A DNA stretch of 64,000 nt from an uncultured bacterium (GCA_948433885.1 CAOJEC010000002.1:8976-72975); one strand, 5' to 3'. Positions 1 to 64,000 are shown, counted from the first letter of the stretch. Numbers and translations: made by a program. Notes: generated by a model from the sequence alone, not told the origin.

Positions 1-3000
1 TGTATTCAAGTACTTACCGATTCCTGATGTTGTATTGAATACACCAACTGTACCAAATTCAATATTTACATAACCATCGTTTGTTGTCAAATAGTTATCG
101 GCTATCAATTTAGTTCCCTCATTTGAAGTAGAAACTATACGCCATGCTTTTCCACCAAAGTTAACATATTCACCAGTTGATCTATTAGTTAAGTTAGATC
201 CTACAGATGCTTTATTTCCTTCGTCGATGACGTATGGATCAGCAGCTGTTCCTCTACCCTTTAAGATATCTACTGGATTGATGTTGATTACTGGTCTCAT
301 AGCATATGGTTCATTGACATAGTATCCTCTTTCTTTTCTACCTGTTTCTTCTACAACCCAAGCAGTATCTTCGCTTGTAGGAGTCATAGTAAAGTAACGT
401 TCACCATTGTTCAAGAATCCATTTGCGCCACCTAAGATGTTGTATTCGTCGATTGTCAACAATCCTACTTTAGATTTTACTACGCTATTAGCACTACATG
501 TGTATCTGACGTTAGTTAATGAAGTCATTTTCTCACTACAGAATTCACCAGTAGAAACTATTGTAGAAGCGTTGTTTAGTGATGGATAGAATACATTATT
601 CAACCATCTTTCGGCATGACTTCCAGTAAAGACACTAGAGTTATCATCGAATGAGAATCCCGTTGCAGATTCTTCAGTGACAATTCTCAAAGTTCCATCT
701 GCATTGACTTTTACAACTCTCCATAAGTGTCCACTGTACCAAATATAGTTATCAGTAGAATTTGTAGCATAGCATTGTTCGCCATCAGTACAACTGTTTT
801 CTTCTTTAAACATATCGGTAGCAGTAGTACTTACTACTTTTACAGTTCTCTTCTCAGTAGTTTCATTACCAGAAGCATCCGTAGCAGTGTAAGTTATTTC
901 ATAAGTTCCAACTTCGTAAACATTTACATTGTGTGATGTTTTAACTTCCAATTCACCGTCGAATGTATCTTCAGCAGTTGCGCCATATGTATCGGCGAAA
1001 GAGCTTCCGTACTTGACTTCTATTGCACTTCCATTACCACCTAAAGTGATTGTTGGTGCAGTAGTATCTTTAACTTTTACAGTTACTGTAATGACTCTCG
1101 TATTACCGACATCATCAGTTGCTTTATAAGTCAAAGTATAATTATCACCTAATGTAGCTAAATCTACAACTCCGTTGATATCGACTGAGACAGATGCACC
1201 GTCACGGTCAGTTACATTGTATTCGAAGTTTTCGAATTTGTTTACTTTGTCTGCTTCGAGAGTAACCTCGAAGTCTTCTTTGTGTTTAACCCCTTTATTA
1301 TCTACTATCTCCAATTCAGGAGCAGTTTTATCGATTGTGAATGTAACAGATGTGCTATTACCTGCTTCGTCGATGACGATCAAAGTATGATTTCCTTCTT
1401 TGCTTATGACATCACCATTTTGGACTGTCTTACCATCGAGTTTAGCAATAGGTTTTGTAGTAGCATCGTTGAATTCGATTGTGACATCGTTTCCATAGAT
1501 CATACCATCCTTGATTGAAGTAATCTCAGGTGGAAGTGTATCTACATAGAAAGTAACACTTGTAGTTTTTCCATTTTCGCCAGTAACTACTAATTCGTAT
1601 CTACCGTCGGAAACTTCAGTTCCATTTGTAAATTCTACGCCATTTAATGTAGCAGTACCTTTATCGAATGAAACAGTTACTTTTTCACCATAAACTTCTC
1701 CATCTTCCACTCCTGAAACTACAGGTGAAGCATTGTCTATTGTGAATGTTACAGTTGTCTCATTTCCTGCCTTATCTGTAGCAGTAATAGTATAAGTACC
1801 ATCTTCAGTGAATGTAGCATTTCCTTCTACTTCGTTACCATCTTTATCTACGATTGTAGATATATTTGCATCTTCTACTGAGATTGTTACATCTCCCGTA
1901 TAGATACCATTGTTGTTGATAGATGTTCCACTTATTGCGATATTTGGATCAGTCTTATCGATTGTGAATGTCTTAGTGACTTCACGTCCTACTATATCAG
2001 TAGCTGTTATTACATATACACCATCTTCAGTGAATGTTGTACCATTAGTGATTTCTTCACCATTATTTTTGATAGAAACTATGTTGTGATCTTCTACATT
2101 TACAGTTACATCTACACTGTAATGACTTTCATCATCGAATCCGTTGATCACTGGAGCTTTAGTATCGACTATGAAGCTCAATTCTGTCTTCTTACCAGCA
2201 TCGCTCGTTACGACAACTGTGTATTTACCATCACTTAGGACTGTACCGCTTTCGACTGTTTCACCATTTACTGTTGCTGTTCCCTTATCAAATTCTAGAG
2301 TAACATCATCAGTATAGACTTTTCCATCTTCCACTCCTGTGACTACAGGTGGTAATGAATCTATAGTGAATGTTTTAGTTACGCTGTGTCCAGCAGCATC
2401 GACTGCTGTTATTGAGTAAGTTCCATCTTCAGTGAATGTTGCTCCACTTTCGATAGTCGTACCGTCTGCTAATGTGATAGATACTAAGTTGGCATCACTT
2501 ACTGTTACTGTTATAGCTTCAGAATAAGTTTTTCCATCTTCGAATCCTTCGATTACTGGATCTTTAGTATCGATTGTGAATGTTACAGATACAGTGTGTC
2601 CTGCTTTATCTGTAGCAGTGATTGTATGAGTTCCATCTTCATCTATAGTTGAACCATTAGTGATTTCAACTTCACCATTCATTATAGTATCGATATTGTC
2701 GTCAGTAACATTTACTGTTACACCTTCAGTATAGATACCATTTACTTGTTCACCATCTAGTTCGATTACAGGTGCTTCTGTATCGATATCAAACTCAACA
2801 GTAGTACTGTTACCTACACGGTCAGTTACTACTAGAGTATGATGTCCAGAAACATTGTAACTTTCGCCTAATGTGAACGCTTCTCCATCCATTGTTGCTG
2901 TCATAGAATTCATATCTGTAGCATTGATAGTAACTTCTCCATCATAGATCATACCATCTTCTACGCCAGATACAACTGGAGCAGTATTGTCGATTCCAAC

Positions 3001-6000
3001 ATATATTACTTTTGTAGTATTACCTGCTGCATCGACTGCATATATTCTATGAACTCCGTCTGAACTAATTTCAGAACCAGACGCTACTTCAGCGTTATTG
3101 TCATATATGATACCTTCATCGACTGTGACGATTACAGAACCTTTGATATACATACCAGAAGTTACTTCTTCACCAGTATTTTTGTCTATAATAGTCATGT
3201 TTGGAGCATCTTTATCGATGTTCTCAACGTTGTAAGTTACTACTGTCTCATTTCCTACTGCGTCGGCAATTGTAACGCTTACTTCAGTATTTTCTTCAAC
3301 AGTGAATACGTATTTACCATCGACTAATTCGTAATTTACATTTGAATTTTTGATGGTTACATTTTCTTCATTAGTAACATTCAATGTCAATTTCACATCT
3401 TGATTTGTCATTTCAGTAGTGTTAGGTTCGAGTGTTGCTACAGGAGCATCTTTATCGATTCCTGAAACATTATATTCGATTCCTTCTACTGTATTACCAG
3501 CCTCGTCTTTGATATTCAAAGTACCGGCAATATTTTTAGAAACTGTAACTCTATAAGTATATTTTTCGTTTAGAGAAAGTTCAACTTCACCCTCGACGAA
3601 ATTCATCCAATTCATATTGTTAGAGTCTACTATTTCTACCAACTTCTTAGTTGAAGTCAATTTGATTGTTACATCTTCTTTAGTAGGAGTATCACCATCG
3701 ATGATATTCTCGTTACCTGTAGTTCCTGTAACATATGTTATTGTAGCTTCTGGAAGAACTTTATCGATGTTGCTTACAGCATATTCGACGATTGTCTCGT
3801 TTCCTACAAGATCTACTAGAGTCAATGTTCCTGTTACATTTTCGGAAACAGTCACACTGTATACAAATGAGCCATTTTCAGTTTGTACTGAATCGATCCA
3901 ATTCATTCCGTTCGTATCTCTTATAGCAGATAGTTCTTTATCAGAAGTCAATGTAATTGTAACATCTTTATTAGTCACTACTTTATCAGCATCTGTATAA
4001 GATACAGTTGCCTTAGCAGGGGTTTTATCGATATTCGTTACATTGTATGATGCACTTCCTTTGCGTCCAGCTAAGTCTTCGAATTCTACTACGACTTCTC
4101 TATTTGCAGATACAGTCAACGTATATTCGTTTTTACCTTCGACTTTAGTCCATACATCAGTTGTACTTGTAATGATGATTTCTTCACTTGGTGTAAGTGT
4201 AAGAATTACATCTTGGTTAGTACCGTCGGACGTATTTGCAACTATATTGGCAGTTGGATCTACGAGGTCGATATTTTCAACTTCGATAGAAGCACTTCCA
4301 TAGTTACCTGCTAAGTCAGTATATTCTACTGTTACGACCTTATTAGCAGTTACTTCGCTTGTATATTCGTTTTTGCCTTCAACTTTAGTCCATCCTTCAC
4401 TAGTAATGATGAGCTCTTCATTTGAAGTCAATGTAATTACGACTGGTCCTACAGTTGGGCTTGTATTTGATGGTATCATGTTTGTATCTGCAGGAGTTAC
4501 GTCGACTACTATATCTGAATCTGTAGGTTCGATAGCAGTTCCTACTAATTGATTTGGCCCTACTGGAGTGATCGTATAAGATACGATTCCTTCTTTAGAA
4601 CTATCAGTAATAGTGATAGATGCTTCGTACTTACCAGTTTCAGCATTCTTTGTAACTATAGCGGTTTGACCATTTATAGTAGCAGTTGTTACAAGTGGTT
4701 CATCTTCAGTAGCAGTAACGTTAAGTTCTACATTGCTTTCGAATTCCAACTTGATTACATCTCCAGCTTTAGCATATCCAACATTTCCTGTAGTAGTAAT
4801 AACTGGATTAACTACGACTGGGATCAATACCAATTCACTTAGATCGATTTGTTCAAGAGCAGCATTGTACTCGCTTCTCAAACCATCTCTATCGATGACA
4901 GCTTGAACTGCATTCAATTTCTCTTGTAATGCTGTCCATGATTCGTTAGTATAGTCTGCTTCTTCATAGTTGTCTTCCAAATCTTTCAATATTGCTTCAT
5001 ATGCACTCGCATCGATCGGCAATCTTGTTGCCAATATTGCTTCTTCGATCTCTTCGAGTCTTGCTTCGTATTCACTCTTCAAGATTCCTTCGCTTACTGC
5101 TGTCGATAACTCTGTTAACGCTTCTTGGTATGCATCGTATCCTGAATAGTCTTCCTCTTTATACTTGTCTCTGTAGTCTTCTGTTGTGTCTACTACTGGT
5201 TCTTTCTCCAAGTCTTTGACTAGTCTTTCGAGTGCTTTTGAGTAGTAATTGACATCACTTTGTAATCTCAATGTTCCTTCTACCTCTGATTCACTCTTCA
5301 ATGTCATGAGCTCTGCCCATGTTTCTTTTGTATAGTCACTTTCTACCAACTTAGCGATCTTACCGATTACTGTGTTGTAATCGTACATATCTTTCTCTGC
5401 TGGTATCAATTCCATATTTTCGACTGTCTCGATTTGTTTATCCATGTACTCTTGTGTGATATTTGGATTCAATTTGATTGTTCCATCTACCATCATTGTG
5501 AGTGCATCGAAATACATCTTCTTTGTTTGCCATGACTTGTCAGTGTAATCGTATTTGTTTTCGTTTACGCTGAAGTAGAATCCACCTGTACTGTTAGTCT
5601 CGAGCATTTCCATATATGCAGCGATCTTATTGTACTTATCTACATTGATAACTCTTATTGTAAGTGTCTCACTAGCAGTGTTGCCTGCTGAGTCAGTAGC
5701 AGTATAAGTTATAGTATGTTCTCCAGCTTCGTTGATGTCGACTTCCGTCTTATCTGCTGTTACTGTCAATTCTCCATCGACTGAGCTTGTAGCCGTTACT
5801 TTAGGATATGTAATGTCCATTCCCTTGATCGTTACGATTACATTTCCACCTTCGATTGTGATTGTTGGAGCAGTCTTATAGATTTTGAATGTAACTTCGC
5901 TAGATTCATTACCAGCTTTATCAACTGCTTTGATAGTGTAAACACCATCTTCGCTGAATGTCTTAGACGTTCCGAATGCAGCATCCAATACTCCATTGAC

Positions 6001-9000
6001 GTATACTTTGTCGGCATTTGCATCGTTAACAGTGACAGTAACTGCGCCATTGTAGATACCTTCCTCTACTTTAGTATTTTCATCAGTCAATGTAATAGTT
6101 GGAGCTACATCATCGAAGTTTGTAATTTCGATAGAAGCAGAACCTGCATTACCTGCTAAGTCTTTATAGTTTACAACTATTTCACCATTAGCGCTTACAG
6201 TTCTTTGATATTGAACTGAAGGATCAGATTCGGTAGCATCTTTGATCAATGTCCATTCACTGTCGCTCAAATCTTTGATAGCTTCGTCAACAGTCAATGT
6301 CAATGTGATTTCTTCGTTAGTTATATCAGTTTTATTAGCAGTGATAGTACCTTTTGGAGCTTCTTTATCTATACCAGTGACATCGATAACGAATGTACCC
6401 TTATTTCCAGCTTCATCTTGGAAGATGAATGAGAAATTTCCATTATTAGATCTATTAGCAGTCAATAATGAATATTCATTTCCTTCTTCATCAACTTTGT
6501 TTTCAACATCGACTCGTGTGCCAGTGTTGAGAGAAATTACTTTCTCAGAAGTCTTAATAGTTATAGTCTTATGACTATTTGTAGGTCCTTCTGGTGTGAT
6601 TTCATAAAGCTCAGCAGTTGGTTTTTCTTTATCTATTCCTTCTACTTCATAGACGAATGATCCACTATTTCCAGCTTCATCTTCGAACTTAAACATATAT
6701 TTACCATTATTACTTCTTTTAGCAGCAAGTAATGTATACTTAGCACCAGTTTCCTCGTCTACTTTAACTTCGACAGTTGGAATAGTACCTGTATTTGTAG
6801 TCTTTACAACTTTATCTACTCTAATAGTAATTTCTTTGAATGAATTAGTAGGACCTTCTGGGTTGACACCGACGAATGTTGCAGTAGGTGCAGTCTTGTC
6901 GATATTTTCTACCGTATAAGAAACTGTAGAAGTATTGCCAACGTGATCTACTAAAGTCAATGTATTAGATACGTTTTCAGTTGCTGTTGCAGTATAGATG
7001 AACTTGCCGTTTTCTTCTACCGCGCTAGACCATTCTAATTTATCATCTTCGAATGTTACTGCCTCATCAGAAGTTAAGGTAATCACAACATCTTGGTTAG
7101 TCAAATTCGTATTTGAATATGTGACATCTGCCGTTGCAGGAATCTTATCGATGTTCGCCACTGTGTAAGAAACACTTCCTATATGTCCAGCTAAGTCTTT
7201 GAACTCTACAGTGACAGTTCTATTATCGCTGACTACCAACGTATATTCGCTGCCTGTTACTTTAGTCCATTCATCAGTTGTACTTGTGATGACGATTTCT
7301 TCACTAGCATTTAAAGTCAATGTGATATCTTGGTTAGTACTTTCAGTTGTATCAGCTTCGATAGTAGCAGTAGGTACTTCAGTATCGATATTGCTTACAG
7401 TGTAAGTCTTGCTTCCTGCGTTACCAGCCAAGTCTGTATATTCGACAGTGACAGTTCTATTAGAAGTTACAACCAAAGTAAATGTTTTCTTATCTGCACT
7501 TGCAGTCCATTCATCAGTTGTACTTGTGATGATAAGTGGTTCATCAGAAGTTAATGTTAGAGTAACTGGATTCATTGTTTGACCACCTGTTGATGGTATC
7601 AACGTAGTCTTAGCAGGAGTTTTATCGATATTCTCGACTTCGTATGATGCACTTCCTGTATGTCCAGCTAAGTCTTTATAAGTGATCTCATAAATTCCAT
7701 TTTCAGAAACATCTAATGTATATCTGATAGTCTTATCTGTTGGATCTTCGTTTGTTACACGAGTCCAATTTCCACCATCGATTATGATGATTTCTTCATC
7801 GACTTCGAAAGTCAATGTAATATCTTCATTTGTAGGATCTTCATTACTTGAAGTAATCGTTCCATTAGGAGCTTTAGTATCGATCGTAAATGTTACAGTC
7901 TCTTCGTTACCTACTTGGTCGATTACTTTTATAGTATAAGTTCCATCTTCAGTAAAGTCTTGTGGACTTACAAATGAAGTATCCAATACACCATTTACAT
8001 AAACTTCTTTGACGTTGCTTTCAGCAACAGTAACAGTTACTGTGCTCGTATAAAGATTGTTTTGTCCATTGACTTTGTCTCCAGAAATTTCGATTGTAGG
8101 TTCAGTGATATCGACAATAATATCGGATTCGACACTTACTTCTGCACCTTCGAGACCATCAGGTCCGACTGGTTTGATCGTATAAGTGACTTTACCTTCT
8201 TTTGTATTTTCATCGACAATTACAACTGCACGATACAAATCGCCTTCTTTACTTACAGTTACTTGTTCTCCGTTTATAATTACTTCAGTACCTGTCAAAT
8301 CTAATTCAGTATTTGAATTAAATTCCAAAGTCAATTTATTTCCAATTGTAGCATATCCATTAGCACCATCAGTTACAAATGTGACATTAGTAGCTTTAGG
8401 AATTGCAACTAGATCATTCAAATCGATTTGATCAAATACAACTTTGAATTCACTTCTAAGAGCACCATTTGCGATCAACTCTTTTGCTTCATCGATCAAT
8501 TCTTTGATAAAAGTGTAAGATTCACTTGTGTAGTCACTTTCTACCAATTGTTCGAATTCAGCTACTATTTTATCGAATTCAGTTGTATCGATTGCCAATG
8601 CTTCTAGGTTGTCCAAACTCAAATTAGCCAACTCTTTTTCGTATTCGCTTATCAATCCATTGTTATCGATAATTGCTTGTACTTTTGCTATTTGATTTTC
8701 GATAGCTGTCCATGATTCTGCAGTATAGTCAGTTTCGATCAACTTACCAAATTCAATAACGATATTATCAAATTCAGTAGTATCCAAAGCATTTGCTACC
8801 AAATCATTTAGATCGATTTGTTCAAGAGCAGCATTGTACTCGCTTCTCAAACCATCTCTATCGATGACAGCTTGAACTGCATTCAATTTCTCTTGTAATG
8901 CTGTCCATGATTCGTTAGTATAGTCTGCTTCTTCATAGTTGTCTTCCAAATCTTTCAATATTGCTTCATATGCACTCGCATCGATCGGCAATCTTGTTGC

Positions 9001-12000
9001 CAATATTGCTTCTTCGATCTCTTCGAGTCTTGCTTCGTATTCACTCTTCAAGATTCCTTCGCTTACTGCTGTCGATAACTCTGTTAACGCTTCTTGGTAT
9101 GCATCGTATCCTGAATAGTCTTCCTCTTTATACTTGTCTCTGTAGTCTTCTGTTGTGTCTACTACTGGTTCTTTCTCCAAGTCTTTGACTAGTCTTTCGA
9201 GTGCTTTTGAGTAGTAATTGACATCACTTTGTAATCTCAATGTTCCTTCTACCTCTGATTCACTCTTCAATGTCATGAGCTCTGCCCATGTTTCTTTTGT
9301 ATAGTCACTTTCTACCAACTTAGCGATCTTACCGATTACTGTGTTGTAATCGTACATATCTTTCTCTGCTGGTATCAATTCCATATTTTCGACTGTCTCG
9401 ATTTGTTTATCCATGTACTCTTGTGTGATATTTGGATTCAATTTGATTGTTCCATCTACCATCATTGTGAGTGCATCGAAATACATCTTCTTTGTTTGCC
9501 ATGACTTGTCAGTGTAATCGTATTTGTTTTCGTTTACGCTGAAGTAGAATCCACCTGTACTGTTAGTCTCGAGCATTTCCATATATGCAGCGATCTTATT
9601 GTACTTATCTACATTGATAACTCTTATTGTAAGTGTCTCACTAGCAGTGTTGCCTGCTGAGTCAGTAGCAGTATAAGTTATAGTATGTTCTCCAGCTTCG
9701 TTGATGTCGACTTCCGTCTTATCTGCTGTTACTGTCAATTCTCCATCTTCTTTATCCGTTGCAGAAACCTCAGGATATGTGATATCCATTCCTTTGATCG
9801 TTACGATTACATTTCCACCTTCGATTGTAATTGTAGGAACGTTGTGATCGATATTCTCTACAGAATAAGTAACAGTAGTAATATTACCGACGTGATCTAC
9901 TAAAGTCAATGTATTAGATACATTTTCAGTTGCTGTTGCAGTATAGATGAACTTACCGTTTTCTTCTACTGCGTCAGACCATTCTAGTTTATCATCTTCG
10001 AATGTTACAGCCTTATCAGACGTTATAGTTATTTCGACAGATCCTGTAGTGCTTTCAGTCGTATTATAAGAAACTGTAGCGTTTGCAGGAGTCTTGTCGA
10101 TATTTTCTACTGAATAGCTTACTTCAGTTTCATTTCCTACATGATCGACTAGAGTCAATGTATTAGATACATTTTCAGTTGCTGTTGCAGTATATGTATA
10201 CGTACCATTTTCATTCTTAGTTTCAGTCCAATTGAGTAACTCATCTTCGAAACTTACTTTCTTAGAAGTGTTGATCGTAATTGTTACATCTTCGTTTGTA
10301 TCTTCAGTTGTTGAATAAGTCACACCCGCTGTAGCAGAAGTCTTATCTATGTTATTTACTGAATACACGACATTTTCAGTAACATTTCCGACTTCGTCAG
10401 TCAATGTCAATGTATTAGATACATTTTCAGTTGCTGTTGCAGTATATGTATACGTACCATCTTCATTACGTGTCTCAGTCCAGTTGAGTAACTCATCTTC
10501 GAAACTTACTTTTTCAGAAGTATTGATCATGATCGTTACATCTTCATTAGTATCTTCAGTTGTAGAATAAGTTACGTCTACAGTAGCAGGAATATTGTCG
10601 ATATTAGATACTTCATATTTGACGCTTCCTTTATTTCCAGCAAGGTCAGTATAAGTAAGCTCTATTTCTCCATCCGTATTTTCTGATAAAGTCTTAGTAT
10701 AACGAACTGTTCTATCTTCCAAAGTAGCATCTTTGACCAAAGTCCAATCAGACTCACTCATATCTTTGATAGGTTCGCTTACTTCTAAAGTCAACGTTAC
10801 AGAACCCTTAGTAGGAGCAGTTACATCAGCAGTTATAGTACCAACTGGTGCTTCTTTGTCGATATTCTCGACTGTATATCTAGCAGTACCTACGTTACCA
10901 GCTGCATCTGTAAACTTGAATGTTATAGTACCATTGATAGATTTTTTGAATGTCCATGTTTGGTTGTCTATTTGTTCTAGCGCTTTGTTCTCAGTCAACA
11001 TTGTTACTGGTTCACTAGTCTTGATTGTCAAGATTACTGGTTGATTTGTTGGTGCTGTCGTACTTGGTGTGATCTCTGCTGTAGGAGCAGTCTTGTCTAT
11101 CGTGAATGTTACAGCAGTTGAGTTATTTGCTCCATCAGTTACAGTCAACGTATAAATTCCATCTTCTGTAATAGCTGCACCTTTCTTGTAGTCTTCGATT
11201 ACGACTTCAGTAATTGCTCCGTCTTCATCGACTACCTTCTTAGTCAATACACCAGTACCCTCATTGTATGAAGGTCTTACATTTTTATTATAAACACCTT
11301 TATCTTCGACACCTGTTATTTCTGGTGCTTTAGTGTCGATCGTAAATGTATAAGTAACCTTGTTGTCAGCTTCATCAGTTACAACTAATGTATACTTACC
11401 ATCTTCGCTTACAGTATTACCACTTGTGAAGAACTCATCATTGAGCATCGCGCCAACATTGTGATCATCACTATACATGATAGTTACTGGAGCATTGTAA
11501 ATTCCTTTGTTTTCGACACCTGTTACAATAGGTTTAGTTTTATCGATATTGTCGACAGTATAACGAATAGAATTCGTGTTGCCAGCCAAATCTTTAAATT
11601 TGAATGTTATTGTTCCGTTGATAGATTTCTTGAACGTATAAACTGTATCAGAAACTTTTGTCAATGCAGAACTTTCAGTCAACATTTCGATTGGTTCACT
11701 CGCTTCGAATGTCAATATTACAGCGCCATTTGTATATTTATCCTCTGTAGGATCTTGAGTTATTATTGCTGTAGGAGCAGTTTTATCGATAGTAAATGTC
11801 ACTACTGTGTCATTTCCGACCCCATCAGTTACAGTCAATGTATAAATTCCATCTTCTGTAATAGATGCTCCTTTGACATAATCGGCAACTACAGTATCGA
11901 CGATAGAACCGTCTTCATCGACTGTCTTCTTAGTCAATACAGCAGTGCCCTCGTTGTATGAAGGTCTTACATTTTTATTGTAAAGTCCTTGGTCTACGAC

Positions 12001-15000
12001 GCCTGTTATGATAGGATCGATTGTATCGATAGTGAATCTATAAGTTACTGTATTACCAGCTGCATCTGTTACTATCAATACGTGTTTACCATCGGCAATT
12101 TCTCCACCTAAGAATATCTCTCCGTTTAGAGTTGCTGTTACACCAGGTTTGTCATCTTCAAAAGTAACATTCTTGTTTTCGTTATATTCGCCTTTATTAT
12201 CTACACCTGAAATTGTAGGTTTAACTTTGTCGATATTCTCGACTGTATATTTTGCAGTACCTACGTTACCAGCTGCATCCGTAAACTTGAATGTTATAGT
12301 ACCATTGATAGACTTTTTGAATGTCCATGTTTGGTCGTCTATTTGTTCTAGCGCTTTGTTCTCAGTCAACATTGTTACTGGTTCACTAGTCTTGATTGTC
12401 AAGATTACTGCTTGATTTGTTGGTGTTGTAGTACTTGGTGTGATTTCTGCTTCTGGTTTTGTTCTATCTATAGTGAAGTTGATTGTAGTAAAGTTTCCAG
12501 CTTCATCGGTTACGATCAAAACGTAATCTCCACTTTCAGTTACATCAGTTCCACTTACAAAAACGTTACCATTTAATGTTGCAGTTCCTTCAGTGAATGT
12601 AGGAGTGACGATAGTGTTGAATAAATATTTGTTTTCTGCTTCGACAAATTTATCTTCATCAAATCCACCCACTTCTGGTGCACCTTTATCGATATTGTTT
12701 ACTACATAAGTAATATTTTTTGTGTTGCCTAATTTATCAGATACGACGATCGTATTAGATATATTCTCTATAGCAGTAGCAGTGTAAGAATATGTTCCAT
12801 CTGCTAATTTGAGAACAGTCCAATCAAGTTCATCAGTAAATGTCAACTCTTCACGAGCTTTGATAGTTATGATGACGTCTTGATTTGTAATTTCAGTAGT
12901 AGAATATGTAGGAGCATCTACATCGACAATTTTATCGATATTTTCTACTTTATATGAAATTTCAGTTTTATTATTATTCGCATCAGCAATGACAATTGCA
13001 CCTGAGATATTTTCAGTTATAGTAGTCGCATATTGATACTTACCATCTTCAGTAAGTTCATCTAGTTTATTCCATACATTTCCATTATTGTCAGTAATTG
13101 TGACTTCTTCATCTACTGTCAAAGTCAAAGTTACATCTTTATTTGTATCTTCTTCTGTATTAGCTGTTATGCTTCCAACAGGAGCGGTCTTATCGATCGT
13201 TACTGAATATGGAAGTGAAACTTCATTTTCGGCTTTATCGATAAGTTTGATAGATCCAGTTACTGAATCATTTACAGTATAAACGTATTGATATTTACCA
13301 TCTTCAGTCATTTCATTGAGTTTCAACCACATATATCCATTTGAATCTTCGAATGTGATCTCTTCATCGACTGTCAATATCATCTTTATAGAATCGACTA
13401 ATCTATCAGTTGTCGCATCATCGATATTTTCATATGATATAGACCCCTTAGGATTTGCTGAATCGATTTCGACTGTTACAGTAAGTTCATTTTCGCCTTT
13501 ATCGACTAAGTACAATACGTACTCACCATCAGCATTCAAAACTACTGATCCATCTTTCTTTCCATCGCTTATTTCCTGAATACTTGCATTATTCAATTTA
13601 GCTGCGACACTGCTGTATTTGTCTTCGAAAGTAATAGTAACTTCTTTGTTAAAATACAATTTCTTAGTTATATCGTCAATGACGATTTCTTCACCGTCGA
13701 CGATGAACTTAACATCAGGAGTAGACTTATCTATAGTCGGATAATAGACGATAGCATTACCTGCTTTATCAGTCAATTTTAAAGTATGTTCTCCTTCTTC
13801 AGAAAGCGTAACTTTTCCATTTTCGATTTCGACACCATCGAGTTCAGCTTTGACTTCTCCACTTTCATCTTCAAAAGTTATAAGAATATCTTCGCCATAT
13901 ACTTGACTTCCAACTGAACTTGTAGGATTCTTTTGATCAATAACAAATTTTATAGTAGTGCTTCTACCAATAGAATCGGTTACAACTAACGTATATTCAT
14001 TATGTTTACCATCGATTGCATATATCGTTTTTCCATTCGCGATTTCATCAGCAGATAACTCTTCTCCGTTCAAAGTTGCTGTCAACTCTAAAGGATTTTC
14101 TACGATATTGATCGTAATATCATGATTGAAATAATGTGTTGAAGTTTCATCGTCGATCAATTTACCATCGATGTTAACTTCAGGTTTATCTTTATATATA
14201 GTAAATTCGATTCTTGTAGTAAGCCCAACTTCATCAGTGACTTCTAAAACGTGATTTCCACTAGCGGTAATTTTAGTATCAGTAAATTCTTTACCATCTA
14301 ACATAACAGTGGTCTTAGTCAAATCACTAATTTCGATGTTGACTTCGTTTTCGTATTTATCTTCATACTTATCGCTACCATTTAATAATACACTAGGAGC
14401 AGTCTTATCGATTGTAACAGTTCTAGTTGTTACAAGACCAGCCTTATCAGTAGCTATGAGAGTATAAAGACCCTCTTCATCTAAAGTTACTTCAGAATTG
14501 GCATACACTAATCCATTCTTCTTGACTGTAACAGATTTTAGATTTGTATCGATTGCTTTGACAACAAAATCATCCTTTGTAATCAAATCTGAATCTAAAC
14601 CTTCAAATTCAGGAGCAGTCTTGTCGATTGTGAAGATAGTCGTTCCACTATTTCCAGCATCGTCAGTCAAAACTAAAGTATGTTCACCTTCGTCTGATAC
14701 GACATGACCACTTGAGATTTCCAAACCGTCCAATGTAGCAGTTACAGTACCACCTTTATCATCGAATGTTATAGTTCTATTTTCTGAGTAGAATTTACCA
14801 TTCACGACACCTTCCACAGTAGGAACTTGTCTATTTATTGTGAAGTTGAAAGTTACAACATGTCCTGCACCATCAGTTACAGTTATGACATATTTTCCTT
14901 CTTTAGTAAATACTTCTCCGTCCTTCAAATCTCTATATAAAGTATTCGACTTAGCAACAACATTCGAATATTTATCTTTGAAATGAATGATCACATCTTT

Positions 15001-16137
15001 ATTTATAGATTGTCCATCTACAATCTTAGTTCCATCTTCAGTTTCAGCCCATACTTCAGGATCTGATTGATCGATTGAGAAATTGACTGATACTTCCCCA
15101 ACGGAGTTTCTAACTGTCAAAGTATATTTACCTTCTTCAGTAATTGCACCTCCACTATTGATAGGTCTCTCACTCGCTTCTTCACCTTCTACAGCATGTT
15201 TATACAATGTTGCTTCATCACCATAATAAGAAACTCTATAAGGTAACTCAGTGTATACACCACCTTCGGTAATTCTATTGATAACTGGTGGATTTGTTGT
15301 AGTAGTTTTTCCCAATGAAAATTTTGCTACTGTTTTATTTCCAGCTTCATCTGTAGCGACAACTTCATAAGAACCCGTTTCATTGATCGCATTAGAAGTC
15401 ATCTTATCACCATTGACAAGAACATCTTTCAAATTGTCATCTTGAACATTGAGTGTTACTCCTGTACCATAGTTAGAAACTACATCTTTACCATTGACAA
15501 GAATAACAGGAGCTTCTTTATCGATGTTTGTTGCACTTACATTTACAGTTGCATTCTTTTCTCCATCGAGTGAAACAACTTCGAAAGAATCTTCTCCATT
15601 TTCAGTATATATTTTTGTAAGCGTCTTTTTATCATTAGAAAGAACCCAATCTTCTTCATCTACTTTTTGAACCTGTTCACTAAAACGAACTTGAACTTCA
15701 ACGTTTCCATTCGTGTATCTAGTCGAACTTGGTAATACTTTATAAGTCAATATAGAAGTATTGCTATCCAAATTTGAATCATCAGATTGATTTTCATTCT
15801 CATCAACTTTGACAGAATCTGTCTCACATGTGAGACTTGGCTCATACTTATATGTACCATCTTCATTCGTAATAGTAACATATGAGTTATTTATACATTC
15901 GTCTTTCATACTAGAAACTAAACTTCCAGATTCTTGAAGACGAGAAGCACTCGTAACCAATTTAGAATCGATCGCCAAATTGTTGTTCTCGACATACTTC
16001 TTAGCAGATTCTACTAAGACGTCACTATAATCCCTTTCTTTGTATAATAAATTTGTGACCGTATAGGCACCAGCAACCACAGTTGTAACTGCAGTAACCC
16101 CCAAAACTACATTTTTAACTTTATTATTTGTTGCCAT
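1..16137 (-). CDS. Giant cell-surface repeat protein, at least 5,379 aa, with the 3' end beyond the left edge. It has an N-terminal signal/anchor, dozens of ~85-95 aa Ig-like modules ending in IDK(T/D/E)AP, DUF5011/HYR-like modules, two FIVAR-like helical blocks and DUF6273-like distal domains.
   Basis: ATG at 16135-16137 is preceded by GGAGG (rc of 16144-16148) with a 6-nt spacer. I translated the minus frame by hand over 1-9750 and 13900-16137 and spot-checked 10321, 11461, 12361 and 13081; no stop appeared and the frame is the same at both ends (16137 = 3 x 5379). The ORF track lists no bounded minus-strand ORF here except one out-of-frame 70-aa ORF, as expected for a single ORF leaving the window. 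N-terminus: MATNNKVKNVVLGVTAVTTVVAGAYTV (hydrophobic anchor). Recurrent motifs: TxTDxAGN...FTIDKTAP. Confidence 0.9.
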   Translation of the reverse strand, partial: MATNNKVKNVVLGVTAVTTVVAGAYTVTNLLYKERDYSDVLVESAKKYVENNNLAIDSKLVTSASRLQESGSLVSSMKDECINNSYVTITNEDGTYKYEPSLTCETDSVKVDENENQSDDSNLDSNTSILTYKVLPSSTRYTNGNVEVQVRFSEQVQKVDEEDWVLSNDKKTLTKIYTENGEDSFEVVSLDGEKNATVNVSATNIDKEAPVILVNGKDVVSNYGTGVTLNVQDDNLKDVLVNGDKMTSNAINETGSYEVVATDEAGNKTVAKFSLGKTTTTNPPVINRITEGGVYTELPYRVSYYGDEATLYKHAVEGEEASERPINSGGAITEEGKYTLTVRNSVGEVSVNFSIDQSDPEVWAETEDGTKIVDGQSINKDVIIHFKDKYSNVVAKSNTLYRDLKDGEVFTKEGKYVITVTDGAGHVVTFNFTINRQVPTVEGVVNGKFYSENRTITFDDKGGTVTATLDGLEISSGHVVSDEGEHTLVLTDDAGNSGTTIFTIDKTAPEFEGLDSDLITKDDFVVKAIDTNLKSVTVKKNGLVYANSEVTLDEEGLYTLIATDKAGLVTTRTVTIDKTAPSVLLNGSDKYEDKYENEVNIEISDLTKTTVMLDGKEFTDTKITASGNHVLEVTDEVGLTTRIEFTIYKDKPEVNIDGKLIDDETSTHYFNHDITINIVENPLELTATLNGEELSADEIANGKTIYAIDGKHNEYTLVVTDSIGRSTTIKFVIDQKNPTSSVGSQVYGEDILITFEDESGEVKAELDGVEIENGKVTLSEEGEHTLKLTDKAGNAIVYYPTIDKSTPDVKFIVDGEEIVIDDITKKLYFNKEVTITFEDKYSSVAAKLNNASIQEISDGKKDGSVVLNADGEYVLYLVDKGENELTVTVEIDSANPKGSISYENIDDATTDRLVDSIKMILTVDEEITFEDSNGYMWLKLNEMTEDGKYQYVYTVNDSVTGSIKLIDKAENEVSLPYSVTIDKTAPVGSITANTEEDTNKDVTLTLTVDEEVTITDNNGNVWNKLDELTEDGKYQYATTITENISGAIVIADANNNKTEISYKVENIDKIVDVDAPTYSTTEITNQDVIITIKAREELTFTDELDWTVLKLADGTYSYTATAIENISNTIVVSDKLGNTKNITYVVNNIDKGAPEVGGFDEDKFVEAENKYLFNTIVTPTFTEGTATLNGNVFVSGTDVTESGDYVLIVTDEAGNFTTINFTIDRTKPEAEITPSTTTPTNQAVILTIKTSEPVTMLTENKALEQIDDQTWTFKKSINGTITFKFTDAAGNVGTAKYTVENIDKVKPTISGVDNKGEYNENKNVTFEDDKPGVTATLNGEIFLGGEIADGKHVLIVTDAAGNTVTYRFTIDTIDPIITGVVDQGLYNKNVRPSYNEGTAVLTKKTVDEDGSIVDTVVADYVKGASITEDGIYTLTVTDGVGNDTVVTFTIDKTAPTAIITQDPTEDKYTNGAVILTFEASEPIEMLTESSALTKVSDTVYTFKKSINGTITFKFKDLAGNTNSIRYTVDNIDKTKPIVTGVENKGIYNAPVTIMYSDDHNVGAMLNDEFFTSGNTVSEDGKYTLVVTDEADNKVTYTFTIDTKAPEITGVEDKGVYNKNVRPSYNEGTGVLTKKVVDEDGAITEVVIEDYKKGAAITEDGIYTLTVTDGANNSTAVTFTIDKTAPTAEITPSTTAPTNQPVILTIKTSEPVTMLTENKALEQIDNQTWTFKKSINGTITFKFTDAAGNVGTARYTVENIDKEAPVGTITADVTAPTKGSVTLTLEVSEPIKDMSESDWTLVKDATLEDRTVRYTKTLSENTDGEIELTYTDLAGNKGSVKYEVSNIDNIPATVDVTYSTTEDTNEDVTIMINTSEKVSFEDELLNWTETRNEDGTYTYTATATENVSNTLTLTDEVGNVTENVVYSVNNIDKTSATAGVTYSTTEDTNEDVTITINTSKKVSFEDELLNWTETKNENGTYTYTATATENVSNTLTLVDHVGNETEVSYSVENIDKTPANATVSYNTTESTTGSVEITITSDKAVTFEDDKLEWSDAVEENGKFIYTATATENVSNTLTLVDHVGNITTVTYSVENIDHNVPTITIEGGNVIVTIKGMDITYPEVSATDKEDGELTVTADKTEVDINEAGEHTITYTATDSAGNTASETLTIRVINVDKYNKIAAYMEMLETNSTGGFYFSVNENKYDYTDKSWQTKKMYFDALTMMVDGTIKLNPNITQEYMDKQIETVENMELIPAEKDMYDYNTVIGKIAKLVESDYTKETWAELMTLKSESEVEGTLRLQSDVNYYSKALERLVKDLEKEPVVDTTEDYRDKYKEEDYSGYDAYQEALTELSTAVSEGILKSEYEARLEEIEEAILATRLPIDASAYEAILKDLEDNYEEADYTNESWTALQEKLNAVQAVIDRDGLRSEYNAALEQIDLNDLVANALDTTEFDNIVIEFGKLIETDYTAESWTAIENQIAKVQAIIDNNGLISEYEKELANLSLDNLEALAIDTTEFDKIVAEFEQLVESDYTSESYTFIKELIDEAKELIANGALRSEFKVVFDQIDLNDLVAIPKATNVTFVTDGANGYATIGNKLTLEFNSNTELDLTGTEVIINGEQVTVSKEGDLYRAVVIVDENTKEGKVTYTIKPVGPDGLEGAEVSVESDIIVDITEPTIEISGDKVNGQNNLYTSTVTVTVAESNVKEVYVNGVLDTSFVSPQDFTEDGTYTIKVIDQVGNEETVTFTIDTKAPNGTITSSNEDPTNEDITLTFEVDEEIIIIDGGNWTRVTNEDPTDKTIRYTLDVSENGIYEITYKDLAGHTGSASYEVENIDKTPAKTTLIPSTGGQTMNPVTLTLTSDEPLIITSTTDEWTASADKKTFTLVVTSNRTVTVEYTDLAGNAGSKTYTVSNIDTEVPTATIEADTTESTNQDITLTLNASEEIVITSTTDEWTKVTGSEYTLVVSDNRTVTVEFKDLAGHIGSVSYTVANIDKIPATADVTYSNTNLTNQDVVITLTSDEAVTFEDDKLEWSSAVEENGKFIYTATATENVSNTLTLVDHVGNTSTVSYTVENIDKTAPTATFVGVNPEGPTNSFKEITIRVDKVVKTTNTGTIPTVEVKVDEETGAKYTLLAAKRSNNGKYMFKFEDEAGNSGSFVYEVEGIDKEKPTAELYEITPEGPTNSHKTITIKTSEKVISLNTGTRVDVENKVDEEGNEYSLLTANRSNNGNFSFIFQDEAGNKGTFVIDVTGIDKEAPKGTITANKTDITNEEITLTLTVDEAIKDLSDSEWTLIKDATESDPSVQYQRTVSANGEIVVNYKDLAGNAGSASIEITNFDDVAPTITLTDENTKVEEGIYNGAVTVTVNDANADKVYVNGVLDAAFGTSKTFSEDGVYTIKAVDKAGNESSEVTFKIYKTAPTITIEGGNVIVTIKGMDITYPKVTATSSVDGELTVTADKTEVDINEAGEHTITYTATDSAGNTASETLTIRVINVDKYNKIAAYMEMLETNSTGGFYFSVNENKYDYTDKSWQTKKMYFDALTMMVDGTIKLNPNITQEYMDKQIETVENMELIPAEKDMYDYNTVIGKIAKLVESDYTKETWAELMTLKSESEVEGTLRLQSDVNYYSKALERLVKDLEKEPVVDTTEDYRDKYKEEDYSGYDAYQEALTELSTAVSEGILKSEYEARLEEIEEAILATRLPIDASAYEAILKDLEDNYEEADYTNESWTALQEKLNAVQAVIDRDGLRSEYNAALEQIDLSELVLIPVVVNPVITTTGNVGYAKAGDVIKLEFESNVELNVTATEDEPLVTTATINGQTAIVTKNAETGKYEASITITDSSKEGIVSYTITPVGPNQLVGTAIEPTDSDIVVDVTPADTNMIPSNTSPTVGPVVITLTSNEELIITSEGWTKVEGKNEYTSEVTANKVVTVEYTDLAGNYGSASIEVENIDLVDPTANIVANTSDGTNQDVILTLTPSEEIIITSTTDVWTKVEGKNEYTLTVSANREVVVEFEDLAGRKGSASYNVTNIDKTPAKATVSYTDADKVVTNKDVTITLTSDKELSAIRDTNGMNWIDSVQTENGSFVYSVTVSENVTGTLTLVDLVGNETIVEYAVSNIDKVLPEATITYVTGTTGNENIIDGDTPTKEDVTIKLTSTKKLVEIVDSNNMNWMNFVEGEVELSLNEKYTYRVTVSKNIAGTLNIKDEAGNTVEGIEYNVSGIDKDAPVATLEPNTTEMTNQDVKLTLNVTNEENVTIKNSNVNYELVDGKYVFTVEENTEVSVTIADAVGNETVVTYNVENIDKDAPNMTIIDKNTGEEVTSGMYIKGSVIVTVDEGIIYDNNAEVASGSEISSDGVHRIYAVDAAGNTTKVIYVGIDNTAPVVSGVEDGMIYDGEVTINATDMNSMTATMDGEAFTLGESYNVSGHHTLVVTDRVGNSTTVEFDIDTEAPVIELDGEQVNGIYTEGVTVNVTDDNIDTIMNGEVEITNGSTIDEDGTHTITATDKAGHTVSVTFTIDTKDPVIEGFEDGKTYSEAITVTVSDANLVSITLADGTTIESGATFTEDGTYSITAVDAAGHSVTKTFTIDSLPPVVTGVEDGKVYTDDVTLEFDKGTATVNGETVESGTVLSDGKYTVVVTSDAGKKTELSFIVDTKAPVINGFDDESHYSVDVTVNVEDHNIVSIKNNGEEITNGTTFTEDGVYVITATDIVGREVTKTFTIDKTDPNIAISGTSINNNGIYTGDVTISVEDANISTIVDKDGNEVEGNATFTEDGTYTITATDKAGNETTVTFTIDNASPVVSGVEDGEVYGEKVTVSFDKGTATLNGVEFTNGTEVSDGRYELVVTGENGKTTSVTFYVDTLPPEITSIKDGMIYGNDVTIEFNDATTKPIAKLDGKTVQNGDVISKEGNHTLIVIDEAGNSTSVTFTIDKTAPELEIVDNKGVKHKEDFEVTLEADKVNKFENFEYNVTDRDGASVSVDINGVVDLATLGDNYTLTYKATDDVGNTRVITVTVKVKDTTAPTITLGGNGSAIEVKYGSSFADTYGATAEDTFDGELEVKTSHNVNVYEVGTYEITYTATDASGNETTEKRTVKVVSTTATDMFKEENSCTDGEQCYATNSTDNYIWYSGHLWRVVKVNADGTLRIVTEESATGFSFDDNSSVFTGSHAERWLNNVFYPSLNNASTIVSTGEFCSEKMTSLTNVRYTCSANSVVKSKVGLLTIDEYNILGGANGFLNNGERYFTMTPTSEDTAWVVEETGRKERGYYVNEPYAMRPVININPVDILKGRGTAADPYVIDEGNKASVGSNLTNRSTGEYVNFGGKAWRIVSTSNEGTKLIADNYLTTNDGYVNIEFGTVGVFNTTSGIGKYLNT
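4839..5778 (-). repeat. 940-bp perfect direct repeat, copy B, inside the giant ORF (FIVAR-like helical block plus part of a DUF5011-like module)
   Basis: I compared it line by line with 8808-9747 and found it identical. Mismatches occur at 4838/8807 and 5779/9748. Confidence 0.9.
8808..9747 (-). repeat. 940-bp perfect direct repeat, copy A
   Basis: The offset to copy B is 3,969 bp (3 x 1,323), so the two copies are in frame. Confidence 0.9.
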
Positions 16138-16167
16138 AATAAACCTCCTAAATATTTCGCAAATATT

Positions 16168-16196
16168 ATTCTATCATTTACGTAACATTTTGTCAA
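16168..16196 (-). promoter_or_regulatory. Sigma-A-type promoter of the giant surface-protein gene
   Basis: On the minus strand, TTGACA (rc of 16191-16196), an exact 17-nt spacer, then TAGAAT (rc of 16168-16173), about 30 nt upstream of the ATG. Confidence 0.55.
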
Positions 16197-16562
16197 AAAT
16201 TATCACTATATAGCATATGCCATATAATCCCTTTTTTTTCTTATGTAAGTAATTGATAGTCCCTTTTTAATTCCTTTCTTTTTTCATCATTTCTATTAAT
16301 CATGTTTTTTGTTCGTTCCTAAAATCTTGTTTTCCTTAAAGATTCAGAAACATTACCTTCATGGTGCACCGAATTTCGACTCTATAATCGAAGTGGTGAA
16401 TCTAAATCTAATGGATAATTATAAATATAGAATAAGTTTTTGGCTTTTATAGTAGATACTATATAAGTCAAAGTTCCCCTTTTTCTCATAAAAGATATAA
16501 TCCCCCTTAAATTGATTACGAATATTCTACTGCTTTTTTTTAAAAAGTCAAGAAAAAAATCA

Positions 16563-16590
16563 AAAAAAGTCCATTTTATGGACTTTTTTC
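16563..16590 (-). terminator. Rho-independent terminator after the 593-aa gene; symmetric, so possibly bidirectional
   Basis: The hairpin AAGTCCAT-TTT-ATGGACTT is flanked by an A-run and a T-run and follows the TAA stop at 16592-16594. Confidence 0.7.
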
Positions 16591-16591
16591 C

Positions 16592-18373
16592 TTATAATTT
16601 CATTATTTTTGCAGATTTTTCAGTTCTTTTTGTACTTAATAAGAAACTCTTAACCTGCTTAAACATATTGATTTTACATGAAAGAGCATCAGCTTTGCTT
16701 TCAGATTCAAGAGTAGCTTCTGGTTCATCATCAAATGGTTTAACACTACCACTTCCAATTCCTGGGTTATGACCTTTATCGCCTACAATTCCATCTCTAT
16801 CAGCGTCTTTTGGTGCCTCTGGTTCGATCGAAGCTGAAACCGTTGGATCAGGTATGACAAGCGAAACAGAAGCCGATGGATCAGGATCGAGTGAAACCGA
16901 CACATCAGGTTCAGGAGAAAAAGTGCTTTCTTCTTTTTCTTCCTCTTCATCATCAAATGGTTTAACATTTCCATTACCGATACCCTGATTTCCATTTCCA
17001 TCATTTATTTCTCCTCTATCTGGATCATCTGTTGGTTCAGATGAAGGAGGTATAGACTCCGATGGTTTCTCATCATCAAAACCTGGTTTTGTACCTCCAT
17101 TACCAATACCTGGATTGCCGAGTACATCATCAATTTCTCCTCTATCTGGATCTTCTGAAGGTGATGGAGATGGTGATGGATCAACTGGTTGTGATGGATT
17201 CACCGAATCTGATGGTGATGGTGATGGATCTACTGGTTGTGATGGATTCACCGAATCTGATGGTGATGGTGATGGATCAACTGGTTGTGATGGATTCACC
17301 GAATCTGATGGAGATGGTGATGGATCAACTGGTTGTGATGGATTCACCGAATCTGTTGGTGATGGTGATGGATCTACTGGTTGTGATGGATTCACCGAAT
17401 CTGATGGTGATGGTGATGGATTTACTGGAAATGATATATCAGGTCCTTTTGATTCTATCTTCACATAGTCACATTCTACATGTGTACAATCGTAAACTAA
17501 ATTTCCATTCTCTTCAAATACGTTAAATACATGATTTTGTTCTTTAATATCTTTACATTTTCTACATTTCAGATATTCAAGATTTTCGTCATATCTTTCA
17601 AGTTTCCACTCACAATATCCTTCTTTAGACAATGTATATTTATATCCGCAATTAATACATTCATAATTCGTATAAATCTTATGAATATCCTTTTTTTGAC
17701 TTTGGTCATAAGTTATAAATTCTTCTATGACATGAGATCTATATTCCAAAGCACCACAAATAGTACACATGCGGGCTTCCATTTTATCATCATGGTATCC
17801 CCAATCACCATAAGTATGAATATGATCACTATTTATTGATTGACTTGGATCTGCTGATTGCTCAGGACGTGGTGTAACTACTATACCAGGAATATAAATA
17901 TCTTCTACTTTTTCACTCTCATCTGGAACAGGAGTTGAATCTATCTTATCATCACCAGCATTATCAGATGGTTTTACTGAAACGGTCGGCGTTGGAGTCG
18001 TCGTATCAGTAGGAGTAGCTGTAGAATCTAAATCATCAGAATGTCCAGGAGGGAGAGGTACGTCATTTGAATTGTTCCTGTTTGCCAAATGTAAACCTAC
18101 TCCCGCAACAGCAGAGCTCACAATCAAGGCAGCCGACAAGATAAATACTATCGGTTTCTTTTTCTTTTTCTTTTCTTCCTTTTCGTAAGCTTCGTTGAAC
18201 ATATTCAAAGTCTTTTCAACAGCTGCCATGTTATCGTCTAATGTAGGCGCATTCGCCGCCTTTTTTTCTTCTAATCTATGCATTTCTGCCACTCTCTTCG
18301 AGTTATTTAAAACTTTCTTTTGCTCTTTTTTTTGTTCTCTTTCAATTCGTTTTTGTTCCTTAGTTTTTGCCAT
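16592..18373 (-). CDS. Type-II membrane-anchored protein. It has a K/E-rich cytoplasmic N-terminus, one TM helix, an extracytoplasmic Cys-rich region with CxxC pairs, six 16-aa Pro/Ser repeats, and three DPDRGEI...GIGNG..KPFDDE repeats.
   Basis: ORF-track protein. TM segment: IVFILSAALIVSSAVAGVGLHLA. Cys pairs: CTICG, CINCG, CRKC, DCTHVEC. Repeat DSVNPSQPVDPSPSPS about 5.6 times. I recognise no family. Confidence 0.8.
   Translation of the reverse strand: MAKTKEQKRIEREQKKEQKKVLNNSKRVAEMHRLEEKKAANAPTLDDNMAAVEKTLNMFNEAYEKEEKKKKKKPIVFILSAALIVSSAVAGVGLHLANRNNSNDVPLPPGHSDDLDSTATPTDTTTPTPTVSVKPSDNAGDDKIDSTPVPDESEKVEDIYIPGIVVTPRPEQSADPSQSINSDHIHTYGDWGYHDDKMEARMCTICGALEYRSHVIEEFITYDQSQKKDIHKIYTNYECINCGYKYTLSKEGYCEWKLERYDENLEYLKCRKCKDIKEQNHVFNVFEENGNLVYDCTHVECDYVKIESKGPDISFPVNPSPSPSDSVNPSQPVDPSPSPTDSVNPSQPVDPSPSPSDSVNPSQPVDPSPSPSDSVNPSQPVDPSPSPSDSVNPSQPVDPSPSPSPSEDPDRGEIDDVLGNPGIGNGGTKPGFDDEKPSESIPPSSEPTDDPDRGEINDGNGNQGIGNGNVKPFDDEEEEKEESTFSPEPDVSVSLDPDPSASVSLVIPDPTVSASIEPEAPKDADRDGIVGDKGHNPGIGSGSVKPFDDEPEATLESESKADALSCKINMFKQVKSFLLSTKRTEKSAKIMKL
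17150..17430 (-). repeat. 48-bp tandem repeat, about 5.6 near-identical copies, encoding (DSVNPSQPVDPSPSPS)n
   Basis: The plus-strand unit ggtgatggatcaactggttgtgatggattcaccgaatctgatggtgat recurs head to tail. Boundaries are approximate. Confidence 0.85.
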
Positions 18374-18404
18374 AATAAATTAATCCCCTTTCGAAACAAA
18401 GCAT

Positions 18405-18432
18405 ATTATACCTAATTTCTGACAAAAGTCAA
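18405..18432 (-). promoter_or_regulatory. Sigma-A-type promoter of the 593-aa gene
   Basis: On the minus strand, TTGACT (rc of 18427-18432), a 16-nt spacer, then TATAAT (rc of 18405-18410). Confidence 0.55.
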
Positions 18433-18469
18433 CCCCTAAATATTCTATTACGAAAGGCCCCATTCATTT

Positions 18470-19723
18470 TTATTCTTCTACAATAGCAATTTCTGCACCG
18501 ACTGAAGATAGTTTATAAACTAAATCTTCGTAACCTCTAAGAATGTGTTCTATATTGGAAATCTTAGTAGTTCCTGCAGCGATGAGTCCAGCTATAATCA
18601 ATGCAGCGCCTGCTCTCAAATCGCTCGCTGCCACTTCAGTTCCTACCAATTTTGAAGGCCCCTCGATCGTGGCACTAGACGGAGTGAACTCTATATCGGC
18701 TCCCATTTTAACTAATTCGGGATAATGTCCTCCCCGACTTTCGTAAATGGTCTCTTCAAAATGAGATTCTCCCTTAGCTTGAGTTAGCATAACAGCCATC
18801 GGCTGCCCTAAATCGGTCGGAAATCCTGGATAAACTAGTGTTTTAATATCCACAGCGGTCAATGCATCGTGATTCAAAAATGTTACCGAATCGTCCTCGA
18901 CTTTGAACTCGACGCCCATGTCCCTCATCTTGGAAAGTAAGATTTCTACATGTTTTGGAATTACATTCGTTATCTTGAGATTTTCCCCGATGAGAGCACC
19001 GATCATCATATAAGTCCCCGCTTCTATTCTATCGGGAATCACTTCGATAACAGCACTATTGAGCTTTTCGACTCCCTCGATGCGAATAGTATTCGTACCA
19101 CCACCGACGATCTTTGCACCCATATTGTTGAGTAAAGACACTATATTTATGATCTCTGGCTCCTTTGCTGCATTCTCGATCACGGTCACTCCATCCGCCA
19201 AGACGGCAGCCATTAACACATTGATAGTCGCGCCGACACTTGGAAAATCGAACAAAATATTCGCTCCATGAAGATGTTCTGCATCCAATGTATATTTATC
19301 GCCTTCACGAACGATAGTCGCCCCCATCTTCCTGAATGCCGTGAGATGCAAGTCTATCGGTCTTTTACCGATCTTACATCCTCCAGGAAAGTTAATTACG
19401 ACATGATGAAATCTTCCAAGTAAAGCACCCATAAAATAATAAGATGCTCGTAGTTTATCTGATAACTCCGACGGAATAGGATTCGATACGACATTCTTTC
19501 CATTTATCTTCATAAATCCTTTTCCAAACTCGATGTCTCCACCCAATAAAGTGATTATTTTTCGCAAGTTTTCGGTATCAGTTAATTCGGGAGTATTCAA
19601 GATTTCGACGACACCATCGGTGAGAATCGCCGCTGGAATCAATGCAACCACACTGTTCTTCGCTCCACTAATGCTGATACAACCTGAAAGTTTTCGATTT
19701 CCGTTTATCACTATTTTTTTCAT
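18470..19723 (-). CDS. murA: UDP-N-acetylglucosamine 1-carboxyvinyltransferase (MurA family)
   Basis: Full-length MurA-like sequence (KLSGCISISGAKNS...; PGGCKIGKRPIDLH). The ATG at 19723 has better RBS spacing than the GTG at 19732 used by the track. Confidence 0.9.
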   Translation of the reverse strand: MKKIVINGNRKLSGCISISGAKNSVVALIPAAILTDGVVEILNTPELTDTENLRKIITLLGGDIEFGKGFMKINGKNVVSNPIPSELSDKLRASYYFMGALLGRFHHVVINFPGGCKIGKRPIDLHLTAFRKMGATIVREGDKYTLDAEHLHGANILFDFPSVGATINVLMAAVLADGVTVIENAAKEPEIINIVSLLNNMGAKIVGGGTNTIRIEGVEKLNSAVIEVIPDRIEAGTYMMIGALIGENLKITNVIPKHVEILLSKMRDMGVEFKVEDDSVTFLNHDALTAVDIKTLVYPGFPTDLGQPMAVMLTQAKGESHFEETIYESRGGHYPELVKMGADIEFTPSSATIEGPSKLVGTEVAASDLRAGAALIIAGLIAAGTTKISNIEHILRGYEDLVYKLSSVGAEIAIVEE

Positions 19724-19770
19724 ATTTATCACTACCTTAAATATATTCTATATACGAAATAAAGTCAATC

Positions 19771-20313
19771 CTAAAACAAAAATTGACAAAAATTTAAAAT
19801 TCCTAATATTGCCATAATTGCCGCACCAACTATAACCGAATATTCACCTACAAGTGAATTCAATACTCCGCCCAAACTTAGACCCAAATAAGTGAATCCA
19901 GCACTGAAAACAGAAAAAATCAAAAAACTTCTAATACCATTTATCCAGTCGAGTTGCAACGCAAAACCTACACAAAGACTATCCAAACTTACCCCTATTG
20001 CAAATAATAGAGCACCCAAAATGGACAATTTAAAAACTTCATCTTCTTTTTTGAAATCTTTGAACATCAAAATGGCAATATATAAAAATATTATCCCAGA
20101 AAGCATATGAACATCTACATGGATACTCCTCACGAAAATGGTACTGAGAAAAGTCCCTATCATGGGCATGACAAAATGAAATATTCCGACTAACGAAGAC
20201 AATCCAAAAACTATTTTTTTAGGAAATTTCAAAGTTCCTATCGACAAAGCCAAACTGAAAGCATCCATCGACAACGAAACTGCAATCGCGACAATAAACA
20301 ATAATCCACTCAA
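19771..20313 (-). CDS. MntP/YtaF-family (DUF204) integral membrane protein
   Basis: Six-TM protein with duplicated SMDAFS / SLDSLCVGF motifs typical of the family. Confidence 0.6.
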   Translation of the reverse strand: MSGLLFIVAIAVSLSMDAFSLALSIGTLKFPKKIVFGLSSLVGIFHFVMPMIGTFLSTIFVRSIHVDVHMLSGIIFLYIAILMFKDFKKEDEVFKLSILGALLFAIGVSLDSLCVGFALQLDWINGIRSFLIFSVFSAGFTYLGLSLGGVLNSLVGEYSVIVGAAIMAILGILNFCQFLF

Positions 20314-20326
20314 AAAAAATCACCAT

Positions 20327-20842
20327 CTAATTATATTTCAAGATAGTGTCTTTTATTAAAGAATGATATTCCGTTTCACTTTTATTTTCGTCGATCGTAC
20401 ATAAAGGCGGATAAAGAACACACCACCAGTTTTCTCCTTCACCTTCGCCTAAAGTAACGACGAAAGAATCATAGTTGCCTGCTGCATAAACCAATCCTTT
20501 GAATTCCTTTTGAGGAAAATAATTATTACCTAAATTAGAACTATAATCGACGTCCAAATTGGCTTTTTTTATTTCAGATTCTATTTGAGCATCGATCTCT
20601 TCTTTATTTTTTTCGAGTGAATCCATTATGTCTTCCTCTCGATCGAGTCCATCGATAAATTCGTAAAGTTTTTCCTCGACGAAGGACTTTACTATATATT
20701 TATCCGCTTGATCTTCTTCCGAATTGGAGTTTGCAATTACTCTCATTCTAATAGAAGACGAAGGAATTTCCAAATATTCATTTTCATTACTACAAAATAC
20801 TACGATTCCTGCTATGACGATCAATAATATTAATTGCTTCAT
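20327..20842 (-). CDS. spoIIR: Stage II sporulation protein R
   Basis: Motifs IRMRVIANSNSEEDQ and NWWCVLYPPLC. It lies next to prmC-prfA, as in B. subtilis. Confidence 0.85.
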   Translation of the reverse strand: MKQLILLIVIAGIVVFCSNENEYLEIPSSSIRMRVIANSNSEEDQADKYIVKSFVEEKLYEFIDGLDREEDIMDSLEKNKEEIDAQIESEIKKANLDVDYSSNLGNNYFPQKEFKGLVYAAGNYDSFVVTLGEGEGENWWCVLYPPLCTIDENKSETEYHSLIKDTILKYN

Positions 20843-20887
20843 AATAAATCTCCCTTACACTCTTGTAATGGGAGAATTACTCATTTA

Positions 20888-21643
20888 TTATTCACAATTA
20901 TTAAAAATAAATACAAATCTATCGCGTCCTGCGTAATCTTTTTCTAAATTAACTTTTGCTCTTGGATACGATTCTTTAGCTAAATTGACTACTTCATTAC
21001 CCTGAGATGAGCCGATCTCGAAAGCCAAAATGCTTTTATTTTTCATGATCGTCTTCGACGAAGCAATTATCTTTTTATAAAATATAATTTCATCCTCTCC
21101 AGGATAAAGAGCCATCTGCGGTTCGTACCTAGTATTTGACGATACTTTTTCATCGATCCGGACATATGGAGGATTCGAGATTAGAACATCCAATTTATTA
21201 TCAAATAAATTTTCTTCGAGCACGTCCTTCAAAATAAATTCTATATTCACCCCATGTTTTATAGAATTTTCCTTCGCACACTGAAGAGCCATCTCACTTT
21301 TATCTATTGCTATTACTTTGTCCATCGGACGGCTCTTTTTGATAGCAATCGCAATGCACCCACTACCCGTACAAACATCTAAAATATGCGACTCTCCAAA
21401 AGAGTACTTTTTCATGTACTCTATTAATTTATCGACCAACAATTCAGTTTCGAATCTAGGAATCAAAACCCTTTCATCGACATCTATTTCATAACCTAAA
21501 AAATCGACGTTTCCAATGGCATACTGCACTGGATAGTCATCGTCAATTTTTTTTAAAACTCTCTCTAGTTCTTCACCTGAATATTTTTTCTTCAATAATT
21601 CGCGATCGACTCTAGTCAACTCATCATTTTCAAAATCGTTCAT
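20888..21643 (-). CDS. prmC: Release-factor glutamine N5-methyltransferase
   Basis: SAM-binding motif DVCTGSGCIAI and the NPPY motif (ISNPPYV). 4-nt overlap with prfA. Confidence 0.9.
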   Translation of the reverse strand: MNDFENDELTRVDRELLKKKYSGEELERVLKKIDDDYPVQYAIGNVDFLGYEIDVDERVLIPRFETELLVDKLIEYMKKYSFGESHILDVCTGSGCIAIAIKKSRPMDKVIAIDKSEMALQCAKENSIKHGVNIEFILKDVLEENLFDNKLDVLISNPPYVRIDEKVSSNTRYEPQMALYPGEDEIIFYKKIIASSKTIMKNKSILAFEIGSSQGNEVVNLAKESYPRAKVNLEKDYAGRDRFVFIFNNCE

Positions 21644-22698
21644 TTTTGGCCTTCCAATTTTAATCGTTGATCTTCGGTTATCAACATCTCAATTATAGAA
21701 TCCATCTTGCCATCCATGACAGCTTCCAAATCCATGACCGAATAATTTATTCTATGATCGGTTACACGATTTTGAGGATAATTGTAAGTACGTATTTTTT
21801 CCGATCTATCTCCGGTTCCGATTTTACTCTTACGTTCACGTCCCATTTCGGCTTCCTGTTTTCTAGTAATCTCGTCTTGAATTTTAATTTTCAAAAGTTT
21901 CATTGCTTGTTCTCTATTTTGAACTTGGCTTCGTTCAGTTTGACAAGTCACAACAGCTCCCGTCGGAACATGAGTCAAACGAACTGCCGAATTAGCAGTA
22001 TTTACGGATTGTCCACCTGCACCACTCGAATGATAAACGTCCATTTTGATATCGGATTCGTTTATCTCTATCGTCGCATCTTCTACTTCTGGCATAACCA
22101 AAACAGTAGCGGTAGATGTATGAACTCTTCCTTGTGTCTCCGTTGCAGGAATTCTTTGAACTCGGTGAGAACCACTCTCGTATTTCAATTTTGAATAAAC
22201 ATTTTCTCCCTTGATCATACATTCTATTTGAGAATATCCCCCACTTGATCCATCGACAGCATGAATTATCTCTATTTTCCAACCTTGCTTATCCGCATAG
22301 TAAGAATACATTCTAAACAAATCTCCTGCAAAGATGTTGGCTTCGTCTCCTCCTGCTGCTCCGCGGATTTCCATAATTATATTTTTTCCATCATTTTCAT
22401 CCTTTGGTATCAACATTATTTCCAACTCTCGAAGACAAGTTTCTTTCTTCTCTTCCAATGAAACAATCTCATCGGCGATCATCTCGGCCATATCACGATC
22501 ATTTTTCATCTTATAAAGTTCTATGAGTTCATCACAGCACTTTTTATATTCGTCGTATTTGCCGACTGTTTCTTCTAAATCGCTCTTCTGTTTAGAAAGT
22601 TCCTTCAGCCTTTGAAAATCACTTAAAACTTCCGGAGTCGCAAGTTCACGTTCCAATTCGACGTACTTTTCTTTAATTATTTTAAGTCTTTCTTCCAT
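21640..22698 (-). CDS. prfA: Peptide chain release factor 1
   Basis: GGQ motif (SGAGGQSVNT) and the RF1-type PAT tripeptide (RIPATETQGRVHTS). Confidence 0.95.
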   Translation of the reverse strand: MEERLKIIKEKYVELERELATPEVLSDFQRLKELSKQKSDLEETVGKYDEYKKCCDELIELYKMKNDRDMAEMIADEIVSLEEKKETCLRELEIMLIPKDENDGKNIIMEIRGAAGGDEANIFAGDLFRMYSYYADKQGWKIEIIHAVDGSSGGYSQIECMIKGENVYSKLKYESGSHRVQRIPATETQGRVHTSTATVLVMPEVEDATIEINESDIKMDVYHSSGAGGQSVNTANSAVRLTHVPTGAVVTCQTERSQVQNREQAMKLLKIKIQDEITRKQEAEMGRERKSKIGTGDRSEKIRTYNYPQNRVTDHRINYSVMDLEAVMDGKMDSIIEMLITEDQRLKLEGQK

Positions 22699-22719
22699 CT
22701 TGAAGGTTCCTTTCTCATT

Positions 22720-23154
22720 TTACATATTTGCTTCGTCTTCTAAATCATCGACTATAACTAAATCGGATAAATCGTCATCATCGACGTCGTCATCTTCGGA
22801 TTTATCGGTATCTTCATCGAACATATCATCCTCTTGATTGACATCATCATCTTCGAGAACGATGTCATCGTCCTCTTCATCATCTTCGAAAGTTTCCATT
22901 CCTTTATTATGTTTTATTTTCAAATCCCAATTCCCATCTTCCAACATGATAAATCTCTTATCGGTACTGAGTAGTTCAAAAAAATCCGCGATATGTTCAG
23001 CATACTCGCTTTCATCCATTTCCAAAATTTTTCCTACTTCAGCAAATAAATCGTTGATCTTCATTTTTTTGCCATTTTCCGCGAGAATGATATGAGCTAT
23101 ATCATTGTAATTCATCAATTCGGCCTCTTCTAAACTCAAGTTAATTTTTTTCAT
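22720..23154 (-). CDS. rpoE: RNA polymerase delta subunit
   Basis: N-terminal HARE-HTH-like domain followed by a long D/E-rich acidic tail. Confidence 0.8.
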   Translation of the reverse strand: MKKINLSLEEAELMNYNDIAHIILAENGKKMKINDLFAEVGKILEMDESEYAEHIADFFELLSTDKRFIMLEDGNWDLKIKHNKGMETFEDDEEDDDIVLEDDDVNQEDDMFDEDTDKSEDDDVDDDDLSDLVIVDDLEDEANM

Positions 23155-23273
23155 AACACGATTCCTCCATCACGCCTATTATTATATGCTATTGATACAC
23201 AGTTGATATGTGTATCTCGATAACTCGTACCAAATTATTACATATAATCTTTTCTATGTCAACATAATAATCG

Positions 23274-23621
23274 TCATAATATAAATTTTATCGTTTTCCT
23301 CTTGTCGGTGTCACTTTCTAATGCATATTCTATTACAAATTCCGAGTCTTTTTTACAAAATTTGTAATGATCTACTCTCACTTTAAAATGACCTTCGACA
23401 CCAGTTAATGTTACTAGACATTCATTATCCCTAAGTAAAAATTCTTCTTCCAAAGTAATTCTTCTAAATTCGATATTGTCATCGAGTTTTACTTTATATA
23501 TCACGTTGTCCAATGTGAAGACAATATATTCATCTTCTTTTGTATAATTTAAATCTGTATCGTAGTAAACTTTTTCCTCATCAAAGAACTCAAAATGAAT
23601 TTTTTTCATAAAACACCTCAT
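23274..23621 (-). CDS. Small hypothetical protein, possibly DUF1934/YwiB-like beta-barrel
   Basis: ORF only. The resemblance to the family is weak and recalled from memory. Confidence 0.4.
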   Translation of the reverse strand: MRCFMKKIHFEFFDEEKVYYDTDLNYTKEDEYIVFTLDNVIYKVKLDDNIEFRRITLEEEFLLRDNECLVTLTGVEGHFKVRVDHYKFCKKDSEFVIEYALESDTDKRKTIKFIL

Positions 23622-23660
23622 AAAACTGGCATCATTATATCATAATAAACTTGAAAGAAA

Positions 23661-25598
23661 GTGATTATTATAAAAAAATTCTTGAAAACAAGTTTAAAAG
23701 TTTTTCTCATTTTAACAGTATTGGGAGTATTGACTATCGGAGGACTGTACTTCTATGCTTTTTGTTCTCCCAAAATTGCCATAAAAACTAACGGTAAATA
23801 CTACATCTACGATCAAGAAAACGAACTCGTTTATCAAGGGTCTAGTTCTAGTGAATGGGTCGCCTTCGACGATATCTCGGATAATTTAAAAAATGCCATC
23901 GTATCCGTAGAAGACAAAAACTTCTATAAACATCAAGGATTCGATTACTTGAGAATCGCCAAATCTTTGATAAACAACTTTCGCACCAAAAGTCGATCGG
24001 AAGGTGCTTCGACGATCAGCATGCAATATGTAAAAAATATGTATCTCACGTTCGATAAAACATGGAAGCGAAAAATAGAAGAAGCTTTTCTAACTTTAGA
24101 ATTGGAAGTACACTATTCGAAGGAAGAAATTTTAGAAGGATATCTTAATACCATAAATTTTGGACAAGGAAACTTTGGTATACAAGATGCTTCACTTTAT
24201 TATTTCAACAAAGATGCTGGCGATTTGACTTTGGAAGAAGCCTGTATTTTAGCCGCCATACCGAAAAGTCCCGGATACTATAATCCTGTATCCGACTACG
24301 ACTTATCTATACATCGTGCCAAATTGGTCGCAAGTACGATGGTGACTAATGGATATATTACAGAAGAAGAGAAAGAAGAACTATTCCAAGAACCGATCGA
24401 GATATATGGTAAACGTGACAAGAACAATTTGAATACTTTGATGTATTATCAAGATGCCGTAATTGCCGAACTTTCGTCGCTTTCGAACATTCCAAAATCT
24501 GTCATCGATTCTGGTGGATTAAAAATATACACAACTCTCGACATCGAAAAACAAAGAGCTCTTGAAGATGCCGTAAAAACGAATATGCTGACCGACGAAA
24601 CTCAAATTGCATCGGTCTACGTCGATCCAAAAACAGGTGCTGTCGAAGCTTTGGTCGGCGGACGAGATTATAGCACAAGTCAATTTAATCGAGTAACACA
24701 ATCGAAAAGACAAGTTGGTTCGACGATCAAACCTTTTCTATATTATTCTGCTTTGAGTAACGGAATGACTATGGCTTCAACTTTCAGAAGTGAACCTACT
24801 ACTTTTACTTTATCTAATAACAATACATATAGTCCTAATAATTACGGAAACTATTATGCAAATAAAAATATAACCATGGCCGCTGCGTTGGCATATTCGG
24901 ACAACGTTTACGCCGTCAAAACGCACATTTTTCTAGGAGAAGACAATCTAGTCGATACTATGAAATCGATGGGACTCAAAGAAGAACTTTCTGCCATTCC
25001 ATCTTTACCTTTGGGGACTATAGAACTGAATATGTTAGATTATGTCAAAGCCTATACTACATTGGCAAGCGGAGGATACGAAAGAGATATTCATTTCATA
25101 CGACGTGTCGAAGACATGAATGGAAACTTGATTTACGAAAGAAAAGATACCGACGAACTCATACTAAACTACAATTATGTTTTCATCACCAATCAAATGT
25201 TGACGAATACTTACAATCCTGAATTTATAGATTATATAAATCCGACAGTCATTACGATGAAAGGTCGTCTTTCGAGAGATTATGCCATCAAGACAGGTAC
25301 CACTGACACAGACAACTGGATAGTCGGTTACAATCCGGATGCACTTCTCATGATATGGACAGGAAATGATAATGGGCTATCCACACCGGGATATGCCAAA
25401 GTAGTAAAAGATATATGGGCGGACACGATAGAAACGACTCTCAAGGACGTTCCACCATCTTGGTATGAAATGCCCAAAAATGTAATAGGCCTACCTCTTT
25501 CACCTGTGACTGGAGAATTTGTCAAAAACGGAAAAAATTCTATGTACTATTTCGTAAAGGGAACCGAACCACAAATATATTTAGAAGCCTCTCGTTGA
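23661..25598 (+). CDS. Class A penicillin-binding protein (glycosyltransferase plus transpeptidase)
   Basis: GT51 motifs EDKNFYKHQGFD and GASTISMQ. Transpeptidase motifs STIKP, SDN and KTGTT. N-terminal TM anchor. Confidence 0.9.
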   Translation: MIIIKKFLKTSLKVFLILTVLGVLTIGGLYFYAFCSPKIAIKTNGKYYIYDQENELVYQGSSSSEWVAFDDISDNLKNAIVSVEDKNFYKHQGFDYLRIAKSLINNFRTKSRSEGASTISMQYVKNMYLTFDKTWKRKIEEAFLTLELEVHYSKEEILEGYLNTINFGQGNFGIQDASLYYFNKDAGDLTLEEACILAAIPKSPGYYNPVSDYDLSIHRAKLVASTMVTNGYITEEEKEELFQEPIEIYGKRDKNNLNTLMYYQDAVIAELSSLSNIPKSVIDSGGLKIYTTLDIEKQRALEDAVKTNMLTDETQIASVYVDPKTGAVEALVGGRDYSTSQFNRVTQSKRQVGSTIKPFLYYSALSNGMTMASTFRSEPTTFTLSNNNTYSPNNYGNYYANKNITMAAALAYSDNVYAVKTHIFLGEDNLVDTMKSMGLKEELSAIPSLPLGTIELNMLDYVKAYTTLASGGYERDIHFIRRVEDMNGNLIYERKDTDELILNYNYVFITNQMLTNTYNPEFIDYINPTVITMKGRLSRDYAIKTGTTDTDNWIVGYNPDALLMIWTGNDNGLSTPGYAKVVKDIWADTIETTLKDVPPSWYEMPKNVIGLPLSPVTGEFVKNGKNSMYYFVKGTEPQIYLEASR

Positions 25599-25608
25599 GA
25601 GGTTTTTT
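25588..25608 (+). terminator. Rho-independent terminator of the PBP gene
   Basis: CCTCTC-gtt-GAGAGG followed by T6. Confidence 0.6.
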
Positions 25609-25611
25609 ATA

Positions 25612-25639
25612 TAAAAAAATGTAGAAACCATTTCTACAT
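25612..25639 (-). terminator. Rho-independent terminator of noc, convergent with the PBP terminator
   Basis: 9-bp stem ATGTAGAAA / TTTCTACAT with a 3-nt loop, followed by a T-run on the minus strand. Confidence 0.65.
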
Positions 25640-25648
25640 CATTAAATT

Positions 25649-26818
25649 TTATTTATCCTTTTTGATCTTGACGACTATCTGATACATATCTTCAAAATCG
25701 TATTCTTCCATTTCTACACGGAAACCATTTTGCTCAGCTCCTCGGACTGCGCCTCTTATACTGTTAATTTGATCTCCTATATTCTTACTCGAATCCTGAG
25801 TTTCCACCGTAGCACTCGGACCTCCGAACATTGAATCCATATTTTGATTTAAAGGTGTAGTATTAGGAGGAACGATATCACCAAACATATCAAAAGTTTC
25901 TATCGTCTCAGGCTCACTAACTGAAACATTCAGACTTGGATCCACGGGTGTAATTTGATTTGCATCTTGCTGTGGAGCTCCTACTTGCTCGCCTGTAAAA
26001 GGATTGAAACTTACAGGTGGCACGAATTCTTCCTCTCCTATTGTCAAATTAGGAGCACTAGTTTCCAAATCCGTTGGTGGTTCCATAGCAAAACCAAAAA
26101 GATTTTTTGTCGCTTGATTTTGTCCACTGACAGTTGTATCCATTTCATTCATATTGTTCATTTCTACACGTGCGCCTCCTGTCGAAGATTCTGCTGCACT
26201 TAGAGCGGCAGCTACTCCTTGTGACATTTTCTTTATTTCATTATCTAACTGTTTGACCGTCAACCTCTCTTTTACGATTCGGTTCAACATTTTCTTTTGA
26301 TCGTCAGGATTGGCGATTTGCAACAAACTGCGAGCATGACGTTCACTTATTTGTTCGTTCAAAAGAGCATTTTGAACTTCATCACAAAGATTTAGAAGTC
26401 TCAACTTATTTGCAATAGTCGGCTGTGATACGCCCAATTTTTTTGCAAGTTCATCTTGAGTTATATAACCTCTTTGCAACAAATTCTTATAACTCTGAGC
26501 TTCTTCGATACTAGAAAGATTTTTTCGCTGTATGTTTTCGATCAACGCAATCTCGGCACTTTCATTATCGGTAAGTTCACGTACAATAGCAGGTACTTTT
26601 TTTAATCCTGCCATACATGAAGCCTTGTACCTACGTTCTCCAGCAATTATTTCATACTTATTTCCGACTTTGCGGAGCACTAAAGGCTGTATGACCCCAT
26701 GCACTTTTATCGAATCGGATAGTTCTTGTAATGCCTTTTCATCGAAAGTAAGCCTAGGCTGAAATCTATTAGGAATAATATCTTCGACAAATATTTCTTG
26801 CACTTGTTCATTATTCAT
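25649..26818 (-). CDS. noc: ParB-family protein in the noc position (Noc-like), with a ~150-aa low-complexity insert and a short N-terminus
   Basis: ParB N-domain (IIPNRFQPR, GERRYKA). The HTH region SQPTIANKLRLLNL...ISERHARSL resembles B. subtilis Noc rather than Spo0J. The C-terminal end INSIRGAV...FRVEMEEYDFEDMYQIVVKIKK resembles the Noc C-terminus. It lies directly downstream of rsmG. Confidence 0.8.
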   Translation of the reverse strand: MNNEQVQEIFVEDIIPNRFQPRLTFDEKALQELSDSIKVHGVIQPLVLRKVGNKYEIIAGERRYKASCMAGLKKVPAIVRELTDNESAEIALIENIQRKNLSSIEEAQSYKNLLQRGYITQDELAKKLGVSQPTIANKLRLLNLCDEVQNALLNEQISERHARSLLQIANPDDQKKMLNRIVKERLTVKQLDNEIKKMSQGVAAALSAAESSTGGARVEMNNMNEMDTTVSGQNQATKNLFGFAMEPPTDLETSAPNLTIGEEEFVPPVSFNPFTGEQVGAPQQDANQITPVDPSLNVSVSEPETIETFDMFGDIVPPNTTPLNQNMDSMFGGPSATVETQDSSKNIGDQINSIRGAVRGAEQNGFRVEMEEYDFEDMYQIVVKIKKDK

Positions 26819-26868
26819 CTTCAGTTGCCCCTTTACTTTATTCTTTTACTTATACTAAGTTTACTTTA

Positions 26869-27588
26869 TTATTGCAATTTTTGCAATGGTTTTTTCGATA
26901 TTTTATCAAATGATCGTGGATATTCATCGGGAGTTTTACACTTTTTATTTACGAATACGAACGATCTTGATGCATTTTTAACTGGCAACAATGTCTCGAC
27001 AACTCTAGTGACGTCACCACCGAGAGTCTCGATTGCGTAAATTCCATTTTCCAAAGTTGGATCTAATACTCCTTTATACGGGATGAACATTCCACCTTCT
27101 TTGACGAAGGGAATTGATAGTTCTGCCAAAGTAGGCATGGCTGTCACAGCGCGAGACGTGACTATATCGAAACTTTCTCTTTTCTTAGAATTATATTTCT
27201 CAGCACGATCATTTATGACAACATAATCCAATTTCAAAACATCTTTGAGTTTCGTCAAAAAATCCGTTTTCTTTCCATTTGAATCCAATAAGGTAATATC
27301 GATATTTGGAAAACAAATCTTCAATGGCACCCCTGGAAATCCTGCTCCTGATCCAATATCGAGGACTGTTTTTCCACTTATATCGAAATACTTCGTCATC
27401 AAAACTGAATCATAAAAATGAGTTAGATAAACATCTTCGATCGTTTTGATTGCTGTCAAATTGGTATGTGAATTGTAATCCAAAAGAAATTCAGCATATT
27501 TTTTAAACTGTTTCTTTTGATCTTTCGACAACTCGATTCCAAGTTCTTTCAATGATTTGACAAATTCTTTTTCACTCATTTTTTCCAT
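26869..27588 (-). CDS. rsmG: 16S rRNA (guanine527-N7)-methyltransferase
   Basis: GidB-family sequence (DIGSGAGFPGVPLKI), downstream of mnmG. Confidence 0.9.
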   Translation of the reverse strand: MEKMSEKEFVKSLKELGIELSKDQKKQFKKYAEFLLDYNSHTNLTAIKTIEDVYLTHFYDSVLMTKYFDISGKTVLDIGSGAGFPGVPLKICFPNIDITLLDSNGKKTDFLTKLKDVLKLDYVVINDRAEKYNSKKRESFDIVTSRAVTAMPTLAELSIPFVKEGGMFIPYKGVLDPTLENGIYAIETLGGDVTRVVETLLPVKNASRSFVFVNKKCKTPDEYPRSFDKISKKPLQKLQ

Positions 27589-29437
27589 ATTCCTTTCTCA
27601 AATAAACTGCTAAAATCGAAATATCAGCCGGATTGACTCCACTTATACGACTTGCTTGTGCAATAGTTCTAGGTCGTATTGCCTCCAATTTCTGTCTTGC
27701 CTCACTCGCCAAGTTGTAAACTTTTCCATAATCTATATCATCAGGAATTTGTTTACTCTCGAGTTTGATCAATTTTTCAGCGTCTTTATATGTTTTGACA
27801 ATGTACCCTTCGTATTTGACATCTATCGATACCTCTTCGAAAACGTCGCCATTGATATCTTTCAAATTTGGACATACTTCGAATAAAACATCTTTAGTAA
27901 TATCAGGTCTCTTCATCAGCTCTTCGACACTCATCGTTCTAGCATTCTCGACATATTGCTCTAAAATTTCTTTCGATACCTTCATCTTTTTGATTTCATT
28001 TTTCAACGTCTCGATTCCGGCAACTTTCTCATCTAATTTCTTCTTTTGATCGTCATCGATGAGGCCACATTCATACCCATAATTGCGCAATCTCAAATCA
28101 GCATTATCGTGCCTCAAAATCAACCTAAATTCTGCTCTAGAAGTCAACATGCGATAAGGTTCGATCGTACCTTTGGTCACCAAGTCATCGATAAGAACTC
28201 CTATATAAGATTCGTTCCTCTTTAGAATTAATGGTTCGAATCCTCTCAGCTTCTTCGAAGCATTGATGCCGGCAACTATTCCTTGGCCTGCAGCTTCCTC
28301 GTAACCACTCGTTCCATTAATTTGTCCCGCGGTGAAAAGTCCTTCGATTAATTTAGATTCCAAAGAAGGCATAATCTGCAAAGGATCGATCGCATCGTAT
28401 TCTATGGCATAAGCATATTCCAAAATTTTTGCATTTTCCAGCCCTTCCAAACTATGTACCATTTTTTCCTGAACATCTACAGGCATAGATGTCGAAAAGC
28501 CTTGCAAATATAGTGCATCGTAATAAGCACTGCCAACTTCCATACTTTGTGGTTCTAAAAACAAAATGTGTTTTTCCTTATCGGCAAATTTTACAATTTT
28601 ATCTTCGATACTTGGGCAATATCTAGGTCCTATTCCACTTACATAGCCACCATACATTGCTGACTTAGAAAGATTTTCTCTTATAATATTATGTGTATTT
28701 TTATTAGTATAAATTAGATAACATTTTTCTTGCTTATGAACATCGTAAGTACTATCTCCATCGAAACTGAAATGCCATTTTTCTTCGTCGCCGAGTTCTT
28801 CCTTCATTTTAGAAAAATCACAACTTTTAGCATCGATTCTCGGCGGTGTTCCCGTTTTAAGTCTAATTATTTTGAAACCCAACTTTGCTAAATTATCACT
28901 TAAATTGTCGGATCTTTTCTCACCGTGTGGTCCTTCCGAAATCTTTTCGCTTCCTCTCAATATTTCACTTTTGAGATACGTTCCAGTCGTCAAGATCAAC
29001 ACTTCACATTCGATCTTAGTCCCATCTTTCAAAATGACTCCACCTATTTTATTATCATCGACTATTATGTCTTCGACGATATTTTCCATCACGGTAAGGT
29101 TTGGTAATTTTAAAAGAGTTTCTTGCATAGCTCTTGGGTACGATTCCTTATCTGCTTGAGCTCTCAAACATCTGACAGCAGGTCCCTTGCTACCGTTTAA
29201 CATCTTCATCTGCAAAGTAGATCGATCGGCAATTTTTCCCATCAATCCACCTAATGCGTCTATTTCTCGAACTATTACACCTTTTGAAGTACCGCCGATA
29301 GATGGATTACAAGGCATATCTCCGATATTTTTGATATTTCCTGTTATCAATAAAGTCTCATGACCAATTTTACTCGTCGCATGTGCTGCTTCTATACCAG
29401 CATGTCCTCCGCCGACTACTATCACTTCATACTTCAT
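27572..29437 (-). CDS. mnmG: tRNA uridine 5-carboxymethylaminomethyl modification enzyme
   Basis: FAD-binding N-terminus (VIVVGGGHAGIEAA) and full-length GidA similarity. Confidence 0.95.
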   Translation of the reverse strand: MKYEVIVVGGGHAGIEAAHATSKIGHETLLITGNIKNIGDMPCNPSIGGTSKGVIVREIDALGGLMGKIADRSTLQMKMLNGSKGPAVRCLRAQADKESYPRAMQETLLKLPNLTVMENIVEDIIVDDNKIGGVILKDGTKIECEVLILTTGTYLKSEILRGSEKISEGPHGEKRSDNLSDNLAKLGFKIIRLKTGTPPRIDAKSCDFSKMKEELGDEEKWHFSFDGDSTYDVHKQEKCYLIYTNKNTHNIIRENLSKSAMYGGYVSGIGPRYCPSIEDKIVKFADKEKHILFLEPQSMEVGSAYYDALYLQGFSTSMPVDVQEKMVHSLEGLENAKILEYAYAIEYDAIDPLQIMPSLESKLIEGLFTAGQINGTSGYEEAAGQGIVAGINASKKLRGFEPLILKRNESYIGVLIDDLVTKGTIEPYRMLTSRAEFRLILRHDNADLRLRNYGYECGLIDDDQKKKLDEKVAGIETLKNEIKKMKVSKEILEQYVENARTMSVEELMKRPDITKDVLFEVCPNLKDINGDVFEEVSIDVKYEGYIVKTYKDAEKLIKLESKQIPDDIDYGKVYNLASEARQKLEAIRPRTIAQASRISGVNPADISILAVYLRKEYGKNE

Positions 29438-29443
29438 TATGTA

Positions 29444-30790
29444 TCACTTCCCTAAACAAAAATTACTGAACAGTGTATCGATCAATTCATCATCATACAC
29501 CTCACCTAAAAGTTCACCCAAAAGTATTCTGGCATCTTTTAAATCCAAAGTGACGATATCTACAGGAACGGAATTGCCTAAACCTCTTATAGCCCTTACG
29601 ATTGCCTCGTACACTTTTTTCATAAGTGACTCTTGTCTCGCGTTCGATATGTATGTGAAATCTCGATTTGGAAGATCGCCTATAGAAAACATTTCGACAA
29701 TTTTTTCTTTTAGACTATCTAATCCATCGATACTCACTGTATTCCCATATACGACATCTTTAGAAGATATATTCATCTTTCTTGTCAAATCGTTTTTATT
29801 GACAAAAACTATGTGTTTTTTATCTTCTAATCTAGTCAAAATTTCTTTTTCATCATCACTCAATTCTTCGGAATTACTCAATACTAATATGACCAAATCC
29901 GCTTCCTCAATTTGAGCTAAACTTTTCGTTACACCTATACTTTCGACGACATCGTCAGTTTTTCTAATTCCTGCTGTGTCGATAAACTTCAATTTCACAC
30001 CACTCAAAAGCATCTCACCTTCGACAATATCCCTTGTCGTTCCTGCTATATTGGTGACTATTGCTTTTTCTTCTTCCAATAGAGCATTTAAAATACTGCT
30101 TTTACCGACATTCGGTCTTCCAATCAACGCGACTCTAATCCCGTCAGTTATCATTTTGCCTGTCTTACTTTCGTCGAGCATTTTGCAAACATCATCTCTT
30201 ACCGAAACTAATTCGTCTATTACTTTCTCATTCGTCATATCTTCGATATCTTCATATTCTGGATAATCGACATTTACTTCAATTTTTGCTTCTATTTCGA
30301 CAATTCGACTTTTCAGGCTCCTGATCAAGTCAGATAATTTTCCAGTTAAAGAATTTATAGAAAGATTGCGTGCATTTTCATTGTCGGCGTTTATTATTTC
30401 TCCGACGGCCTCTGCCTTGACGAGATCGATTCTTCCATTCAAGAAAGCCCTCTTCGTAAATTCTCCTGGTTCGGCCAATCTACAACCGATCCTTAGCAAT
30501 ATTTCTAGCACTTTATTGGTAGTCGCGATTCCGCCATGTAAGTTTATTTCTACTACGTCTTCTGCCGTGTAAGTTCTAGGAGCTCTCATTATTGAAACTA
30601 AAACTTCGTCAATCGTTTGACCTTCGAAGACAATATGACCATAATTTATAGTATGACTTGCACACTCGGTCAAATCTTTACCTACAAATATTTTGTCTAC
30701 CAAAGGAATGGCATGATCGCCACTTATCCTTATAATGGATATTCCTCCGACACCCATAGCCGTACTAATTGCGCATATTGTATCATCCAT
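29444..30790 (-). CDS. mnmE: tRNA modification GTPase
   Basis: G-domain motifs GRPNVGKSS and DTAGIR, and the C-terminal CLGK. The start at 30790 (MDDTICAIST) follows GGAGG. The track's 28-aa upstream extension is implausible. Confidence 0.9.
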   Translation of the reverse strand: MDDTICAISTAMGVGGISIIRISGDHAIPLVDKIFVGKDLTECASHTINYGHIVFEGQTIDEVLVSIMRAPRTYTAEDVVEINLHGGIATTNKVLEILLRIGCRLAEPGEFTKRAFLNGRIDLVKAEAVGEIINADNENARNLSINSLTGKLSDLIRSLKSRIVEIEAKIEVNVDYPEYEDIEDMTNEKVIDELVSVRDDVCKMLDESKTGKMITDGIRVALIGRPNVGKSSILNALLEEEKAIVTNIAGTTRDIVEGEMLLSGVKLKFIDTAGIRKTDDVVESIGVTKSLAQIEEADLVILVLSNSEELSDDEKEILTRLEDKKHIVFVNKNDLTRKMNISSKDVVYGNTVSIDGLDSLKEKIVEMFSIGDLPNRDFTYISNARQESLMKKVYEAIVRAIRGLGNSVPVDIVTLDLKDARILLGELLGEVYDDELIDTLFSNFCLGK

Positions 30791-30886
30791 GAGCCATACC
30801 TCCTTCGGTTCTTGACATATTATAACAAAAAAAAAGAGATAATTAAAGTAGGCTCGAAATTTGAAGAAAATCACAAAAAAAAGGAA

Positions 30887-31501
30887 TCATTGTTCCTCTT
30901 TTGGCTTGATTATTACATGCCTATTTGGTTCTTCTCCGACACTAACTGTATAAACATCATTGAATTCGGCAACTGCATTGTGAACTATCAATCTTTCATA
31001 AGAATTCATGTTGTCCAATTCGACAGCTATTTTTGTCTCGCTCACTTCGCGAGCAATTCTCTTAGCAGTTTTCTCTAAATACATCAATTGTTTATCCTTA
31101 TAATTCTCTACATCTAAAGATATGTAAGGGGTCTTTCCAAATTTGTTTTTTATAACTGCTCTTACCACTGTTTGTAAGGCTGCTAAATTTTTTCCTGCAT
31201 GTCCTATCAATAATGGATTATCGTTTGAATACATTTTAATCTTCATTTGGTCTTCTCTAAGTTGAGTTTCGAAACGAACTTCCAACCCCATATTCTGAAT
31301 TGTATCGCTTAAAAATTCTTTTGCATATTCCAAAACATCGGTCAACGGAGTTATAGTAACCTCTACGTTAGTGCCTTTAAAAAGTCCCGCTTTCACTTCA
31401 GTCGATGTGACGAGTACTTCATTCAAGCTCATACCCAACTCATTCAATCCATCGTTCAAAACCGTTTCATATTCTTTTCCGGAAAATTTATGTACTGCCA
31501 T
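30887..31501 (-). CDS. khpB: Jag/KhpB RNA-binding protein (KH plus R3H)
   Basis: Conserved position after yidC and an R3H-type C-terminus (ELDNMNSYERLIVHNAV). The start at M16 avoids a long overlap with yidC. Confidence 0.8.
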   Translation of the reverse strand: MAVHKFSGKEYETVLNDGLNELGMSLNEVLVTSTEVKAGLFKGTNVEVTITPLTDVLEYAKEFLSDTIQNMGLEVRFETQLREDQMKIKMYSNDNPLLIGHAGKNLAALQTVVRAVIKNKFGKTPYISLDVENYKDKQLMYLEKTAKRIAREVSETKIAVELDNMNSYERLIVHNAVAEFNDVYTVSVGEEPNRHVIIKPKEEQ

Positions 31502-31505
31502 ATAA

Positions 31506-32510
31506 CTACTTTCCTTTCTTTTTAAAATTGGCCTTTTTAGAGACAACTTTTTCTTTTTTATCTTTCGCTTCGTTCAAAGCCAACTTTTTAAATATCATAT
31601 TTTGTATTATGACAAATCCATTCGAAACTATCCAATAAAGTGCCAAAGCAGTCGGTAAAGAAAGCGACGCGATAGATATGAACACTATCATGAACTTGAC
31701 GGTCATTTCCATTTGTTTGTCTTGATCGGCATTTCCAGTAGAAGCACTGCTCATAGAATTTTTCAATGAAAAGTAAGTTGTCAAAACGATAAGAACGATC
31801 AATATTATATAGAGAAAATTTCCATCCTTGATTCCTACAAACGGAGAAGTACCCAACTGTAAATGTAAGAAAGAACCTTCAAAAATAGCAGGGACTCTAT
31901 TGATAGCCTCTAAGAAAGCAAGTAGTATCGGTAGTTGAATAAATGCTACTAAGCATCCACTAGCAGGATTGATATTGTACTTTTTGTAAACGGCCATCAT
32001 TTCTTGACTCATCATCATAGCAGTCGCTTGGTCATTAGTCTTACCGTACTTGCGCTGAATTGCTTGTAACGCCGGTTGAGCCTTCTTCATGTTTTCAGAT
32101 TGCATCATCGATTTTTTCGTAAAAGGCATCAAAATCAATCTGATCAAAAATCCTAGTACTATTACTGCCAATCCATAGTTCTTGACCAAGACACCTAATT
32201 TGATGATGACGAAAGCCAAAGGTTTGATGAACAATGTTTCCCAAAGACCATTGTATTTCAAATCGCCAGGCTTATATTCGGCACAAGATTTTAAAGAGTC
32301 GAAATCGACGTCCATATTGTCTTTATTTTCCTTATATATTTCTAGCAAATCTTCATCTTCAGGTAAACATAAAATATTCGACGTCAATGCCTGCCCAGTA
32401 ACTTCGTTGACTATCTTCTTTTTATCGTCTCCGGCTAAATACTTGGTACACCCCGTCAACACTGTCAAAACTAACAACAATGTAACGATCTTTTTTTTGT
32501 GTTTTTTCAT
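31506..32510 (-). CDS. yidC: Membrane protein insertase YidC/SpoIIIJ (lipoprotein type)
   Basis: Lipobox LTGC, multi-TM 60-kDa-IMP core and a basic C-terminal tail. Confidence 0.9.
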   Translation of the reverse strand: MKKHKKKIVTLLLVLTVLTGCTKYLAGDDKKKIVNEVTGQALTSNILCLPEDEDLLEIYKENKDNMDVDFDSLKSCAEYKPGDLKYNGLWETLFIKPLAFVIIKLGVLVKNYGLAVIVLGFLIRLILMPFTKKSMMQSENMKKAQPALQAIQRKYGKTNDQATAMMMSQEMMAVYKKYNINPASGCLVAFIQLPILLAFLEAINRVPAIFEGSFLHLQLGTSPFVGIKDGNFLYIILIVLIVLTTYFSLKNSMSSASTGNADQDKQMEMTVKFMIVFISIASLSLPTALALYWIVSNGFVIIQNMIFKKLALNEAKDKKEKVVSKKANFKKKGK

Positions 32511-32837
32511 TTACTTTATTCCTTTCAAAAGTTTGGTTAAAGATTCATTCATTTCCGAAAAATTCCCACCTAAACATCCGTTCCTTATCATTATAATATA
32601 ATCATTCTCTTTTTTAAATAAATTTTTATTATTGTCCATGATACTTCGTGTTTGTCTTTTTAATCTATTGCGAACAACAGCGTGCCCTAAACTATTTTTT
32701 ATTGCTATACCATAATGGATTTTTCCATCTTCACTTGGAACATAATAGATAACAAAATTTCTATCCTTATTATAATGACCATTTCTAATGATGTAATTGA
32801 AACGTCGTTTATCTTTGATCATTTCATATCTTTTCAC
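32511..32837 (-). CDS. rnpA: RNase P protein component
   Basis: Small basic protein between rpmH and yidC, with the RNR-like motif VVRNRLKRQ. Confidence 0.85.
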   Translation of the reverse strand: MKRYEMIKDKRRFNYIIRNGHYNKDRNFVIYYVPSEDGKIHYGIAIKNSLGHAVVRNRLKRQTRSIMDNNKNLFKKENDYIIMIRNGCLGGNFSEMNESLTKLLKGIK

Positions 32838-32876
32838 AAGGTACCTCCTAGAATAAAAACCACTACAAAGAGTGGT

Positions 32877-32999
32877 TTACTTACAAAGCACTTTGCGGCC
32901 TTTTTTTCTTCTAGATTTTAAAATATTGCTTTCTTTTCTAGCAAAGAAACCGTGCTTCTTACTCTTTTTACGATTATTTGGTTGATAAGTTCTCTTCAT
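32877..32999 (-). CDS. rpmH: 50S ribosomal protein L34 (40 aa; below the ORF-track cutoff)
   Basis: My translation: [45 protein letters not shown] lies upstream (rc of 33008-33012). Confidence 0.85.
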
Positions 33000-33103
33000 T
33001 TTTTGCACCTCCACATCTAAAATTCAAATGTATTATATTATACCGCAGTATAAAAAGTCAAGAACTAACGAGCGATTAACTTTTCAACAAATTTTTCAAC
33101 ATC

Positions 33104-33219
33104 ATTTCCACATCTTGTTGATAAATCTTCCACATTGTAGAAAATGCAAAATTGTGGAAACTGTGGATAAAAACTTTTTTTCAATTAAACTCTACAAATT
33201 TTAACACAAGTTATCCACA
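33104..33219. promoter_or_regulatory. oriC part 1: DnaA-box cluster upstream of dnaA
   Basis: Perfect boxes TGTGGATAA at 33162-33170 and TTATCCACA at 33211-33219. Near-boxes at 33104-33112 (ATTTCCACA), about 33128-33136 (TCTTCCACA) and 33153-33161 (TGTGGAAAC). Confidence 0.8.
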
Positions 33220-33324
33220 AAATTTGTCGAAAATTGTTGTAGATAACTATTTTTTGAAAAATCTATCTTTACCTTTTTTTTATTTTAAGATACAATGAAA
33301 TTACTAGAAACCGGGGTGAGGTTC

Positions 33325-34731
33325 ATGGCTGAAGAGAACAATTTAGTTTGGGAAAATTTTATTGGTTTACTTAAAAATCGCATCTCTACTGTCTCGATCA
33401 ACTCCTGGTTTAAATACTGCAAAATTTACAAAATAGACGATGCCGTCCAAGACAACAAATCTATCAAAGTTGTCACGATCATGACGAGCTCACAATATAT
33501 AAAGGATGCTCTCATAAAAAGATACTTAGAAACTATCGAAGAATTGATGGAATCGATTTTAGGAAAAAATTGTAATATCGAATTCGTACTCGAAGAAGAG
33601 CTTAATCAAGAACGAATTGAAGAACAAAAAGAATCGCCACCTATCGAACCGACTACAGTTGTGGAAAAACCGGTCAGTTATCAACAAAATTTTGAAACGA
33701 ATCTTTCACCAAAATACACTTTTGAAAATTTCATTGTTGGAGAAAATTCAAATCGTCTAGCATACGAAGGAGCGAGACATGTAGCTGAACAACCTGGAAA
33801 ATTGTTCAATCCATTTTTTATTCATGGTAAAAGTGGTCTCGGTAAGACCCACCTCATGCATGCCATTGGAAATTACATTACAGCTCATTCCAACAAGAAA
33901 GTTTTATATGTTACAAGTGAAAGATTTAAGTCGGATTTTACTACGATTAATATGAATAAAGATTCCAAAAGTATCCAAATGTTCAAAGAAAAATATAGAG
34001 GAATAGATGTTCTGATGATCGACGATATTCAATTTTTAGAAAAGGCTGAAAAGACTCAACAGGAATTCTTCCATACTTTTAATACACTTTATGATATGAA
34101 TAAACAGATCATCATCACATCTGATCGTAGTCCAAATGACTTGAAGTTACTAGAAGAAAGATTGATAACGCGTTTCAGTTGGGGACTGACAGTAAATATA
34201 TATCCACCGGATATCGATTTGAAAAAAAGAATCGTCAAAAATAAGATGGCTGGTCATGATGTAGCCAATTTAGTAGACGATGAAGTTGTCGAATTTATTG
34301 CTAACAACTGCGAAAATGATGTTAGACATATCGAGGGAACCGTCACAAGACTTTATGCATATGCAGCCATGATGAGCCCACATAAAATAGACTTAGAATT
34401 TGCAAACGAAGCATTGAGAGACTATTTAAAAAGTTCAGTTTACATGGATTCAAATATCGCAAAAATACAAAAAGCAGTCGCGGATTATTATAAGATAACA
34501 GTCGAAGACCTGAAGAGTAAAAAAAGAACTGCCAATATCAACTATCCACGACAAATTGCAATTTATCTATGTAGAAATTACACTGACGAATCTTTTCCGA
34601 AGATCGGACTTGAGTTCGGTAATCGCGATCATTCGACAATTATGTATGCATGTGATAAAATTGAAGCAGATCTCAAAATAAACAATCAGCTGAAAGAGAT
34701 AATTAGAGAGATCAAAAATAATATTGGGTAA
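33325..34731 (+). CDS. dnaA: Chromosomal replication initiator DnaA
   Basis: AAA+ Walker A (GKSGLGKTHL) and the domain IV motif (YLCRNYTDESFPKIGLEFGNRDHSTIMYA). The start at M11 follows GGTGAGG. Confidence 0.95.
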   Translation: MAEENNLVWENFIGLLKNRISTVSINSWFKYCKIYKIDDAVQDNKSIKVVTIMTSSQYIKDALIKRYLETIEELMESILGKNCNIEFVLEEELNQERIEEQKESPPIEPTTVVEKPVSYQQNFETNLSPKYTFENFIVGENSNRLAYEGARHVAEQPGKLFNPFFIHGKSGLGKTHLMHAIGNYITAHSNKKVLYVTSERFKSDFTTINMNKDSKSIQMFKEKYRGIDVLMIDDIQFLEKAEKTQQEFFHTFNTLYDMNKQIIITSDRSPNDLKLLEERLITRFSWGLTVNIYPPDIDLKKRIVKNKMAGHDVANLVDDEVVEFIANNCENDVRHIEGTVTRLYAYAAMMSPHKIDLEFANEALRDYLKSSVYMDSNIAKIQKAVADYYKITVEDLKSKKRTANINYPRQIAIYLCRNYTDESFPKIGLEFGNRDHSTIMYACDKIEADLKINNQLKEIIREIKNNIG

Positions 34732-34750
34732 ACTGTTGATAAACATGAAG

Positions 34751-34862
34751 TTTTCCACAAGTTTTCTACAGGGTTTAAATTCAATTAAATGTGGACAAAA
34801 GACCACTTTTCCACAAATTCCACAAAACATATAAATAATAATAAATATATAATAAATAAGAA
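34751..34862. promoter_or_regulatory. oriC part 2: DnaA boxes plus an AT-rich unwinding region between dnaA and dnaN
   Basis: TTTTCCACA at 34751-34759 and 34807-34815, TGTGGACAA at 34790-34798 and AATTCCACA at 34816-34824. These are followed by catataaataataataaatatataataaataag, which is nearly 100% AT and contains TAATAATAA. Confidence 0.7.
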
Positions 34863-34875
34863 AGAAGGAACAAAA

Positions 34876-35994
34876 ATGAAATTCACAATAGAAAAAAATA
34901 TTTTACTAGAAAATCTAAATAACGTGACGAAGGCTATTTCGATCAAAAACGTCATTCCAATATTGAATGGAATAAAAATGGAACTAAACAGCGACGGTCT
35001 TTATTTGACTGCAAGCGACACCGACCTGACGATCAAGTCATTTATCAAAAGAGATAAGATCAAGAAAGTTTCCGAAGAAGGAAGCATTGTCATTCAAAGT
35101 AAATATATAAATGAGATAATAAGAAAACTGCCAGATGATACAGTAGATATTGAAGTAGTAGACGGATTGAAGGTAATTATCACAGCAAAAACTGCTCACT
35201 TCAGTTTGAACTGTTTAAAAGTCGAAGATTATCCACAAATAAAATTGGATTATCAGAAAGACCCTATAGTCATCGCAGGAGGATTATTCAAAACTATTAT
35301 CAAACAAACTGTCTTTGCTATTAGTAATCAAGAATCTCGTCCTATGTTGACAGGACTAAATTTCAAGTTACAAGGAAACATAATGGAAGTAACTGCAACC
35401 GATTCTTATCGCTTGGCAAAGAAAACTATAACACTTCAAGAATTCATCAAAGATGAAATCAATATTACGATTCCCGGAAGTAACATCAACGAATTAGATA
35501 AAATAATAAACGACGACGAACCTGTTGAAATGCATATATTTACTAACAAGATATTATTCATTTATAAAAACATCACTTTCCAGTCTAATTTACTTTCAGG
35601 AACATATCCTAACACAAACAACTTGATCCCCGATAACTTCGAAACGATTTTCAATACGAATTATATGGATTTCTACAGCGCGGTCGATCGTGCATCATTA
35701 CTAACTCAAGGAAAAGAACAAAATATAGTTAAAATGGAAACCCAAGAGGATAAATTGATGATCACATCTTTCTCTTCAGAAATTGGAAGAACTGAAGAAA
35801 CTATAACGATCGAGAAAAATGAAGGCGCTAATGTAGCTATTTCTTTCAGTGCTAAATATATGATGGATGCACTGAAAACTATAGATGATACTGAATTAGT
35901 CGTCTTCTTGAATAGTGAAATTAAACCGATTGTAATCAAATCATCAAAAGATGAGACACTCGTTCAATTAATATTACCTATAAAAACATATTAG
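34876..35994 (+). CDS. dnaN: DNA polymerase III beta sliding clamp
   Basis: MKFTIEKNILLENLNNV... is a typical DnaN N-terminus. The ATG at 34876 follows AAGGAA. The track's upstream extension covers the DUE. Confidence 0.95.
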   Translation: MKFTIEKNILLENLNNVTKAISIKNVIPILNGIKMELNSDGLYLTASDTDLTIKSFIKRDKIKKVSEEGSIVIQSKYINEIIRKLPDDTVDIEVVDGLKVIITAKTAHFSLNCLKVEDYPQIKLDYQKDPIVIAGGLFKTIIKQTVFAISNQESRPMLTGLNFKLQGNIMEVTATDSYRLAKKTITLQEFIKDEINITIPGSNINELDKIINDDEPVEMHIFTNKILFIYKNITFQSNLLSGTYPNTNNLIPDNFETIFNTNYMDFYSAVDRASLLTQGKEQNIVKMETQEDKLMITSFSSEIGRTEETITIEKNEGANVAISFSAKYMMDALKTIDDTELVVFLNSEIKPIVIKSSKDETLVQLILPIKTY

Positions 35995-36019
35995 ATGGCA
36001 AAACTCCATCTTTTTTTTT
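35993..36019 (+). terminator. Rho-independent terminator after dnaN
   Basis: AGATGG-caaaact-CCATCT followed by about T9. Confidence 0.65.
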
Positions 36020-36058
36020 CGAAAAATTTTTGATTATTTAACTTTTGACATATTCGAT

Positions 36059-36134
36059 TGTCGAAAAAAAGTCATTTTTCAACAATTTTTTCCAATTTTT
36101 TACATCTTTCGACAAAATTCGACAAATTTCGACA
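36059..36134. promoter_or_regulatory. Array of Spo0A-box-like heptamers upstream of comK
   Basis: TTCGACA at 36108, 36118 and 36128, with exact 10-bp phasing, plus an inverted TGTCGAA at 36059-36065. Confidence 0.5.
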
Positions 36135-36174
36135 TCGAAATAGTGTATAAGGGTATGGCAAGGAGGTGATATAT

Positions 36175-36642
36175 ATGAACGATAAGTACACTATAAATGC
36201 AGATACTTTGGCAATTATACCGATCAGTAAAAAGAAAACTAGAGTATACGAAAATGATACAGTATTGACCATCAATAGAAATGCTAATAAAATAATCGCC
36301 GATAACTGTGAATATTTTGGAAGTTCTTACGCAGGAAGAAAAAAAGGAACTTTGGAATTGATTGGAGTGACTCACAAAGCACCTATAATAATCGAAGATT
36401 CTAACAGTTTAATCTTTTTTCCTACATCTAGCCCTCGTCTCAACGACTGTGGTTGGATTTCGCTTAACAATTTGGACTCTTATAAAGGTTATGCTGATGA
36501 TAGTATTTTGAGTTTTCAAAACAATCTAAAATTGCAAGTAAATGTATCAAATCGCATCATAGACAATCAAGTTTTGAGAGCGACAAGATTGGAAGCAATA
36601 ATTCGCAAAAGAAAAAACATAAAAAAAACTCCAAATAAGTAA
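36175..36642 (+). CDS. comK: ComK-family competence transcription factor
   Basis: YFGSSYAGRKKGT and HKAPIIIEDSNSLIFFPTSSPRLNDCGWIS closely match B. subtilis ComK (FFGSSYAGRKAGT; HKPPIMVDPSNQIFLFPT...CGWIS). AAGGAGG lies 8 nt upstream of the ATG at 36175. Confidence 0.85.
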   Translation: MNDKYTINADTLAIIPISKKKTRVYENDTVLTINRNANKIIADNCEYFGSSYAGRKKGTLELIGVTHKAPIIIEDSNSLIFFPTSSPRLNDCGWISLNNLDSYKGYADDSILSFQNNLKLQVNVSNRIIDNQVLRATRLEAIIRKRKNIKKTPNK

Positions 36643-36649
36643 AAAATCA

Positions 36650-36678
36650 TTACAAAGAGCCTCAATTTATGGTATAAT
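36650..36678 (+). promoter_or_regulatory. Strong sigma-A promoter for recF-gyrBA
   Basis: TTACAA (36650-36655), a 17-nt spacer, then TATAAT (36673-36678) preceded by an extended -10 TG element (TGgTATAAT). Confidence 0.6.
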
Positions 36679-36745
36679 TATTACTAGGTACAGGAGTACG
36701 TCCATACCTAGTAAATTTATTATTCGGAGCATTAAGGTGGCAATT

Positions 36746-39761
<3,016 letters not shown>

Positions 39762-39771
39762 GAGGTTAACG

Positions 39772-42387
39772 ATGGAAGAAGAAAATAAAGAAAATTTACA
39801 AGAAAATATTCAAACCAATGAAGACGAGCAACTCGTCATCGATCGCACCCCTACAAGAGATAAAATAGATCACAATGATATTGTCGATGAAATCGAGAAT
39901 TCATTTATCAAATACTCTCTAAGTGTCATCACAGCGCGTGCGTTGCCAGACCTTCGAGATGGATTGAAACCAGTTCATAGAAGAATACTTTACTCTATGT
40001 ATGATTCGGGATACACACCAGATAAGCCACATAAAAAATGTGCCCGTATTGTCGGTGACGTCATCGGTAAATACCACCCTCATGGCGATTCATCGATTTA
40101 CGACGCCATGGTTCGTATGGCTCAAGATTTCAGTCTACGTTATATGTTAGTAGACGGTCACGGAAACTTCGGTAATATAAATGGAGATAGTCCCGCAGCT
40201 TATCGTTATACGGAATCTAGAATGGCAAAGATATCTCTCGAAATGCTTCGTGATATAAACAAAAATACTGTCGATTTCGAGGATAATTTCGACGGTCTAG
40301 AGCAAGAACCTAAAGTTCTACCATCTAGATTTCCAAATATCTTAGTTAATGGTACGACAGGTATTGCAGTCGGTATGGCAACCAACATTCCACCACACAA
40401 CTTAGGAGAAGTAATAGACGGATGTATTGCTTATATCGACAACCCTGAAATAGATACGATGGGATTGATGGAATATATTAAAGGACCAGATTTTCCTACA
40501 GGAGCGATAATTCTTGGAAACAGTGGAATACGTAAAGCATACGAAACAGGACGAGGAAGTATAACGATCCGAAGTAATGCTATTATCGAAGAAAAACACG
40601 GTAAAACGTACATCGTTATAGATGAAGTACCTTATGGACTCAATACGAACTCTCTTAAAGAAAAAGTTGCAAATTTAGTACATAATAAAGTCCTAGATGG
40701 AATATCGGATTATCATACAGACTTAAAAAATGGATTGAAAATAACTATCACGCTCAAAAGAGATGCAAATCCTCAAGTCGTATTGAATAATTTGTATAAA
40801 CATACTGAATTTCAAACTACATACGGTATCCTGTTCATAATGTTGGATATGGGTGTACCAAAAACCTTGGGATTAAAAGAAATAATTAGCAAATATATCG
40901 ATCACCAACGAGAAGTTATCATCAGAAGAACGCGATTTGAACTAGAAAAAGCAGAAAAACGTGTTCACATATTGGAAGGTTATAAGATCGCCCTAGACAA
41001 TATCGATGAAGTGATCAAAATAATTAAAGAAGCTGAAAGCGATTCAAATGCAAAAGAAAAATTGATAAAGCGATTTGGATTTACTGAAATTCAAGCGGAT
41101 AGCATCTTGGAATTGAAGTTACGTCGTTTGACAGGATTAGAAAGAGCAAAAATCGAAGAAGAATTGAAAAACTTACTAGCTCTTATCGAAGAATTGAAGA
41201 GCATTCTAGCTTCAGAACAAAAAGTTAATGACATAATTAAAAAAGAATTAACTGAAATAAAAGATAAATACGCAGATGAAAGACGTACTAAGATAGATAT
41301 GACTGCAATCGATTTTATTGAGGATGAATCATTGATACCTGAAGAAAATAGTATGATTACTCTAACAGAAAAGGGATACATCAAGAGACTTGCAGCAGAC
41401 ACTTATAAGACACAAAATCGTGGTGGTGTTGGCGTAAAGGGTATAAGTACAAATGAGGAAGATAATGTAAAATTGATGGTCAATGTATCTACACATGACT
41501 ATATACTTTTCTTTACAAATAAAGGTAAAGTATACCGTATCAAGGGATACGAAATACCAGAGTTCAATAGACAATCGAAAGGCTTGCCGATTATCAATCT
41601 TTTACATATAGAAAAAGACGAAGCAATAAGCTCTATAATAAAAATTGGTAAAGATGAACCAGAACTAAAATACCTGTTATTTGCGACTAAAAAAGGCGTA
41701 GTCAAACGTACGGCCATCGAAGACTTTGAAAATATCAGACAAACCGGTAAGATGAGTATTACTTTAAAAGATGATGATGAACTAATAGCAGTTAAAAAAA
41801 CAACTGGCGAAAACAAAGTTTTACTAGGAAGCACGAACGGACGTATGGTTTTGTTTGATGAATCTGAAATTAGAGTTATGGGTAGAACGGCATCAGGAGT
41901 ACGAGGAATCAATATGCCTGATGGAGAATGTATATGCGCTGACGTTTGTGATATGGACACTAATTTATTGATCGTCACCAAAAAGGGTTACGGAAAACGT
42001 ACATTTGTACAGGAGTTTAGAGAAACACGTCGTGGAAGTAAAGGAGTAAAAGCTCTAAATATAACTGAAAAAAATGGTGGTATAGCTTCATTCAACATTA
42101 TCGACGACGAAAAAGATATTGTTATAATTACGGATTCCGGAATGGTAATCAGATTAGATTCTACGACAATATCTCAACTTGGACGCAACGCCCAAGGTGT
42201 AAGACTGATTAATCTGAAAGATAATCAAATTGTCTCTTCAATTTCTATTGTGGAAAAAATAATGGAGGAAACAGGAAACAAAGAAAATTTAACTGTGGAC
42301 AACTCAATAACTGATAATATTGAAATTGCTGTGGAAAACTCTGAAAAAGAAATTCAAGAAAGTGCTGTGGAAAACGAACAAGAATAA
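39772..42387 (+). CDS. gyrA: DNA gyrase subunit A
   Basis: QRDR-type motif ([17 protein letters not shown]), the catalytic Tyr region (AAYRYTESR) and a beta-pinwheel C-terminal domain. Acidic C-terminal tail. Confidence 0.97.
42249..42374 (+). promoter_or_regulatory. Four co-oriented DnaA-box-like 9-mers inside the last 140 bp of gyrA
   Basis: TGTGGAAAA at 42249-42257, 42330-42338 and 42366-42374. TGTGGACAA at 42294-42302. Confidence 0.5.
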
Positions 42388-42426
42388 AAAAAAATAGGTA
42401 TGAAAAACTCCCTATTCTTTTTTTAT

Positions 42427-42446
42427 ATTATTTCCCGGGAAATAAT
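42427..42446. promoter_or_regulatory. Noc-binding-site (NBS) palindrome 1
   Basis: ATTATTTCCCGGGAAATAAT is a perfect 20-bp palindrome containing the B. subtilis NBS consensus ATTTCCCGGGAAAT. Confidence 0.75.
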
Positions 42447-42464
42447 GGTTGAATCTACCTGCGG

Positions 42465-42504
42465 AAATTTACAATCTTTTGTATATACGAAAGATTGTAA
42501 ATTT
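42465..42504. repeat. Perfect 15-bp inverted repeat with a 10-nt loop
   Basis: AAATTTACAATCTTT - tgtatatacg - AAAGATTGTAAATTT. Confidence 0.8.
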
Positions 42505-42526
42505 AGTACTTGTAAAGAAAATTGGA

Positions 42527-42544
42527 ATGTTACATGTGAAACAT
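42527..42544. promoter_or_regulatory. Degenerate parS-like site within a 36-bp palindrome (42518-42553)
   Basis: ATGTTaCAtGTGaAACAT has 3 mismatches to the local perfect copies. It is flanked by 14-bp arms AAAATTGGAATGTT / AACATTCCAATTTT. Confidence 0.45.
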
Positions 42545-42686
42545 TCCAATTTTAAATTATCATTTAAATATCACCTAATATAAGATACTTCCAGGAAATA
42601 TTATAATAAGAAAATAAAGTAAAAAGTATATATGATCTTTAAAGTTTAAATAACTATAAATACAGATTTAATATTTATATGCATTT

Positions 42687-42704
42687 ATGTTCCACGTGAA
42701 ACAT
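42687..42704. promoter_or_regulatory. parS site a
   Basis: The core TGTTCCACGTGAAACA is identical to the B. subtilis parS consensus. An extra half-site GTGGAACA lies at 42710-42717. Confidence 0.8.
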
Positions 42705-42742
42705 CACAAGTGGAACAAAAAATGATATTTTTAATATTGTAA

Positions 42743-42760
42743 TTATTTCCCGGGAAATAA
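42743..42760. promoter_or_regulatory. NBS palindrome 2
   Basis: TTATTTCCCGGGAAATAA is a perfect 18-bp palindrome. Confidence 0.75.
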
Positions 42761-42785
42761 AAATATAGGTATTTTTCCACAGCAC

Positions 42786-42803
42786 ATGTTCCACGTGGAA
42801 CAT
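42786..42803. promoter_or_regulatory. parS site b
   Basis: ATGTTCCACGTGGAACAT is a perfect 18-bp palindrome. TTTTCCACA lies just upstream at 42773-42781. Confidence 0.8.
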
Positions 42804-42958
42804 TAGATTTTGACATAGTAAAGTTTAGATATAATTAGTCTAAGTAATATTTTATTTAAAATCAAATTCTCAGTTGTATTAAAAATAATTATAAATTTAT
42901 TTTAATACTATTAAGAGTTAAATTGGTTGTACTCTTCTTACTACTTTTCCACAACTAG

Positions 42959-42976
42959 ATGTTCCACGTGGAACAT
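42959..42976. promoter_or_regulatory. parS site c
   Basis: ATGTTCCACGTGGAACAT is perfect. TTTTCCACA lies at 42945-42953. Confidence 0.8.
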
Positions 42977-43140
42977 GATAGTATTAAGTCAACGCTTTGT
43001 TTTTTATTAGCTCATTTCTAGAAAATGCAGCACAAAACCGAATTACTAAGCATCTAGTTAACATTGGTTAAATTAATATAAAATCTTAATGATCATATTG
43101 ATAGTTGAAAATGTTTTTTATAATATTCTTTCCACAACAA

Positions 43141-43160
43141 AATGTTCCACGTGGAACATT
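43141..43160. promoter_or_regulatory. parS site d
   Basis: AATGTTCCACGTGGAACATT is a perfect 20-bp palindrome. CTTTCCACA lies at 43128-43136. Confidence 0.8.
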
Positions 43161-43220
43161 GTATAATACTTGGTAATAAAATTTATAAAACACTTGAATA
43201 TACGTACATTTGTATGCAAC

Positions 43221-43236
43221 TATTTCCCGGGAAATA
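43221..43236. promoter_or_regulatory. NBS palindrome 3
   Basis: TATTTCCCGGGAAATA is a perfect 16-bp palindrome, 8 nt upstream of the ffs -35 element. Confidence 0.75.
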
Positions 43237-43243
43237 ATCCTAC

Positions 43244-43272
43244 TTGAATTTTATAATTTAATATGATAAAAT
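43244..43272 (+). promoter_or_regulatory. Putative promoter of the SRP RNA
   Basis: TTGAAT (43244-43249), a 17-nt spacer, then TAAAAT (43267-43272). This places the start near G43278/79. Confidence 0.5.
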
Positions 43273-43277
43273 TTAAA

Positions 43278-43352
43278 GGCACAACGAACTATTGTCGAAC
43301 CTGGTCAGGATTGGAAAATAGCAGCCATAAGATGAGAATTCGTGTGTGCTTT
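43278..43352 (+). ncRNA. ffs: Small (4.5S-type) signal recognition particle RNA
   Basis: cctGGTCAGGattGGAAaatAGCAGCCataagatgagaattcgtgtgtgc parallels E. coli 4.5S ccaGGUCAGGuccGGAAggaAGCAGCCaaggcagaugacgcgugugcc. It has a GGAA tetraloop, and the closing stem GCACA(A)CGAA / TTCGTGTGTGC has one bulge. The ends are approximate. Confidence 0.8.
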
Positions 43353-43367
43353 TATTTTGGAGGAATT

Positions 43368-43787
43368 ATGGAAAAATATATTTTGGATCGACTCTTCGAA
43401 TTGGCAAATAAATCATTAGAGGAAAATGAGTTTCCAGTAAGTGCAATTGTTTATGACCAAACAGGAATATTAGGTGAAGGTTATAATATAAGGAATTCTA
43501 CCAATAAAACTACCGATCATGCAGAAATAATAGCAATAGAAAATGCTAATAAAAATGTAAAAAATTGGAATTTAGAGAACAAATGTATGGTAGTAACTTT
43601 AGAGCCTTGTGAAATGTGCAAAAGTGTCATTAAAGAAGCACGTCTATCCGAAGTTTACTTTCTCATACCGAGATATAAGTACAAAAAACAATATAAAAAT
43701 ACTACAATAAAACATCTTCCCTTACAGGATGAAAGATTAACATCATATAATCAAAATATAACGACCTTTTTTTCAAATAAACGGTAG
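43368..43787 (+). CDS. tadA: tRNA-specific adenosine deaminase
   Basis: CDA-fold motifs HAE (TTDHAEIIAI) and PCxxC (LEPCEMCKSV). The ATG at 43368 follows GGAGG. The track's upstream extension overlaps the SRP RNA. Confidence 0.9.
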   Translation: MEKYILDRLFELANKSLEENEFPVSAIVYDQTGILGEGYNIRNSTNKTTDHAEIIAIENANKNVKNWNLENKCMVVTLEPCEMCKSVIKEARLSEVYFLIPRYKYKKQYKNTTIKHLPLQDERLTSYNQNITTFFSNKR

Positions 43788-43833
43788 ATTATATATCATC
43801 ATTTTGTTATAATTATATTGGAGATGATTTCAC

Positions 43834-45411
43834 ATGGCATATAAAGTACTCTATAGAAAATATCGACCTAATACATTCGAAAAAATAGTGGGTCAAAAAA
43901 CCATTGTCGAAAATCTTAAAAAAAGTGTCGAAGAAGGATCCTTTTCACACGCTTACATCTTTACAGGTCCCAGAGGTACCGGAAAGACTACTACAGCTAA
44001 AGTTTTAGCAAAATCCCTAATCTGTAGTGACCCTCACGCAGGTGAATCTTGTGATAAATGTGAAAATTGTAAAAACTTTGCGACTATTCCAGACATAATC
44101 GAGATCGATGCGGCATCCAATAATGGCATTAATGAAATTAGAGAATTGAGAAACAATATCACACTGGCTCCTTCTCAAGCAAAATACAAAATTTATATAA
44201 TCGATGAGGTGCACATGTTGTCAGACGGTGCCTTCAACGCATTATTAAAAACTTTAGAAGAACCACCGGCACATGCCATATTCATTTTAGCTACAACAGA
44301 AATATACAAAGTACCCATTACTATTTTATCTCGTTGTCAAAGATACGATTTTAAAAAGATAGATCAGAATGACATGATTGCACATTTAAAAGACATCTGT
44401 AATGATGAAAACATTTCATACGAGGATGGAGTACTAGAAGAAATATTTGAGCTCAGTGAAGGTTGCCTACGAGACGCATTAAGTATTCTAGATCAGTCTT
44501 CTAAATCGGAAAGTAAGATAACATTAGAAGGACTTTTAAAAAACTACAACATGATATCTAATAATGCAGTTAAAGAGCTTCTCACATTAGTAAAAACTGG
44601 TCAAATCGATGATTTGATAAAAAAAATAGAAAGCTACGAGGCAACAGGAATAAATGCTCAAAAAATGCTCAAACGAATGATCAGTTATTTAGAAAAAATG
44701 GCCATTGAAATAAAAACAGGGAAAACTAAAGAGTTTTCTTATAGCGCGATATCTCTTTTGATAAAAGATTTAAATAAATGCTACATAGATGCTAGAATTA
44801 ATGAAAACGTTTTTACAATGATAAAATTGTGTTTTTTGGAAGCAGTCGAATCGCCATTAAAAAGAAAAAACGAACTAAAAGAAGAAAAAACGAGTAAAGA
44901 TGTTAAAAAAGAAGTTATCGAAAAACCACTAGAAGAAAAAGTAAACAAAAAAGAAAAAGAGCAGGATGTCGAACATCAAACTTTAAATCCAATTGATATA
45001 AGAATAAATAACTGCTTTGTAGAGGCAAGCAAGGATCATCTATCCAAAATTACAAATAAATGGAATATATTGACTTCAAAAACGATGCCTGGACTCGAAC
45101 CAAAAGAATACAAACCAGTCGCAGCATCATCAACCTATGCAATATTTACTTCAGAAGAAAATTCGTTGGCTAATTTATTTAACATAAAACAAGAAGAAAT
45201 CGAAAAATCTCTGAAAAAGGAACAAATCGATATAAAAGTTGTCGCAATAACTAATGACGAATGGCAAAAAGAAAAAGAAAAATACAAAAATAATTTAATA
45301 CAAAAGAAAAAATACGAATACATAGAGGAACCACTTCCAAAAGAAGAAAATTCAAAAATAAAGAAAGAAGCTGAAGACCTCTTTAATGAAAAATTGGTCG
45401 AGGTTTCATAG
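43834..45411 (+). CDS. dnaX: DNA polymerase III subunit tau/gamma
   Basis: Walker A (GPRGTGKTT), a Zn module (CDKCENC) and the SRC motif (ILSRCQRYDF). Confidence 0.95.
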   Translation: MAYKVLYRKYRPNTFEKIVGQKTIVENLKKSVEEGSFSHAYIFTGPRGTGKTTTAKVLAKSLICSDPHAGESCDKCENCKNFATIPDIIEIDAASNNGINEIRELRNNITLAPSQAKYKIYIIDEVHMLSDGAFNALLKTLEEPPAHAIFILATTEIYKVPITILSRCQRYDFKKIDQNDMIAHLKDICNDENISYEDGVLEEIFELSEGCLRDALSILDQSSKSESKITLEGLLKNYNMISNNAVKELLTLVKTGQIDDLIKKIESYEATGINAQKMLKRMISYLEKMAIEIKTGKTKEFSYSAISLLIKDLNKCYIDARINENVFTMIKLCFLEAVESPLKRKNELKEEKTSKDVKKEVIEKPLEEKVNKKEKEQDVEHQTLNPIDIRINNCFVEASKDHLSKITNKWNILTSKTMPGLEPKEYKPVAASSTYAIFTSEENSLANLFNIKQEEIEKSLKKEQIDIKVVAITNDEWQKEKEKYKNNLIQKKKYEYIEEPLPKEENSKIKKEAEDLFNEKLVEVS

Positions 45412-45423
45412 GAGGAGAAGAAA

Positions 45424-45720
45424 ATGAACATACAAAATATTATGGCTCAAGCCCAAAAAATGCAAAAAGAAATAACAAAGAAACAGGAAGAAATTTATGC
45501 TATGACCTTCGTCGGAAAATCAGAATGGGTCGATGTATCCATGAATGGTAAAAAAATGGTCATGAAAATCGAAATCAAGTATGATGGAGATATCAATGGA
45601 GAAAAAGAAATGCTCGCTGACATGATAACCATCGCAATAAATGACGCTCACAAGCAAATTGATAAAGAAATCGAGCAAAAATTGGGAGTCTATAGTAAAC
45701 AGCTTGGTGGTTTGATGTGA
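45424..45720 (+). CDS. ybaB: YbaB/EbfC nucleoid-associated protein
   Basis: ~100-aa protein between dnaX and recR, starting MNIQNIMAQAQKMQKEI. Confidence 0.9.
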   Translation: MNIQNIMAQAQKMQKEITKKQEEIYAMTFVGKSEWVDVSMNGKKMVMKIEIKYDGDINGEKEMLADMITIAINDAHKQIDKEIEQKLGVYSKQLGGLM

Positions 45721-46322
45721 TGAACATCTATCCGGAATTACTAGAAACACTGATAGAATACTTCAAAAAATTGCCGGGTATAGGTGAACGAACTGCTGAA
45801 AGATATGCACTCGCTTTGATCAATTTGAACAAAGAAGACCTAAAAGATTTTGCTTCAGCTATCGACAAGATAGATACGACCTTTAAGAAGTGCGAGGAAT
45901 GCGGACATCTCACTGAAAAAAAGATATGTCAAATATGTGAAGACACCAATAGAGATCACAACCTAATTTGTGTAGTCGAAGACTATAAAAGCATCTTTGT
46001 ATTCGAAAAGACAAAAAAATTCGGTGGCATTTATCATGTTTTAGGGGGGCTCATTTCCCCGATAGATGGAATCAATCCCGATGATTTGAATATTTCAAAA
46101 CTTATACAAAGATGTAAGGCTCTAGATAACGTAGAAGTAATAATTGCACTGAGACCAACTATCGAGGGAGATACCACGACGTTGTATCTAAAAAAAGTTT
46201 TAGCTAACCAAAATATAAAAGTAACTAGACTTTCTTATGGCATTCCGATGGGAGCTGAGATCGATTATCTAGACATACTAACACTTGAAAGAGCGTTGTT
46301 CGACCGAAAAGAAGTAGAATAA
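45717..46322 (+). CDS. recR: Recombination protein RecR
   Basis: HhH (LPGIGERTAERYA), a Cys4 zinc finger (CEECGH...CQIC) and a Toprim domain. Confidence 0.95.
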   Translation: MMNIYPELLETLIEYFKKLPGIGERTAERYALALINLNKEDLKDFASAIDKIDTTFKKCEECGHLTEKKICQICEDTNRDHNLICVVEDYKSIFVFEKTKKFGGIYHVLGGLISPIDGINPDDLNISKLIQRCKALDNVEVIIALRPTIEGDTTTLYLKKVLANQNIKVTRLSYGIPMGAEIDYLDILTLERALFDRKEVE

Positions 46323-46348
46323 ATATAGCTAAAAATTCATATTATTAA

Positions 46349-46537
46349 TTGATAGATATGAAAATAATTTTAAAAATAATAAAAAGAACAATATTCGCCT
46401 TAGCCGTATTATATGGATTCAACATTATCATGGAAAGCTTAAAATTGTTCATCCCGTTGAACATATATACCATTTCATCAGTAGCAATATTGGGTTTCCC
46501 AGGTCTATTCATATTAGTAGGGCTTTTGTTGATTTGA
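46349..46537 (+). CDS. bofA: BofA-family pro-sigma-K processing inhibitor
   Basis: IPLNIYTISSVAILGFPGLFILV resembles B. subtilis BofA VPINLVTTAISGILGIPGIAALV. Its position after recR matches B. subtilis. Confidence 0.7.
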   Translation: MIDMKIILKIIKRTIFALAVLYGFNIIMESLKLFIPLNIYTISSVAILGFPGLFILVGLLLI

Positions 46538-46546
46538 GAGGATCTT

Positions 46547-47392
46547 ATGGAAGTAGAAACTGTCATACAAAAATTAAAAAAAGAATTCGATGAGAATATA
46601 AATTCCCATATTTTTTTAGTTGAAACAAATGACATAGAAAAAAGTATATCGGATATAAAAAATCTTTTGAAAGAAATACTGTCTCATGGAGACGAAATTA
46701 TAAAAAACCAAATAGTGAATGAAACATATTTAGAACTCATAATTTTGAGAAGCGAAGGGAAAACTATCAAAACAGATCGGGTATTTGAACTTCAAAGTAG
46801 AATCAAGACCAAACCTGTGTTATCCAATTTCATCGCATATATAATCGCTCCAGCAGAAGATTTAAACGACAGTGCTTCCAATAAATTATTGAAGACTATC
46901 GAGGAACCAAACCCTAATATAATCGGCTTTCTAGTGACTAAAAATGCCGATTTACTTCTTCCAACTATCAAGTCCCGCTGTGAAAATATAACACTTTTAT
47001 ATGATCAATCTGAAAATTGCATAGAATTAAATGCTGAAACTGAAGAGACGATTAAAAGTATAATAAGAGCTATAGAAGAAAAAGACCATTTAGCACTGCA
47101 CAAAGCAAAAACTTCCAATAAAAATCTTAAAGAAAATGCACATGTCGTTGAAAATTTGATAAAAGACTATTATAATATGGCCTGCAATCTCAAGACGAAA
47201 GAAAAATTAGATCAAAATCTAGTTGACTTTATAAAAAAGAACAACGATTATAAAACTTTAATTAGAAAAACAAAATACATAAATGGATTGTTGAACAAAT
47301 TGTCAAAAAATATGAACATAGACTTGATGTTAGAAAAAATGTTTTTTGATATGAAAGAAGTGAAAAAAAATGACGATAGTAGCAGGAGTTAA
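46547..47392 (+). CDS. holB: DNA polymerase III delta' subunit
   Basis: ASNKLLKTIEEP and the SRC motif (PTIKSRCENITL). It lies upstream of ricT, as in B. subtilis. Confidence 0.8.
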   Translation: MEVETVIQKLKKEFDENINSHIFLVETNDIEKSISDIKNLLKEILSHGDEIIKNQIVNETYLELIILRSEGKTIKTDRVFELQSRIKTKPVLSNFIAYIIAPAEDLNDSASNKLLKTIEEPNPNIIGFLVTKNADLLLPTIKSRCENITLLYDQSENCIELNAETEETIKSIIRAIEEKDHLALHKAKTSNKNLKENAHVVENLIKDYYNMACNLKTKEKLDQNLVDFIKKNNDYKTLIRKTKYINGLLNKLSKNMNIDLMLEKMFFDMKEVKKNDDSSRS

Positions 47393-48143
47393 ATTTAAAA
47401 ATGGTGGAAAGACTTACAATTTTTCCTCAAATGAAGAATACAAAGTAGGAGATAAAGTTATAGTTGAAACGGAAAGAGGTACACAGCTTGGTCAAATCGA
47501 AACCATAACCGATGACACCGACATTTCCAATAAAAATTTAAAAGAAATTAAATCTCTGGCTACAAAGGCCGATTACAACAAATATTTAAAAAATATCAAA
47601 GATGCTAAAAAGGCATTTGAAGCTACAAAAGAACTTATAAGAAAAAAGAATATCAACATGAATTTAATAGATGCAAGTTATACCTTCGATAGAAAAGTCT
47701 TACTGTTCAACTTTATATCAGATGAAAGAGTCGATTTTAGAGAATTAGTCAAAGAACTAGCCAATAATTATCATACGAGAATCGAATTACATCAAATAGG
47801 AGTACGTGATAAAGCAAAGGAAATAGGAGGACTTGGACTATGTGGACGAACATTATGTTGTAGCAAACAATTCAAAAGTATAGGGTCAGTAAATATCAAC
47901 ATGGTAAAAAACCAAAATATTGCCTTAAATCCAACAAAGATAAATGGAGCATGCGGACGACTTCTTTGTTGTTTTACTTATGAAAATGATATATATGAAC
48001 AAAATAGAAAAGAACTTCCAAAGATAGGAGAACGCATTCAATATGAAAATAAAGAAGTGGTTGTAACTGAAATCGATCCTTTGAATAAAACATACACTGT
48101 TAAACTTGGTGAAAATACTTTTGAAAAGGTGAATGTGGAGTGA
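47370..48143 (+). CDS. ricT: PSP1-domain protein RicT/YaaT
   Basis: The N-terminus IVAGVKFKNGGKTYNF resembles YaaT, and there is a Cys cluster (LCGRTLCC...CGRLLCC). Confidence 0.85.
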   Translation: MTIVAGVKFKNGGKTYNFSSNEEYKVGDKVIVETERGTQLGQIETITDDTDISNKNLKEIKSLATKADYNKYLKNIKDAKKAFEATKELIRKKNINMNLIDASYTFDRKVLLFNFISDERVDFRELVKELANNYHTRIELHQIGVRDKAKEIGGLGLCGRTLCCSKQFKSIGSVNINMVKNQNIALNPTKINGACGRLLCCFTYENDIYEQNRKELPKIGERIQYENKEVVVTEIDPLNKTYTVKLGENTFEKVNVE

Positions 48144-48832
48144 GAGTTTTAAACGATCTTTTCGATTATGGACTAAAAATATATCAGGATAGTGAATACT
48201 TTAAATTCAGTATAGACTCAATCCTACTTGCAGAGTTTGTTAAACTGCATAAAAATGAAAGAATATTGGATATTTGCACAGGCAATGCTCCTATTCCTAT
48301 GATTCTCTCGACCAAAGAAGAGAGCATTCATATCGACGGTGTCGAAATTCAAAAAGAAATTTTTGATTTAGCCCAAAAAAGCATAATAGAGAACGGACTA
48401 GAAAACAAAATACATCTTTTTAATATAGATGCCAAGAGTTTTTTAAATGCTGAAAAATACGATATAGTAACCTGTAATCCACCTTATTTCAAAATAACTG
48501 AAACATCCGAGAAAAATGTAAATATAATAAAAAGAATAGCTAGACATGAGATGTATATAACTTTAGAAGATTGTATAGACGTCGCAAAGAGAAATTTGAA
48601 AGAAACTGGAAGATTGTATATGGTTCACAGAGTCGATAGATTCTTAGACACAATACATCATTTGGAAAACAAGAAATTTGGCATAAGAAAAATAGTATTT
48701 GTTTATACGAAAGATTACAAAGCAGAGTTTTTTTTAATAGAGGCTTCTCGATATAAAAAGAGCGATCCAGTGGTTTATTCGATTTATGCAAACAATAAAA
48801 AATGTTATAAAAATATATTCGAGGAGGCTTGA
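48140..48832 (+). CDS. SAM-dependent tRNA (adenine-N6) methyltransferase, YabB/TrmN6-like
   Basis: NPPY-type motif (VTCNPPYFK). Its position after yaaT matches B. subtilis yabB. Confidence 0.7.
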   Translation: MRVLNDLFDYGLKIYQDSEYFKFSIDSILLAEFVKLHKNERILDICTGNAPIPMILSTKEESIHIDGVEIQKEIFDLAQKSIIENGLENKIHLFNIDAKSFLNAEKYDIVTCNPPYFKITETSEKNVNIIKRIARHEMYITLEDCIDVAKRNLKETGRLYMVHRVDRFLDTIHHLENKKFGIRKIVFVYTKDYKAEFFLIEASRYKKSDPVVYSIYANNKKCYKNIFEEA

Positions 48833-48835
48833 TTT

Positions 48836-49393
48836 ATGAAGTTGATATGTGGCCTTGGTAATCCGGGCAAAACGTATGAAAAAACGAGACACAATGTAGG
48901 ATTTATGATCGTTGATAACTACGTGAATGGAGAAAAATTTAGTAAAAAATTCAATGGCTTGTTTATAGAAAAAACAATAAATGGAGAAAAAGTGATTTTT
49001 TTAAAGCCTCAAAGCTATATGAATCTCTCTGGTGAAGTCGTGAGACCGTTCAAAGACTATTATAAAATAGATTCTAAAGACATACTCATCATTCGTGATG
49101 ATTTGGATCTCGAATTGGGACATGTTCGCATAAAATATGATAGTTCATCAGGTGGAGATAACGGCATAAAATCCATAATAAATCATTTAGGAAACAAAGA
49201 GTTTTATCAATATAAAGTAGGCATATCGAATGATAAAAATCGCGATACCAAAGATTATGTACTAGGAAAATTTTCGAATGAAGAGATGATCATCCTCAAT
49301 GAAATAATCGATAAGTCAAAAGATATTATAGAAGATTTTATTGTTGGAAAAATAACAAATACTAATGACTTCTTTTATGGAGAAAAAAGATGA
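48836..49393 (+). CDS. pth: Peptidyl-tRNA hydrolase
   Basis: N-terminus LICGLGNPGKTYEKTRHNVGF. Confidence 0.95.
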   Translation: MKLICGLGNPGKTYEKTRHNVGFMIVDNYVNGEKFSKKFNGLFIEKTINGEKVIFLKPQSYMNLSGEVVRPFKDYYKIDSKDILIIRDDLDLELGHVRIKYDSSSGGDNGIKSIINHLGNKEFYQYKVGISNDKNRDTKDYVLGKFSNEEMIILNEIIDKSKDIIEDFIVGKITNTNDFFYGEKR

Positions 49394-52300
49394 AAATCAT
49401 CACCGATAAATTTCGTTATAAAAAGGACCACAATGTATACGGTCTTACAAAAGAATTGATCACTCTTTATATATCTAACTATTTTGAAGAAAACGACGAA
49501 AACGTTTTGATTTTGACGAGTACACTTTATGAAGCGAATAATATATATAAAGCACTACAGGCATACACGAGCGATGTTCTGTTTTTTCCGATGGACGATT
49601 TTTTGGCATCAGTTGCGCTCGCTATTTCACCGGATTTGAAAATAAAAAGACTTGAAACATTGGAAAAATTGCTCAACGAAAAGAAAAAACATCTTGTCGT
49701 GACCTCATTGATGGGATATTTAAAATTTTTGCCTAATAAAGAAGAACAACATAGTCTCGTCATAGATACATTGTCACAAAATATTTCCCGGGAAATAATT
49801 TTAAACAAATTAGAAGACTTTGGATACAACCGTGAATCTCTAGTGACGACGACTGGTGAATATGCTGTACGAGGATATATAGTAGACGTATATCCGGTCG
49901 ATCGAGAAAAGCCTGTTCGAATCGAGTTTTTTGGAGATGAAGTCGAATCGATAAAAGAGTTTGACGAAAATACTCAAAGAACTACAACTACGATTGAACG
50001 ATTTGAAATTAAAAAATTTAATGAAACTATATCTACGGACGCCAATTCACTCTTGGACTATATGAATGATCGAACAGTCTTTATAATTGATGAACAAAGA
50101 GTATGCACATCATATAAAAATTTACAAGAAGAGATGCTTGAATACTGTACTAGCAAAGAAATTCCTGTTTCAACAAAATTCATGTTCGGCATGGAAGAGA
50201 TAGCAATAAATAAGGTTTATAAGATCGAAACATTGAACACCATAGAAGATCCAAAATCACTAATTTATGTTTCTAAGGAAATGGAAAATTTTGGAGGTAA
50301 TCTTGAAAATCTAGACACATTTGTTAAAAGGATGCTCGAAAAGAGTACCATTATCTTTGCTTTAGAAAATACAAAACAAATTAACGAAATAAAATCACTT
50401 TTTGATGATGCACTCATTACGAACGAAGAACACATTCATTTGAGAAAGATAAATATCATCGAAAAGAAAATGAACCACGGCTTTGCATTTGAAAATATCT
50501 TAGTTATCACACCTTATGATATAGACAAAAGCACTCGAACCGATGTCAAATACAAAAACACCATAAAAATAGGCCGTAAAGTTAAAACTTACACAGAACT
50601 TGCCAATGGAGATTATATAGTACATGAACAACATGGAATAGGTATTTACCGTGGTCTCAAAGCTATCAAAAATGGCGAATTCGTAAAAGATTATATCGAA
50701 CTGGAATACGAAGGAAAAGACAAAGTATACCTTCCAATCGATAAAATTGATAGACTTTACAAATACTCTTCGAGTGTCGGAAAGGCACCGAAATTAAACA
50801 AACTAAACAGTACGGCATGGGCCAAGAAGAAAAACGAAACAAGAAAAAGAATCCGCGATATCTCGGGCGAACTTTTAGAACTTTATTCTTCAAGACAAAA
50901 AGTAATCGGGCCTGCATTCGCAGATTTTGACGAAGAAATAGCATTCGCTTTTGATTTTCCTTATGCTTTAACTGACGACCAGGAAAAGACGATAAAAGAA
51001 ATAGACTACGATTTAAAATCGCCAGCTCCGATGGATAGACTACTATGCGGGGATGTGGGTTATGGAAAAACTGAAGTCGCTTTTAGAGCGATGTTCAAAA
51101 CTGTCATAAACGGCTTTCAAGTATCTTATCTATGTCCAACAACAATTTTATCTAAACAACAATATACGAGTGCCTTGGAAAGATTCAAAAGATTCCCCAT
51201 TCGTATAGAACTATTGAATAGGCACATTTCGACAGCCAAAGTAAATAAAATTTTAAAAGAGTTAGCAGAAGGTAAAATAGACATAGTCATTGGAACCCAT
51301 AAATTGTTAAATGACAAAATCGAATATAAAAATTTGGGATTACTAGTGATCGATGAAGAACAAAGATTTGGAGTTTCTCATAAAGAAAAAATTAAAAAGA
51401 TGAAAAATGACATTAACGTCTTGACCTTGTCGGCTACACCTATCCCGAGAACATTGAAAATGGCAATGAGTGGGTTACGAAGTCTATCAGTGCTAGATAC
51501 GCCACCAGTGAATCGCTATCCAATTCAAACTTACGTTATTGAAGAAAATGATCTCATCATGAAGGATGCTATATACAAAGAGATGACTAGATCTGGGCAA
51601 GTGTTCCTACTTATCAATAGAATCGATGAATTATCTTCATACAAGACGAAAATTCAAAAACTTATCCCGGAAGCGAGAATCGTATGTGGACACGGACAAA
51701 TGACCTCTGAAGAATTGAACGATATAATGGAAAGTTTCATTCGAGGAGAACACGACATACTGATATGTACTACTATCATAGAAACAGGCATCGATATTGC
51801 CAATGTCAATACTATAATAATTTTGGATGCCGATCACTTTGGTCTAAGCCAATTGTATCAAATTCGAGGCCGCGTCGGACGAAGTGATAAAATAGCGTAT
51901 GCTTACTTGATGTATAAACCTGCGAGACTATTGACTGAAACGGCAACTAAACGACTAGAGTCTATTAAAGAGTTTACTGAATTGGGAAGTGGATATAAAA
52001 TAGCAATGAGAGACTTGGCCATTCGAGGTGCAGGGGATTTGCTAGGTAGCGAGCAAGCAGGTTTCATAGAGGCAGTAGGACTCGATTTATATACAAAGAT
52101 GGTAAACGAAGAGATGAATCGCTTAGAAGGCAACTTCGTCGAAGAAACAGAAGATTCTACCTCTACCTTCAACACGAATACACATATCGAAGATGAGTAT
52201 GTCGAAGATGAAAGTATAAAAATTGAAATACACAAACTCATAAATACTATCAAAACTAAAACAGACTTATTGAAAGTAAAAAATGAACTGATCGATAGAT

Positions 52301-52608
52301 TTGGACGAATTGACGAAAATATAGAAACGTATATGTATGAAAGATGTGTCGAAGAACTTTTAAAATCTCTCAAAATAAAAAATATTATACAAATTCAAAA
52401 GAAGATTACAGTAGTTCTTCCCGAAGAAATATCAAATCTTATCGATGGGGAAAAGTTGTTTTTACAAAGTTACAACATATGTCCAAAATTTGAGATCAGT
52501 TATAAAAGTAAAGAAATACGAATCACCTTGAACACGAATCTCATAAAAAAGAACTATATCTACTACATTTATGAACTTTTAGATACAATTAATCAACAAA
52601 TAAAATGA
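49390..52608 (+). CDS. mfd: Transcription-repair coupling factor
   Basis: CarD/RID region (HEQHGIG), SF2 helicase motifs (GDVGYGKTEVA, DEEQRFG) and a TRG-like region. Confidence 0.95.
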   Translation: MKIITDKFRYKKDHNVYGLTKELITLYISNYFEENDENVLILTSTLYEANNIYKALQAYTSDVLFFPMDDFLASVALAISPDLKIKRLETLEKLLNEKKKHLVVTSLMGYLKFLPNKEEQHSLVIDTLSQNISREIILNKLEDFGYNRESLVTTTGEYAVRGYIVDVYPVDREKPVRIEFFGDEVESIKEFDENTQRTTTTIERFEIKKFNETISTDANSLLDYMNDRTVFIIDEQRVCTSYKNLQEEMLEYCTSKEIPVSTKFMFGMEEIAINKVYKIETLNTIEDPKSLIYVSKEMENFGGNLENLDTFVKRMLEKSTIIFALENTKQINEIKSLFDDALITNEEHIHLRKINIIEKKMNHGFAFENILVITPYDIDKSTRTDVKYKNTIKIGRKVKTYTELANGDYIVHEQHGIGIYRGLKAIKNGEFVKDYIELEYEGKDKVYLPIDKIDRLYKYSSSVGKAPKLNKLNSTAWAKKKNETRKRIRDISGELLELYSSRQKVIGPAFADFDEEIAFAFDFPYALTDDQEKTIKEIDYDLKSPAPMDRLLCGDVGYGKTEVAFRAMFKTVINGFQVSYLCPTTILSKQQYTSALERFKRFPIRIELLNRHISTAKVNKILKELAEGKIDIVIGTHKLLNDKIEYKNLGLLVIDEEQRFGVSHKEKIKKMKNDINVLTLSATPIPRTLKMAMSGLRSLSVLDTPPVNRYPIQTYVIEENDLIMKDAIYKEMTRSGQVFLLINRIDELSSYKTKIQKLIPEARIVCGHGQMTSEELNDIMESFIRGEHDILICTTIIETGIDIANVNTIIILDADHFGLSQLYQIRGRVGRSDKIAYAYLMYKPARLLTETATKRLESIKEFTELGSGYKIAMRDLAIRGAGDLLGSEQAGFIEAVGLDLYTKMVNEEMNRLEGNFVEETEDSTSTFNTNTHIEDEYVEDESIKIEIHKLINTIKTKTDLLKVKNELIDRFGRIDENIETYMYERCVEELLKSLKIKNIIQIQKKITVVLPEEISNLIDGEKLFLQSYNICPKFEISYKSKEIRITLNTNLIKKNYIYYIYELLDTINQQIK
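49782..49797. promoter_or_regulatory. NBS palindrome 4, inside the mfd coding sequence
   Basis: TATTTCCCGGGAAATA is perfect and encodes ...NISREII... Confidence 0.7.
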
Positions 52609-52643
52609 GTATAAAAAAACCGAATTGATTTAAAATAATACTG

Positions 52644-53165
52644 GTGATAATTTTGGCACAAAATAGTAATATAAGAAGAATAGACGAATTAGGTAGAATT
52701 GTCATACCTAAAGATATAAGAAAAAAACTCCACATAAAGGACAGTGAACCACTAGAAATATTTATCGAAGGTGATGAAATCCACATCAAAAAGTACTCTT
52801 CATTGCCCGACATAGTCGAATATGTAAATTTTCTTTTCGATACAAGTTCTAGAATCACCGGTAACGAATATATTTTGACGACGAGAGAAAAAGTTCTTCT
52901 ATCTACCGACCCAGACTACAAAGAAAAAGCATTACAAGAGGAATTGAAAAAAATGGTTCTCTCGTGTACAGAAATGAAAAATGAACAAATCGAATACTTA
53001 CTAGAAGATTCGATATTGAAAGGCAATGCTAACATCGTACCTATAATAGTCGACAACGATCGTTCAGGTCTTTTGATCGAATATAACAAGGATCGTGCTC
53101 CAGGCAATATGGACACTGTCAAAATATATGCGAACCTGATAGAAAATCGATTAAACTGCTATTGA
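52644..53165 (+). CDS. spoVT: Stage V sporulation protein T (AbrB-type N-domain plus GAF-like C-domain)
   Basis: RRIDELGRIVIPKDIRKKLHIKDSEPLEIF is a SpoVT/AbrB swapped-hairpin motif. The ~173-aa size and the position after mfd match B. subtilis. Confidence 0.85.
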   Translation: MIILAQNSNIRRIDELGRIVIPKDIRKKLHIKDSEPLEIFIEGDEIHIKKYSSLPDIVEYVNFLFDTSSRITGNEYILTTREKVLLSTDPDYKEKALQEELKKMVLSCTEMKNEQIEYLLEDSILKGNANIVPIIVDNDRSGLLIEYNKDRAPGNMDTVKIYANLIENRLNCY

Positions 53166-53197
53166 TAAAAAAAAGATGATGTGTTATCATTGTCATA

Positions 53198-53393
53198 TTG
53201 AACGGCGAAGAAAAGAGTAAATTTTGAGAAGTGCATAGAGAGCTATTGGACGGTGTAAAATAGTGACTAATCGACATTGAACATGGTTTTGGAGTTCAAA
53301 CGTATACCTGCGTTAAAGGATAAAGAGCATGATAATCATGAATTAAGGTGGTACCGCGGGAGTGTTCTCGTCCTTAAATTCATGATTTTTTTA
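53198..53393 (+). promoter_or_regulatory. T-box riboswitch leader (Met specifier) controlling metG
   Basis: The Stem I base is TTGAAC...GTTCAA, with an AGAGAG element. The candidate specifier AUG is at 53283-53285. The T-box sequence AATTAAGGTGGTACCGCGGG is at 53341-53360. The terminator arms are 53335-53348 and 53372-53386, followed by T7. Confidence 0.85.
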
Positions 53394-53413
53394 TTTAGAA
53401 AGAAGGAACTTTT

Positions 53414-54946
53414 ATGGAAAAAAAGTATTACATTACGACCCCAATTTATTATCCATCGGCTAATTTTCACATAGGGCATTGTTACAGTACGATAATCGCC
53501 GACTCACTTGCACGCTATAAAAGACTAGATGGATACGACACTTATTTTTTGACAGGGAGTGATGAACACGGACAAAAAATAGAGAAGAAAGCTGAAGAAG
53601 CAGGTGTTGCACCAAAAGAGTATGTCGATAAAATCGTCGAAAATGCCAAAGATTTATGGAATAGTCTTGGCATAACTTATGATCGTTTCATCAGAACGAC
53701 CGATACTGACCATGTAGAAATAGTTGGAAACATTTTTAAAAAACTCTACGATCAGGATGATATATACAAAGGTACATACAAGGGATTATATTGTACACCG
53801 TGCGAATCTTTTTGGACTGAAACACAAGCCAAAGATGGCAAATGTCCCGACTGTGGACGCGAAGTTCATGAAGTAAGTGAAGAAGCCTATTTTTTAAAAC
53901 TATCAAAATACCAAAAAAGATTAGAAGAATATATCGAAACACATCCGAGCTTCATTCAACCTGAATCTCGTAAAAACGAAATGTTGAATAATTTTATCAA
54001 ACCTGGACTAGAAGACCTGTGTGTGTCTAGAACGAGTTTCAAATGGGGAATCCCAGTAACTTTCGATCCAGAACACGTCGTCTACGTTTGGCTCGATGCT
54101 CTATCTAACTATATTACGGCGTTAGGATATTCGACCGATAAAGATGAAAAATTCAAAAAGTTTTGGCCTGCCGACGTTCACATTGTTGGAAAAGAAATAG
54201 TTCGTTTTCATACGATCATATGGCCTATCATTTTGATGGCTCTCGATTTACCATTACCTGAAAAAGTATTTGGTCATGGGTGGCTCGTTATCGAAGGAAA
54301 CAAGATATCGAAAAGTCTCGGAAATTACAAGGATCCACGAGATTATATCGATAAATATGGAGTAGACCCAGTAAGATACTTCGTGTTAAGAGAAATACCT
54401 TTCGGCAATGATGGAAACTTCTCAGAAGAAGCACTTATCAATAGAACGAATAGCGATCTAGCCAACATTTGGGGTAATCTCGTTAATAGAACAATAGGCA
54501 TGGCCAATAAATATTTCGAAGGACAAATTGAAAACACTGAACAAGTCGAAGATGCTGATAAAGAATTACGAGAAAAATTATGTACTTTAAAAGCGAACAT
54601 TGATGAAAAAATCGATCATTTGCAAGTTTCAAAAGCTTTAGAGGAAATCTTCGAAGTATTGAGATTATCCAATAAATACATAGATGACACTGCCCCTTGG
54701 ATTTTGGCAAAAGATGAGACAAAAAAAACACGTTTACAAACGGTTCTCTACAATCTATTAGAAGCAATTCGTATTGCTGCCATACTTCTCAAAGCGTTTG
54801 TTCCAACAAGTGCTGAGGATGTTTTGAAACAGATCGGCAAAAACCAAGGTGATTTTCAAAATGCAACATACATCGAAAATGGAACATACTCAGTGACAAA
54901 AGAACCGCACCCTCTTTTTCAAAGAATAGAACTCCCTAATGAATAA
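53414..54946 (+). CDS. metG: Methionyl-tRNA synthetase (short form)
   Basis: HIGH (ANFHIGH), a KMSKS variant (KISKS) and a Zn knuckle (CTPCE...CPDCG). Confidence 0.95.
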   Translation: MEKKYYITTPIYYPSANFHIGHCYSTIIADSLARYKRLDGYDTYFLTGSDEHGQKIEKKAEEAGVAPKEYVDKIVENAKDLWNSLGITYDRFIRTTDTDHVEIVGNIFKKLYDQDDIYKGTYKGLYCTPCESFWTETQAKDGKCPDCGREVHEVSEEAYFLKLSKYQKRLEEYIETHPSFIQPESRKNEMLNNFIKPGLEDLCVSRTSFKWGIPVTFDPEHVVYVWLDALSNYITALGYSTDKDEKFKKFWPADVHIVGKEIVRFHTIIWPIILMALDLPLPEKVFGHGWLVIEGNKISKSLGNYKDPRDYIDKYGVDPVRYFVLREIPFGNDGNFSEEALINRTNSDLANIWGNLVNRTIGMANKYFEGQIENTEQVEDADKELREKLCTLKANIDEKIDHLQVSKALEEIFEVLRLSNKYIDDTAPWILAKDETKKTRLQTVLYNLLEAIRIAAILLKAFVPTSAEDVLKQIGKNQGDFQNATYIENGTYSVTKEPHPLFQRIELPNE

Positions 54947-54970
54947 AGATATCTTCGTAGATATCTTTTT
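54945..54970 (+). terminator. metG terminator
   Basis: 10-bp stem AAAGATATCT / AGATATCTTT with a 4-nt loop, followed by a T-run. Confidence 0.7.
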
Positions 54971-54972
54971 AA

Positions 54973-54992
54973 ATTATTTCCCGGGAAATAAT
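54973..54992. promoter_or_regulatory. NBS palindrome 5
   Basis: ATTATTTCCCGGGAAATAAT is a perfect 20-bp palindrome identical to copy 1. Confidence 0.75.
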
Positions 54993-55042
54993 CTCTTTAC
55001 TTTTTATTGGTACATCATTATAATTGTCGATAGGTGATACAA

Positions 55043-55789
55043 ATGTTTACGGATACACATTGTCATATCTTAAAAGAATACTATGAAAATATCGAGGAAA
55101 TAATAGATCGAGCAAAAAAAAATGGCATCATGAAAATGATAGTGAACGGCATCGATAGAAAATCTAACGAAGAAGTCTTAGAACTACAAAAAAAATACGA
55201 TTGCATATATGCCGCTATAGGTTTTCATCCAGAAAATATATCGGACTTTCAAGAAAACGACTTGCAACAAATTGAAAATAATATCTCTTCAATAGTAGCA
55301 ATCGGAGAAATCGGTTTGGACTATCACTATGAGCCGTGCGATAAAGAAGCCCAACAAAATCTATTTGAATCACAATTACAACTTGCAGAAAAGTATCACA
55401 AACCGGTCATAATCCACTCACGTGATGCTACACAAGATACCATAAATATATTGAAACGTCATCCAAATGTGAAAGGATGCCTACATTGTTTCAGTGGAAG
55501 CCTCGAAACTGCCAAAATTTATGTTTCCATGGGTTTTAAATTGGGCTTTGGGGGAGTAATCACTTTCAAAAATGCCAAACTTAAGGAAATAATTAAAGCA
55601 GTACCATTGGACACCTTATTATTGGAAACTGACTCACCTTATCTTTCACCTGAACCAAAAAGAGGAACGAAAAATGAACCTGCCAACATACGACACATCG
55701 CCAATTTTATCGCAGACGAATTGAAACTAGATATAAGAGAACTATCCGAAGTCACTGAAGCAAATGTAAAAGCACTTTTTGACATTTGA
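55043..55789 (+). CDS. tatD: TatD-family metal-dependent hydrolase
   Basis: N-terminus MFTDTHCHI. EIGLDYH and HSRDA motifs. Confidence 0.9.
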   Translation: MFTDTHCHILKEYYENIEEIIDRAKKNGIMKMIVNGIDRKSNEEVLELQKKYDCIYAAIGFHPENISDFQENDLQQIENNISSIVAIGEIGLDYHYEPCDKEAQQNLFESQLQLAEKYHKPVIIHSRDATQDTINILKRHPNVKGCLHCFSGSLETAKIYVSMGFKLGFGGVITFKNAKLKEIIKAVPLDTLLLETDSPYLSPEPKRGTKNEPANIRHIANFIADELKLDIRELSEVTEANVKALFDI

Positions 55790-55832
55790 GGCAAACTGTG
55801 ATAAACTATTCATCATAAAGGAGCAGTAATGG

Positions 55833-56381
55833 ATGAAAAAAATGAAGACATTATATAGAGCCATATGCGTCACTTTAGTAATCGGAATTATTTTGAGCTT
55901 TCAAAATAGTTGCATCACAAGTGTAACGAGAGCAACTAACGACAATTTAAATAAGAATGTCGATTTGAACGCCATGGCTAAAGTTATTCAAAACTTCAGA
56001 AATGATGATCTGAATACTGTACTCGATACTTATTATGGAACTTTGACAGGATACGTTGCCGATTGTCCATTATGCACAGGTTATTTGGGCTGCACAGGTC
56101 AAAACGTTTTAGATAGAACTACTACATACGACGATCCACAATACGGAACAGTCCGTATAGTAGCATCTTCAACTAGCCTACCTTGTGGATCGATAGTCAG
56201 ATTCAAAAATTCAGTTTTATCTCCGACTGGTGAAATTACAGCAATCGTATTAGATCGCGGCGTTACAGGAACTAGTTTGGATCTATTAGTAGAATCTGTA
56301 GATACTGCGCTCACAAAAGTTGGAAGTAAAAAAATTAACTATGATATTTTGAGATTTGGATGGACTCGCGATCTTTCGTAA
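55833..56381 (+). CDS. Secreted 3D/RlpA-like (double-psi beta-barrel) domain protein
   Basis: Signal peptide. The C-terminal pattern TVRIVASS...GSIVRF...AIVLDRG resembles 3D-domain proteins. B. subtilis has yabE in this position. Confidence 0.5.
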   Translation: MKKMKTLYRAICVTLVIGIILSFQNSCITSVTRATNDNLNKNVDLNAMAKVIQNFRNDDLNTVLDTYYGTLTGYVADCPLCTGYLGCTGQNVLDRTTTYDDPQYGTVRIVASSTSLPCGSIVRFKNSVLSPTGEITAIVLDRGVTGTSLDLLVESVDTALTKVGSKKINYDILRFGWTRDLS

Positions 56382-56431
56382 GTCCTTTATTTATTTGTAC
56401 AATTATGGTATCATTGAGCAGGTGACCGAGA

Positions 56432-57223
56432 ATGGCAAAGTTTAAATTTAAAAAGAAATACGGACAAAACTTTCTAAAAAATGAAACAATTATCGATAAA
56501 ATTGTGTCATCAATAGATCCGCTTCCACAAGATATGATAATTGAAATTGGCCCAGGAAGTGGGGCACTAACTAGAAAACTGAAGAATTATGGCTGTCAGC
56601 TTATAGCTTTCGAAATAGATGAGGATACGAAACAGTATCTCTTGACTTTAGAAGACGATAAAACTAAAATAATATACGGTGACTTTTTAGAAAGTGATAT
56701 CACAAAGTTATTTAAGAAATATGATTATGAAAGACTTTTCATTTTGGGTAATCTACCATATTACATTACCACACCCATAATAGAACATATTATAGACTCG
56801 AAGATAAACCATGAAAGTTTAACTATAATGGTTCAAAAAGAAGTAGCCGAACGATTCTTGGCAAAACCTCACCATAAAGAATATGGGTATATGACTGTCC
56901 TATTAGAGTACCATTACGACATCGAAAAAATAATAGATGTCGATAGAAACGAGTTTTATCCTGTACCAAAAGTAGACAGTACAGTCATAAAACTTCGAAA
57001 GAAAAATTCGGAACCTGTAGATTACGAGTTTTTCAAAACCATATTAAAAGAGTCATTTCAATTCAAAAGAAAAACCATATACAATAATTTAAAAAAATAT
57101 GATAAATCGATATTAGAAAGAGTCCTAGAGAAACATGGAAATAAACTTAGCGATAGAGCTGAAGATCTACCTCTCGAGGCTTATATCGATCTATCGAAAT
57201 CACTAAACGAACTGGGGAATTAA
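56432..57223 (+). CDS. rsmA: 16S rRNA (adenine1518/1519-N6)-dimethyltransferase
   Basis: KKYGQNFL start, the SAM motif EIGPGSGALT and NLPY. Confidence 0.95.
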   Translation: MAKFKFKKKYGQNFLKNETIIDKIVSSIDPLPQDMIIEIGPGSGALTRKLKNYGCQLIAFEIDEDTKQYLLTLEDDKTKIIYGDFLESDITKLFKKYDYERLFILGNLPYYITTPIIEHIIDSKINHESLTIMVQKEVAERFLAKPHHKEYGYMTVLLEYHYDIEKIIDVDRNEFYPVPKVDSTVIKLRKKNSEPVDYEFFKTILKESFQFKRKTIYNNLKKYDKSILERVLEKHGNKLSDRAEDLPLEAYIDLSKSLNELGN

Positions 57224-57230
57224 AATTATT

Positions 57231-57983
57231 ATGAAAAACACAGCATACATAACAAAAGGTAAAACTACTTATATTAGTAAGCCAGATGTGATGATCGAAA
57301 GAAAATCACATCCAAAGATGAGAGAAATATTGACTACTGAAAACATGGTTCAAGAAATAAAACGGCTCTATCAAGAAAAAAATAAAAAATTAAAAAAAGT
57401 ACAAAAAACATTTAAAACGAATCTAAAAAATACTATATTGTATCCTGCAGTCTTTATGAGCGGACCTGTTCTAGTAACCATGATTTATATGGTAGCGTTG
57501 ATGTCTACAGGTAATAGTCTAACTCAAATAATCGATTATGCCTCGATAGAAGTTTTTTTGGCAATTTTTAAGTCAACTAGTAATTTATATACCATGATGG
57601 GACCACTGAGCATAATAACAGGAATTGGATACGGATTATCTACAATATTTTCAAAAAACACCTGCAAAAAACTCACTGTTACAACCGATTATTTAAATTA
57701 CTTGCTAAAAGAAACAGAAGATCAATTGGCGACACTTAAAGATCAAGAAGATTTACCGTACGAACCAGTAGAGATGGATAAAATTCAATCATTAACAACA
57801 GATGATGAAGAATTCAGAGAATCCATGGAAGATAGATTAGAATTAATCGAAAGATTAGTCGCAATAAGAAACACTCTCGACGAAGCAAGACTTGAAAGAG
57901 ATGGCTATTCCAAAGAAGAAATACAAGCAGCTAAAGATGCTCTTGCAAAAATACATACTTTCCAACCTGTCCAGAAGAACTGA
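57231..57983 (+). CDS. Hypothetical membrane protein with a C-terminal coiled-coil/acidic region
   Basis: ORF with two or three hydrophobic segments. I recognise no family. Confidence 0.5.
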   Translation: MKNTAYITKGKTTYISKPDVMIERKSHPKMREILTTENMVQEIKRLYQEKNKKLKKVQKTFKTNLKNTILYPAVFMSGPVLVTMIYMVALMSTGNSLTQIIDYASIEVFLAIFKSTSNLYTMMGPLSIITGIGYGLSTIFSKNTCKKLTVTTDYLNYLLKETEDQLATLKDQEDLPYEPVEMDKIQSLTTDDEEFRESMEDRLELIERLVAIRNTLDEARLERDGYSKEEIQAAKDALAKIHTFQPVQKN

Positions 57984-58038
57984 AAAGTTCTTTTTATTTT
58001 AAGTAATAATTTTGATGTGAATATAAATTTTAACTAGC

Positions 58039-58071
58039 CAGTCAGCCATGCAACAGTCAGCCATGCAACAG
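58039..58071. repeat. 15-bp direct tandem repeat, 2.2 copies, relatively GC-rich
   Basis: CAGTCAGCCATGCAA occurs twice, then CAG. It is intergenic, about 65 bp upstream of the HD-GYP gene. Confidence 0.8.
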
Positions 58072-58136
58072 AAAATTTATTGAATTAAGCAAATAAATAA
58101 CGTATAATAAAATTGATCGAACGATAAGGAGTATAC

Positions 58137-58829
58137 ATGAGCAAGTTTAAAAAATTTACCCAATTAAAAAAGAATAGTAAAGAGGAAGTTGATGCTTTAT
58201 ACGAAATACTAGGTATCGACAAAAAAGATAAAAATATAGAAAAAATCAATCCCGATATTCCGCGAATTGCTGAATTGTTAGAATGGAATGCAGAGATTGA
58301 AGCATTAGAAGAAGGAAAAGCAAGTGGTCATACACTTCGAGTAGCATACTTATCTAAAAAAATGGCTGAGGAACTAGGACTAGACGATGACGAAGTAAAA
58401 AATATCTACCTAGGAGCATTATTTCATGACACAGGAAAACATTTAATATCTCCGAAAATTTTAAGTAAGCCAGGCCCATTGACCGACGAAGAATACGAAA
58501 TTGTCAAAACACATGTTACTTTGGCAATAGATTTAGTTGAAGATGTCGTTCCAGTAGAATCACTTGCTATCATAAGGGGCCATCATGAAAGAATGGATGG
58601 AAGTGGATATCCTGATGGAATAGTCCCCACAAATATAGGAATTAAAATTCTCGGACTTGTCGATTCTTATGATGCAATGACATCCAACCGAGTGTACAAT
58701 ATACCAAAAAGTAAAGATGTTACATTTCAAGAATTAGAATGGTGCACTGTACCTCGTGAAAAAGGCGGAATGGGATATTTATATGATCCAAAACTAGTCG
58801 AAATATTAAAAAAAATTGTAGAAGAATAA
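58137..58829 (+). CDS. Stand-alone HD-GYP domain protein (putative c-di-GMP phosphodiesterase)
   Basis: HD motif (LFHDTGK) and HHERMDGSGYPDG. Confidence 0.85.
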   Translation: MSKFKKFTQLKKNSKEEVDALYEILGIDKKDKNIEKINPDIPRIAELLEWNAEIEALEEGKASGHTLRVAYLSKKMAEELGLDDDEVKNIYLGALFHDTGKHLISPKILSKPGPLTDEEYEIVKTHVTLAIDLVEDVVPVESLAIIRGHHERMDGSGYPDGIVPTNIGIKILGLVDSYDAMTSNRVYNIPKSKDVTFQELEWCTVPREKGGMGYLYDPKLVEILKKIVEE

Positions 58830-59124
58830 TTTGATTTACTGTTTTTATTGAAGATTTAAAACGTGGATAAAACATAATAAACTGTAACCTGCGTTTTTTT
58901 ATGTCCAAATATAATAAAATTTAAACAGCTTTTTTACTGAACTATTATTTTCGAAATTGCTATGTATTTTCGACAAAACACTATTTTTTGTCTCCTATAC
59001 AGGCAAAAGTGTACACAGTATAGTAAATCTTACGTAAATTAAAACGTAAATTGTTGCGACAACTTATGCTTTGCGGTATATTAATAGTGGCCTAACAAAA
59101 GAGACCACAATGATCGATTAGATA

Positions 59125-59152
59125 TTGCAATATTTTAAAAATATGGTATAAT
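59125..59152 (+). promoter_or_regulatory. Sigma-A promoter of the 1,581-aa gene
   Basis: TTGCAA (59125-59130), a 16-nt spacer, then TATAAT (59147-59152) preceded by an extended -10 TG element (TGgTATAAT). Confidence 0.55.
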
Positions 59153-59180
59153 ATCCAACCGAAAAAGGGGAAGTATTAAA

Positions 59181-62100
59181 ATGTTTAAGATAAATAAATA
59201 TAAAAGAAAAAAAATATTAAAAGCTTTGGGCATAGCAATTTGCTCATTGAGTGTTACAGTAGGACTATGTTTTTCATATAAATATGCTCTAGTCGAAAAC
59301 GAAACTGTGGACGTCGAGACAATACCATACTATAGTACAAAAATTAATGCAAACGTTAAAGATTTCAAGCAACAGTATCTCAGCGACTTAGTGCCGGTAG
59401 AAAAACATATTGGTTATAGAGACCTTGTCAATGATGCAGATGTTAGTGGAAATCCTATTACTTTAAAGGTAGAAAACAATTGGTTCACCTTCAAAAAAGG
59501 TATATTTGCACATGCAAAGTCTACTGTAATTTATGATATATCTGAATATGATGAGTATAATTATTTTGTCGCATTCATAGGTATAAATAAAACATCGAAC
59601 AAAGGTAATGGTGTAACATACCATTTCTATACTTCGAACGATAGAAAAACTTGGTCAGAAGTTGGCGAAGGAATTGCTAAAAAACCACAAGAAAATGCAA
59701 CATTTGTGGAAGTGCCATTGAACGGTGCTAAATACTTAAAGTTAGAAATTCACGACAATGGATCTAATGGTAATGACCACTCAGTTTTTGCGGATGCTAA
59801 ATTGGTAAACGAAGTAAATGGAAACTTTGTTTTAGAGACAGTTGAAGAACTTGATGAAGAAATAAAATCTAAATATAATGGACAAACTGAAGTTGAAGAA
59901 GAATTGGCGCATATCGTTTTAAAAAGAGAATTAGTAAAAAAAGTTGGACAATACACAATAAATTCTTTTTACAACGAAAACGAAGATAATGCCAACGTAC
60001 TAGATTGGCTATTTAACGACAAAACAGCAATGAGATATTACGTTTTAGGTGGATCACCTGAAGGAAATAGCTATTATAATTCTTTAACTCAATTATCTAG
60101 ATTATATAAAGAATACAAAAACGATTTCACAATACAGGAAACAACTAGGTACGATACTGTATTGGGTGACCTTTACATGAGAATGGCTATTGCGTTATCA
60201 CTGACTCATGCACAAACAGTAGGTTTATGGATGCAAGCTGGCGTAAAAGAAAACCAATCAGATGCAGTTGTAAGATATCAAATATATAAAGATTTACATA
60301 AAAACGATAAATTTAAAGTAACTGATACCATAGATATTACAAAATGGTTTGAAAAATACAATGTCGAAAATATGAGATTTGTAATGAATAACCTGATCGA
60401 TGATGAATCAATTTTATGGTTAAATGAATATGTCCAAAGTAAAATTGATGCTAATCCAAAAAATGCTTGGAACTTATTGACACCTCACCCATATATGGCT
60501 TATGTTTGGCCTAACTATAGCAATCACGTATATTATGATGATGAAAATTATGACTATTTTAACGATTTATTTTCAGTCAATGGAAAAAAATTATATGATT
60601 ACAATATAACTCGTGGAACTAATGAGAAAAAAATATACAAAGTTTGGATGAACTTCAGAAATAAATTTGGAACTGGAGCAGTGTGTGGTGGTATCTCCAA
60701 AACCGGGTCTAATATTCGTGCAACTCATGGAATTGCCGCAACAGTTATAGGGCAACCAGGACATGCTGCCATTTTATACTATACAGAAGATAGTCAAGGT
60801 AGAGGTTACTGGAACATCGATAACGATGTAAGTGGATGGACTTTATCAGAAAAAGGAGAAAGAATGCTTCTCGGATGGGGTAATGCAAGTTATTCTAGAG
60901 GATACTCAGTTGTTTATATGGCATTAGCTCAAGAAGCTTTGAATGATTATGAGAATTTTGAAAAAGCAGAAGAATTGAAAATGCTTGCAAGATCTTATGA
61001 TAACGATCCCGTCAAACAAGAAGCACTACTCAGAAAAGCATTAGAATATCAATCTATCAATATAGATGTATGGTACGATTTAATTCAACTTTACAACAAC
61101 AGTAATAAATCAGAAAATGAATATTACGAATTAGCTGAAGAAATAGCAGATAATTTAAAATATTTTCCACTACCAATGTACCATTTGACTAACTTGATTA
61201 AACCAAAACTGACTAGCATAGAAAACACATATAAATTCACGCTTTTACAAACTAGAACACTAAATATTGCTAAAGCAACACCTAACAACACAACTGATAG
61301 TTACACTGTCTATCAACCAAGTTTGACTAGATTAGAAGCAAACTATTTACTCGGTCATATCGATAGTTCAATCGCAACATTCTCATTCGATGGCTTCGAT
61401 GCAGGAAAAATCGTCCTATCCAGTAGATTCGATGGAAATGGTGTTCGTTGGGATTACAGTCTCGATGGAAAAAACACTTGGAATGAAGTTGCATTTACAG
61501 GAGAAGAAGAACATAAACTCCAACTAACTCCTGAAGAAATAGCTAGTATTACTGCCGAAAATGATATTTATGTTCATATAGTCGGAGTCAATTATGATGA
61601 AGAGAACCTATATAAAATAGATATTACAAAAGGAACATTGATTAATGAAATGTTCGCTAATGATTTAGAAAATAGAATTGTAGGAGTCAACTTGAATACA
61701 GAATGGCGCTACGACGAAAGTGAAGCATGGACTTCATATAAAGTTAGCTCACCTGATTTGACAGGAAACAAAACTATCCAAGTAAGACAAGCAGCAACTG
61801 GTACAGCCTTACCAAGTGATCCTTCAGAGATATATACATTCACTGAAGACAATCAACCGGATACTAGAAAATACATTTCCGTATCACACTTGACTATACA
61901 TGGAGTATCAACTGAAGCAGTTAACAATGGTGGTGCAGCAATAAAAGCTATAGACGGAAACTATAATACGAGATGGCATTCTGCTTGGAATGGAACTGAT
62001 ACAGAACGCTACATTATAATCAAACTTGATAAACCTGTTAATCTTTCAGCAGTAGAATTTGTTCCTGCTGGTGGAGGTAACGGAAAAATCTACGATGGAA

Positions 62101-63926
62101 CAGTATATGGAAGTTTAGACGGTGAAAACTGGGAAGAATTATCAAATCTTAAAAACTTGACTTATACTAACCAAGCAAATACAGTCAAAGATGCTATCGC
62201 TAATACAAAAAGTTTCGAAATAGAAGATGTTAGAGAGGTTCAATACGTCAAAATTGTAGCAGATCGTTCTAATGCAAACTGGTTTGCAGCTAGAGCATTC
62301 AATCTATATCAAGATATATCTAAAAATCCTCATCCAACTGCTGGTGTAGCTTATAGTACCACTGAGACAACGAATGGAAAAGTAATCGCAAGATTAGTAA
62401 ATCCAAGCACAAAAATAACAATTACTAACAACAATGGTTCTGATACATATATCTTCGAAGAAAATGGAACATTTACATTCGAGTTTGAAGATGAATATGG
62501 AATTACAGGATCTGCAGTAGCAAAAGTAGACTGGATTGACAAAAGCATCCCGGATGCAAACATCGAATATGAATTAGATAGTAATCATAAAATAAGCATA
62601 TCTTTAGATGATATCACGGAAGACGTTTATTTATTGGATAAGAACAATAAACCAATCAACTACGTAGAGGTTCAAAATAAAAAAGTTACTAGTATCTCTT
62701 ATCTAGATGATTCAGGAAATATTTTTAAAACTGTCTATATCGATGAAAGTGGTAATATAACCAAAATTGCTTATGTCAATACGAGTGGCAATGTTGCTTC
62801 AGTAAATACTTATGTAACTACGATGACAAACGGAGTAGTATCAAAAGAAGAATATTTAGATTCTCATGGAACAGCAGTAACAATAACTGATGCTGAAAAA
62901 GATATACTAAGAGGACTTCAAAAACCTATAACAGATCCATTGGAATACACCTTTGAACAAAGTGGGGATTACGAATTTAAGATGCTCGACAAAGCAAACA
63001 ATATTGCTTATAAAAGTATCAAAGTCGATTATGAAAATGACGATACGATAATTGTCAGCGACATAAAATACGATGTAACTCATCTGACAAACAAAAGTGT
63101 TGTGGCGACAATTAAAGCATACGTATTTAATTCAAATAATCAAAAGGAAGATGCGATAATCGTTGGCAGCAATGAAACGCACGTATTCGATAACAATGGA
63201 AAATTTGCATTCGAATATAAAGCCAAGGGGCAATCAGATGATGAAGCAAGAGAACACATTGCTGAAGTAAATTGGATCGATAAAGTCGCACCTACAGCCT
63301 CAATCAAATACACCGAAAAGGAAAATGGAAACGTCATCGCAACTTTAGTAGGCGAAAGCGAAGAAATAATAATATTGAACAACAGTTCAAATAGAGATTA
63401 TACCTTTACTAAAAATGGTGAATTCACTTTCTTATTTGAAGACCTTGCTGGAAATACAGGTCGTGCTACAGCAAAAGTCGACTCTATTAAGGAGGAAACT
63501 ACTGATCCTGATCAACCGAGCGAGCCGGAGAATCCAGACAAACCTGATCAACCGAGTGAACCAGAAAACCCAGACAAACCGAATAAACCATCGGTTCCTG
63601 GTGATCCGGAAAGTCCTGAAAATCCATCTATTCCAAGCAAACCTGATCCTTCAATTCCTTTCAACCCTAGTAAACCAAATCCAGGAAACACCGAAGACAA
63701 AGATGATGACCATCCTATAGAAGAAAAACCTGAACCTGAAGAAGAGGATGACAAATCCGATAATGAAAACCAAAAGCCAAATACGGAAAATAAAAATCCA
63801 ATCTCATCAGACAAAACGGATAAAAAGGAAAAATCTAATATAATAAAGATTGTTCTTGGAATGATCATAGTAGTAATAGGAAGTATTACAGCATACATAT
63901 TTTTCAAAAACAAAAAAGAAAAATAA
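59181..63926 (+). CDS. Large envelope protein. It has an N-terminal signal/anchor, an NPCBM-like domain, a transglutaminase-like Cys-His-Asp core, an F5/8 type C (discoidin) domain, Ig-like repeats, a Pro-rich stalk and a C-terminal TM anchor.
   Basis: NPCBM-like: FKKGIFAHAKSTVIYDI...LKLEIHDNGSNGNDHSVFADAKL. Putative catalytic core: GAVCGGIS...GQPGHAAILYY...WNIDND. Discoidin: AIDGNYNTRWHSAW...NWFAARAFNLY. C-terminus: IIKIVLGMIIVVIGSITAYIFFKNKKEK. No LPXTG motif. Confidence 0.85.
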   Translation: MFKINKYKRKKILKALGIAICSLSVTVGLCFSYKYALVENETVDVETIPYYSTKINANVKDFKQQYLSDLVPVEKHIGYRDLVNDADVSGNPITLKVENNWFTFKKGIFAHAKSTVIYDISEYDEYNYFVAFIGINKTSNKGNGVTYHFYTSNDRKTWSEVGEGIAKKPQENATFVEVPLNGAKYLKLEIHDNGSNGNDHSVFADAKLVNEVNGNFVLETVEELDEEIKSKYNGQTEVEEELAHIVLKRELVKKVGQYTINSFYNENEDNANVLDWLFNDKTAMRYYVLGGSPEGNSYYNSLTQLSRLYKEYKNDFTIQETTRYDTVLGDLYMRMAIALSLTHAQTVGLWMQAGVKENQSDAVVRYQIYKDLHKNDKFKVTDTIDITKWFEKYNVENMRFVMNNLIDDESILWLNEYVQSKIDANPKNAWNLLTPHPYMAYVWPNYSNHVYYDDENYDYFNDLFSVNGKKLYDYNITRGTNEKKIYKVWMNFRNKFGTGAVCGGISKTGSNIRATHGIAATVIGQPGHAAILYYTEDSQGRGYWNIDNDVSGWTLSEKGERMLLGWGNASYSRGYSVVYMALAQEALNDYENFEKAEELKMLARSYDNDPVKQEALLRKALEYQSINIDVWYDLIQLYNNSNKSENEYYELAEEIADNLKYFPLPMYHLTNLIKPKLTSIENTYKFTLLQTRTLNIAKATPNNTTDSYTVYQPSLTRLEANYLLGHIDSSIATFSFDGFDAGKIVLSSRFDGNGVRWDYSLDGKNTWNEVAFTGEEEHKLQLTPEEIASITAENDIYVHIVGVNYDEENLYKIDITKGTLINEMFANDLENRIVGVNLNTEWRYDESEAWTSYKVSSPDLTGNKTIQVRQAATGTALPSDPSEIYTFTEDNQPDTRKYISVSHLTIHGVSTEAVNNGGAAIKAIDGNYNTRWHSAWNGTDTERYIIIKLDKPVNLSAVEFVPAGGGNGKIYDGTVYGSLDGENWEELSNLKNLTYTNQANTVKDAIANTKSFEIEDVREVQYVKIVADRSNANWFAARAFNLYQDISKNPHPTAGVAYSTTETTNGKVIARLVNPSTKITITNNNGSDTYIFEENGTFTFEFEDEYGITGSAVAKVDWIDKSIPDANIEYELDSNHKISISLDDITEDVYLLDKNNKPINYVEVQNKKVTSISYLDDSGNIFKTVYIDESGNITKIAYVNTSGNVASVNTYVTTMTNGVVSKEEYLDSHGTAVTITDAEKDILRGLQKPITDPLEYTFEQSGDYEFKMLDKANNIAYKSIKVDYENDDTIIVSDIKYDVTHLTNKSVVATIKAYVFNSNNQKEDAIIVGSNETHVFDNNGKFAFEYKAKGQSDDEAREHIAEVNWIDKVAPTASIKYTEKENGNVIATLVGESEEIIILNNSSNRDYTFTKNGEFTFLFEDLAGNTGRATAKVDSIKEETTDPDQPSEPENPDKPDQPSEPENPDKPNKPSVPGDPESPENPSIPSKPDPSIPFNPSKPNPGNTEDKDDDHPIEEKPEPEEEDDKSDNENQKPNTENKNPISSDKTDKKEKSNIIKIVLGMIIVVIGSITAYIFFKNKKEK
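63507..63578 (+). repeat. 36-bp tandem repeat, 2 copies, encoding PDQPSEPENPDK
   Basis: Units at 63507-63542 and 63543-63578 differ only at a few synonymous positions. Confidence 0.8.
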
Positions 63927-63933
63927 AATCTTT

Positions 63934-63984
63934 AAAGAGAGAACAAAACTATAATATATAGTTGAATATCTCTCTTTTTGTTTT
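63934..63984 (+). terminator. Compound hairpin terminator after the 1,581-aa gene
   Basis: Outer stem AAAGAGAGA / TCTCTCTTT, inner stem AACTATA-ata-TATAGTT, followed by a T-run. Confidence 0.55.
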
Positions 63985-64000
63985 GAAAAAAATAATTAAG

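Follow-up and report, generated by a model that had tools for sequence, protein, structure and literature searches.

A dense parS array interleaved with Noc-binding sites between gyrA and ffs forms a probable composite centromere in a lineage of uncultured gut Bacilli

The intergenic gap between gyrA and ffs in an uncultured bacterium holds a tight group of parS sites together with Noc-binding sites and DnaA boxes, and from its sequence we consider it likely that the gap is a ParB-loading centromere that would also load Noc and, in the clade of this organism, act as a DnaA-box cluster. The DNA analyzed, called the window throughout, is a stretch of 64,000 nt from assembly GCA_948433885.1 (CAOJEC010000002.1:8976-72975). 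A first-pass annotation had described a centromere-like array of parS-type palindromes in it. This reading is supported by canonical parS sites confined to one origin-proximal gap, in synteny with related genomes, and it is incomplete in that Noc sites and DnaA boxes are present too. Because relatives have a parS array in the corresponding gap, the locus appears to be a real and conserved chromosomal centromere. Among parS loci it would be unusually dense and composite, and the mixture of parS, Noc sites and DnaA boxes suggests a variant element.

The array is housed in the 883-bp gap that runs from the gyrA stop codon (42387) to ffs, and its boundaries and position relative to the origin are given by the following features.

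39772..42387, plus strand: gyrA, from the ORF list, which bounds the array upstream; GyrA has homologues in 80 loci.
43244..43360, plus strand: promoter-like site (TTGAAT-17-TAAAAT with TG) and ffs; the downstream boundary of the array.
43368-43787: tadA, downstream of ffs and followed by dnaX, ybaB and recR.
32838..34815, no strand assigned: oriC region, comprising boxes upstream of dnaA, dnaA itself and the boxes of the dnaA-dnaN junction.

The ffs gene, which encodes the SRP RNA, was located at 43271-43360 by its match to Rfam RF00169 (55.7 bits). The description of the gap as non-coding is borne out: between the gyrA stop and ffs the ORF list holds no ORF longer than 51 aa, and a hidden gene was rejected on that basis. 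The dnaA gene occupies 33295-34731, with perfect DnaA boxes upstream at 33162 and 33211, and the dnaA-dnaN junction carries boxes at 34751 and 34807, both of the TTTTCCACA variant. The cumulative GC skew has its minimum at ~32-34 kb, where the gene strand switches. Taken together, dnaA, the perfect boxes, the strand switch and the skew minimum place the array ~9 kb into the right replichore, so that its earlier placement next to oriC is approximately right, the array being origin-proximal yet ~9 kb away. YabG, Veg and SpoVG are encoded to the right of the window.

We searched the 64 kb for the parS pattern TGTTCCACGTGRAACA and derived the expected number of matches from 100 dinucleotide shuffles. 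Nine strand-matches were observed against 0.07 expected, and no parS was found in the window outside the gyrA–ffs gap. Matches to TGTTCCACGTG(G/A)AACA with 0 mismatches start at 42688, 42787, 42960 and 43143, and the chromosomal parS palindrome, TGTTNCACGTGAAACA, is thereby represented by four perfect copies and one with 1-2 mismatches. The sites and their immediate companions, from the gyrA side to the ffs side, are listed below.

42518..42553, no strand assigned: 36-bp palindrome with a decayed parS at its centre; its 17-nt arms are 94% complementary.
42528-42543: decayed parS, TGTTACATGTGAAACA, with 2 mismatches, the central CG having become TG.
42688..42703, no strand assigned: parS 1, TGTTCCACGTGAAACA, the same as the B. 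subtilis spo0J site.
42710-42717: extra half-site, GTGGAACA, 3' of parS 1.
42773..42802, plus strand: DnaA box TTTTCCACA (42773-42781), a 5-nt gap and parS 2, TGTTCCACGTGGAACA (42787-42802).
42945..42975, plus strand: DnaA box TTTTCCACA (42945-42953), a 6-nt gap and parS 3 (42960-42975).
43128..43158, plus strand: near-consensus DnaA box CTTTCCACA (43128-43136), a 6-nt gap and parS 4 (43143-43158).

These are the sites that the first-pass annotation had placed at 42527, 42687, 42786, 42959 and 43141, counted from a flanking A, and its description of them holds in detail. One copy, the spo0J-type site at 42688, is identical to the B. subtilis consensus; three are fully symmetric over 18-20 bp (18 bp at 42787 and at 42960, and a 20-bp palindrome, 43141-43160, around parS 4); and a fifth, degenerate copy sits at the centre of the 36-bp palindrome. 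The spacings are irregular, as had been stated, at 160, 99, 173 and 183 bp (the last given earlier as 182), and the spacers are unrelated to one another. Box and parS together make up a 31-nt repeat unit, the unit of parS 4 being 94% identical to the one at 42946. The 36-bp palindrome and a 40-bp palindrome were rejected as conserved elements, both being present in the window and in none of the relatives.

The gap also contains three perfect copies of the Noc-binding 16-mer TATTTCCCGGGAAATA, which were absent from the first-pass annotation.

42429..42444, no strand assigned: Noc site 1, perfect, at the gyrA-side edge of the array.
42744..42759, no strand assigned: Noc site 2, perfect, inside the array.
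43221..43236, no strand assigned: Noc site 3, perfect, at the ffs-side edge of the array.

With two further perfect sites at 49783 and 54976, the window holds five copies of the Noc palindrome (core ATTTCCCGGGAAAT), for which the expectation is 0.25 even at up to 2 mismatches. Read from gyrA to ffs, Noc sites (N) and parS sites (P) follow one another as N P P N P P P N, the first P being the decayed copy.

To place the array in its lineage we used 80 loci that were retrieved with GyrA from genome assemblies at 61-92% identity. All of them belong to metagenome-assembled genomes (MAGs) of uncultured gut Bacilli, with labels that include Candidatus Ventrenecus, Candidatus Coprovivens, Clostridium sp. 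CAG:710, CAG:433 and Acholeplasma sp. CAG:878. The window and these relatives together contain 348 perfect parS sites, every one immediately downstream of gyrA; parS-like sites at up to 1 mismatch number ~400, and just one of them, with 1 mismatch, lies elsewhere in the ~1.4 Mb of the relatives' flanks. The sites are thus origin-proximal and undispersed in the window and in the flanks alike. Each complete gyrA–dnaX interval carries 2-18 parS, with the single exception of L054, and 345 of the 348 perfect copies are variants of TGTT[C/T]CACGTG[G/A]AACA that differ only in the C/T and G/A substitutions that the known consensus tolerates; over the relatives the extended consensus is aATGTTTCACGTGAAACATt. 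In some loci the sites form tandem arrays (16 copies at 34 bp in L076, 9 at 126 bp in L035, and copies at 136 bp in L053). The ffs gene lies 3' of the array in all six relatives tested. The interior of the array is where the contigs of many relatives end, and the array breaks metagenome assemblies at a predictable place.

The spacer DNA shows a different pattern from the sites. Even with the nearest relative (GyrA 92% identical) no alignment of the spacers is possible, parS number and spacing differ, and only islands of parS and Noc sites persist, while the same syntenic position is kept down to 61% GyrA identity with the spacer DNA fully turned over. The conservation of motif and position during complete turnover of the spacers argues for selection on the motifs as protein-binding sites. 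REP-like spread, which had been named as one observation that would speak against a centromere, is not seen, with no dispersal of the palindrome in the window or the relatives' flanks, and chance, assembly artefact and REP-like spread are excluded for all DNA examined. The first-pass annotation had also raised the question of whether this is the only or the dominant parS cluster of the genome, and this is answered in part: it is the only cluster in the 64-kb window and in the relatives' flanks around gyrA.

These patterns bear on whether the palindromes are instead gyrA terminators or attenuators, operators of ffs-tadA-dnaX, or selfish repeats of the REP kind, which we consider highly improbable. 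Two of the parS copies do score as terminator-like, with a hairpin followed by a T-rich run, the array has a highly expressed operon on one side and an RNA gene on the other, and ParB silences nearby genes in some species (PMC7022226). Against this, it is the exact 16-mer and not a compensating stem that is conserved over deep divergence, the Noc sites are identical to an experimentally defined protein site, and the palindrome is confined to the gap. An RNA element was rejected because Rfam searches of 42300-43450, at the gathering threshold and at E up to 1, returned only ffs. Terminators and promoters were likewise rejected, the promoter-like hits being at shuffle level and the two apparent terminators being parS palindromes themselves.

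The Noc sites share in the conservation of the gap to a lesser extent, being found in 31 of the 64 complete arrays, where they often stand in fixed register with parS (six repeats of parS-19 nt-NBS in L004 and five of NBS-14 nt-parS in L037). A scan of public metagenomes for parS and Noc sites 4-34 bp apart matched at least 120 contigs. Among the contigs listed, all but L173 and L183 are low-GC (0.19-0.35), and in nearly all of the low-GC contigs listed gyrA and/or tadA-dnaX adjoin the sites, which is the array context of this lineage; L173 (GC 0.49) is a soj-spo0J locus from an unrelated organism. Among the contigs listed, parS and Noc sites placed so close together are thus in essence characteristic of the gyrA–dnaX locus.

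A further class of sites, overlooked in the first-pass annotation, consists of DnaA-box-type 9-mers that precede three of the four parS by 5-6 bp on the gyrA side and on the plus strand. Four minus-strand DnaA-box-like 9-mers (42249, 42294, 42330 and 42366) lie in the 3' tail of gyrA, within its last 140 bp. Outside oriC, six boxes of the TTATCCACA type with at most 1 mismatch are thus found between 42249 and 42953, in addition to CTTTCCACA at 43128, and in the 64-kb window the only 1-kb bins with at least four boxes at up to 1 mismatch are two at oriC and the one at the parS locus. The TTTTCCACA variant differs from the consensus box at one position and is similar to the parS half-site TGTTCCAC as well, but its occurrence at the dnaA-dnaN junction makes it plausibly a genuine box in this host.

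Across the loci, 24 perfect boxes (40 when 1 mismatch is allowed) are found at 0-8 bp from a parS, on the gyrA side and in one orientation, counts that overstate the number of independent events since copies within one locus are mutual duplicates. The mirror side of parS has no perfect box, and further away there are ~0-1 per position. A perfect TTATCCACA directly adjoins parS in L004 and lies 1 nt from it in L012, and the presence of perfect boxes beside parS in several relatives points to DnaA boxes rather than degenerate parS half-sites. The adjacency is found in 15 of 75 loci, mainly in the clade of the window, with L012, L022 and L035 in addition.

This distribution also informs the reading of the locus as primarily a DnaA-titrating or initiation-control element, of the datA or B. 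subtilis cluster type, in which parS and Noc sites would be accessories that modulate access of DnaA. The locus makes up a third DnaA-box cluster in the window, its boxes keep close to parS in a single orientation, box clusters in B. subtilis repress initiation and interact genetically with spo0J (PMC3245932), and Noc restrains initiation in S. aureus (PMC5540599). However, boxes are missing from 60 of the 75 loci of the relatives whereas parS is nearly universal, and just two or three boxes lie inside the array of the window. The absence of boxes from so many loci identifies parS as the conserved core, and we regard a primary role in DnaA titration as quite improbable.

We then considered which proteins could read the sites of the proposed centromere. 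The window encodes a single protein of the ParB family, 16 kb from the array.

25649..26818, minus strand: ParB-family gene, Noc-type, 389 aa, next to rsmG; the sole one in the window.

Its best solved relatives are Noc structures (7NFU at 1.8e-55, and 7OL9), with B. subtilis Spo0J (6SDK, 4e-51) close behind. Alignment to the solved Noc and Spo0J structures gives the residues at the four specificity positions (173/179/184/201) as Q-K-N-R, so that the protein has the combination of Q173, K179 and/or K184, and R201 that marks Noc. In a mutational study, Q173 and R201 with one permissive lysine conferred specificity for the Noc-binding site (NBS), while R173 is invariant in parS binders and Q173 loses the contact to guanine 1 of parS (PMC7383237). 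On the basis of Q-K-N-R and this rule we assign the protein, as presumed binder, to Noc sites and not to parS. Its best 120 homologues are all orthologues, 119 of which have Q-K-(N/S)-R, and the rsmG-noc-PBP1 synteny is conserved in the relatives.

In other respects the protein departs from classical Noc. It scores 291.4 bits against NCBIfam TIGR04285 (Noc), below the cut-off of 315, although this is still its best-scoring family. The N-terminal amphipathic membrane helix is missing: the ORF begins 15 residues before PNRFQPR, as compared with 39 residues in B. subtilis Noc, and the alignment with 7NFU starts at residue 25. An in-frame stop 5 codons upstream and a good ribosome-binding site accompany this start, and the short N-terminus is common to the Noc-type proteins of the whole lineage. 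The protein also has a disordered linker of ~145 residues with a conserved ...ETFDMF... motif. Since B. subtilis Noc needs its membrane-targeting helix, classical nucleoid occlusion may not apply here.

A canonical ParB (R173/G201) and a chromosomal Soj/ParA were found neither in the window nor in the 10 kb past its right end, and neither in the noc neighbourhoods of the relatives nor in ~200 array loci, which together span ~-24 to +41 kb around oriC. Queried by tblastn with the Spo0J, Noc and Soj proteins of B. subtilis, the window and the relatives gave the rsmG-adjacent gene alone, and the metagenome loci, at least 120 in number, contain no ParB/Soj save for one unrelated high-GC contig. 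Some strains carry, to the right of the window position, a mobile-element ParA with a protein that has only the ParB_N domain; this protein was rejected as the parS binder because it is without the ParB HTH. As parS is perfectly conserved across the species sampled while the nearby protein has Noc-type residues, we infer that a distinct parS-specific reader, presumably a canonical ParB, is encoded elsewhere in the genome.

The single ParB-family gene near the origin, in the window and in the relatives, would also fit an arrangement in which one Noc-family protein, or variants of it, serves both parS and Noc sites and no separate ParB exists. We think this unlikely. The parS sites are conserved in every species sampled, yet 119 of the 120 closest homologues have the residues of a Noc, with Q173 in place of the invariant R173 of parS binders and without the contact to guanine 1 (PMC7383237). 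Other Firmicutes, such as S. aureus, have ParB genes away from noc.

One orthologue lends some weight to a shared protein. P0018 comes from another species of the lineage, in which its gene has the same position beside rsmG, and three samples yielded the identical protein. Identity over the first 200 residues is 85%, and the specificity residues of P0018 are R-K-N-G, with both of the specificity-switching residues in the ParB state. RNA editing was rejected as an explanation for the Q-to-R and R-to-G changes, the codons differing at several positions amid ordinary synonymous divergence. That P0018 carries parS-type residues indicates that the Noc-type family can flip its specificity. The contigs of this species end before the gyrA array, and none of the 80 gyrA loci is from the same species.

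With a separate ParB as the favoured reader of parS, the array can be compared with known systems. It resembles parS/Spo0J of B. subtilis in its identical 16-bp consensus, its origin-proximal position and its Firmicute host, and the mechanism is expected to be shared (CTP-dependent clamp loading, spreading and SMC recruitment). In B. subtilis, however, ~10 sites are distributed over hundreds of kb, many of them within genes, and spo0J lies beside noc and rsmG, whereas here all detectable sites are in a gap of less than 1 kb (4-5 for the window, as many as 18 for the relatives) and the examined DNA has no spo0J/soj near the origin. Several parS are grouped near oriC, as here, in Caulobacter, Pseudomonas (parS1-4), Corynebacterium, Streptomyces and Myxococcus. 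The clusters in those other phyla extend over several kb to ~200 kb, usually beside parAB, and to our knowledge Noc is absent outside the Firmicutes; the present array differs in having one site per 34-180 bp, a gyrA–ffs position and interleaved Noc sites. The number of parS per genome ranges from 1 to 20-23, and both the cause of clustering and what sets the number are posed as open questions in the field (PMC7333895).

The first-pass annotation had also likened the array to plasmid and clustered centromeres, and of this the grouping near oriC stands while the plasmid-type comparison does not. The F plasmid sopC consists of 12 repeats of 43 bp, and L076, L035 and L053 resemble it in that short units, each with one inverted-repeat ParB site, follow one another head to tail. 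In contrast to sopC, the sites are chromosomal parS and not a plasmid-specific site, and the spacing in the window is irregular. The core-gene flanks and the synteny throughout the lineage argue that the array is neither a plasmid nor an integrated element.

The Noc/NBS system of Bacillus and Staphylococcus is matched in the identical site core, in Q173, K179 and R201, in a Noc-like C-terminal domain and in the rsmG neighbour, but it differs from the window, where three Noc sites lie within 0.8 kb amid parS, the amphipathic helix is lacking and the family score is 291 against 315 bits. The DnaA-box clusters near oriC of B. subtilis, which are linked to Spo0J/Soj (PMC3245932), likewise consist of consensus or near-consensus boxes in intergenic DNA outside the origin; those of the array are fewer, each is 0-8 bp from a parS in fixed orientation, and they are found in only part of the lineage. 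We found no description of a pairing of boxes with parS in B. subtilis, and in the literature searched none of ParB and Noc sites interleaved within tens of bp or of boxes a few bases from parS, an absence that is not proof of novelty.

The mechanism that we propose combines these parts. The motifs with their statistics and conservation, and the specificity residues, are observed, and binding by ParB, Noc and DnaA, spreading, SMC loading and cross-talk at the array are inferences that build on the known biochemistry of ParB and Noc. Each parS would serve as a nucleation point for a dimer of ParB, which would close on CTP and then slide off, and four or more sites within 0.5 kb would multiply the rate of ParB loading. 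At typical spreading ranges the resulting dense partition complex would cover ffs, dnaX, gyrBA and oriC, and it would organize and segregate the origins. Loading of SMC by ParB is probable, as in other Firmicutes. Some Firmicutes are without ParA (PMC7333895), and if ParA is absent in this lineage the array may serve chiefly to load SMC and to organize the origins.

The Noc sites in the array would load the Noc-type clamp, whose spreading would reach oriC; in S. aureus, spreading extends 8-10 kb from the Noc sites, and Noc holds initiation back (PMC5540599). As the membrane helix is missing, the role of this Noc may be nearer to initiation control of the S. aureus type than to membrane tethering. 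In the clade in which boxes precede most parS in one orientation, the locus would bind, and perhaps titrate, DnaA, and competition or cooperation between DnaA and ParB is probable wherever only a few bases separate box and parS. Such links have precedents: DnaA-box clusters act with Spo0J on initiation in B. subtilis (PMC3245932), the Caulobacter centromere, 8 kb from ori, binds DnaA (Mera 2014, cited in PMC6667618), and Spo0J and Noc jointly block premature Z rings.

The centromere reading extends, more tentatively, to a lineage-specific hub in which ParB, helix-less Noc and DnaA would affect one another, and in which Noc orthologues would switch between the NBS type (Q..R) and the parS type (R..G), the arrays keeping a record of this in cis. 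We hold this to be possible but doubtful. If it is true, initiation, origin segregation and division would be coupled from a single locus.

The lineage represents an extreme natural case for the question of parS clustering, with all detectable sites in one short gap, a copy number of 2-18, fast turnover of the spacers and, in some members, tandem amplification. P0018 is a natural counterpart of the laboratory switch between ParB and Noc, and together with the helix-less Noc it allows the specificity code derived in the laboratory to be tested in nature. In practical terms the value is modest. If all sites are occupied, the clamps and the initiator must interact, by roadblocking, competition or co-condensation, and the gap between gyrA and ffs would then connect the control of initiation, the segregation of origins and the control of division physically and directly in these bacteria.

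The C-terminal ~45 residues of GyrA reach beyond residue ~829, where the alignments of most relatives end. They make up an acidic tail in which ...AVEN... recurs, and the codons of this tail contain 9-mers resembling DnaA boxes. These minus-strand 9-mers and the array's plus-strand boxes are in convergent orientation, and a palindrome follows further downstream:
42249-42374, minus strand: four DnaA-box-like 9-mers, TGTGGAAAA or TGTGGACAA, inside gyrA codons ~826-868
42465-42504: 40-bp near-perfect palindrome (AAATTTACAATCTTTTGTAT followed by ATACGAAAGATTGTAAATTT), flanked by Noc site 1 and the decayed parS

The palindrome is absent from every relative compared and may serve as the gyrA terminator hairpin. 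In many relatives the contig ends inside the parS array (L015, L026, L035, L040, L049, L050, L052, L055, L056 and L070), which is consistent with repeats defeating short-read assembly; the parS copy numbers counted in relatives may fall below the true ones.

Only 57 bp separate dnaA from dnaN (region 34732-34815), with TTTTCCACA at 34751 and 34807 at the junction, and little space seems to remain for the downstream oriC half typical of Firmicutes, with its unwinding element. The position between dnaN and recF is occupied in B. subtilis by the small S4-like protein, and in the window by the following reading frame:
36166-36642, plus strand: ORF between dnaN and recF, whose copy in a relative (L081:389-841) is annotated as ComK (PF06338)

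An NCBIfam search with the window ORF gave no match.

A single ORF of at least 5390 codons (1-16170, minus strand) starts near 16170 and runs past the left window edge; its N-terminus resembles a signal or transmembrane segment (MATNNKVKNVVLGVTAVTTVVAGAYTV...), and it presumably encodes a giant surface protein. A class I aminoacyl-tRNA synthetase gene (53414-54946) is preceded by a leader, which is an ordinary arrangement:
53196-53378, plus strand: T-box leader (Rfam, 109.6 bits)

Just right of the window end, yabG (Peptidase_U57) is truncated in some strains (L209 and L210) that carry a 1581-aa protein identical to that of the window, and the truncated gene is followed by a block of other genes, in these regions:
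L209:14876-24746 and L210:6003-15873: truncated yabG and the block after it

The block encodes a ParA-type ATPase, a ParB_N-only protein with no ParB HTH, a SpaA-domain protein, a sortase and a large SNF2 helicase, and it looks like a mobile-element insertion. In another strain (L208) yabG-veg-spoVG is intact.

Noc sites are also found away from the array. A perfect Noc site lies at 49783-49796, within the coding region of the mfd/TRCF gene (1072 aa), and the occurrence of Noc sites at about this distance from gyrA in four relatives (at position 17016 in L003, 20312 in L004, 19727 in L005 and 20255 in L074) suggests a conserved intragenic site. Outside the gyrA-ffs context, the only clear juxtaposition of parS and Noc sites among the matches listed is in an unrelated metagenome contig of high GC (0.49), with three parS and one Noc site directly upstream of soj-spo0J (L173:1553-4080). 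One relative, L054, has neither parS nor Noc site anywhere in its 22.5-kb locus, although its gyrA-dnaX interval (670 bp) is complete; no other relative with this interval complete lacks both, and L054 may represent a lineage that lost both systems.

Across the lineage, the Noc-type protein (25649-26818, minus strand, in the window) has no N-terminal amphipathic membrane-targeting helix, and carries a low-complexity linker of ~145 residues, containing a conserved motif (Y/I)E(T/I)FD(M/I), ahead of the Noc-like C-terminal domain. Its orthologue in another species, P0018 (332 aa; L085:4681-5679), was recovered from three independent samples (L085, L086 and L087), shares the gene order rsmG-X-PBP1 with the window, and is 85% identical to the window protein over the first 200 residues, the codon differences between the two genes being ordinary substitutions. 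At the four specificity positions P0018 has R-K-N-G, whereas the window protein has Q-K-N-R, and this residue set predicts that P0018 would bind parS rather than NBS.
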